This document shows positions 1 to 24,000 of a stretch of DNA of 24,000 nt, piece by piece (positions within the stretch are counted from its first letter, which is position 1; every line of letters begins with the position of its first letter). The DNA is taken from positions 3,606-27,605 of the forward strand of contig JAZPZL010000045.1 of assembly GCA_045544655.1 (NCBI GenBank). Reading direction: 5' to 3'. Under the pieces are notes generated by a model. That model did no database searches and was not told the origin of the DNA. It saw only the letters and a list, made by a program, of their open reading frames with translations. The translations under genes were made by a program, and so were the position numbers. The stretch is from Eubacteriales bacterium (GTDB lineage: Bacteria > Bacillota > Clostridia > Oscillospirales > SIG627).

Positions 1-252
<252 letters not shown>

Positions 253-382
253 TTATTCCTTTCTTTTGTATAGAATTAATTTTCCGTATGAGATTATATC
301 ACTAAAAATATATAATGTAAAGGTAAAAAAACGAGTTTTTTTAAAAAATTCAGAATAAAAATCAGGAAAATTCTCATTTTTT

Positions 383-411
383 TTGCATTTTTTCTAATTC
401 AGTGGTACAAT
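383..411 (+). promoter_or_regulatory. Candidate sigma-A promoter for comM
   Basis: TTGCAT (383-388), 17-nt spacer, TACAAT (406-411), with TG at 403-404 (extended -10). It sits in a very AT-rich ~170-bp divergent intergenic region. A purine-rich RBS (GGGGGGAGAAGG) directly precedes the ATG at 445. Confidence 0.45.
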
Positions 412-444
412 TGGAGAAAGAATGCAGAGAAAGGGGGGAGAAGG

Positions 445-1971
445 ATGATCGTAAAGATCGGAACCTGCGCGCTTTGGGGCTTGGACGGCTTCGAGGTGGC
501 GGTGGAGGCCTTTCAGGGAAAAGGCACTTTTGAAATGGAGATCATCGGTCTTCCGGATCTTGCGGTGAAGGAGAGCCAGAGCCGTATTACCGCAACCCTT
601 CTCGCGTTAAAGCTCCCCGTGCCGTCGGGCAAGGTTACGGTCAATCTTGCTCCTGCGGATCGGAAAAAGCAGGGGAGCGGATTCGATCTTCCCATTCTGA
701 TGGCACTTTTGTCCATGACCGCTCTGGGGGGAATGGAGCTGGGGGACAGCTTCTTTTTCGGGGAGCTTGGACTGGACGGATCCCTCCGCGGCGGCGCGGG
801 CGCTTTGCCTAAGGCACTTGCCGCAAGGGATGCGGGGGCAAAACGTCTGTTCCTTCCCAAGGAAAATGAAAGGGAATGCTCCGTGGTGGAGGGCTTGACC
901 GTATTCGGCGCGGATCACGTCAGCCAAATTCTGGATCACCTTTTGGGCAAGGCTCTTCTGACTCCTGCCGTTTTTGATCGGGACGAGGCGTTGAAGGCGC
1001 GGGAATGCGCCGTGGATTTTGCGGATATTCGGGGTCAGGCGCTTGCCAAGCGCGCCCTTGAAATTGCGGCGGCGGGAAATCATAACCTGCTTCTCGTGGG
1101 ACCGCCCGGCAGCGGAAAAAGCTTGCTTTCCAAGGCAATTCCCGGCATTTTGCCGGAAATGAGCTTTGAGGAAATGCTCTGTACCACCGCCGTTCATTCC
1201 GTCAGCGGGACGCTTCCCCAAGGTCAGTCCCTGATTCGGGAGCGACCCTTCCGTGCGCCTCACCATACCATGAGCTTTGCGGGCTTGGTTGGGGGCGGTC
1301 AGAATCCCTGTCCGGGTGAGATCAGCCTTGCCCACAACGGCGTTTTGTTTCTGGACGAGTTGCCGGAATTCGACAAGCGGAATCTGGAAATTCTCCGTCA
1401 GCCCCTGGAGGATCGGCAGGTGACCATCACCCGCGCCGCGTGGAAGATGACCTTCCCCTCGGATTTTATGCTGGTGTGCGCCATGAATCCCTGTCCCTGC
1501 GGGTATTACGGAGATCCCACCCATCGCTGCAGCTGTTCCAAGGCGGCGGTGGAGCGTTATCTGGGAAAGATCTCGGGACCTTTGCTGGACCGTATTGATA
1601 TGCGGGTGGAGGTACCCGCTCTGTCCTTTGAGGAATTGGAAAACAAGACTCCCGCAGAGTCCTCCGCTTCGGTTCGGGAGCGGGTAAACCGCGCCAGAAA
1701 AAGTGCAAGAGAGCGGTATGAGGAATACGGAGTGACCTGTAACGGCGCCCTTTCCGGCGCTCTGACCAAAAAAATGTGCGTGATGGACGAGGGAGCGAAG
1801 GCTTGTATGAAGGAAAGCTTTCAGGCGCTTCAGCTTTCCGCCCGCGGCTACGACCGCATTCTCCGCCTTGCCCGTACCATTGCGGATCTGGAGGGCGCGG
1901 AGCTGATTGGTGAAAATCATATTTTGGAGGCGGTGCAGTACCGCGTTTCCTCGGAGAAGTATTTTGGATAA
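445..1971 (+). CDS. comM: Mg-chelatase-like AAA+ ATPase, YifB/ComM family
   Basis: 508-aa ORF. N-terminal Lon-protease-like ChlI region (GLPDLAVKESQSRI ... APADRKKQGSGFDLPILMALL). Walker A is LLLVGPPGSGKSLL, Walker B is GVLFLDELPEF. It has the Zn-ribbon-like CPCGYYGDPTHRCSCS and the conserved C-terminal LSARGYDRILRLARTIADLEG. Confidence 0.92.
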   Translation: MIVKIGTCALWGLDGFEVAVEAFQGKGTFEMEIIGLPDLAVKESQSRITATLLALKLPVPSGKVTVNLAPADRKKQGSGFDLPILMALLSMTALGGMELGDSFFFGELGLDGSLRGGAGALPKALAARDAGAKRLFLPKENERECSVVEGLTVFGADHVSQILDHLLGKALLTPAVFDRDEALKARECAVDFADIRGQALAKRALEIAAAGNHNLLLVGPPGSGKSLLSKAIPGILPEMSFEEMLCTTAVHSVSGTLPQGQSLIRERPFRAPHHTMSFAGLVGGGQNPCPGEISLAHNGVLFLDELPEFDKRNLEILRQPLEDRQVTITRAAWKMTFPSDFMLVCAMNPCPCGYYGDPTHRCSCSKAAVERYLGKISGPLLDRIDMRVEVPALSFEELENKTPAESSASVRERVNRARKSARERYEEYGVTCNGALSGALTKKMCVMDEGAKACMKESFQALQLSARGYDRILRLARTIADLEGAELIGENHILEAVQYRVSSEKYFG

Positions 1972-2401
1972 GCTGAATATTAAAAATAAGGACCGCTTCC
2001 TCCGCGCCTTTTGCAGAACGGTGGAGGAGAGCCGCTTTTTCACCCGTTTCGGATTTGGAAAAGGGGAATACGCAGGGCGGAGGATCCGCGGTGGATTTTT
2101 GCTGTATCGACGGCGGAGAGGGATCTTTTCTCTCTTCGCTCTGACCCTCTGGGGGACCTTTTCCCGGGAAGAGGGAAGGGACGTTCTGCAGCTTCGCTTC
2201 GGGCGGTGCGTTCCCGTGGCGATCCTTTGGTGCCTTTGGTGCGCCTGGATGCTTTTGGCGGGGATTTTGCTGGTGGCTTCCTCCCCCGTGCTTGCCCTTT
2301 TGTTTCTCTTGCCCGCCCTTCTGTGCGCCTTGCCGCTTTTCCTCTTTTCCAAAAGGGAAAAGGCGCGGCTGATCGACCTCGGGAAGAGGCTGGAGGATTG
2401 A
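1907..2401 (+). CDS. Hypothetical small membrane protein; start uncertain
   Basis: 164-aa ORF. The C-terminal half is strongly hydrophobic (VPVAILWCLWCAWMLLAGILLVASSPVLALLFLLPALLCALPLFLF) and flanked by basic residues. No family was recognised. The ATG at 1907 overlaps comM by 65 nt and no good RBS is seen, so the ORF may start later or be spurious. Confidence 0.35.
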   Translation: MVKIIFWRRCSTAFPRRSILDKLNIKNKDRFLRAFCRTVEESRFFTRFGFGKGEYAGRRIRGGFLLYRRRRGIFSLFALTLWGTFSREEGRDVLQLRFGRCVPVAILWCLWCAWMLLAGILLVASSPVLALLFLLPALLCALPLFLFSKREKARLIDLGKRLED

Positions 2402-2405
2402 TGCA

Positions 2406-2474
2406 GGGCTTTGCCCCGCACCCCACAAGGATCTTTTTGAAAAAAGCTCCTTGACCTCAAAAACTTATTAAGGG
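2406..2474 (+). repeat. Interspersed intergenic repeat, copy 1 (GC-rich head + CTTTTTGAAAAAAG hairpin + AAAAACTT tail)
   Basis: Sequence gggctttgccccgcaccccacaaggatctttttgaaaaaagctccttgacctcaaaaacttattaaggg. Related copies are at 3876, 5345, 19848 (reverse), 22168 and 22556 (reverse). Confidence 0.8.
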
Positions 2475-2485
2475 AAGTTTCTTTG

Positions 2486-2509
2486 GTTCTTTCTTTTCAA
2501 AGAAAGAAC
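2486..2509 (+). promoter_or_regulatory. Leader hairpin upstream of metallophosphoesterase copy 1; function unknown
   Basis: Perfect 9-bp stem gttctttct / agaaagaac with loop tttcaa. It ends 16 nt before the AAGGAG RBS (2526-2531). No T-run follows, so it is not a canonical terminator. It is conserved base-for-base in the second unit. Confidence 0.4.
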
Positions 2510-2537
2510 GAAAAACGGAAAATACAAGGAGTTTTTT

Positions 2538-3869
2538 ATGCGTAAGATCGCCTCAATTTTGTTGGCATTTTGTTTGATGGCAGGGCTTTTGCCCGTATCG
2601 GCGGCGGAGTATACCTTTGCCGAGCCCATCGAGCAGGATAAGTGGAAGGATCCGGAGTTTTCCACGGACCACGCCTATTCCATTGCCTTCGTGGGCGATC
2701 CTCAGTTTATCAACAACAGCGACGTCAATTTCGGGGAAAAGAAAATGGAGCAGCTGTTCGGGGTCATTGCCGACACCGCCGAGGAGCGGAAGCTGAAGCA
2801 CGTATTCGTTTTGGGTGACATTACCCACGCAGGCTACCGCAACGACTCCAATCTTGCCTTCGCGCACAACTCCCCCCCCATTACTTCGGAATGGGAGAAC
2901 GCCCAAAAGTCCATTTTGCAGTTGAGTGACGCGGGCATTTCCTACTCTCTTTGCCGCGGCAATCACGACGACTATATGATGGACGATTACTTTAACGTCC
3001 ATGCCTACACCGATCAGTTCAAGGACTGCGGCGGATTTTTCAGCGATTCCGAGGCCAAGTATACCAAGGCGCGCGAGCCGAAGAATCCCGATAATTACGT
3101 TTATTGGAGTGCGACCACCGGCTACCACAAGGAGTCCATCGTCAATTCCTACAAGACGGCGGAGATCTGCGGAAACAAGTACATTTTTATTACCGTGGAC
3201 TTTAATCCCACGATGAAGGTGGTGAAATGGCTGAACGGGATCCTGGAGGAATACTCCGATCACATGGCGATCGTCACCACCCACGCCTATATCAATAAGC
3301 TTGGCAAGCATCTGACCTACAACGACGGCACCATGTACGATCACGGCGTTGCCGCTCCTCAGCTTTGGGAGTCTTGTCTCAAGCTCCACGAAAATCTTCT
3401 GATGGTGGTCTGCGGCCACGTGGGATCCATCAAGCCCGTGGTGTCTGCCCGCAAGGGAGTCAACGGAAACACGGTGCGCGAGATCCTGATCAATCCCCAG
3501 AATTACGATCTGAACCGTGAGTCGGGCGGTGGTGTTCAGGATACGGGCGCGGTTGTGTATATGAACTTCTCCGAGGACGGAGGAAAGGTGACCTTCGACC
3601 ATTACTCCACCCTGATGAATAAGGAGTATGCCCACGAAAATTATCCCATGACCCTTTACAAGGAGAAGCCCTTGTTCCTCGAGGAACAGGAGGTAGATGC
3701 CAAGGTGGAGGAGGAAAAGAAGCCCGATCCCGTTCCTTCCGCTTCTACCGAGCCTCAGCTTCAGGGACAGAGCGGCATCGGAGCGGTGATCGCCGTGATC
3801 GCAGGTGCCCCGGCAGTTGCCGCCGTTGCCGTGGTGATCGTCGTGGTAAGGAAGAAAAAGAAGAAATAG
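2538..3869 (+). CDS. Secreted, C-terminally membrane-anchored calcineurin-like metallophosphoesterase (paralog 1)
   Basis: 443 aa. Signal peptide MRKIASILLAFCLMAGLLPVSA/AEY with an AXA-type cleavage site. Metallophosphoesterase motif series: VGDPQ, VLGDITH, RGNHDD, VTTHAY, CGHVG. The C-terminus has a hydrophobic helix (GIGAVIAVIAGAPAVAAVAVVIVVV) followed by RKKKKK. AAGGAG RBS lies 6-12 nt upstream. Confidence 0.85.
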   Translation: MRKIASILLAFCLMAGLLPVSAAEYTFAEPIEQDKWKDPEFSTDHAYSIAFVGDPQFINNSDVNFGEKKMEQLFGVIADTAEERKLKHVFVLGDITHAGYRNDSNLAFAHNSPPITSEWENAQKSILQLSDAGISYSLCRGNHDDYMMDDYFNVHAYTDQFKDCGGFFSDSEAKYTKAREPKNPDNYVYWSATTGYHKESIVNSYKTAEICGNKYIFITVDFNPTMKVVKWLNGILEEYSDHMAIVTTHAYINKLGKHLTYNDGTMYDHGVAAPQLWESCLKLHENLLMVVCGHVGSIKPVVSARKGVNGNTVREILINPQNYDLNRESGGGVQDTGAVVYMNFSEDGGKVTFDHYSTLMNKEYAHENYPMTLYKEKPLFLEEQEVDAKVEEEKKPDPVPSASTEPQLQGQSGIGAVIAVIAGAPAVAAVAVVIVVVRKKKKK

Positions 3870-3875
3870 GATGCA

Positions 3876-3944
3876 GGGCTTTGCCCCGCACCCCACAAGG
3901 AGCTTTTTGAAAAAAGCTCCTTGACCTGAAAAACTTATTAAGGG
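3876..3944 (+). repeat. Interspersed intergenic repeat, copy 2
   Basis: Nearly identical to copy 1. Here the core is a perfect 26-nt palindrome, aaggagctttttgaaaaaagctcctt (3897-3922). Confidence 0.8.
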
Positions 3945-3955
3945 AAGTTTCTTTG

Positions 3956-3979
3956 GTTCTTTCTTTTCAAAGAAAGAAC
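3956..3979 (+). promoter_or_regulatory. Leader hairpin upstream of metallophosphoesterase copy 2
   Basis: Same 9-bp stem and 6-nt loop as 2486-2509, offset by exactly 1470 bp. Confidence 0.4.
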
Positions 3980-4007
3980 GAAAAACGGAAAATACAAGGA
4001 GATTTTT

Positions 4008-5339
4008 ATGCGTAAGATCGCTTCAGTTTTGTTGGCTCTTTGCCTGATGGCAGGGCTTTTGCCCGTATCGGCGGCGGAGTATGTCTACGGCGAGCCGATG
4101 GAGCCGGAGCTTTGGATGGAGCCTGACTTTTCCACGGATCACGCCTATTCCATCGCTCTGGTGGGGGATACCCAGTGCCTGAGCCGCTGTGACATTCAGG
4201 ACGGAACGAAGGCTATGGAGCAGCTGTACGGTGTCATTGCCGATACCGCCAAGGAGCGGAAGCTGAAGCACGTATTCGTTTTGGGCGATATTACGGATAT
4301 GAGCTACCGCAACGACAGGAATCTGGGTTACGCCATTTTTCAACAGCCTATGACCTTGGAATGGGAAAATGCTCAGAAGGCGATCCTGCAAATGAGCGAG
4401 GCGGGCATTTCTTATTCGCTCGTTCGCGGCAACCACGACGACTATATGATGGACGATTATTTCAATATCCCCGCCTACACCGATCAGTTCAAGGACTGCG
4501 GCGGCTTTTTCAGTGATTCCGCCGCTAAGCATTCGGGGGGAGAGGAACCCCGCAATCCCGAAAATTACGTATACTGGAGCGCCAAGACGGGTTACCACGA
4601 AAAATCCATCGTGAATTCTTATAAGACTATGGAGATCTGCGGGACCAAATATCTGTTTGTGACCGTGGATCACCACCTGACCATGAACGTTATTAACTGG
4701 GTGGATGAGACCCTGGCAAAATACCCCGATCATCTTGCCATCGTAGCCACCCACGCCTATATCGGCTCGGAGGGAAATCTGTTTTCCACCACCGAAGGAG
4801 ATACCCATCTGCCCAACGGACTTGCGGCGGAGCAGCTGTGGGAATTTGCTTTGAAAAAGCACGAAAACGTGCTGGCGGTGGTGTGCGGACACGTGGGAAC
4901 CCTTCGCCCCGTTTATTCCACGATGCGGCGCGGGATCCACGGAAACGTGGTGCGCCAGATCCTGGTGGATCCGCAGAATTACGATTACCGTGATGCCTAC
5001 GGCTCCGTAACCGGCGTTCAGCCCACGGGAATGGTTTTGTATATGAACTTTTCCGAAAACGGCGGAAAGGTGACCTTCGATTATTACTCTACCATTTTGG
5101 ATAAGGAAATGGTGGATGCGGATTATCCCCTGACCCTTTACAAGGAAAATCCCGTTGCGGATAAAAAGGCGATGGAGACCGTAGCCGACGCACAAAAGGA
5201 TCCCGTTCCCACCGCCTCCACCGAGCCTCAGCTTCAGGGACAGAGCGGCATCGGAGCGGTGATCGCTGTGATCGCAGGTGCCTCGGCAGTTGCCGCCATT
5301 GCCGTGGTGATCGTCGCGGTAAGGAAGAAAAAGAAATAG
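4008..5339 (+). CDS. Secreted, C-terminally membrane-anchored calcineurin-like metallophosphoesterase (paralog 2)
   Basis: 443 aa, roughly two-thirds identical to paralog 1 by eye. Motifs: VGDTQ, VLGDITD, RGNHDD, VATHAY, CGHVG. Signal peptide and C-terminal anchor (GIGAVIAVIAGASAVAAIAVVIVAVRKKKK) are nearly identical to paralog 1. Confidence 0.85.
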   Translation: MRKIASVLLALCLMAGLLPVSAAEYVYGEPMEPELWMEPDFSTDHAYSIALVGDTQCLSRCDIQDGTKAMEQLYGVIADTAKERKLKHVFVLGDITDMSYRNDRNLGYAIFQQPMTLEWENAQKAILQMSEAGISYSLVRGNHDDYMMDDYFNIPAYTDQFKDCGGFFSDSAAKHSGGEEPRNPENYVYWSAKTGYHEKSIVNSYKTMEICGTKYLFVTVDHHLTMNVINWVDETLAKYPDHLAIVATHAYIGSEGNLFSTTEGDTHLPNGLAAEQLWEFALKKHENVLAVVCGHVGTLRPVYSTMRRGIHGNVVRQILVDPQNYDYRDAYGSVTGVQPTGMVLYMNFSENGGKVTFDYYSTILDKEMVDADYPLTLYKENPVADKKAMETVADAQKDPVPTASTEPQLQGQSGIGAVIAVIAGASAVAAIAVVIVAVRKKKK

Positions 5340-5344
5340 GATCC

Positions 5345-5390
5345 GCAAAACCTTTTTTTGAAAAAAAGGTTCTGCACTCCAAAAAACTTC
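5345..5390 (+). repeat. Interspersed intergenic repeat, variant B copy
   Basis: Sequence gcaaaacctttttttgaaaaaaaggttctgcactccaaaaaacttc. The reverse complement of 22556-22597 is almost identical, differing only in homopolymer lengths. Confidence 0.8.
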
Positions 5391-5412
5391 ACTCGAAAAA
5401 AACGAAAAAAAG

Positions 5413-5443
5413 GATCCCCGCAGAAAGGATTTCCGTGGGGATC
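5413..5443. terminator. Bidirectional rho-independent terminator between convergent genes
   Basis: Stem gatccccgc / gtggggatc with one G-U pair. It is flanked by an A-run (5404-5411) on one side and tttctttt (5444-5451) on the other. That places a U-tract after the hairpin on both strands. It lies between the stop of the metallophosphoesterase gene (5339) and the stop of the FHA-TIR-kinase gene (5450). Confidence 0.7.
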
Positions 5444-5449
5444 TTTCTT

Positions 5450-7423
5450 TTATGATTTGGATAGCTTATCAATGAGCTGAAGCACGATCTCCTTGGAGGT
5501 GGGGTCCAGAGAGATCAGCTTTGCCATAGCATCTGCCAGACGCGGGTCTACGTTTGCCGCCGGCTTCTGTGGTTTCATCGGAACGACGGGACCTTGACCG
5601 GGTACGGCGAAACCGCTCTTCGGTGGGACGGCAGGACCTTGACCGGGTACGGCAAATCCGCTTTTCGGCGGGACAGCAGGGATCTTCCCGGGTACGGGGA
5701 AGGAGTCCTTGCTTTTTTTTGTTTTTTTCGGTGTGCGGACCTTGAAGAAGGGCTTTTTCACCAGGTGATCGACGTTTTCCAGATCCTTCAGAAGCTCCTC
5801 TGCTGATTGATAACGTGCCTCGGGATCCTTTTGGGTACATTTTTTGATGATATACTCAAGTCCCGTGGAAAGGGAGGGATCCACTTCCCGAATAGGCAGG
5901 ATCTCGTAGGGAGGCTCGGCGGGGTTTTTCCCCGTAACCAGATGGTAGAGGGTAACGCCCAGACTGTAGAGGTCCGTTCTGGCATCCGTCTGACCCATAC
6001 CGCCGTATTGCTCCGGTGCGGCGTAGCCTCGCGTTCCCAGACAGGTGGTATCGGCGGCGGCGCTTTTCTTGTATTCGCGGGCGGTGCCGAAATCAAGGAT
6101 CTTGATGCTTCCGCCGGGCTGAAGCATAATATTGGCAGGCTTTATATCTCGGTGGATGATGGGAGCGGGACGGGAATGCAGGTAATCGAGAACGTGACAA
6201 ATCTGCTTTGCGATGTCCAGGGTCTGATGTTCGGCAAGAACCATCCCCTCATCCAAAAACTGCTGCAGACTTTTTCCTTCCACGTATTCCATAATCAGAA
6301 GAATGGTCTCCGGCTTTTTGATTATGTCGATGAAGACGGGGATGGCAGGGTGATTGAGGCTTCGGACAATGGAAATTTCGGACAGGAAGGACTCCCAGAC
6401 GATATTGAAATTTTTGGTTTTTTCCTTCAGGATTTCCTTGATTGCCCAGTGCTTATTCGTGGTAAGGTTTTCCGCCAGAAAGACGGTGGAAAAGCCGCCT
6501 TGCCCGATTTTTTTCAAAATGCGGTATTTTCCATCCAAAACGGAGTCAATCTGTAAACGCGTGCCGTCAGATACGGGAGAAGGGGACGATTCCTTTTCTC
6601 CCCCTGAGAGGATGGTGGTTTCATTACCGCCGGATTTATGCTTATAGAGATAAGTGGTATCGTCACCCTTCTGACGGAAGGAGGTGGCTCCGCTCAAGAT
6701 ACCTCCCACGAAACGGATCAGCGCTTCCTCATTGTCGTAGGACTGGAGGGGAGCCAGATTGGCAGGCAGGTCGTTTACGGGAAAATCCTTGGAGCGGTAG
6801 GTGACGATGGTGCGGGTCTTTCTTCCCTCTCTCAGCCACAGATTGCTGAACATTTCAATTTCGTATGAAACCCAGTCGGAGGTGATGTTTGCGCGATTGG
6901 TTCCCACGGCAATAAAGACCTTCGCCTGCTCGAGGGCGGTGGCGATGATGGTCATATAATTGGATCTGCCGCTTGCATCCACGGAGTATTTACTGAAAAA
7001 GGGATTGTACCCCTTGGCGCGAAGGGCGTGGTACAAGGACTCTGCCATTTTCACGTCCCGTCCGGGGAATCCGTTTTCCTCCGTATTGCGGAAGGAAATG
7101 AAAATATCGTACTTTTGCGTTACGTCACCGCACGCTTTTTGAAAAGAAAGTTTTTGATTGCCGACGGTGATCTCATCCTTGAATTGCAAGGGATGCTCTG
7201 TGTTTGGGGGGATGGGAGTTCCGTTTAAGAAGGTGCCGTTGGTGGAATTCAGATCGGACAGGTAATAGCGATCTTCCTTGCAAGTGATCCTACAGTGAGC
7301 GCGGCTGACCGCAGGGGAGGAGAGCATCAGGTCTACGAAATTCTGCGCGGTCCCGATGGTAAAAAAGGGCTTGTCGATCAGCGTGATCTGATTCGTTTGA
7401 AGATTCTGTAATTGCGCCGCCAT
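5450..7423 (-). CDS. FHA domain / TIR-like domain / Hanks-type Ser/Thr protein kinase fusion protein with a Pro-rich repeat tail (cytoplasmic; no TM segment seen)
   Basis: 657 aa.
- aa 17-94 (7142-7375): canonical FHA (FTIG ... VSRAHCRI ... YYLSDLNSTNGTFLNG ... ITVGN).
- aa 104-230 (6734-7114): TIR-like (YDIFISFR ... AESLYHALRAKGYNPFFS ... AKVFIAVGT ... SDWVSYEIEMF ... TIVTY).
- aa 299-550 (5774-6529): complete kinase core. G-loop is IGQGGFSTV, VAIK Lys is in WAIKE, then HRDIKPANIML, DFGTA and APEQ.
- aa 576-617: PAVPPKSGFAVPGQG repeats.
- GAAGGTGA RBS lies 7 nt upstream of the ATG. Confidence 0.9.
   Translation of the reverse strand: MAAQLQNLQTNQITLIDKPFFTIGTAQNFVDLMLSSPAVSRAHCRITCKEDRYYLSDLNSTNGTFLNGTPIPPNTEHPLQFKDEITVGNQKLSFQKACGDVTQKYDIFISFRNTEENGFPGRDVKMAESLYHALRAKGYNPFFSKYSVDASGRSNYMTIIATALEQAKVFIAVGTNRANITSDWVSYEIEMFSNLWLREGRKTRTIVTYRSKDFPVNDLPANLAPLQSYDNEEALIRFVGGILSGATSFRQKGDDTTYLYKHKSGGNETTILSGGEKESSPSPVSDGTRLQIDSVLDGKYRILKKIGQGGFSTVFLAENLTTNKHWAIKEILKEKTKNFNIVWESFLSEISIVRSLNHPAIPVFIDIIKKPETILLIMEYVEGKSLQQFLDEGMVLAEHQTLDIAKQICHVLDYLHSRPAPIIHRDIKPANIMLQPGGSIKILDFGTAREYKKSAAADTTCLGTRGYAAPEQYGGMGQTDARTDLYSLGVTLYHLVTGKNPAEPPYEILPIREVDPSLSTGLEYIIKKCTQKDPEARYQSAEELLKDLENVDHLVKKPFFKVRTPKKTKKSKDSFPVPGKIPAVPPKSGFAVPGQGPAVPPKSGFAVPGQGPVVPMKPQKPAANVDPRLADAMAKLISLDPTSKEIVLQLIDKLSKS
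5589..5700 (-). repeat. 45-bp in-frame tandem repeat (about 2.5 copies) encoding PAVPPKSGFAVPGQG
   Basis: ggaccttgaccgggtacggc starts at 5589 and again at 5634, giving a 45-nt period. A degenerate third copy starts near 5679. It lies within the C-terminal tail of the FHA-TIR-kinase ORF. Confidence 0.9.
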
Positions 7424-7450
7424 ATTCTTTCACCTTCTTTCTTTCTCATC

Positions 7451-7479
7451 ATTATACCGATCTTGGCGGAAAATGTCAA
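7451..7479 (-). promoter_or_regulatory. Consensus sigma-A promoter of the FHA-TIR-kinase gene
   Basis: On the minus strand: TTGACA (7479-7474), exactly 17 nt, TATAAT (7456-7451). The -10 lies about 28 nt upstream of the ATG at 7423. Confidence 0.7.
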
Positions 7480-7531
7480 ATGCTTGAATTTGTCTTGCGA
7501 AAATTTTTGTGATGTGTTTCTATAACGTGAA

Positions 7532-7554
7532 AGAGAACGGAGGATCCGTTCTCT
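7532..7554 (-). terminator. Hairpin immediately downstream of tyrS; probable operon terminator
   Basis: 9-bp stem agagaacgg / ccgttctct with loop aggat, 9 nt after the tyrS stop. The better T-tract (ctctttttgctttta) is on the plus-strand side, and the minus-strand tail is only UUUCACGUU. Efficiency and orientation are therefore uncertain. Confidence 0.45.
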
Positions 7555-7562
7555 TTTTGCTT

Positions 7563-8783
7563 TTATTTGGTAATTTTGATAAAGACCTTTTTGCCCTTGC
7601 GCAGGATGAATTCCGCGTCGAAGTCGGAGGCGGGGAAGGTGGTGCCGATGTCGGTGACCTTCTCATCCTTTGCGGTTACGCCGCCCTGCTGAATGAGTCT
7701 GCGCGCTTCGCCGCGGGAGGGGCAAAGCCCGGTCTTCACCAGAAGGTCCATAATATTGATGGCGCCGTCGGTGAAATCTGCGTCGGTCAGGGTGTGGGTG
7801 GGCATATTGGCGTTGTTACCGCCGCCGCCGAAGAGGGCGCGAGCCGCTTCCTGCGCCTTGTCAGCCTCCTCCTTGCCGTGAACCAGGGTGGTCAATTCGT
7901 ATGCCAGGATCTCCTTTGCACGGTTCAGCTGACTGCCTTCCCAGGCGTCCATCTTGTCGATCTCCTCCAGAGGCAGGAAGGTGAGCATACGGATGCACTT
8001 AAGCACGTCGGCATCGCCCACGTTTCTCCAATACTGGTAGAAGTCGAAGGGGCTGGTCTTTTCGGGGTCCAGCCAAACGGCACCGCTCTGGGTCTTACCC
8101 ATTTTCTTGCCCTCGGAGTTGAGGAGCAGGGTAATGGTCATAGCGTATGCGTCCTTGCCGGTCTTTTTGCGGATCAATTCCGTACCGCCCAGCATATTGG
8201 ACCACTGGTCGTCGCCGCCGAACTGCATATTACAGCCGTATTTCTCGGACAGGTGATAGAAGTCGTAGGACTGCATGATCATATAGTTGAATTCCAGGAA
8301 GGACAGACCCTTCTCCATTCTTTGCTTGTAGCACTCGGCGCGAAGCATATTGTTGACGGAGAAGCAGGCGCCGACCTCGCGGAGAAGATCCACGTACTTC
8401 AGATCCAGAAGCCAGTCTGCATTGTTTACCAGGATCGCCTTGTCCTCACCAAAGTCGATGAAGCGCTCCATCTGGCGCTTGAAGCAATCGCAGTTGTGCT
8501 GAATGGTCTCGGGAGTCATCATGGAACGCATATCGGTTCTGCCGGAGGGGTCCCCGATGTAGCCGGTACCGCCGCCCACCAAAACTACGGGCTTGTTGCC
8601 CGCCATCTGCAAACGCTTCATCAGGCACAGCGCCATAAAGTGACCGCAGTGGAGAGAATCTGCCGTGGGGTCAAAGCCGATATAGAAGCGGGCGCCGCCG
8701 TTGTTGATCAATTCTCGGATCTCTTTTTCATCCGTTACCTGCGCGATGAGTCCGCGCGCTTGAAGTTCTTCGTAAATTCCCAT
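7563..8783 (-). CDS. tyrS: Tyrosine--tRNA ligase
   Basis: 406 aa. N-terminus LQARGLIAQVTDEKEIRELIN ... YIGFDPTADSLHCGH (HIGH-type motif). KMGKT is the KMSKS-type motif. C-terminal S4-like domain (SRGEARRLIQQGGV). Confidence 0.93.
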   Translation of the reverse strand: MGIYEELQARGLIAQVTDEKEIRELINNGGARFYIGFDPTADSLHCGHFMALCLMKRLQMAGNKPVVLVGGGTGYIGDPSGRTDMRSMMTPETIQHNCDCFKRQMERFIDFGEDKAILVNNADWLLDLKYVDLLREVGACFSVNNMLRAECYKQRMEKGLSFLEFNYMIMQSYDFYHLSEKYGCNMQFGGDDQWSNMLGGTELIRKKTGKDAYAMTITLLLNSEGKKMGKTQSGAVWLDPEKTSPFDFYQYWRNVGDADVLKCIRMLTFLPLEEIDKMDAWEGSQLNRAKEILAYELTTLVHGKEEADKAQEAARALFGGGGNNANMPTHTLTDADFTDGAINIMDLLVKTGLCPSRGEARRLIQQGGVTAKDEKVTDIGTTFPASDFDAEFILRKGKKVFIKITK

Positions 8784-8797
8784 GGTAAAGCCTTTCT

Positions 8798-10507
8798 TTA
8801 TCTTAATGTATCTTTTAATTTTTCAAATTCCGCAAGACCCTCCCGACGGAGCTTATCTGCGGCGCTTCTTGCTTCCTCGGAAAGCTCTCTGCCTCCCAGA
8901 AGCCTTGCGTTTTCCTTCAGACTGCCTTCCCCGTCCAGGGGCGTAAGACCCGTTTGCGTTCTGCCCTCCGCTTCCGTTTTTTCTACCAGGAAGTGGTGGT
9001 CTGCCAGGGTGGAGACCTGAGCGGAATGGGTCACGCAGAAGATCTGCCGATCCCGTGCAAGACAGCGCAGACAAATGCCGATCTTCTGTGCAGTCGCACC
9101 GGAAATGCCCGTGTCGATCTCGTCAAAGATCATAGTGGGCGCATCTTTCTCCTTGAGAAGCTTTAAGGAAAGAGCCAGCATAATACGGCTCATTTCACCG
9201 CCGGATGCCACCTGTGCCAGGGGCCCCGTGCCTTCACCGGTGTTGGCGGCAATGCCGAAGGAAACCCGTTCGCCGCCCTCGGGTGAAAAGCCGTCCTCGG
9301 GGGTGAAAAGCACGGAGAAGCGCATTTTGGGCATATCCAAAAAGGCAAGGGTGCCGTGGATCTCCCCTTCCAGAGCCTCAGCCGTTTTTTTGCGGGCAAG
9401 GGTCAAAGCGGAGGCGGCAGCCTCCAGCTTGCGGGAAAGGCTTGCCAAAGCAAGCTCACTCTTTTTTATATCATCTTTTCCCCGCAGAGTCAAGTCCTTT
9501 TTCTCTTTTATCTCTTCGTAATAGTCCAGGATCTCGTCAACGGACTTGCCGAATTTCTGCTTCAAGCGGTAGAGGGCGTCCATCCGCTTCTGAATGCGGT
9601 CCATCAGATCCCCCGGGTCCTCCTCGCCGTAATCGGAAAGGGCGGCGGAGAGGCTGTTTTCCAATTCCTTGGCGCTTTCCGCCAATTCGTACAGCTTTCC
9701 CGCGGTCTCGGCGTGATTCCCTTCTCCCAATTCCTCCAGCTTCCGCGCGGCGGCAGACAGGAGAAAGACGGCTCCCTTTCCCTTTTCCCCGCCGGAAAGG
9801 GCGCGATGGGCAGTGGCAACGGCACCGTATTCCTTTTCAAAATTCTGCAGGTGACGAAGCTTTTCCTCCAGCTTATCCTCCTCGCCCCGCTTAGGCTTTA
9901 CGCGGGCGATCTCCTGCATCTGATATTCGTAAAGGGCAAGCTTTTCCTTGCCGTCCAAAACGTCCTCGCGAAGCTTTTCCAAGGCTTTTTTCGCCGTCTG
10001 ATGCTCAGCAAAGGCAGCTTTGTACGCTTTAAGGGCATTTTGACCCTCTTGATCCAGCGCGTCGTCCAGATACCTTCTGTGATTTTTTTCGTCCAGAAGT
10101 CCCACGGCACTGTTTTGCCCGTGAATGGCAAGCAGCTCCGAGGCAAGGGCGGAAAGGCGGCTGAAGGGAAGGGTCCTGCCGCAAAGCTTGGACAGATTCT
10201 TTCCCGTGGCGTATACGATGCGGGTGAGGGTCACGCCCTCCCGCGCCTCCTCGGGATCCACCAGTTCAGACAGAGATGCGATCTGCTCCTCGGTCAGGTC
10301 GGTGAAAAACAGGGAGACCTCCAGCTTTTCTTCTCCGTGGCGCACCAATTCCTTTCCCCCCTTGGAGGACAGGAACAGACCCAGAGAATCCAGAATCAGG
10401 GATTTACCTGCGCCCGTTTCACCGGTCAGCACGGAAAAGCCCCGATGGAAATCCACCGAAAGGCGTCGGATCAGTGCAAGATCGGAAACAAACAGGCTGG
10501 TCAGCAT
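8798..10507 (-). CDS. recN: DNA repair protein RecN
   Basis: 569 aa. N-terminal SMC-like head with Walker A (FSVLTGETGAGKSLILDSL). Long coiled-coil middle. C-terminal signature and Walker B (ASGGEMSRIMLAL ... TMIFDEIDTGISG). Confidence 0.93.
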   Translation of the reverse strand: MLTSLFVSDLALIRRLSVDFHRGFSVLTGETGAGKSLILDSLGLFLSSKGGKELVRHGEEKLEVSLFFTDLTEEQIASLSELVDPEEAREGVTLTRIVYATGKNLSKLCGRTLPFSRLSALASELLAIHGQNSAVGLLDEKNHRRYLDDALDQEGQNALKAYKAAFAEHQTAKKALEKLREDVLDGKEKLALYEYQMQEIARVKPKRGEEDKLEEKLRHLQNFEKEYGAVATAHRALSGGEKGKGAVFLLSAAARKLEELGEGNHAETAGKLYELAESAKELENSLSAALSDYGEEDPGDLMDRIQKRMDALYRLKQKFGKSVDEILDYYEEIKEKKDLTLRGKDDIKKSELALASLSRKLEAAASALTLARKKTAEALEGEIHGTLAFLDMPKMRFSVLFTPEDGFSPEGGERVSFGIAANTGEGTGPLAQVASGGEMSRIMLALSLKLLKEKDAPTMIFDEIDTGISGATAQKIGICLRCLARDRQIFCVTHSAQVSTLADHHFLVEKTEAEGRTQTGLTPLDGEGSLKENARLLGGRELSEEARSAADKLRREGLAEFEKLKDTLR

Positions 10508-10516
10508 AAATACCTC

Positions 10517-10981
10517 TTAATCTTTGATGTATAAAACGTTCATATCGCGGCAGAATTCCCGTGCCAACTGCTCGTTGGCAAACAGCACCAGAAGGGTGTC
10601 GTCCCCTGCCAGGGTGCCGATGATGTTTTCAATGCGGATCGCCTCCAGCGCCGCCGCTGCCGCGTTTGCGGTGCCCGAGAGGGTCTTGACCACGCCGATA
10701 TTCCCCGCGGGGACGGCGCTTGTCAGTACCTGATGGAGAACGGAGCGGTACTTGTCACGGGTCTGATTCTCTCCCCGCGCTCTGTCCTGGGTCACGGCGT
10801 AGTGGGTCCCGCCGGTCTTACCGGGGACCTTTTGCAGATGAAGCTCCTTGATGTCGCGGCTGATGGTTGCCTGGGTAGCGGTAAAGCCGCTTGCCTTCAG
10901 GGCGGCGGAAAGCTCCTCCTGGGTGTGGATCTCTCCTGCTCCCACCAGCTCCAGAATTTTCAGTTGACGTTCGTTTTTCAT
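10517..10981 (-). CDS. argR: Arginine repressor
   Basis: 154 aa. Winged-helix N-terminus (RQLKILELVGAGEIHTQEELSAALKASGFTATQATISRDIKEL). C-terminal oligomerisation/arginine-binding domain (GTLAGDDTLLV). It is in the conserved position between nadK/tlyA and recN. Confidence 0.9.
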   Translation of the reverse strand: MKNERQLKILELVGAGEIHTQEELSAALKASGFTATQATISRDIKELHLQKVPGKTGGTHYAVTQDRARGENQTRDKYRSVLHQVLTSAVPAGNIGVVKTLSGTANAAAAALEAIRIENIIGTLAGDDTLLVLFANEQLAREFCRDMNVLYIKD

Positions 10982-10990
10982 AAAACACCT

Positions 10991-11833
10991 TTAAAATTTA
11001 CGGAAAAATACTTCCAGATTGCTTTGGGGCTTGGGGAAGATCAGCTTCAGGCGATGCTTTGCCCTGCGGATCTTCACCGTGTCCGTGGGCGTGATCGCCT
11101 TTTCCGTCTTTCCGTCTGCACAGACGGTGATCGTGCCGCCCTCGCCTGCGGCTCCCTTGACGGTGAATACCGTATCGGGGGAAAAGATCATGTGGTGGGC
11201 GTTGATGAGCAGATACGAGGATACCGCTTTGACTCCGATGGAATCAAAATTGGCATCCTGTACCGCGCCGCCTGCGGAAAAGCTGTAGCCCGTAGAGCCC
11301 GTGGGCGTATTGAAGATCACACCGTCTGCGCGGAAATGGCACAGCTTCTTTTTGCCCGTGAACAGATCCAGCTCCACGATGTGAAATCCCCGCTCGGGGG
11401 CAATGACGAATTCATTTAGCGCGTAGAAGGTCTGATCGCCTACGGTGCATTCCAGCATCATACGGGAGGAAACGGGAAGCTCCTTTTCCAGAAGAAGGGG
11501 AAGCTTTGCCAGATCCTTTTCCTCCAGGGAGGTCATAAAGCCTACGTTGCCGAAATTGATGCCGAAAATGGGGATCTCCGCCTTGGCGGCTTCCTCCGCC
11601 ACGGATAAAATGGTGCCGTCTCCCCCCAGGGTGATGAGAAGATCGGCGGAAAACAGCTCCTCGTGGGAAACGAAGCGGAGCTTTTTCAGATAAGGGGTCA
11701 AGGAGGGCATATCGGCAAAGCTCTGCTCCAGACGAAGCTCACACGCAAAAGCGGAAAGCTTCTCAATGACCTTTGCCGTGCGGGCAAGGGTGGGGTCCCG
11801 ACTGGGGTTTGGGTAGAGGCTGATGATCTTCAT
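10991..11833 (-). CDS. nadK: NAD+ kinase
   Basis: 280 aa with the GGDGT motif (LLITLGGDGTILS), GINFGNVGF, and C-terminal NTPTGSTGYSFSAGG. Confidence 0.9.
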   Translation of the reverse strand: MKIISLYPNPSRDPTLARTAKVIEKLSAFACELRLEQSFADMPSLTPYLKKLRFVSHEELFSADLLITLGGDGTILSVAEEAAKAEIPIFGINFGNVGFMTSLEEKDLAKLPLLLEKELPVSSRMMLECTVGDQTFYALNEFVIAPERGFHIVELDLFTGKKKLCHFRADGVIFNTPTGSTGYSFSAGGAVQDANFDSIGVKAVSSYLLINAHHMIFSPDTVFTVKGAAGEGGTITVCADGKTEKAITPTDTVKIRRAKHRLKLIFPKPQSNLEVFFRKF

Positions 11834-11848
11834 ACGCCCCCTCCTTTC

Positions 11849-12598
11849 TCAGGATTCTTTTTGAAAAAGTGCCAGATATTCCAGATTGCCGTCCCCGCCC
11901 GCAATGGGAGAGGGGATGACGTTTTTCATCGCAAGACCGTGCTTTTTCGCTTCTTCCCGAAGCTTTTCGATGCACTCTGCCCGTTTCTTATCGTTTTTGA
12001 CGATGCCGCGATCCAGATTCTCTCTGCCCACCTCAAACTGAGGCTTAATGAGAGAAATGAATACGCCGTCCTCCGCCAGCACCTTGGAGACCGCAGGGTA
12101 CAAAAGACTCTGGGAAATGAAGGATACGTCCATGGTGACAACATTTGAGACGGGAACCATACTCTCGTCCAGAAAGCGGGCGTTGGTATTTTCCATCGAA
12201 ACTACGCTACCGTTTTCACGGAGAGAGGGATGGAGCTGATCCGTACCCGAGTCTATGGCGTAGACTCTTCTGGCACCGTGCTGCAAAAGGCAATCGGTAA
12301 AGCCGCCGGTGGAGGCGCCGATGTCGATACAAAGCTTTCCCCGAAGCTCCACGCCGAATTCCGCCAGCGCCTTTTCCAGCTTCAGTCCTCCGCGGGATAC
12401 GTAGCGATCCAAGGGATTCTCGTGGATCTCCACCTGACTGTCGGTGAAGATCTTTTCCGCAGGCTTTCTGCATTCCTTGCCGTCTACGGATACGTACCCC
12501 TCCCGAACCAGCTTCGCCGCCAGGGTGCGGCTGTTGCAAAGTCCGTTATGATAAAGATATTGATCCAGTCTGTTCCAGCTCATACAGTTCCTTTTCAA
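11849..12598 (-). CDS. tlyA: TlyA-family rRNA 2'-O-methyltransferase (S4 domain + FtsJ-like methyltransferase)
   Basis: RLDQYLYHNGLCNSRTLAAKLVREGYVSVDG (S4), SRGGLKLEKAL, and the SAM motif DIGASTGGFTDCLLQHGA. The true start is more likely the second Met (MSWNRLD, 12583). Either start overlaps the end of dxs. Confidence 0.88.
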   Translation of the reverse strand: MKRNCMSWNRLDQYLYHNGLCNSRTLAAKLVREGYVSVDGKECRKPAEKIFTDSQVEIHENPLDRYVSRGGLKLEKALAEFGVELRGKLCIDIGASTGGFTDCLLQHGARRVYAIDSGTDQLHPSLRENGSVVSMENTNARFLDESMVPVSNVVTMDVSFISQSLLYPAVSKVLAEDGVFISLIKPQFEVGRENLDRGIVKNDKKRAECIEKLREEAKKHGLAMKNVIPSPIAGGDGNLEYLALFQKES

Positions 12599-14414
12599 TT
12601 CCTCGGGCTGTCAGGCGGTGATCGGAAAGCAATTCCCGTGCCTTGCCGTGGGGAATAAACGTTTCATTCAATGCCAGGGTGCGATGGCGCACGCCTTCCA
12701 GAAGCCCCTGCTTTTCCAGCAGGGAGATGAGATAGTGGGAAAAACCGCCGATTTCCATTCCTTCCTCTACGAAGAGGATCTTCTTGGCGTGGCGGAAAAA
12801 TTGAGGGAGCTTTTCTTCGTCAAAGCCCTTCAGAACGGAAAAGCGAATGACGGAAACGCTTTTTCCCTGCTCCGCGTAGCGCCTTGCTCCTTCCAGACAG
12901 GCGGAGGTCATACGACCGAAGCACACCACTATCATACCATCTTTTTCGCCGTTTTCATAGTCTTTTTGCTCAATTTCCTCGGTGAGAGGGAAATTTTCGG
13001 CGATCAAGGGGTCGGGAGTGCCTTTGGGATAGCGGATCACCGAGGGGGTACATTCCTCGGCAAAGCTCTTTTCCAGGGCGCGCCTCAGCTCGGATTCCGA
13101 AGCGGGGGCGTAGATCCTGATCCCCGGAACGGGAAGGAGAAAGGGCAGGTCGTAAAGCCCGTGATGGGTGGCGCCGTCCTCTCCCGTGATCCCCGCCCGA
13201 TCCAGACAGACCGTAACGGGAAGCTTCTGCAAAGCCGCGTCGTGGAGAAATTGATCCACCGACCGCTGGAAAAAGGTGGAGTAGACCGCAAAGCAGGGGC
13301 GCATCCCTGCCGCCGCAAGTCCTGCGGCAAAGGTCATGGCGTGTTCCTCGGCAATGCCCGTATCAAAGAGCCGCTGAGGGAATTTTTCACCGAAGGTCTC
13401 CAGTCCGACGCCGCTTTCCATGGCGCTGGTGATGCAGACGATGCGCTCGTCCTTTTCCCCAAGGTCTGCCACGGTATCGCCGAAGATGCGGGAAAAGCTT
13501 TTTCCTGCGCTTTTTTCTTCGTTTTTGGGACTGAGTCCGTGGAAGCGGGAGGGATCCTCCTCGGCAGGGGCGTAGCCCTTGCCCTTTTTGGTGACCAGAT
13601 GAATGATGGAGGGGCCGCTTCGCTTCTTTGCTTCCCGCAGAAGGGCCTCTACCTGCTGCAGGTCGTTGCCGTTGGCGGGGCCGAAGTAGTGCAGACCCAT
13701 TTCCTCAAAAAGGTTTCCCATAGGAAGGGTCTGGCGCTTGACCACCCGCTTGACCCGCTTGGCAAGCTCCTCCAGAGAATCGCCCACCAGGGGAAGGGAA
13801 TCCAGAATTTCTCCCAATTCCTCCTTGAAGCGGTAATAGCGGGGGGTGCGGAGACGATTCAGGCTGGTGCGGAGCCGTCCCTTGCTTTTACCGATGCTCA
13901 TACCGTTGTCGTTGAGGATGATGATGATCCGATCACGGGGGGAGATGTTGTTCAGTGCTTCAAATACCATTCCGCCGGAAAAGGAGCCGTCTCCGATGAC
14001 GGCAACGGCAAAGCTGTCCTCTCCCCGCAGGCGCGCCGCTTTGGCAAAGCCCAGGGCGGCGGAAAGTCCCGTGCCGCTGTGTCCCGTTCCGAAGGCATCG
14101 TACTCCGATTCCTCTCTGCGGGGGAAGCCGGAAATGCCATCCTTTTGCCGCAGGGTGGAGAAGGCTTCTCCTCTGCCCGTAAGGATCTTGTGGACGTAGC
14201 ACTGGTGACCCGTATCGTAAATCACCTTGTCACGGGGGAGATCCATCACCCGCACCAGGGCGGTGGAAATTTCCACGATGCCCAGATTGGATGCCAGATG
14301 CCCGCCGTTTTCCGTCACGTATTTGACCAAAAACGAGCGAAGGAATTCGCAGTATTTTTGTGCGCCCGCCGTACTCAGGGCGCGTACTCCCTCGGGAGTA
14401 TAGGGGGCTTTCAT
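12546..14414 (-). CDS. dxs: 1-deoxy-D-xylulose-5-phosphate synthase
   Basis: 622 aa. GGHLASNLGIVEISTAL, DTGHQCYVHKILTGR, the ThDP motif GDGSFSGGMVFEALNN, and a transketolase-like C-terminal half. The start overlaps the xseB stop (ATGA). Confidence 0.93.
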   Translation of the reverse strand: MKAPYTPEGVRALSTAGAQKYCEFLRSFLVKYVTENGGHLASNLGIVEISTALVRVMDLPRDKVIYDTGHQCYVHKILTGRGEAFSTLRQKDGISGFPRREESEYDAFGTGHSGTGLSAALGFAKAARLRGEDSFAVAVIGDGSFSGGMVFEALNNISPRDRIIIILNDNGMSIGKSKGRLRTSLNRLRTPRYYRFKEELGEILDSLPLVGDSLEELAKRVKRVVKRQTLPMGNLFEEMGLHYFGPANGNDLQQVEALLREAKKRSGPSIIHLVTKKGKGYAPAEEDPSRFHGLSPKNEEKSAGKSFSRIFGDTVADLGEKDERIVCITSAMESGVGLETFGEKFPQRLFDTGIAEEHAMTFAAGLAAAGMRPCFAVYSTFFQRSVDQFLHDAALQKLPVTVCLDRAGITGEDGATHHGLYDLPFLLPVPGIRIYAPASESELRRALEKSFAEECTPSVIRYPKGTPDPLIAENFPLTEEIEQKDYENGEKDGMIVVCFGRMTSACLEGARRYAEQGKSVSVIRFSVLKGFDEEKLPQFFRHAKKILFVEEGMEIGGFSHYLISLLEKQGLLEGVRHRTLALNETFIPHGKARELLSDHRLTARGIEKELYELEQTGSISLS

Positions 14415-14650
14415 CTGGTGCCGCCCTGGAAGGGGCCCTCGGTGGGAGTGCCGTCACTTCCGGTGGTGAGCTGGGTCACCTTCTGCTGTGCCGCATCCAG
14501 CTTATCGGTGCAAAGGCGCACCAGCTTTGCCCCTTCCTCAAAGAGGGCGAGAGAGGTATCCAGGGGAGTTTCCACGTTGTCCAGAGCGCGGACGATCTCC
14601 TCCAGTCGCTTCAGCATTTCTTCAAAGCTCTGATTTTTCATTTCTTCCAT
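14411..14650 (-). CDS. xseB: Exodeoxyribonuclease VII small subunit
   Basis: 79 aa. SFEEMLKRLEEIVRALDN ... TPLDTSLALFEEGAKLVRLCTDKLDAAQQKV is the typical XseB helical hairpin. It overlaps xseA by 13 nt. Confidence 0.88.
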   Translation of the reverse strand: MEEMKNQSFEEMLKRLEEIVRALDNVETPLDTSLALFEEGAKLVRLCTDKLDAAQQKVTQLTTGSDGTPTEGPFQGGTR

Positions 14651-15855
14651 GATTCTACCTCCAGAATTTCGGCTTTTGCCGTACCGTCGGACAGGCGAAC
14701 GCGAACGCGGTCTCCTGCCTTGATCTGCTCGTTTTTATAAATACTTCCGCCCTTTTCGTCGAACAGGGCGCTGTAGCCGCGGCTCATGACTGCCAGGGGA
14801 CTCAGGGCGTCCAGACTTGCCGCGTCCTGAAGCAGTCTGCTCTTTTTTCGCTCCATCAGGCTCTTCATCAGATTTTCCATTTCCCTATCCAGATTCAGCA
14901 CCGCCATACGCCGATCGTCGATGAGGCGCATCTGGCTTTGCATCTGGGGGCAGGATGCCAGGGCATCCAGGCTTCTGCGGAGATTTTTAATGCGGTTTTC
15001 CGTCACCAGACTCATTCGGTCGATGACGTTGTGTAATTTCCGCTTCACCTCTCCCGCCTCGGGCATTGCCAATTCCGCCGCCGCGGAGGGAGTGGGGGCG
15101 CGCAGGTCTGCCACGAAGTCGGAAATGGAAAAGTCCGTTTCGTGACCGACTGCGGAAATCACGGGAACGCGGGAGGCGAAAATGGCGCGGGCAAGAGCCT
15201 CGTCGTTAAACGCCCAAAGGTCCTCCAGACTGCCGCCGCCCCGACCGAGGATGATCACGTCCACGGGGCAGGTGCTGTTGAATACCTCCAGTCCGCGGAT
15301 CAGCTGGGCAGGCGCGCCGTCTCCCTGCACCAGGGAGGGGTACAGCACCAGCTCCGCCAGGGGGAAGCGTCTTCCTGATACGTTGATCATATCCCGGATG
15401 GCGGCACCCGTTGCGGCGGTAATGATACCGATGCGGCGGGGATATTTGGGAAGAGGCTTTTTGTATCGGGGGTCGAAAAGACCCTCCGCCTCCAGCTTTT
15501 TCTTCAATTGCTCAAAGGCGATGTAGAGCGCGCCAACCCCGTCCGGCTCCATATCGGAAATATAAAGCTGAACCGAGCCGTCCTTGACGTAAGAGGAAAC
15601 TCTGCCCTCGCAGATCACCTTCATTCCGTTTTCGGGAACGAAGCGGAGCTTTGAGGCGTTCATACGGAACATCACTGCGCGGATCACCCCGCCCTCGTCC
15701 TTCAGGGACAGGTAAAAGTGACCGGTCTTGTAGTGGTTGATAAAGTTGGAGATCTCACCCTTGACCAGAATGCGGCTCAGCTGCGGGTCGCCCTCCAGCT
15801 TGGATTTGATATATTCGTTTAATTGGGTGACGGTAATGGCTTGTCGGTTATCCAC
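14638..15855 (-). CDS. xseA: Exodeoxyribonuclease VII large subunit
   Basis: The ORF-track frame runs 14638-15945. I place the start at GTG 15855 (VDNRQAITVTQLNEYIKSKLE...), giving 405 aa. It is preceded by AAAGGAGA (15861-15868) and overlaps the upstream stop (GTGGATAA). OB-fold N-terminus and GVITSPTGAA-like motif (IGIITAATGAAIRD), then RGGGSLEDLW. Confidence 0.88.
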   Translation of the reverse strand: MDNRQAITVTQLNEYIKSKLEGDPQLSRILVKGEISNFINHYKTGHFYLSLKDEGGVIRAVMFRMNASKLRFVPENGMKVICEGRVSSYVKDGSVQLYISDMEPDGVGALYIAFEQLKKKLEAEGLFDPRYKKPLPKYPRRIGIITAATGAAIRDMINVSGRRFPLAELVLYPSLVQGDGAPAQLIRGLEVFNSTCPVDVIILGRGGGSLEDLWAFNDEALARAIFASRVPVISAVGHETDFSISDFVADLRAPTPSAAAELAMPEAGEVKRKLHNVIDRMSLVTENRIKNLRRSLDALASCPQMQSQMRLIDDRRMAVLNLDREMENLMKSLMERKKSRLLQDAASLDALSPLAVMSRGYSALFDEKGGSIYKNEQIKAGDRVRVRLSDGTAKAEILEVESWKK

Positions 15856-16795
15856 GGTCGTCTCCTTTCCTGCAAAGCAGTGCTGTGCCGATGGCATTAT
15901 CGGCGGTATAGGCGGGGGGTGCAAAATAGTGATTTTCCCCGGCAAGTGCTTCCTTCAGCAGATGGGAGCTTGTAACGCCGCCCGAAAAAAGCACTGCGCC
16001 CTTCTCCGTGCCGAATTCCAGCAGGGCACGGATCGCCGCCTCCACCACGTCAAAGACGAAGCGGGCAAGGTCCTCGGGGGCTTCTCCCCGGGAGAGCATC
16101 CCGTCGAATTTGTTTTCAAAGCCGGAGAGGTTGATGCCTCCCTCTTTTTTGGGAATGGCGATCTTGTAGTGCTTGTCACTCTTCTCCGCCAGCTTTTCCA
16201 GCTCCCTTCCCGCAGGGAAGCCAAGCCCCAATTTCACCCCGCAACGGTCGATGAGCTGACCGCAGGTCAGATCCAGGGCTTCCGCCAGGATCTGGGCGGA
16301 GTAGCCGTCTCCTTGCCGGCGGATTCTGAGAAATTCCGTGGTGCCGCCGGAAAGGTGAAAGGCGTAAAACTCCTTGTCTTCAAAGCTTTTACCGTTTTCC
16401 GCCGCACCGAAGCGCGCCGCCTCGATATGACCCTCCTGATGGGAAAACAGCCGCAGGGGTACCCCTGCCAGGGCGGCGGCGGTCTTTGCCGCGTTCACGC
16501 CCGCCAGAAAGCAGGGCATATAGGAGCCCTCCACGGGACGGGGCTGATCGCTGACTCCTACCCCCAAAAGGGTGAAGGAGCCGTATTTTTCCCGCACCTG
16601 ACCCAGGACCTCCTCCACGATCTCCGAAAGATCCCGGGTATGACAAAACAAAGCGTCACTCTGCCGCATCCCCCTGGAGCCCCGGGGAACGGACAGAAGC
16701 CGCTTTGCGCAAAAAACTTCGCCGGCAACTGTTACCGCTGCCGCCGAAGTCGTATAATTGCTGGTATCGATTCCGAAATAAATACCGATACTCAT
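15848..16795 (-). CDS. Kae1/TsaD (Gcp, peptidase M22)-like ASKHA-fold protein
   Basis: I place the start at MSIGIYFGIDTSNYTTS (16795), 1 nt after the nusB stop. It shows GIDTS, an HQEGH metal-binding-type motif, HLSGGTTE and SGGVTSS. This resembles the Kae1/TsaD family, but it is shorter and sits in an unusual position, so it is not assigned as tsaD itself. Confidence 0.7.
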   Translation of the reverse strand: MSIGIYFGIDTSNYTTSAAAVTVAGEVFCAKRLLSVPRGSRGMRQSDALFCHTRDLSEIVEEVLGQVREKYGSFTLLGVGVSDQPRPVEGSYMPCFLAGVNAAKTAAALAGVPLRLFSHQEGHIEAARFGAAENGKSFEDKEFYAFHLSGGTTEFLRIRRQGDGYSAQILAEALDLTCGQLIDRCGVKLGLGFPAGRELEKLAEKSDKHYKIAIPKKEGGINLSGFENKFDGMLSRGEAPEDLARFVFDVVEAAIRALLEFGTEKGAVLFSGGVTSSHLLKEALAGENHYFAPPAYTADNAIGTALLCRKGDDRG

Positions 16796-16796
16796 A

Positions 16797-17198
16797 TCAG
16801 TCTGCCAAAGAGCCGAGGATTCCGTTGACAAATTTCTTTGCCCCGTCTTCACAAAAACGCTTGGTCAGCTCTACCGCTTCATTGATGGCGATCTTTACCG
16901 GTACGTCTTCGGCACATTCCATTTCGTACAGAGCAAGCTGAAGCACGGAAAGGGTTCCCTTGGAAAGGCGGTCAACCTTCCAGTTACGGGCGGCACCCTC
17001 GATCTTCTCCATTGCTTTGTCAGCATAGGCTCTCGCGCCGAAGAAGGTTCTCTTGATGTACTCGCTTTCCCCGGCTTCCTCCTCCATTTGCCCGATCATG
17101 ATCTCGAACACGGAGGAAGTCTCCTCCTCGGGATAAAACTGGGATGCGAAGAGCATCTGGTAAACGATCTCTCTTTCTTTTCTGCGGTTCAATGCCAT
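16797..17198 (-). CDS. nusB: Transcription antitermination factor NusB
   Basis: 133 aa. RRKEREIVYQMLFASQF ... NWKVDRLSKGTLSVLQLALYEM ... VPVKIAINEAVELTKRF. In the conserved position upstream of xseA. Confidence 0.9.
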   Translation of the reverse strand: MALNRRKEREIVYQMLFASQFYPEEETSSVFEIMIGQMEEEAGESEYIKRTFFGARAYADKAMEKIEGAARNWKVDRLSKGTLSVLQLALYEMECAEDVPVKIAINEAVELTKRFCEDGAKKFVNGILGSLAD

Positions 17199-17212
17199 AG
17201 GGCCTCCTTATT

Positions 17213-18331
17213 TCAGTAGGAGGTAACGCGGATCACGCCTCCTACGGATTGGATCTTTTCGATCTCGAACGCCGCATCACGCTCAGCAAGGAGGTAGGTG
17301 TAGCCGCCACGGGTGCCGCGGGCAATATTGCCCCCTGCAACCAGAGCTTCTACGTCGACCCCTTCCTTCATAATGATGCCGACACGGTTCTGCATGGATC
17401 TGCCCAGTTTGACTGCGGGCATATTCACGCTGTTTTTGATGTTGCCGTTTACCAGGTAATCGGCAAGCTGGTCACACGCCATTACGGCGCAATTGTCCTC
17501 CGCCTCGGGAGTGGATGCACCCAGGTGGGGAGTAGCCACCACGCCCTTTTGACCTGCCAGAGCGCCGGTGGGGAAATCGGTATAATAAGCGGCGATCTTT
17601 CCGCTTTCAATGCCTGCCAGAATGTCTGCGTCTACGCCCAGATCTGCGCGGGCAAGGTTCAGAAGGCGAACGCCGTCACGCATTTTTGCAATGTTCGCAC
17701 CGCCCAGAATTCCCTTGGTAGAGGGCAGGGAGGGTACGTGTACGGTAATATAGTCGGACTCCTTGAAGATGCGGTCCAGATCGTCAACCTTTTCAACGGC
17801 GGGATCCAGCACCCAAGCGGCGTCAACGGAAGCGTAAGGGTCGTAGCCCAATACGCGCATGCCCAGAGCCAAAGCCGCGTTGGCAACGCCGCCGCCGATG
17901 GCGCCCAGACCGATGACACCCAGAGTCTTTCCCATAATTTCAGGACCTACGAAGCGGCTCTTTTCCTTTTCCACCAGCTTCAGAGCGTCGGGATTGCCGG
18001 AAAGAGTCTTTGCCCATTCCATGGCGTCGGGAACCAGACGGGAGGTGAGAAGAAGGGCGGCAACTGCCAGCTCCTTTACCGCGTTGGCGTTGGCACCGGG
18101 GGTATTGAATACCACGATGCCCTCCTCGGCGCATTTTTCGGTGGGAATGTTGTTCACGCCTGCGCCTGCACGGGCAATGGCGCGCAGAGATGGGGGGAAG
18201 GAAGCCTCGTGAAGATCCGCAGAGCGGACCAGAATGCCGTTTTCCTCGGTGATCTCTTCTCCCACCGTAAAGGTATCGGGAAGTCTTTTCAAACCGCAAT
18301 TCGCGATTTTATTATACAACTTAATTTTCAT
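17213..18331 (-). CDS. serA: D-3-phosphoglycerate dehydrogenase (2-hydroxyacid dehydrogenase family)
   Basis: 372 aa. NAD-binding GVIGLGAIGGGVANAALALGMRVLGYDP. Catalytic-domain motifs (RAGAGVNNIP, VATPHLGAST). Adjacent to serC. Confidence 0.85.
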   Translation of the reverse strand: MKIKLYNKIANCGLKRLPDTFTVGEEITEENGILVRSADLHEASFPPSLRAIARAGAGVNNIPTEKCAEEGIVVFNTPGANANAVKELAVAALLLTSRLVPDAMEWAKTLSGNPDALKLVEKEKSRFVGPEIMGKTLGVIGLGAIGGGVANAALALGMRVLGYDPYASVDAAWVLDPAVEKVDDLDRIFKESDYITVHVPSLPSTKGILGGANIAKMRDGVRLLNLARADLGVDADILAGIESGKIAAYYTDFPTGALAGQKGVVATPHLGASTPEAEDNCAVMACDQLADYLVNGNIKNSVNMPAVKLGRSMQNRVGIIMKEGVDVEALVAGGNIARGTRGGYTYLLAERDAAFEIEKIQSVGGVIRVTSY

Positions 18332-18349
18332 TTTGTATACCCCTTTTTC

Positions 18350-19435
18350 TTAAATTTCTCCGCCTTTTTCGTCAAATTCCTTGATGAAAGCGGCCAGCTT
18401 CTCCACACCCTCTACGGGCATGGCGTTGTAGATGGATGCGCGCATACCGCCAACCTTGCGGTGGCCTGCCAGAGAAACCATTCCCCGCTCTGCGGCTGCG
18501 GCAACGAATTTCTTGTCCATTTCGGGATCGTCGGTACGGAAGGTGACGTTCATCAGAGAACGGGAATCCTTTTGTGCGTGGAGGTGGAACATTTTGGTCT
18601 CCTCGATTGCCTTGTAAAGGATCTCCGCCTTTTTCTGATTGATCTCGTGCATCGCCTTCACACCGCCCAGAGACTCGACCCACTTGAATACCAGACCTGC
18701 AATGTAGATGGCGTAGCAGGGAGGTGTATTGTACATGGAACCGGCGTCTGCCATTACCTTGTAATCCAGCATGGAGGGAGTTTCGGGACGGGCATTTCCC
18801 AAAAGATCCTCGCGGATGATGACGATGGTGAGACCTGCGGGGCCTACGTTCTTCTGCGCGCCTGCGTAGATCATGGCGAAGTCGGAAACGTTGATGGGCT
18901 CGGACATAATGCAGCTGGACATATCGCAGACCAGGGGCGTTTCACCGTTGTCGGGCAGGGTGTTGAAGTGGGTGCCGTAGATGGTATTGTTGTAGCAAAC
19001 GTGGAGGTAGTCTGCATCGGGACGGATATCTGCCTCGTTGAAGGCGGGAATGCGGTCGAAATTGGTTGCCTCGGAGGTGGCGATCACCTTCACGTCACCG
19101 TATTTCTTGGCTTCCTTGAACGCCTTGCCGGAAAATTCACCGCTGACCACGTAGTCTGCCTTGCCGGTCTTCATCAGGTTCAGGGGAACTGCGGCAAACT
19201 GGGTGGAAGCACCGCCCTGCAAAAAAAGTACCTTATAGTTATCCGGTACGTTCATTACGCGGCGGAAGGTTGCCTCAGCCTCCTTGATAATGGCATCGTA
19301 CGCCTTGGAGCGGTGGCTCATTTCCATTACGCTCATACCGGTGCCTTGATAATCGGTCATCTCCTTTGCCGCCTGCTCCAGCACGGGCAGGGGAAGCATA
19401 GAAGGTCCTGCGGAATAGTTGTATACGCGACTCAT
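18350..19435 (-). CDS. serC: Phosphoserine aminotransferase
   Basis: 361 aa. N-terminus YNYSAGPSMLPLPVLEQAAKEM ... GMSVMEMSHRSK. Body includes FLQGGASTQF and the PLP-lysine region GAQKNVGPAG. AAAGGAGAA RBS. Confidence 0.92.
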   Translation of the reverse strand: MSRVYNYSAGPSMLPLPVLEQAAKEMTDYQGTGMSVMEMSHRSKAYDAIIKEAEATFRRVMNVPDNYKVLFLQGGASTQFAAVPLNLMKTGKADYVVSGEFSGKAFKEAKKYGDVKVIATSEATNFDRIPAFNEADIRPDADYLHVCYNNTIYGTHFNTLPDNGETPLVCDMSSCIMSEPINVSDFAMIYAGAQKNVGPAGLTIVIIREDLLGNARPETPSMLDYKVMADAGSMYNTPPCYAIYIAGLVFKWVESLGGVKAMHEINQKKAEILYKAIEETKMFHLHAQKDSRSLMNVTFRTDDPEMDKKFVAAAAERGMVSLAGHRKVGGMRASIYNAMPVEGVEKLAAFIKEFDEKGGEI

Positions 19436-19475
19436 AACGTTTTCTCCTTTATTCTATAAAAAACAAATTTGTATT

Positions 19476-19505
19476 ATTATACGCCCCCTTGTCGGCTTCT
19501 GTCAA
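19476..19505 (-). promoter_or_regulatory. Consensus sigma-A promoter of the serC...tyrS operon
   Basis: On the minus strand: TTGACA (19505-19500), 18 nt, TATAAT (19481-19476). The -10 lies about 40 nt upstream of the serC ATG. The -35 and spacer overlap a small inverted repeat, cccttg ... caaggg. Confidence 0.65.
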
Positions 19506-19528
19506 GGGCGAAAAACCTCTGTTTTTCC

Positions 19529-19576
19529 ACTATCGGTAGAATCTTATGAAAATAAATTGTGAACTCTACCGATAGT
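19529..19576. repeat. Perfect 12-bp inverted repeat ACTATCGGTAGA - 24 nt - TCTACCGATAGT
   Basis: Arms at 19529-19540 and 19565-19576 with an AT-rich 24-nt spacer. The proximal arm is 24 bp upstream of the serC -35 box. Confidence 0.85.
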
Positions 19577-19584
19577 AGAATTTA

Positions 19585-19810
19585 TAAAGAGGGAGAGGTG
19601 CGGGAGGCAGGTTGCCTCCCCTACGTCAAAACGGGACGTCGAAGGGGAGCGATGGGAGCGCCGCGGAGCGGGAGAAGCGACTTGAGCGAGTGGCAGCGGT
19701 CAGCAGATGCCGAGGAGCACAGTCGACGAAGGCAGATGGTGGGCACCGCAACAGGACTGCCGTCCCCTACGGTACACCCGTAATTTTGAGCGGACAAAGC
19801 GGGGCTCAAA
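19585..19810. other. Unassigned GC-rich, hairpin-dense non-coding block (candidate structured RNA; strand unknown)
   Basis: No credible ORF on either strand. Contains a perfect 8-bp hairpin gggaggca-ggt-tgcctccc (19602-19620). It overlaps an alternative nested helix, ctcccct-acgtc ... gacgt-cga-aggggag (19616-19649). There are five GAGCG motifs within 19648-19690, a helix gacg..gcag / ctgccgtc (19724-19764), and a 7-bp stem tttgagc / gctcaaa (19785-19810). It lies between the ddl terminator and the serC promoter. Confidence 0.2.
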
Positions 19811-19847
19811 GAGAAAAAGCGTTCCCCTTTTTTTCTTTTTCCTTGAT

Positions 19848-19904
19848 GGAAGTTTTTGCCAAGCTTTTTTCAAAAAGCGGCAAAAGTCCCCTGCAAAGAG
19901 TCCC
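19848..19904 (-). repeat. Interspersed intergenic repeat, reverse-oriented copy
   Basis: The reverse complement reads gggactctttgcaggggacttttgccgctttttgaaaaaagcttggcaaaaacttcc. It has the same head, CTTTTTGAAAAAAG core and AAAAACTT tail as the other copies. Confidence 0.65.
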
Positions 19905-19939
19905 TACAAAAGAACAAACCGTCTGCGGTGCAGACGGTT
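19905..19939 (-). terminator. Rho-independent terminator of ddl
   Basis: 9-bp stem aaccgtctg / cagacggtt (19917-19939) with a 5-nt loop. On the minus strand it is followed by UGUUCUUUUGU. It begins 8 nt after the ddl stop codon. Confidence 0.75.
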
Positions 19940-19947
19940 TGGGCTTA

Positions 19948-20874
19948 TTACTCCAATGCAAGATCCACCAGGGTCTCGCAAAGCTCGGGGAAGGCGATGC
20001 CTGCGGCGCGGGCGGCATCGGGGAAGAGACTGGTTTCGGTCATTCCCGGGGAGGTGTTGATCTCAATCACGAAGGGATCGCCCTTTTCATCCAGCATCAT
20101 ATCCACGCGGGCAAGACCGCGGCAACCGGTTTCCGCATAAGCCTTGGCGGCGATTGCCTTCACCTTTTTCTCCACCTCGGGAGAAATGCGGGCAGGAATG
20201 ATGTGGCGGCTTCCGCCGGGGGTGTACTTGGACTCATAATCGTAGAATTTGCCGCTGGAGGTGATCTCAATGGGAGGAAGCACCAGCAGCTTGTCATTGC
20301 CCATTACGGGTACGGTCAGCTCTGTGCCGGAGAGGAATTTTTCCGCCAGAACCTGATCCCCGTAGGTGAACAGCTCCTTGAGGATCTCTTCTGCGCCTTC
20401 CCGTTCCCGGAGGATGGCAACGCCGATGCTGCTGCCCTGACAGTTTGCTTTCAGCACCAGGGGCAGACCCAGCACCCGAATGGCGTTTCCAACTGCCTCT
20501 TTGGGGTCGGCATCGGGGGAAATACACAGAAATTGCGGGGTGGGGACACCGGAAAGGGTCAGCACCTTTTTGGTCATCATCTTATCCAGACAAAGGGCGC
20601 TTGCCAGAGTTCCGGGGCCGGTATAGGGGATCCCCATCCATTCCAGAAGCCCTTGCACCGTACCGTCCTCTCCGCCCTTGCCGTGGAGGGCAATGAAGGC
20701 GCAGTCGGGAGCAAATTCGGTGATTTGGTTCAGGGTTTTGCGGGTCAGATCCAGCTCCACCACGTTTTCAAAACGCTGACGAAGGGCTTGGGCAACGGCT
20801 TTTCCGCTTCTCAGGGAAACCTCCCGTTCGGTGCTTTCACCACCCATCAGCACAAGGATTTTTTCAGTTCTCAT
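19948..20874 (-). CDS. ddl: D-alanine--D-alanine ligase
   Basis: 308 aa. KILVLMGGESTEREVSLRSGKAV, FIALHGKGGEDGTVQGLLEWMGIPYTG, ATP-grasp body, and C-terminal EINTSPGMTETSLFP. Confidence 0.92.
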   Translation of the reverse strand: MRTEKILVLMGGESTEREVSLRSGKAVAQALRQRFENVVELDLTRKTLNQITEFAPDCAFIALHGKGGEDGTVQGLLEWMGIPYTGPGTLASALCLDKMMTKKVLTLSGVPTPQFLCISPDADPKEAVGNAIRVLGLPLVLKANCQGSSIGVAILREREGAEEILKELFTYGDQVLAEKFLSGTELTVPVMGNDKLLVLPPIEITSSGKFYDYESKYTPGGSRHIIPARISPEVEKKVKAIAAKAYAETGCRGLARVDMMLDEKGDPFVIEINTSPGMTETSLFPDAARAAGIAFPELCETLVDLALE

Positions 20875-20922
20875 AGCGTTCCTCGATTCGTTTTTTTCTA
20901 TTATATATATGCGTTGTTTGGA

Positions 20923-21558
20923 TCAGATGCCACCCAGAGGCGGTAAGGTATCGCGACGCGCACGGTAGACCTGGGGGAAGAAGTCCCGCAGAAATGCGGT
21001 GAAGGCAGTTACCGCGCGGCGGATAAAGTGATCCACCACCTCATCGGTAAAGACCTCCGATTCGGGAAGTGCCTCCTCGGTGTGCCAGTGGAAATTAAAC
21101 TCCAGGAATTTGTGGATCTCCTCTTCGGGCAGACCCATACTGTTTTCGTACAATTTGGGATCGGGCTTGTGGAGACGGGTCCAAAGCTCCCTAGACCAAG
21201 GCATTCTCTGGGCGGTGCGGCTCCCTGCACGGGAAAGCTCCTTGCGGTAATCCACGAACCAATTCTCGGGACCGTGGGATTTGCGGTGTGCCATTTGGGG
21301 TCCGTTGTCCCACAGATAGTCCAGGTAAAAATGGCAGAGGGCGCCGAAATCAAAGTCCCGAGTCAGATCCAGACCCTTGCCGAAGCGGATCAGGCTTTGG
21401 AGCCGCTCTTCGGGGGGAACGTCGCGGAAGTGGAGCTTGTCCTTGATCTCCCGATACGCGTCCACGCAGTCGGGGAGAATGGAGCCGAGAAAGTAGGAAT
21501 CGCTGCCTGCGGGATCCAGCAGGTGGGCGGCGTACAGATGCATCATGGTTGCAGGCAT
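20923..21558 (-). CDS. Hypothetical protein; possibly a His/Asp metal-dependent hydrolase of the Zn-phospholipase-C-like type (weak)
   Basis: 211-aa ORF with coding-like composition, packed 8 nt after queT. The N-terminal MPATMMHLYAAH ... ILPDC ... HFYLDYLWD pattern is reminiscent of Zn-dependent PLC-like domains. I cannot confirm the family. Confidence 0.6.
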   Translation of the reverse strand: MPATMMHLYAAHLLDPAGSDSYFLGSILPDCVDAYREIKDKLHFRDVPPEERLQSLIRFGKGLDLTRDFDFGALCHFYLDYLWDNGPQMAHRKSHGPENWFVDYRKELSRAGSRTAQRMPWSRELWTRLHKPDPKLYENSMGLPEEEIHKFLEFNFHWHTEEALPESEVFTDEVVDHFIRRAVTAFTAFLRDFFPQVYRARRDTLPPLGGI

Positions 21559-21566
21559 AAGTTACC

Positions 21567-22052
21567 TCATTGTATATGGTTTCGAAAGGGGGTCAGGCAT
21601 TTTCGCAGACCGTAGCCAAGCACTGCCGCGCTGAGGACCTCCCCTGCAAAAATGGAAAGAAAAAGGAGGGGGAGCGCCGTATCGCGAAAGCCGTAGGCAA
21701 AGTAAAGCAAAAGGGGTACGATGGCGGTATTGGCGATCACGGGGGGAATCAAGGATAGGATGGGTCTTTTTTTCAGAGAATAGGTTCCGAGGGCGCCCAG
21801 CAGAGTTGCCAGGGAGCCGAATACCACGTCCATGGGAATGGCACCGCCCAAAAGATTTGCCAGAATACAGCCGACGAACAGACCCGGCACCGCGGCGGGG
21901 GTGAATGCGGGGAGGACGCAAAGCGCCTCGGCAAACCGCAGTTGGATGGGTCCGAAGGCAAGATTCAGGCTCGCGGACAGAAGGGTCAGGGCAACGTACA
22001 GCGCGGCGATCAGCGCCGCCTTTGTGATAAAAAGGGTTTTGGGGTTACGCAT
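21567..22052 (-). CDS. queT: Queuosine-precursor ECF transporter S component QueT
   Basis: I use the Met at 22052 (MRNPKTLFITKAALIAALYVALT...), which has a GGAGAAAACC RBS, rather than the ORF-track start at 22100. The upstream part is the riboswitch. About 5 TM helices. The motif FGPIQLRFAEAL ... PGLFVGCILANLLGG is typical of QueT. Confidence 0.8.
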   Translation of the reverse strand: MRNPKTLFITKAALIAALYVALTLLSASLNLAFGPIQLRFAEALCVLPAFTPAAVPGLFVGCILANLLGGAIPMDVVFGSLATLLGALGTYSLKKRPILSLIPPVIANTAIVPLLLYFAYGFRDTALPLLFLSIFAGEVLSAAVLGYGLRKCLTPFRNHIQ

Positions 22053-22058
22053 GGTTTT

Positions 22059-22100
22059 CTCCTGTAGTTTTGTTTTGAGTGAGGAAGGTCTCGAACTCAC
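22059..22100 (-). promoter_or_regulatory. Candidate preQ1-I riboswitch (translational, SD-sequestering)
   Basis: The minus strand reads GUGAG-UUCGAGACCUUC-CUCAC-UCAAAACAAAACUACAGGAG. That is a 5-bp P1, a loop starting UUC, and an A-rich tail ending ACUA. Loop CCU can pair with the AGG of the SD. Compare the B. subtilis queC aptamer AGAGGUUCUAGCUACACCCUCUAUAAAAAACUAAGG. It lies directly upstream of queT, a classic preQ1-regulated gene. Confidence 0.6.
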
Positions 22101-22121
22101 TTGCCGCGTGCGGCACCCATC

Positions 22122-22150
22122 ATTGTATCACAAAGGCGGGGAGATTGCAA
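22122..22150 (-). promoter_or_regulatory. Candidate sigma-A promoter of the queT transcript
   Basis: On the minus strand: TTGCAA (22150-22145), 17 nt, TACAAT (22127-22122). This places the TSS about 15-20 nt before the riboswitch P1. Confidence 0.6.
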
Positions 22151-22167
22151 GAAGATTGTGGTATTTT

Positions 22168-22233
22168 GGGGCTCTGCCCCAAACCCCGCAAGGGACTTTT
22201 TCAAAAAAAGCCCTTGACCCCAAAAATTTATGG
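22168..22233 (+). repeat. Interspersed intergenic repeat, diverged copy of the 2406/3876 type
   Basis: ggggctctgccccaaaccccgcaagggactttttcaaaaaaagcccttgaccccaaaaatttatgg aligns along its length with gggctttgccccgcaccccacaaggagctttttgaaaaaagctccttgacctgaaaaacttattaagg. Confidence 0.75.
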
Positions 22234-22247
22234 CAAAGGGGAAGGCA

Positions 22248-22425
22248 AATATATCCGTGATCTTGCGGGGACAAGGCAGGATTACGGGGTTGCGGTTGGT
22301 TGATAGCGGGCTGTCGAGGGCGCCAGCCCCTACACCTCATCCGTCAGCCTGCGGCTGCCACCTTCTCCCACCGGAGAAGGCTAATATGCCCGGGATTTTG
22401 CAGGGACAAGGCGGTTTTCCGCGGG
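22248..22425. repeat. Imperfect direct repeat pair sharing the core TTGC(G/A)GGGACAAGGC
   Basis: 22248-22289 (aaatatatccgtgatcttgcggggacaaggcaggattacgggg) versus 22382-22425 (taatatgcccgggattttgcagggacaaggcggttttccgcggg). The second copy can fold as ggacaag-gcgg-tttt-ccgc-ggg-cttgtcc. Confidence 0.6.
22308..22380. repeat. Cluster of three GC-rich hairpins in the spo0A-queT spacer
   Basis: gggctg ... cagccc (22308-22329). cagcc-tgc-ggctg (22345-22357). ccttctcc-cacc-ggagaagg (22361-22380; perfect 8-bp stem with a 4-nt loop). None is followed by a T-run. Confidence 0.6.
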
Positions 22426-22555
22426 CTTGTCCGGAAAAGGGGCGAAAAGTTTTTCTTCTCCTGAGGGGAAGTTTTCGGAGGTTCCGAGAAAAGCGAAAAC
22501 CAAGAAAAAGAGGTTTTCCCCATTTTGGAAAGCCTCTTTCTTTTGAATCTGTATG

Positions 22556-22597
22556 AAGGTTTTTGGAGTGCAGAACCTTTTTTCAAAAAGGTTTTGC
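22556..22597 (-). repeat. Interspersed intergenic repeat, variant B copy (reverse orientation), just downstream of spo0A
   Basis: The reverse complement gcaaaacctttttgaaaaaaggttctgcactccaaaaaccttc matches 5345-5390 apart from homopolymer lengths. It starts 13 nt after the spo0A stop, so it may double as a weak AU-rich terminator hairpin. Confidence 0.8.
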
Positions 22598-22609
22598 AAA
22601 AAAGCTTTT

Positions 22610-23371
22610 TTATCCGGCGAGAGATCGCATACGAAGGCGGAGGTTGTCAGCGATCATAGCGATGAATTCGGAATTGGTGGGCTTGCCCTTGCCGCCCTGA
22701 ATGGTGTAGCCGAAGAGGGAACCCAGCATATCCACGTCGCCCCGATCCCAAGCCACCTCAATGGCGTGGCGAATGGCGCGCTCTACCCGGGAGGAGGTGG
22801 TTGCGAATTCCTTGGCAACGCCGGGGTATAGGGTTTTGGTCACCTCACCGATGATGCGATTGTCCCGCACCACCATCATAATGGCGCATCTGAGATACTG
22901 ATACCCCTTGATGTGAGCGGGGATCCCCACCTGATGCAGAATGCGGGTCACCTGATTTTCCAGATCAAAATCATCGTGAATGGGGAACTTTGCCTCCCGA
23001 CATACCTGACGGATCTTATCTCCCAGCACCTCGTAATCAAAGGGTTTCAGAATGCAGGCGCTGATGCCTCCTGCAAAGGCGTCCTCCAGTACCTTGCGAT
23101 TGTTGACCGCCGTTACCAGAATGAATTTGGGGGAAGCCTCCTTCAGGCTCCGCTTTACCTCGCGGATCAGGCTGGCGGGATCGTACCCCGGAAACCACAG
23201 ATCCAGAAGGACCGCGTCCGGTCGCAGACTCTTTATGGCGTTCAACGCCTCTGCGCCGTCTCCGCTGTCACCTACGACCCGAAAGCCCATATTGGTCAGA
23301 CTCTCCTTGCATACGAAGCGGAAATCATTCCCCGAATCAATAATGTAAACCTTTTCCTGCAGCTCTTTCAT
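22610..23371 (-). CDS. spo0A: Sporulation master regulator Spo0A (receiver domain + Spo0A-specific DNA-binding domain)
   Basis: I place the start at [12 protein letters not shown] (23371), with an AGGAGAA RBS 8 nt upstream. The ORF-track start at 23506 would add 45 implausible residues. The C-terminal domain carries the diagnostic Spo0A signature: [16 protein letters not shown] ... [34 protein letters not shown] ... [14 protein letters not shown]. The receiver has the phospho-acceptor Asp (AVLLDLWFP), Thr (LVTA) and Lys (ILKPF). Confidence 0.92.
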
Positions 23372-23424
23372 AACGTGCTTTTCTCCTATCTGTCCTTTTT
23401 TCGTTTTTTGTAGATCGCTCTTAG

Positions 23425-23453
23425 ATATTACCAAAAATTGGTAAATAATGCAA
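23425..23453 (-). promoter_or_regulatory. Candidate sigma-A promoter of spo0A
   Basis: On the minus strand: TTGCAT (23453-23448), 17 nt, TAATAT (23430-23425), with TGG immediately upstream of the -10 (extended -10). The spacer is occupied by palindrome 23428-23444. Confidence 0.45.
23428..23444. promoter_or_regulatory. Palindromic operator candidate TTACCAA-AAA-TTGGTAA
   Basis: 7-bp arms with a 3-nt centre. It overlaps the -10 and spacer of the candidate spo0A promoter. Confidence 0.5.
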
Positions 23454-23469
23454 GAGGTTTTGAGAATAA

Positions 23470-23490
23470 AATTACCAATAATTGGTAATT
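23470..23490. promoter_or_regulatory. Palindromic operator candidate AATTACCAAT-A-ATTGGTAATT
   Basis: Perfect 21-bp palindrome with the same TTACCAA/TTGGTAA half-sites as 23428-23444. The centres are 44 bp apart. Confidence 0.5.
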
Positions 23491-23532
23491 TTGGAGGATT
23501 GAACAAAAGAAAGGGGTCCCCTTTTGCCCATC

Positions 23533-23582
23533 TGCCGAAAAAGAAGGTCGGGACTTGTCGAAGAGGGGCATCCGCTGTCGAA
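23533..23582 (+). promoter_or_regulatory. Three 0A-box-like sites (Spo0A autoregulation)
   Basis: TGCCGAA (23533-23539), TGTCGAA (23556-23562) and TGTCGAA (23576-23582). All are in the same orientation, and the last two are spaced 20 bp apart. They match the Bacillus 0A-box consensus TGNCGAA and lie 160-210 bp upstream of the spo0A start. Confidence 0.55.
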
Positions 23583-23715
23583 GGGGGGAGGGAGAATTGT
23601 CAATTTCCTTTGGCTTTTGTTTCCTTCACCTATATTCTAAGACTTCCTGGGGAAAAAGTTTGGGGGATGCCGCCGTCGATTTTTATTTTCTTTTGCTTTT
23701 ATTTGGAAAAAATTC

Positions 23716-23744
23716 AAAAAAAACTGCTACCGATACGGTAGCAG
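23716..23744 (-). terminator. Rho-independent terminator of the upstream membrane-protein gene
   Basis: Stem ctgctaccg / cggtagcag (23724-23744) with loop ata. On the minus strand it is followed by eight U residues (A-run 23716-23723 on the plus strand). It starts 13 nt after the stop at 23758. Confidence 0.85.
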
Positions 23745-23757
23745 TCAAAATGATTTC

Positions 23758-24000
23758 TCAGAAGAAATTTTTGATCCATCCCAGGATGGTAAAGTCGTCG
23801 GCAAATTCAAAGCTGAGGATGCCGTAGAGGAAAAGTCCCACGATGAGGGTGGGAACCACGTAGGGCAGATAAGGCTTGAGCCGGCGGGGAAGCTTGGGAC
23901 CCTTTCTGCTGTTTGCCTCTTCCGGAAATTTGTCGAAGCCCCAGCCCTTTTTGCTGACGCAGAACAGTACGCAGAGAAGAAGAAGAGACTTCCCCACCAT
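23758..24000 (-). CDS. Hypothetical membrane protein; possibly N-terminally truncated by the window edge
   Basis: 80 aa to the window end, with two hydrophobic segments (SLLLLCVLFCV; YVVPTLIVGLFLYGILSF). A strong terminator follows. No family was recognised. Confidence 0.5.
   Translation of the reverse strand: MVGKSLLLLCVLFCVSKKGWGFDKFPEEANSRKGPKLPRRLKPYLPYVVPTLIVGLFLYGILSFEFADDFTILGWIKNFF

Follow-up and report, generated by a model that had tools for sequence, protein, structure and literature searches.

The gene considered here lies on the minus strand of a 24-kb stretch of DNA, hereafter called the window, and codes for a protein of 657 residues (5450..7423, complete in the ORF list from its ATG start codon to the TAA stop codon at 5450-5452). 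The initial annotation, which gave no strand, described it as a fusion of FHA, TIR and Ser/Thr kinase domains, and this is confirmed by Pfam searches, in which FHA, TIR_2 and Pkinase each score above their cut-offs. The three domains follow one another in this order and precede a disordered Pro-rich tail and a C-terminal helical hairpin. An AAGGTG ribosome-binding site is found 5' of the ATG codon, and homologues share the start MAAQLQ with the window protein. Transcription of the gene is predicted to be independent of its neighbours. It has its own sigma-70-type promoter (7451..7479, minus strand), identified by a promoter scan and in the sequence itself, with TTGACA and TATAAT boxes 17 nucleotides apart and 12 matches out of 12. 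A terminator-like hairpin detected by scanning after tyrS (7529..7557) parts that gene from the FHA-TIR-kinase gene. Right after the stop codon of the latter, a GATCCCC…GGGGATC hairpin followed by a T-run (5404..5443, minus strand) is a likely intrinsic terminator; it is missing from the scan output and was found by reading the sequence.

Within the window, the FHA-TIR-kinase gene is surrounded only by housekeeping genes (comM-like, tyrS, recN, argR, nadK and dxs) and by genes for two secreted metallophosphoesterases, and no recognised defence gene is present near it in the 24 kb. Location in a defence island, which was to be looked for among homologues, is thus not found in the window, but one relative (L012) adjoins the BREX genes brxC and pglZ. 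The metallophosphoesterases, both with a signal-like segment at the N-terminus and a hydrophobic anchor at the C-terminus, were considered as partners and rejected, as their genes are convergent to the FHA-TIR-kinase gene and persist in a relative devoid of it.

Domains and motifs of the protein

The FHA domain (aa 1-97, 7133..7423, minus strand) was delimited by Pfam and structure alignment. Its core (aa 22-88) matches PF00498 with an E-value of 1.2e-18 and 67.8 bits, for a cut-off of 20.7, and its dN/dS ratio is 0.10-0.40. Among FHA domains of solved structure, OdhI and GarA come closest in sequence, and Rad53 FHA1 is also among the matches. All phosphothreonine-binding residues had been reported to be present, which holds for the SRAH (aa 40-43, including R41) and STNGT (aa 60-64) set: G24, S40, R41, H43, S60, N62, T64 and N67 are invariant in the 12 FHA-bearing homologues. 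It does not hold for the Arg residue of the canonical 'GR' pair, as G24-T25 aligns with the G-R of OdhI in an alignment with the OdhI, Rad53 and GarA structures. T25 replaces this Arg in the clade of the window protein, and the corresponding column contains Arg in seven, Thr in four and Lys in one of the FHA-bearing homologues. Without this phosphate-contacting residue, the FHA domain of the clade may bind phosphothreonine weakly or in an altered way.

The TIR domain (aa 103-243, 6695..7117, minus strand) is recognised by TIR_2 (PF13676, aa 107-230, E=2.3e-8, 35.0 bits for a cut-off of 28), while PF01582 yields 14 bits on this segment, below its cut-off of 21.3. It contains the motifs YDIFISF (aa 105-111) and SDWVSYE (aa 182-188). 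The TIR fold itself, on which the first reading depended, is borne out by an AlphaFold (AF2) model (pLDDT 85.3, pTM 0.82), in which aa 98-262 adopt this fold. The best Foldseek matches of this model are SARM1, TIR-1, RPP1, L7, SPARTA TIR-APAZ, RUN1 and TIR-STING (probability 1.0, TM 0.5-0.66), so that its best structural neighbours are NADase-active TIRs, including plant and bacterial ones. The putative catalytic Glu of the S-x-W-x-x-x-E motif, E188 (codon at 6860..6862, minus strand), is unchanged across alignments of 44 and 49 homologues, and in the family profile it aligns with the Glu of SRWCLDE in the RUN1 and RPV1 TIR structures. With a dN/dS ratio of 0.06-0.15, the TIR domain is the most constrained part of the protein. 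Its sequence features predict a NAD-cleaving, immune-type TIR domain, and the invariance of E188 argues against a purely scaffolding role.

The TIR domain is followed by a conserved motif, F249-R-x-x-G253-x-x-T256-x-x-L259-Y260 (6644..6688, minus strand), predicted to form a beta-hairpin, with AF2 strands at 246-252 and 255-260 of low-to-moderate pLDDT. Of the 34 sequences with this segment, 31 keep T256. T256-x-x-L is a candidate FHA ligand; the motif does not track the FHA domain, being present in FHA-less homologues and absent from the clade in which FHA resides on a partner protein. The linker between the TIR and kinase domains (aa 261-295, 6539..6643, minus strand) is disordered, judging from pLDDT (below 50 at aa 261-286) and conservation, which is weak (dN/dS 0.7-0.9).

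The Hanks-type Ser/Thr kinase domain (aa 296-552, 5768..6538, minus strand) is of the RD type and matches PF00069 at aa 300-546 with an E-value of 2.6e-56 and 191 bits. Its motifs are intact, as had been noted: GQGGFS (307-312), WAIKE (326-330, with K329), HRD (424-426), DFG (444-446) and APE (469-471). The positions given for motifs in the FHA, TIR and kinase domains proved correct throughout. K329, E349, R425, D426, N431, D444, G446 and A469-P470-E471 do not vary among 44 homologues. In the activation loop, T459/T460 precede L462; position 459 is Thr in 41 of these sequences and position 462 is Leu in all 44. Its nearest relatives are the Stk1/PknB family and abundant Clostridial kinases that are anchored in the membrane.

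The Lys/Pro-rich tail (aa 553-625, 5549..5767, minus strand) is disordered, as indicated by its composition (16 Pro, 13 Lys and 10 Val out of 73 residues) and by pLDDT values below 50 at aa 557-624. It is made of 15-aa repeats (…PPKSGFAVPGQGPAV…), and the Pro-rich repeats mentioned in the initial annotation are real, since TRF detects a 45-bp tandem repeat of 2.5 copies that encodes the Pro-rich unit (5588..5701). Copy number varies among orthologues, with more copies in P0002 and P0003, and the GF(A/T)(V/I)PGQ motif of the tail is found again in homologues. The polypeptide ends with a conserved helical hairpin (aa 626-657, 5453..5548, minus strand) of sequence K-L-x-x-L-D-P-x-S-x-x-x-V-x-x-L-I-D-x-L-S-K, for which AF2 predicts helices at 627-638 and 641-656 with pLDDT values of about 86-89, and which is preserved family-wide. 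The hairpin and the tail have no Pfam match at E<=10. Their sole sequence match in the PDB, a weak one to an AP-3 beta helical repeat (full E 0.009, domain E 0.21), was judged to be due to chance.

All domains of the protein are under purifying selection. It has no transmembrane helix, its highest Kyte-Doolittle mean over 19 residues being 1.40, and most likely it is a cytoplasmic, single-chain protein. The full-length AF2 model has a pTM of 0.46 and gives no confidence to the inter-domain geometry.

Distribution, divergence and partners of the family

The FHA-TIR-kinase gene is accessory and variably present. In L090, whose TyrRS is 97% identical to that of the window, tyrS lies directly beside both metallophosphoesterase paralogues and the FHA-TIR-kinase gene is absent. 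The blastn homology with L090 stops at window position 7530, at the tyrS hairpin, which recurs in L090 with a T-run behind it. In L088, L089 and L094 the gene occupies the same site as in the window, and the order tyrS, FHA-TIR-kinase and metallophosphoesterases is retained in three diverged contigs. The comparison with L090 indicates that it is gained or lost as a single-gene unit. A universally conserved core orthologue, the reading that would have spoken against a specialised role, does not fit with this absence between intact flanks in a close relative nor with the rarity of the gene among species representatives.

The gene also diverges several-fold faster than the neighbouring tyrS: in relatives whose TyrRS are 96-98% identical, its copies are only 70-84% identical. 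Comparison with the closest homologue, P0002, defines a mosaic, recombinant block (aa 246-445, 6089..6688, minus strand) that spans the linker and the kinase N-lobe through the catalytic loop. In this block the two proteins share 56-66% of their residues, versus 95-100% elsewhere, and dS is 0.54-0.67 with dN 0.23-0.38, versus a dS of 0.03-0.15 in the flanking segments. Positive selection on the kinase N-lobe was considered and rejected. Recombination accounts better for these values, since dS rises alongside dN and the dN/dS ratio does not reach 1.

Most likely, the window protein belongs to a small TIR-kinase family of gut Oscillospiraceae-like Clostridia, which is unannotated and comprises about 26 clusters at 50% identity. 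Its patchy distribution, for which a survey of homologues had been called, is evident among 185,579 species representatives: the best 80 loci with this TIR subtype include only about 10 TIR-kinases, none of which has a fused FHA domain. The same TIR subtype is also fused to nSTAND1-TPR, LRR and WGR modules. A search of 2.9 million viral contigs gave one distant relative only, and phage carriage therefore drops out as supporting evidence. In the JGI metagenomes there was no close relative, the best match being 42% identical, and one more split FHA and TIR locus (L096) was found.

FHA domains are recurrently linked with TIR-kinases. Two clades (P0001-6 and P0019/22/24-26/30/31) carry the FHA domain as an N-terminal fusion, and P0012 carries it as a C-terminal one; a separate X-TIR-FHA protein is encoded beside the TIR-kinase gene in L004 and L014, and a small, overlapping FHA gene is found upstream of it in L045, L012 and L096. 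These fused and adjacent arrangements support the earlier idea that FHA, TIR and kinase domains work together. Other partners occur as well. An FtsH-like protease with a double AAA+ module and an M41 domain adjoins the TIR-kinase in L004, L013, L045 and L001, and L012 and P0047 have a fused AAA module. In L009 and L010, a vWA-PP2C-kinase operon comes after the TIR-kinase gene. With such partners in relatives (AAA+ protease, vWA, PP2C or second kinase), it is uncertain whether the window protein is self-contained. As to co-location with defence genes, L012 adjoins BREX, and genes for a kinase-Card1-nuclease and for PP2C occur in the vicinity of L006, a sample too small for statistics. As a counterpart of the AAA+/M41 partner in the window, the comM-like AAA+ gene at 445-1971 was considered and rejected, phmmer detecting no similarity; its product has ChlI, Mg_chelatase and Mg_chelatase_C domains, and we take it to be the widespread ComM/YifB protein.

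A putative phosphorylation-controlled TIR enzyme

Our data support a phospho-regulated TIR NADase that would serve as a conflict module, and the FHA-TIR-kinase protein is probably an as yet undescribed type of TIR switch that is controlled by phosphorylation. In its complete form, in which a single-chain enzyme of an accessory TIR-kinase family would cleave NAD+ in a phospho-gated, invader-triggered manner, we hold this proposal tentatively and give it slightly less than an even chance. The protein would be produced constitutively and held inactive. In response to a trigger, for which phage infection or some other cue from an invader is most plausible, the RD-type Hanks kinase would change in activity or in oligomeric state and would phosphorylate threonine residues in trans, T459/T460 (pT-x-x-L462) and the post-TIR T256 (pT-x-x-L259) being candidates. 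The FHA domain of one molecule would bind the phosphothreonine of another, and this self-association would cluster the TIR domains. Clustering is a general requirement for the activation of TIR NADases. The resulting E188-dependent cleavage of NAD+ might cause its depletion, with abortive infection or growth arrest, or yield an ADP-ribose-derived signal. We infer the direction of the switch, and phosphorylation could instead lock the protein off.

Several known systems resemble the protein or parts of this scheme. The best structural matches, the autoinhibited TIR NADases SARM1 and C. elegans TIR-1 (7cm7, E=7e-6; 6o0u, TM 0.56-0.65), share the W-x-x-x-E type of catalytic motif, SDWVSYE in the window protein and KDWVHKE with E642 in SARM1. 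They are also multi-domain cytoplasmic proteins in which non-TIR domains set TIR activity through the oligomeric state, as proposed here. However, sequence identity is only about 18%, the activity of the window TIR is predicted, and in the absence of ARM and SAM domains control would come from the fused kinase and FHA domains. With ThsB, SPARTA TIR-APAZ, TIR-STING and SpbK, the protein shares a TIR fold with a conserved Glu and a patchy accessory distribution, and some TIR-kinase relatives adjoin defence genes. Unlike the window protein, those systems are not known to employ a protein kinase or an FHA domain, and they depend on components not found here: APAZ, short pAgo, STING/SAVED and CD-NTase are absent from the protein and its window neighbours, and no ThsA is present in the window. 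As for the proposed use of phosphothreonine, it resembles the logic of TIFA-ALPK1 and Chk2/Rad53, in which a mark made by a kinase is read by the FHA domain of another molecule. Both TIFA and Chk2/Rad53 oligomerise and are activated through such binding, and Chk2 and Rad53 have FHA and kinase domains on one chain. There is no orthology with these proteins, and the FHA domain of the window protein lacks the canonical Arg. TIFA recruits TRAF6 and Chk2/Rad53 relay checkpoint signals, whereas in the proposed scheme a TIR enzyme would provide the output. By analogy only, the Myddosome (TLR/MyD88 TIR to IRAK) also couples TIR assembly to a Ser/Thr kinase, but animal TIRs are scaffolds coupled via death domains on separate proteins, whereas the window TIR retains its catalytic Glu and is covalently joined to the kinase.

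In Aravind-lab surveys, TIR, FHA and S/T kinase appear only as separate, alternative effector domains. The literature we searched likewise had nothing specific on a TIR-kinase or FHA-TIR protein, in agreement with the initial annotation, which knew of no characterised FHA-TIR-kinase protein. A wider claim, which we regard as doubtful, is that no earlier TIR enzyme of bacteria has its activation gated by phosphorylation of Ser/Thr residues with an FHA domain as the reader, and that the protein, with animal TIFA and Myddosome logic in one polypeptide, would define a new single-gene anti-phage system of gut Clostridia (three-gene in relatives, with AAA+ protease, TIR-FHA and TIR-kinase).

Alternatively, the protein might serve physiological phospho-signalling rather than immunity, the kinase and its FHA dock regulating stress response, envelope, sporulation or NAD metabolism, and the TIR domain being a regulated NAD+-consuming or nucleotide-signal output or an interaction scaffold. 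The housekeeping chromosomal context, the strong constitutive promoter, the synteny in three diverged contigs and purifying selection on all domains are in line with this. So is the kinship of the kinase with membrane-anchored Clostridial kinases and Stk1/PknB, and the best FHA sequence matches belong to PknB-GarA/OdhI, FHA-kinase pairs that are classic housekeeping regulators. The GarA FHA domain docks onto the phosphorylated activation loop of PknB. Those regulators, however, are conserved and reside on separate proteins, whereas the window protein has a TIR domain, has no PASTA or transmembrane sensor and is variably present. We consider this alternative unlikely: a very close relative lacks the gene although the flanks are intact, the gene is very rare among species representatives, it is a mosaic allele that diverges several-fold faster than tyrS, its relatives are neighbours of AAA+ protease, vWA-PP2C or BREX genes, and the invariant Glu speaks against a mere scaffold.

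It is also conceivable, though quite unlikely, that the kinase is the effector and aborts infection by phosphorylating host or phage proteins, as in Stk2 or PD-T4-6, with the TIR domain as an oligomerisation or nucleotide-binding sensor and the FHA domain as a substrate recruiter. Stk2 is reportedly a phage-sensing Hanks kinase. Like Stk2, PD-T4-6, MAD6 and PglW, the window protein has a complete, active-looking Hanks kinase, all catalytic residues of which are invariant, and it is encoded by a single gene; PADLOC gives strong matches to the MAD6, PD-T4-6, MkoA and Stk2 models, and the linker and kinase N-lobe are the most variable, recombining part, as expected of an invader-facing surface. 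Nevertheless, those kinases are not known to carry TIR or FHA domains, and the PADLOC models match any Hanks kinase and cover only aa ~290-570. Membership in a known defence family was rejected, as PADLOC and NCBIfam matches are limited to the generic kinase domain and the NCBIfam scores are far below cut-offs (165/460 bits for MAD6, 85/990 for PglW and 225/450 for PknB_PASTA). Searched on its own, the TIR segment has no PADLOC hit at E<=1e-5, and the window has no MADS or BREX genes. Furthermore, the raised dS of the variable block indicates recombination, not diversifying selection, and a domain as constrained as the TIR, with its invariant Glu and motif, fits better with an enzyme than with a passive sensor.

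Very unlikely is a Thoeris-like generator whose TIR domain makes a cyclic or modified ADP-ribose messenger for an effector at another locus: plant and bacterial TIRs are among the structural neighbours, TIRs of this structural class are a source of signalling nucleotides in both Thoeris and plants, and in relatives the partners are encoded by several genes (a second TIR protein and the AAA+ protease), but there is no ThsA-type (SIR2, SLOG, Macro, TM) or other candidate receiver gene in the 24-kb window, the NCBIfam scores for Thoeris ThcB4 (16.5/220 bits) and retron TIR (18.5/600 bits) are far under cut-off, and the gene comes and goes alone.

TIR domains are an immune currency common to bacteria, plants and animals. 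To our knowledge, all known TIR domains are switched on by induced proximity, and the cue that gathers them varies between systems, from NLR oligomerisation and Argonaute to STING filaments and ligand binding. If an active Hanks kinase and a reader of phosphothreonine directly control the TIR domain of the window protein, reversible phosphorylation would join these routes to TIR activation, and a single gene with three separable classes of point mutants would make a compact, genetically tractable model of this coupling. Should the phospho-regulated protein be a physiological regulator instead, it would represent a rare case of a bacterial TIR NADase in housekeeping signalling. The hosts belong to the abundant, uncultured gut Oscillospiraceae, whose defence repertoires are poorly known, and our comparative data reveal in them an unannotated family with FHA, AAA+/M41 protease and vWA-PP2C-kinase partners.

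Domains and constraint in the fusion protein

The FHA-TIR-kinase fusion described in the initial annotation is encoded by a genuine gene, a single long ORF on the minus strand (5450-7423) with an ATG start and a product of 657 residues. All three minus-strand domains exceed the curated Pfam cut-offs, namely FHA at residues 22-88 (E=1.2e-18), TIR_2 at residues 107-230 (35 bits vs a cut-off of 28, E=2.3e-8) and Pkinase at residues 300-546 (E=2.6e-56), and we regard their identities as nearly certain. The motifs YDIFISF (105-111), SDWVSYE (with the putative catalytic E188), GQGGFS, WAIKE (K329), HRD (424-426), DFG, APE and SRAH (R41) lie where they had been placed. The absence of a transmembrane helix also holds, with a maximum 19-residue hydropathy of 1.40, below the level typical of such helices. 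One correction is needed, as the phosphothreonine-binding residues of the FHA domain are not all present. S40, R41, H43, S60/T, N62, T64 and N67 are invariant, but the Arg of the canonical 'GR' is replaced by Thr, G24-T25 aligning on the G-R of OdhI in a pairwise alignment. Among 12 FHA-bearing homologues, this column holds Arg in seven, Thr in four, which are those of the window clade, and Lys in one.

The TIR segment (residues 98-262), modelled with AlphaFold2 from 24 homologous TIR segments, adopts an alternating beta-alpha fold (pLDDT 85.3, pTM 0.82). Its top Foldseek matches in the PDB are exclusively TIR domains, each with a probability of 1.0, including SARM1, C. elegans TIR-1, plant RPP1, L7 and RUN1, the SPARTA TIR-APAZ and TIR-STING; the related nucleoside-hydrolase folds of DNPH1, deoxyribosyltransferase and BcmB rank lower. 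The family sequence profile also retrieves the plant TIR structures RPV1 and RUN1, with S-x-W-x-x-x-E aligned onto SRWCLDE, whose Glu we take to be E100 of RUN1, the catalytic residue equivalent to E642 of SARM1. E188 is invariant in 44 TIR-kinase homologues (37-86% identical) and likewise in another set comprising 49 cluster representatives. In the alignment of the 44 homologues, invariant TIR columns also include F108, I109 and S110 of strand betaA, D123 and S182, and those of the kinase include K329, E349, R425, D426, N431, D444, G446 and A469-P470-E471. Because R425-D426 is invariant, the kinase belongs to the RD class, whose members are usually controlled by phosphorylation of the activation loop. 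That loop contains T459 (in 41 of the 44 homologues) and T460, followed by the invariant L462, and thus a candidate pT-x-x-L, the type of pattern preferred by FHA domains. A further Thr, T256, is found right after the TIR domain in the motif F-R-x-x-G-x-x-T-x-x-L-Y, in 31 of the 34 sequences that have this segment.

Pairwise Nei-Gojobori comparisons of four orthologues place the strongest constraint of the protein on the TIR domain (dN/dS 0.06-0.15), with values of 0.10-0.40 for the FHA domain, 0.10-0.48 for the kinase and mostly 0.7-0.9 for the TIR-kinase linker where dS is unsaturated. The low ratios of the TIR and kinase domains indicate that both are kept as enzymes, and it is very probable, judging from these sequence comparisons, that both are active.

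The full-length model (pLDDT 79.8, pTM 0.46) does not predict inter-domain geometry confidently. It contains four folded units, the FHA domain, the TIR domain with an appended beta-hairpin (246-260), the kinase and a C-terminal helical hairpin (627-656), and disordered connecting stretches at 261-286 and 557-624. The C-terminal two-helix element (5453-5548, residues 626-657) has the pattern K-L-x-x-L-D-P-x-S-x-x-x-V-x-x-L-I-D-x-L-S-K; it is kept in most TIR-kinases, with or without FHA, and matches nothing in Pfam and nothing convincingly in the PDB. As for the Pro-rich tail, it is a genuine tandem repeat (45 bp x 2.5, 5588-5701), and its 15-residue unit (…SGFAVPGQGPAVPPK…) occurs in approximately 2.5 to 5 copies across the orthologues compared (the window protein, P0002 and P0003). 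The GF(A/T)(V/I)PGQ core of this unit is also present in remote members of the family, a recurrence reminiscent of a short linear binding motif.

Genomic setting

The promoter and flanking hairpins read from the sequence mark the gene out as independently transcribed. After tyrS there is a hairpin (7557-7529), then come a promoter matching the consensus at 12 of 12 positions (TTGACA-17-TATAAT, 7479-7451) and an AAGGTG ribosome-binding site upstream of the ATG, and a hairpin with a T-run directly follows the stop codon. The neighbours are ordinary chromosomal genes of a spore-forming Clostridium-class organism: comM-like, two tandem metallophosphoesterase genes, tyrS, recN, argR, nadK, tlyA-like, dxs, xseA, nusB, ddl, queT and spo0A. 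The closest matches of the TyrRS come from 'Clostridia bacterium' MAGs; with the Oscillibacter valericigenes enzyme it shares 83% identity. The idea of a defence island finds no counterpart at this locus, since Pfam matches no recognised defence family among the other annotated genes of the window.

The gene is not part of the core genome. In a MAG contig whose TyrRS is 97% identical (L090), recN-tyrS and both metallophosphoesterase paralogues are kept, the latter directly after tyrS, and tblastn detects no trace of the FHA-TIR-kinase gene. Nucleotide homology between this contig and the window ends at 7530, just beyond the tyrS hairpin; either the gene was lost there or it was gained in the contigs that bear it. 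Three further contigs have a copy at the same site, whose products are 84%, 74% and 70% identical to ours, vs 96-98% for the TyrRS fragments. The allele is moreover mosaic. Relative to the closest homologue, codons 246-445 (6089-6688), the stretch for the linker and for the kinase from its N-lobe up to and including the catalytic loop, have dS of 0.54-0.67 and dN of 0.23-0.38, vs dS of 0.03-0.15 in the remainder. As dS is raised along with dN, we rejected positive selection on this block; these values argue for a recombination tract derived from a divergent allele outside the sample. Sampled sequences reach at most 63% identity to this block.

Other features of the region deserve mention. The metallophosphoesterase paralogues (2538-3869 and 4008-5339) each have 443 residues, begin with a signal-like segment and end in a hydrophobic anchor. 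Their 80-bp leaders (2461-2540 and 3931-4010) are nearly identical, each with a perfect hairpin, GTTCTTTCTTT-TCAA-AGAAAGAAC, just upstream of the ribosome-binding site. The 35-bp leader core is found with 100% identity at an unrelated intergenic site of a relative (L091, 13367-13401 and 9633-9667), pointing to a regulatory or repeat element common to these places. Very long ORFs (4023-5348 and 2553-3896 on the minus strand; 7509-9020, 12618-14633 and 17249-19459 on the plus strand) lie antisense to Metallophos, tyrS, dxs and other annotated genes; they are almost certainly non-coding shadows, because the sense-strand genes match Pfam strongly. Finally, the mechanically called spo0A ORF (22610-23506, minus strand) has a TTG start and 298 residues, with the receiver domain beginning only at residue 53. 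Its exact sequence has no match in the protein collection, and the true start codon is probably further downstream.

The TIR-kinase family and its partner genes

A search of 1.84 billion cluster representatives with the TIR-segment profile yielded 7,858 proteins at E<=1e-3, 218 of them at E<=1e-30. Among the best 49 of the 7,858, 26 have a protein kinase domain and one (P0006, of the window clade) an FHA domain. In species representatives, this TIR subtype is scattered across Clostridia, Bacilli, Collinsella, Akkermansia, Acidobacteria and Burkholderiales, with fusions to methyltransferase, nSTAND1-TPR, LRR or WGR modules. TIR-kinases account for approximately 10 of the best 80 loci, all in gut Oscillospiraceae, Acutalibacteraceae or Clostridia MAGs and none with a fused FHA domain. 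Across the family, FHA domains recur within or next to TIR-kinases. The FHA domain is fused N-terminally in two separate clades and C-terminally in a TIR-TIR-kinase protein (P0012); it forms the C-terminus of a separate TIR-FHA protein of 647-654 residues encoded immediately upstream (L004/5, L014), or is encoded by a small gene overlapping the TIR-kinase start (L045, L012, L096). Their recurrence in fused or neighbouring form provides the strongest indication that the FHA, TIR and kinase modules act together.

Several TIR-kinases (L004/5, L013, L045, L001/15) adjoin the gene of a 1,150-residue protein with a Clp/Cdc48-type AAA, an FtsH-type AAA and an M41 peptidase domain. For its second AAA module, PADLOC finds a likeness to the defence ATPase IetA (4e-43). 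In L012 and P0047, an AAA module is fused. BREX brxC and pglZ adjoin one TIR-kinase locus, and a kinase-Card1-nuclease gene and a PP2C gene lie near one further locus. None of these partners, nor the vWA-PP2C-kinase set described below, accompanies the window clade, which represents the family in its most compact form.

Gut Clostridia MAGs contain a conserved three-gene cluster (L004, 2575-9962; also L005, L045, L013, L014) encoding the 1,150-residue AAA/AAA/M41 protein, a 647-residue coiled-coil/beta-domain/TIR/FHA protein and a TIR-kinase that ends in a beta-rich domain. Its second TIR retains the W-x-x-x-E Glu, and no PADLOC system matches the cluster. A seemingly distinct operon type based on the TIR-kinase (L009, 9470-14144; L010, 2258-6959) has a small CD225-like membrane protein gene ahead of a shorter TIR-kinase gene (470-475 residues), which is followed by genes for vWA, PP2C phosphatase and second kinase proteins. 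In L019, L024, L036 and some 30 more loci from Clostridia, Bacilli, Collinsella and Christensenella, the TIR subtype is joined to a class-I SAM methyltransferase domain in proteins of approximately 450-465 residues; we know of no characterised TIR-methyltransferase. Among related Clostridial kinases, P0009 (827 residues) consists of a kinase, a hydrophobic segment, an FHA domain and a second kinase, and P0015 (889 residues) has an internally duplicated kinase C-lobe, perhaps an artefact of assembly or gene calling.

Possible mode of action

With the fold, catalytic residues, selection and module linkage observed, we infer the dynamic steps, trigger and biological role. The best-supported reading, to which we grant somewhat less than an even chance as a whole, is a constitutively expressed, auto-inhibited TIR enzyme gated by phosphorylation. 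The kinase would autophosphorylate in trans, on its activation loop and/or T256, and the FHA domain of one molecule would bind the phosphothreonine of its neighbour. Such self-association would put the TIR domains into the contact required by TIR NADases, and E188-dependent cleavage of NAD+ would ensue. The interpretation of the initial annotation is supported in part. Clustering driven specifically by FHA-phosphothreonine binding is rather doubtful, as the canonical FHA Arg is missing in the window clade, the T256 motif is not distributed in step with FHA and the inter-domain predictions are not confident. A mechanism of opposite sign, in which an intramolecular FHA-phosphothreonine lock is lost when an invader disturbs the kinase, fits the data equally well.

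The chances of a role in defence or conflict are about even. Presence/absence polymorphism, rapid and mosaic evolution and the partners found in relatives all speak for such a role, and the housekeeping context keeps the odds level; a physiological signalling protein is one rival. The kinase might also be the effector and the TIR domain its sensor, or the protein might be a Thoeris-like generator of a signal for a remote effector.

The proposed mode of action of a phosphorylation-gated TIR enzyme would resemble that of autoinhibited TIR NADases, be they SARM1-like or bacterial TIR effectors. The protein cannot be assigned to Thoeris, SPARTA or CBASS, whose partner genes and domains are missing here. 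Likeness to the defence kinases Stk2, PD-T4-6 and MAD6 does not go beyond the generic Hanks fold, and the pairing of FHA and kinase is akin to PknB-GarA/OdhI. Chk2/Rad53 and TIFA-ALPK1 offer further analogies. Full-text searches returned no description of a bacterial FHA-TIR-kinase or TIR-kinase protein, and two surveys of the Aravind laboratory name TIR, FHA and S/T kinase only as alternatives to one another among the effector modules of other systems. The family is small and uncharacterised, and we rate the window protein as a putative TIR effector with a new, phosphorylation-based layer of control.

What the first reader, a model, noticed from the sequence alone, without database searches (positions are those of the whole stretch)
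6734..7114. The TIR-like module keeps the catalytic-type W-x-x-x-E motif but has no partner effector gene nearby
- Within the TIR-like segment, the motif S-D-W-V-S-Y-E (Glu188, codon 6860-6862) aligns with the S.W...E element. In NADase-active TIR domains (SARM1, AbTir, ThsB) that element carries the catalytic glutamate.
- Flanking elements fit a TIR layout: beta-A DIFISF, an amphipathic alpha-A AESLYHALRAKGY, beta-B NPFFS, and AKVFIAVGT before the W..E helix.
- Thoeris-type systems need a separate receiver for the TIR-made nucleotide signal (a ThsA SIR2/SLOG or Macro protein). None is present. The neighbours are tyrS on one side and a convergent secreted phosphoesterase on the other.
- If the domain is active, it would have to act directly by NAD+ depletion, or its output is read elsewhere in the genome.
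- An alternative reading is a nucleoside 2-deoxyribosyltransferase-like or other flavodoxin-like fold.
Basis: partly seen in the sequence, partly recalled or inferred. Interest (0 to 1): 0.7.

Follow-up and report, generated by a model that had tools for sequence, protein, structure and literature searches.

The report
TIR NADase domain inside a kinase
The flagged segment is a real TIR domain with an intact NAD-cleaving active site, but it is the middle domain of a single FHA–TIR–protein kinase gene, so its likely regulator is built in and a neighbouring partner gene need not be expected.

Summary
Window 6734-7114 (- strand) encodes a genuine TIR domain (Pfam TIR_2 above threshold). The AlphaFold model has pLDDT 85, and its best structural matches are SARM1, SPARTA, RPP1 and TIR-STING. 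Glu188 aligns with SARM1 Glu642 and ROQ1 Glu86, Trp184 with Trp638, and Ser110 with Ser567. Glu188 is invariant in 48/48 family members and in 149/149 TIR segments from the 150 best-scoring representatives listed by the exhaustive search. No SIR2, SLOG or Macro gene lies in the 24-kb window, which is housekeeping.

The 'missing partner' framing needs changing. The TIR is residues ~103-245 of a monocistronic 657-aa protein: FHA, TIR, Hanks Ser/Thr kinase, proline-rich repeat, C-terminal helical hairpin. About 50 TIR–kinase relatives exist in Oscillospirales/Clostridia metagenome genomes. They have or lack the FHA domain, and one carries it at the C-terminus. Ten loci share no conserved neighbour.

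The same TIR clade is fused elsewhere to methyltransferase, STAND-NTPase, LRR and membrane modules, which is typical of an effector domain. My best reading, which is inferred and not shown, is a self-contained NAD+-cleaving effector controlled in cis by the kinase/FHA module.

The nucleoside-deoxyribosyltransferase alternative is rejected. I rate this a new variant of a known kind, of moderate interest.

The parts
7451..7479 (-). Promoter-like site TTGACA-17-TATAAT (12/12 consensus matches), about 28 nt upstream of the ATG at 7423 and preceded by the RBS-like AAGAAGGTGAAAG
   Evidence: the only 12/12 site in 5200-7700; sequence
5450..7423 (-). Whole gene: 657-aa FHA-TIR-Ser/Thr kinase protein, monocistronic
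7133..7423 (-). FHA domain (residues 1-97). S40-R-x-H43 and N59-S-T-N-G-T64 are kept. The canonical 'GR' Arg is Thr25.
   Evidence: Pfam FHA E 1.2e-18; alignment of FHA-bearing relatives; pLDDT 81-95
6689..7117 (-). TIR domain (residues ~103-245), five-strand flavodoxin-like fold
   Evidence: Pfam TIR_2 35 bits against cut-off 28; AlphaFold pLDDT 84.6; Foldseek top hits SARM1, TIR-1, SPARTA, RPP1 and TIR-STING
7085..7108 (-). Strand-A box D106-I-F-I-S110-F-R-N113, matching SARM1 D-V-F-I-S567-Y-R-R. The Ser110 codon is 7094-7096.
   Evidence: hhalign; F108 and I109 48/48, S110 47/48 in the family; S110 139/149 in the wider clade
6860..6874 (-). W184-V-S-Y-E188, the WxxxE catalytic motif at the start of helix C. 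The Glu188 codon is 6860-6862.
6962..6985 (-). BB-loop region (residues 147-154, SVDASGRS) with Gly152. Low model confidence suggests it is flexible.
   Evidence: pLDDT below 50 for 147-154; G152 31/49 in the family and 121/149 in the clade
6644..6688 (-). Conserved post-TIR beta-hairpin A-[ST]-G-F-R-x-x-G-x-x-T256-x-x-L-Y260. This is a candidate phospho-site or FHA-docking site (inference only).
   Evidence: F249, T256 and Y260 at least 90% conserved in A3; column counts; strands 248-252 and 255-259
5756..6556 (-). Hanks-type Ser/Thr kinase domain (residues ~290-556) with all catalytic residues: G307xGG, K329, H424-R-D426, K428, N431, D444-F-G, activation-loop D458-T-T-C-L-G-T464, A468-A-P-E471
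   Evidence: Pfam Pkinase E 2.6e-56; these residues are invariant in 49 relatives, except that H424 is Tyr in most and T459/T460 are not invariant (T459 46/49)
5558..5755 (-). Disordered Pro-rich tail (residues 557-622). It contains a 45-bp tandem repeat at 5588-5701 (2.5 copies) encoding the unit AVPPKSGFAVPGQGP.
   Evidence: copy number differs among orthologues
5456..5545 (-). C-terminal helical hairpin (residues 627-656) ending ...LISLDPTSKEIVLQLIDKLSKS. Conserved in about 35 of 49 family members; function unknown.
5344..5376 (-). Terminator-like hairpin (15 pairs) followed by a T-rich tail, downstream of the stop codon

Best explanation
The segment is a catalytically intact SARM1-like TIR NAD+-glycohydrolase domain. 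It serves as the output (effector) module of a self-contained, single-gene signalling protein, FHA-TIR-Hanks kinase.

Proposed mechanism:
- The active kinase autophosphorylates on Thr, in the activation loop (T459/T460) and possibly at the conserved linker Thr256.
- Phosphorylation then controls the TIR in one of two ways. FHA-phosphothreonine contacts could bring TIR domains together into the oligomer that TIR NADases need for activity. Alternatively, phosphorylation could act directly near the active site.
- The assembled TIR cleaves NAD+, causing growth arrest or abortive infection, possibly with release of ADPR-type products.
- No separate receiver gene is required.

Shown here: domain identities, intact catalytic residues of both enzymes, family-wide conservation, the monocistronic unit, and the absence of any conserved neighbour.

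Inferred: NADase activity itself, the direction of the phospho-control, the trigger, and the biological role (phage defence versus a stress or dormancy switch).
For: TIR identity:
- Pfam TIR_2 scores above its gathering cut-off.
- The family profile hits only TIR structures in the PDB at significant E-values.
- The AlphaFold model has pLDDT 84.6, and its top 22 Foldseek hits are SARM1/TIR-1 and SPARTA, with RPP1, TIR-STING, RPPT, SNC1 and RUN1 TIRs further down.

Active site:
- E188 pairs with SARM1 E642, W184 with W638 and S110 with S567. E188 also pairs with ROQ1 chain position 86.
- E188 is invariant in 48/48 family members and 149/149 TIR segments of the wider clade. Scaffold-only TIRs have no known need for this Glu.

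Cis partners:
- FHA and Pkinase lie in the same ORF.
- Kinase catalytic residues are invariant in 49 relatives.
- FHA is N-terminal in two subclades and C-terminal in P0013. This domain shuffling points to a functional link.

Stand-alone status:
- The gene has a perfect promoter and its own terminator.
- Ten TIR-kinase loci share no neighbour family beyond close relatives.
- The 72 neighbour ORFs are mostly housekeeping, and no SIR2, SLOG or Macro family appears among the 25 most frequent families returned by each library.

Effector-like behaviour of the clade: the same TIR is N-terminal in 117/149 of those segments. It is fused to methyltransferase, nSTAND1+TPR, LRR_5, DUF6273, RCC1/TPR and membrane anchors.

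Precedents:
- SpbK is a single-gene Firmicute TIR NADase with no partner effector (10.1101/2024.12.23.630042).
- Phosphorylation of the Ser equivalent to S110 blocks TIR NADase activity in plants and in SARM1 (10.1101/2025.04.09.647920).
Against: - There is no biochemical evidence that this or any member of the clade cleaves NAD+.
- The gene lies among core housekeeping genes (tyrS, recN, argR, nadK, spo0A), not in a defence island.
- The TIR has no tblastn match in the phage or plasmid collections. A defence role is therefore unsupported by context.
- The FHA 'GR' arginine is Thr25 in this protein and its closest orthologues, so phosphothreonine binding may be weakened.
- Most TIR-kinase relatives lack FHA altogether.
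- The full-length AlphaFold pTM is 0.45, so no inter-domain arrangement is predicted.
- Ser110 is equally conserved in clade members without a kinase. Its conservation therefore says nothing about regulation.
- The rest of the genome could not be searched for a receiver.
Confidence: 0.55

Rival explanations
1. Signal generator read in trans. The TIR makes a cyclic-ADPR-type or ADPR-conjugate nucleotide that is sensed by a receptor (SIR2/SLOG, Macro or other) encoded elsewhere in the genome. This would be a dispersed Thoeris-like pathway, with the kinase/FHA module acting as the infection or stress sensor.
For: The active site is intact. Weak partial matches to PADLOC ThsB models (best E 2.8e-5, covering only residues 61-98) and to NCBIfam Thoeris type III ThcB4 (E 0.003) exist. 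Only 24 kb of the genome is available, so a distant receiver cannot be excluded.
Against: No recurrent neighbour family was found in 10 loci, and SIR2, SLOG or Macro do not appear among the 25 most frequent neighbour families in each library. Known Thoeris systems keep thsA and thsB adjacent (established knowledge). Here the TIR is fused to other domains and is not free-standing. The ThsB model matches are far below full-length membership.
Confidence: 0.15
2. Kinase is the output and the TIR is the assembly domain. TIR-TIR oligomerisation, possibly promoted by FHA, brings kinase domains together for trans-autophosphorylation, and the phosphorylated substrates carry the signal. This would be a bacterial analogue of TIR-adaptor to IRAK signalling or of plant TIR-kinases. 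NAD+ cleavage would be secondary or absent.
For: All kinase catalytic residues and the activation-loop Thr are invariant. The kinase domain is 57-60% identical to an abundant family of TIR-less Clostridial kinases (P0056-P0121; N-termini), so the TIR looks like an added regulatory module. TIR domains are classical oligomerisation scaffolds (PMC7075850).
Against: The catalytic Glu, Trp and Ser are conserved without exception in 149/149, 145/149 and 139/149 TIR segments of the clade. That is hard to explain for a pure scaffold. The same TIR clade is attached to non-kinase partners, where it is the only plausible enzyme. The two models are not mutually exclusive.
Confidence: 0.2
3. Not a TIR. The segment would be a nucleoside 2-deoxyribosyltransferase/DNPH1-like or other flavodoxin-like fold acting on nucleotides other than NAD+.
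For: BcmB CMP N-glycosidase, DNPH1 and 2'-deoxyribosyltransferases appear among the Foldseek hits (from rank 23 on, E 4e-4 to 2e-3).
Against: They rank below more than 20 TIR structures. Pfam TIR_2 passes its cut-off and no NDT family is reported. The profile search of the PDB finds only TIRs at E below 0.05. The box-1 and WxxxE motifs match SARM1 residue for residue.
Confidence: 0.03

Closest known systems
SARM1 / TIR-1 TIR domain (NAD+ hydrolase)
   Same: It is the best structural match (Foldseek E 2.7e-6 to 1e-5). The box-1 motif is the same (DIFISFRN against DVFISYRR), as is the helix-C motif (DWVSYEI against DWVHKEI). E188 pairs with E642, W184 with W638 and S110 with S567. In both proteins the TIR is one domain of a multidomain protein whose other domains regulate it.
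   Different: Sequence identity is only 17-19%. The partner domains are FHA and a Hanks kinase, not ARM and SAM. SARM1 D594 corresponds to Ser144 here. No activity data exist for this protein.
SpbK of ICEBs1 (Bacillus subtilis): a single-gene TIR NADase abortive-infection protein
   Same: It is a Firmicute TIR protein that works without a partner effector gene. A non-TIR region senses the trigger, and the TIR depletes NAD+ (10.1101/2024.12.23.630042).
   Different: In SpbK the TIR is C-terminal and the gene sits on a mobile element. Here the TIR is internal, flanked by FHA and kinase, and the gene is in a housekeeping neighbourhood. Homology to SpbK was not tested here.
Thoeris ThsB
   Same: Both are bacterial TIR_2-type domains with the catalytic Glu. 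Weak partial hits to ThsB HMMs were found.
   Different: ThsB is a free-standing protein encoded next to ThsA. Here there is no ThsA-like gene, the TIR is fused, and the HMM matches cover only about 40 residues.
Phospho-regulated TIRs (plant SNC1/RBA1 by CPK3; SARM1 by CAMK2D/TBK1)
   Same: The Ser next to the catalytic Glu (SNC1 S26, SARM1 S567) is present as Ser110. In those systems its phosphorylation switches the NADase off (10.1101/2025.04.09.647920).
   Different: There the kinase is a separate protein. Here a kinase is fused in cis. Nothing shows that Ser110 is a substrate.
Mycobacterial PknB-type kinase / FHA partnerships (GarA, FhaA, Rv1747)
   Same: A Hanks kinase with an activation-loop T-x-T-type site is combined with an FHA phosphothreonine reader. 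The best NCBIfam kinase match is PknB_PASTA_kin, E 2e-66 and far below its cut-off.
   Different: There are no PASTA or transmembrane segments. FHA and kinase are in one chain, with a TIR between them. The FHA 'GR' Arg is replaced by Thr25.
Kinase-based phage-defence proteins (PD-T4-6, Stk2, MADS MAD6)
   Same: There are strong HMM matches over the kinase domain (E 1e-63 to 1e-69).
   Different: The matches are confined to the generic kinase core (residues ~291-572). None of those models includes a TIR or FHA, and the NCBIfam MAD6 score of 165 is far below its cut-off of 460. This is resemblance, not membership.

Membership tests
TIR domain superfamily (Pfam TIR_2, clan CL0173) | Profile match above the curated threshold | tested here: met
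   TIR_2 scores 35.0 bits against a cut-off of 28 over residues 107-230. TIR_2 is also the precomputed hit in nearly all relatives.
TIR domain superfamily (Pfam TIR_2, clan CL0173) | Flavodoxin-like alternating strand/helix fold that superposes on solved TIR domains | tested here: met
   AlphaFold pLDDT 84.6, pTM 0.82. Foldseek gives 35 PDB hits at E <= 1e-3, and all but two (BcmB) are TIR-domain structures.
NADase-active TIR domains (SARM1, AbTir, plant TIRs, SPARTA) | Catalytic glutamate at the start of helix C, in register | tested here: met
   E188 pairs with SARM1 E642 and with ROQ1 chain position 86 and the RUN1 SRWCLDEL Glu. It is invariant in 48/48 and 149/149 sequences.
NADase-active TIR domains (SARM1, AbTir, plant TIRs, SPARTA) | Trp of the WxxxE motif and the box-1 Ser adjacent to the Glu | tested here: met
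   W184 pairs with W638 and S110 with S567. They are conserved in 145/149 and 139/149 sequences.
NADase-active TIR domains (SARM1, AbTir, plant TIRs, SPARTA) | BB-loop with a conserved Gly able to complete a neighbouring active site | tested here: inconclusive
   G152 is present (121/149 in the clade). The loop alignment to SARM1 G601 is gapped and the loop is modelled with pLDDT below 50.
NADase-active TIR domains (SARM1, AbTir, plant TIRs, SPARTA) | Measured NAD+ cleavage that depends on the Glu | not testable with these tools
   Needs enzyme assays.
Thoeris (ThsB + ThsA) | ThsA-type receiver/effector (SIR2-SLOG, Macro or TM) encoded next to the TIR gene | tested here: not met
   None is present in the 24-kb window. 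None appears among the 25 most frequent Pfam or PADLOC families of the 72 neighbour ORFs from 8 other loci.
Thoeris (ThsB + ThsA) | Full-length match to ThsB models; free-standing TIR protein | tested here: not met
   The best PADLOC ThsB hit is E 2.8e-5 and covers only residues 61-98 of the segment. The TIR is internal to a 657-aa protein.
Hanks-type Ser/Thr protein kinase | Gly-rich loop, VAIK Lys, HRD Asp, DFG and APE all present | tested here: met
   Pkinase E 2.6e-56. G307xGG, K329, R425-D426, K428, N431, D444-F-G and APE are invariant in 49 relatives.
FHA phosphothreonine-binding domain | Profile match plus the five canonical residues G-R ... S-x-x-H ... N | tested here: inconclusive
   Pfam FHA E 1.2e-18. 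S40, H43, N62 and G24 are present, but the Arg is Thr25. It is Lys in P0007 and Arg in the P0020 clade.
PD-T4-6 / MADS MAD6 kinase defence proteins | Score at the equivalog level over the whole protein | tested here: not met
   NCBIfam MAD6 scores 164.9 bits against a cut-off of 460. The PADLOC hits cover only the kinase core.

The most novel reading that the evidence does not exclude
A hard-wired 'phospho-gated' TIR NADase. The fused Hanks kinase would control the TIR in cis. It could do so by phosphorylating Ser110, the residue whose phosphorylation by separate kinases shuts off plant TIRs and SARM1. Alternatively, it could create phosphothreonine sites that the FHA domain uses to polymerise the protein and switch the NADase on.

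This would be a bacterial single-chain version of kinase-TIR cross-talk, which is so far known only between separate proteins in plants and animals. It would also be a possible evolutionary precedent for the TIR-to-kinase wiring of Toll/IL-1 pathways.
Probability: 0.2. Interest if true: 0.75.

Novelty: new variant of a known kind. Interest (0 to 1): 0.5.

Why it matters
TIR NADases are central to immunity and cell-death decisions in bacteria, plants and animals. How they are held in check is an active question. A natural fusion of an intact TIR with an intact Ser/Thr kinase and a phosphothreonine reader gives a compact bacterial model for testing whether phosphorylation directly gates TIR activity or assembly.

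The finding also shows that 'orphan' TIR genes in gut Clostridia should be read by their fused domains, not by looking for Thoeris partners. The wider clade has thousands of representatives, all keeping the catalytic Glu among those examined. It is fused to methyltransferases, NLR-like NTPases and membrane anchors, and it is essentially uncharacterised.

Four full-text searches of the paper library found no description of a bacterial TIR-kinase fusion.

Tried and rejected
- **Word-indexed homologue search with the TIR alone:** it found only one hit. The exhaustive search was needed, and it gave 4690 representatives.
- **Single-sequence PDB search:** it gave only a spurious interferon hit. The family profile was needed.
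- **The search for related loci with the 35-sequence alignment:** it failed because the alignment was too diverse. A 10-sequence alignment worked.
- **Exact look-up of the window protein's contig:** nothing was on record. Cluster look-up gave no names or accessions, so the organism is inferred only as Oscillospirales-like from relatives.
- **Third protein search with the profile:** it returned mostly short fragments and added little.
- **Full-length AlphaFold model:** it gave no confident inter-domain packing (pTM 0.45), and coordinates cannot be inspected. The Glu geometry was therefore judged by alignment to SARM1 and ROQ1, not by measuring the pocket.
- **Linkage to the neighbouring Metallophos genes:** considered and rejected. 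The same arrangement recurs next to the 71% orthologue, but both window paralogues carry signal peptides and C-terminal anchors, and more distant relatives lack this arrangement.
- **Linkage to nadK two genes away:** considered and rejected. It belongs to the recN-argR-nadK-tlyA-dxs-xseA block, a gene order I recall as conserved in Firmicutes (e.g. Bacillus subtilis). This was not tested here.
- **Kinase-defence family membership (PD-T4-6, MAD6, Stk2):** considered and rejected. The matches cover the kinase core only.
Full report
**1. What is at the coordinates**

The finding lies inside one long ORF on the minus strand, 5450-7423, encoding 657 aa. Codon 6862-6860 is GAA = Glu188, within S182-D-W-V-S-Y-E188. 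The range 6734-7114 corresponds to residues 104-230.

Pfam places three domains on the protein:
- FHA, residues 22-88, E 1.2e-18.
- TIR_2, residues 107-230, E 2.3e-8, 35.0 bits against a gathering cut-off of 28.
- Pkinase, residues 300-546, E 2.6e-56.

The 'TIR-like module' is therefore the middle domain of an FHA-TIR-Ser/Thr kinase protein.

**2. Is it a TIR, and is the Glu the catalytic one?**

A single-sequence search of the PDB was uninformative. A profile of 35 relatives (A1) hit only TIR structures at meaningful E-values: RPV1, RUN1, AT1G72930, ROQ1 and L6. In every alignment the family's invariant Glu sits on the Glu of the plant S-x-W-C-L-x-E-L motif. In ROQ1 that is chain position 86, which from established knowledge is the catalytic residue.

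The AlphaFold2 model of residues 98-262 is confident (pLDDT 84.6, pTM 0.82). Foldseek against the PDB puts SARM1 and C. elegans TIR-1 first (E 2.7e-6 to 1e-5). These are followed by SPARTA TIR-APAZ, RPP1, TIR-STING, RPPT, SNC1 and RUN1. BcmB, DNPH1 and 2'-deoxyribosyltransferases appear only from rank 23 on, at E about 4e-4 and weaker.

The alignment pairs:
- E188 with E642.
- W184 with W638.
- Ser110 of the box D-I-F-I-S-F-R-N with S567 of D-V-F-I-S-Y-R-R.

I could not inspect model coordinates.

**3. Conservation**

A full-length search found the identical protein on a 27.8-kb NCBI contig. It also found about 50 cluster representatives that combine TIR_2 with Pkinase. Orthologues at 85, 75, 71 and 54% identity keep FHA-TIR-kinase. 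A second FHA-bearing clade lies at 40-43% identity. Many relatives at 45-50% identity start directly with the TIR.

In 49 aligned family members:
- F108, I109, E188 and F192 are present in all 48 aligned rows.
- S110 is present in 47/48.
- W184 is present in 46/48.

The exhaustive HMMER search with the TIR alone found 4690 representatives at E <= 1e-3 and 869 at E <= 1e-10. In 149 TIR segments taken from the best 150 of these:
- The Glu is present in 149/149.
- The Trp is present in 145.
- The Ser is present in 139.
- The box-1 Lys/Arg is present in 142.
- The BB-loop Gly is present in 121.
- The TIR is N-terminal in 117/149.

W-x-x-x-E alone could arise by chance. This degree of in-register invariance could not.

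**4. The rest of the protein**

Kinase catalytic residues are all present and are invariant across the family: G307xGG, K329, R425-D426, K428, N431, D444-F-G, T464 and A-P-E. An activation-loop Thr, T459, is kept in 46/49. The kinase should therefore be active.

The FHA keeps S40, H43 and the N-x-x-N-G-T stretch. The canonical 'GR' arginine, however, is Thr25 in this protein and its nearest orthologues. It is Lys in P0007 and Arg in the P0020 clade.

A conserved beta-hairpin follows the TIR (A-S-G-F-R-x-x-G-x-x-T256-x-x-L-Y260). It carries a Thr with a hydrophobic residue at +3. That is the kind of site many FHA domains prefer (established knowledge), but the same motif is also present in relatives without FHA.

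The full-length AlphaFold model (pLDDT 76, pTM 0.45) gives these boundaries:
- FHA, 1-97.
- TIR, 103-245, plus the hairpin at 248-259.
- Disordered linker, 261-287.
- Kinase, 290-556.
- Disordered proline-rich tail, 557-622.
- Confident C-terminal helical hairpin, 627-656.

No inter-domain packing is predicted. The BB-loop (147-154) is of low confidence, as expected for a mobile loop.

**5. Transcription unit and surroundings**

A perfect TTGACA-17-TATAAT promoter lies at 7479-7451 (-). A hairpin terminator lies at 5376-5344 (-). With the RBS-like sequence before the ATG, the gene looks monocistronic.

The window's other genes are housekeeping: ComM-like, two paralogous secreted Metallophos proteins, tyrS, recN, argR, nadK, tlyA-like, dxs, xseA, a TsaD-like gene, a 2-hydroxyacid dehydrogenase, a class-V aminotransferase, QueT and spo0A. 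Two further ORFs (444 and 211 aa) have no Pfam match. No SIR2, SLOG or Macro domain is present.

**6. Do relatives have a partner?**

Contexts of relatives differ:
- P0011 lies near a TIR-Sel1 gene, a 1479-aa kinase-Card1-nuclease gene and a PP2C phosphatase.
- P0054 lies after an M41 peptidase gene and near the mraZ cell-division cluster.
- P0009 lies among ABC transporters and a recombinase.
- P0005, the 71% orthologue, keeps a convergent Metallophos gene downstream; its truncated upstream ORF was not identified.
- P0023 and P0013 are different again.

All-against-all BLAST of neighbours in ten loci found no family shared by more than two loci, and the shared ones came from closely related genomes.

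Scanning 72 neighbour ORFs against Pfam and PADLOC showed mostly housekeeping families. No family was present in more than two members, apart from mad8 in four, which are generic hits. No SIR2, SLOG or Macro appeared among the 25 most frequent families returned by each library. These ORFs were called by a crude longest-ORF rule.

The TIR has no tblastn match in the phage or plasmid collections.

The family is therefore stand-alone. The missing neighbour is a family trait, not a peculiarity of this locus.

**7. The TIR clade as a module**

A scan of GTDB species representatives returned 46 loci, mainly Clostridia and Bacilli metagenome genomes. The closest were Faecousia sp. and Acutalibacteraceae, so the window is probably from an Oscillospirales genome. 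This is an inference.

Only seven of these loci carry the kinase. The others fuse the same TIR to other modules:
- A SAM-methyltransferase, in a recurrent ~455-aa architecture.
- nSTAND1 plus TPR.
- BspA-type LRR.
- DUF6273.
- RCC1/TPR/Sel1.
- Coiled-coil or membrane anchors.
- Zn-ribbon-like N-termini.

A catalytic domain attached promiscuously to sensor-like partners is the pattern described for effector domains in bacterial conflict systems (PMC8195603).

**8. Mechanism**

The best-supported reading is that the TIR is the NAD+-cleaving output of a self-contained protein, and that the kinase/FHA module is its built-in control. No separate receiver is needed.

Precedents for partner-less TIR NADases are SARM1, SPARTA and TIR-STING (structures) and the Firmicute single-gene defence protein SpbK.

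A 2025 preprint reports that the Ser adjacent to the catalytic Glu (SNC1 S26, SARM1 S567) is required for activity. It also reports that phosphorylation of this Ser by CPK3, CAMK2D or TBK1 blocks the NADase. That residue is Ser110 here, and here a kinase is fused in cis. This makes phospho-gating an attractive hypothesis, but it is unproven. Ser110 is just as conserved in clade members that lack a kinase.

An alternative form of control is FHA-phosphothreonine-driven clustering of TIR domains. Both are inferences.

The rivals are:
- A trans-encoded receptor, which is not excluded because the rest of the genome is unavailable.
- A scaffold role for the TIR with the kinase as output, which fits poorly with the invariant Glu.
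- A non-TIR fold, which is rejected.

**9. Comparison with what is known, and novelty**

The segment is a member of the TIR superfamily and has every sequence hallmark of the NADase-active subset that could be tested. It is not a Thoeris ThsB: adjacency to ThsA and a full-length model match were tested and not met. The kinase resembles PD-T4-6 and MAD6 defence kinases only over the generic core.

Four full-text literature searches, and targeted reading of a TIR survey and an E. coli TIR-system survey, found no description of a bacterial TIR-kinase or FHA-TIR-kinase fusion. Plant TIR-kinase architectures are mentioned.

I rate it a new variant of a known kind. The components and the likely chemistry are familiar. 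The cis combination with a kinase and a phosphothreonine reader is undescribed and experimentally tractable.

The housekeeping context and the lack of any functional data keep the interest moderate (0.5).

Noticed in passing
window 5588-5701 (- strand coding; protein residues ~575-612): A 45-bp tandem repeat (2.5 copies, 82% matches) encodes the unit AVPPKSGFAVPGQGP in the disordered tail. Copy number varies among orthologues: 2 here, 3 in P0003 and about 5 in P0004. An F-A-[IV]-P-G-Q core recurs in distant family members (P0009, P0013, P0034). This suggests a short linear docking motif under copy-number variation.
   Followed up: partly
window 5456-5545 (protein residues 627-656): The extreme C-terminus, ...L-D-P-x-S-x-x-x-x-x-x-L-I-D-R/K-L-S-K, is a confidently predicted helical hairpin. 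It is conserved in about 35 of 49 TIR-kinase relatives and has no Pfam match. The remaining subfamily ends in a beta-rich domain instead.
   Followed up: partly
L054 713-4201; L002 188-988; L011 3763-7341; protein P0048: In the more distant TIR-kinase subfamily the gene sits directly after, or near, an unusual soluble 1160-1190-aa AAA_2 + AAA + Peptidase_M41 (FtsH-like) gene. One relative (P0048, 999 aa) fuses TIR-kinase to AAA_2/AAA domains. This may be a functional link between TIR-kinases and an AAA+ protease. It is absent from the window.
   Followed up: partly
L013, L014, L016, L018-L021, L024, L026, L027, L032, L034, L036, L037, L039-L041, L043 (genes starting near position 10000 in most): The same TIR clade, with the catalytic Glu kept, is fused to a SAM-dependent methyltransferase domain in a recurrent ~450-470-aa protein. 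It occurs across many gut Clostridia and Bacilli genomes. I found no description of this architecture.
   Followed up: partly
window 2538-3869 and 4008-5339 (+): Two tandem paralogous 443-aa calcineurin-like phosphoesterases are present. Each has a signal peptide and a C-terminal hydrophobic anchor ending in a Lys run. A similar gene is convergent to the 71% orthologue of the TIR gene (L052). The synteny is probably inherited rather than functional.
   Followed up: partly
window 7349-7351 (Thr25 codon) in the FHA domain: The canonical FHA 'GR' arginine that contacts the phosphate is Thr in this protein and its closest orthologues. It is Lys in P0007 and Arg in the P0020 clade. The FHA may therefore bind phosphothreonine weakly or differently.
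   Followed up: partly
protein P0013 (L054 4213-7236): This relative has two tandem TIR domains, then the kinase, a beta-rich domain and a C-terminal FHA. It shows that the same domain set is shuffled in order and number.
   Followed up: no
L001 600-5039 and neighbours: Next to the TIR-kinase P0011 lie a TIR-Sel1 protein, a 1479-aa protein combining a kinase domain with a Card1-like (CARF-associated) endonuclease domain, and a PP2C phosphatase. This looks like a signalling or defence cluster, unlike the window's context.
   Followed up: no
window 2500-7500: G+C content is somewhat lower (0.50-0.53) across the Metallophos and TIR-kinase genes than in the flanking housekeeping genes (0.54-0.59). 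This may hint at later acquisition of this block.
   Followed up: no
window 19612-20946 (+) and 20923-21558 (-): Two sizeable ORFs (444 and 211 aa) have no Pfam match at E <= 1e-5. Their reality and function were not examined.
   Followed up: no
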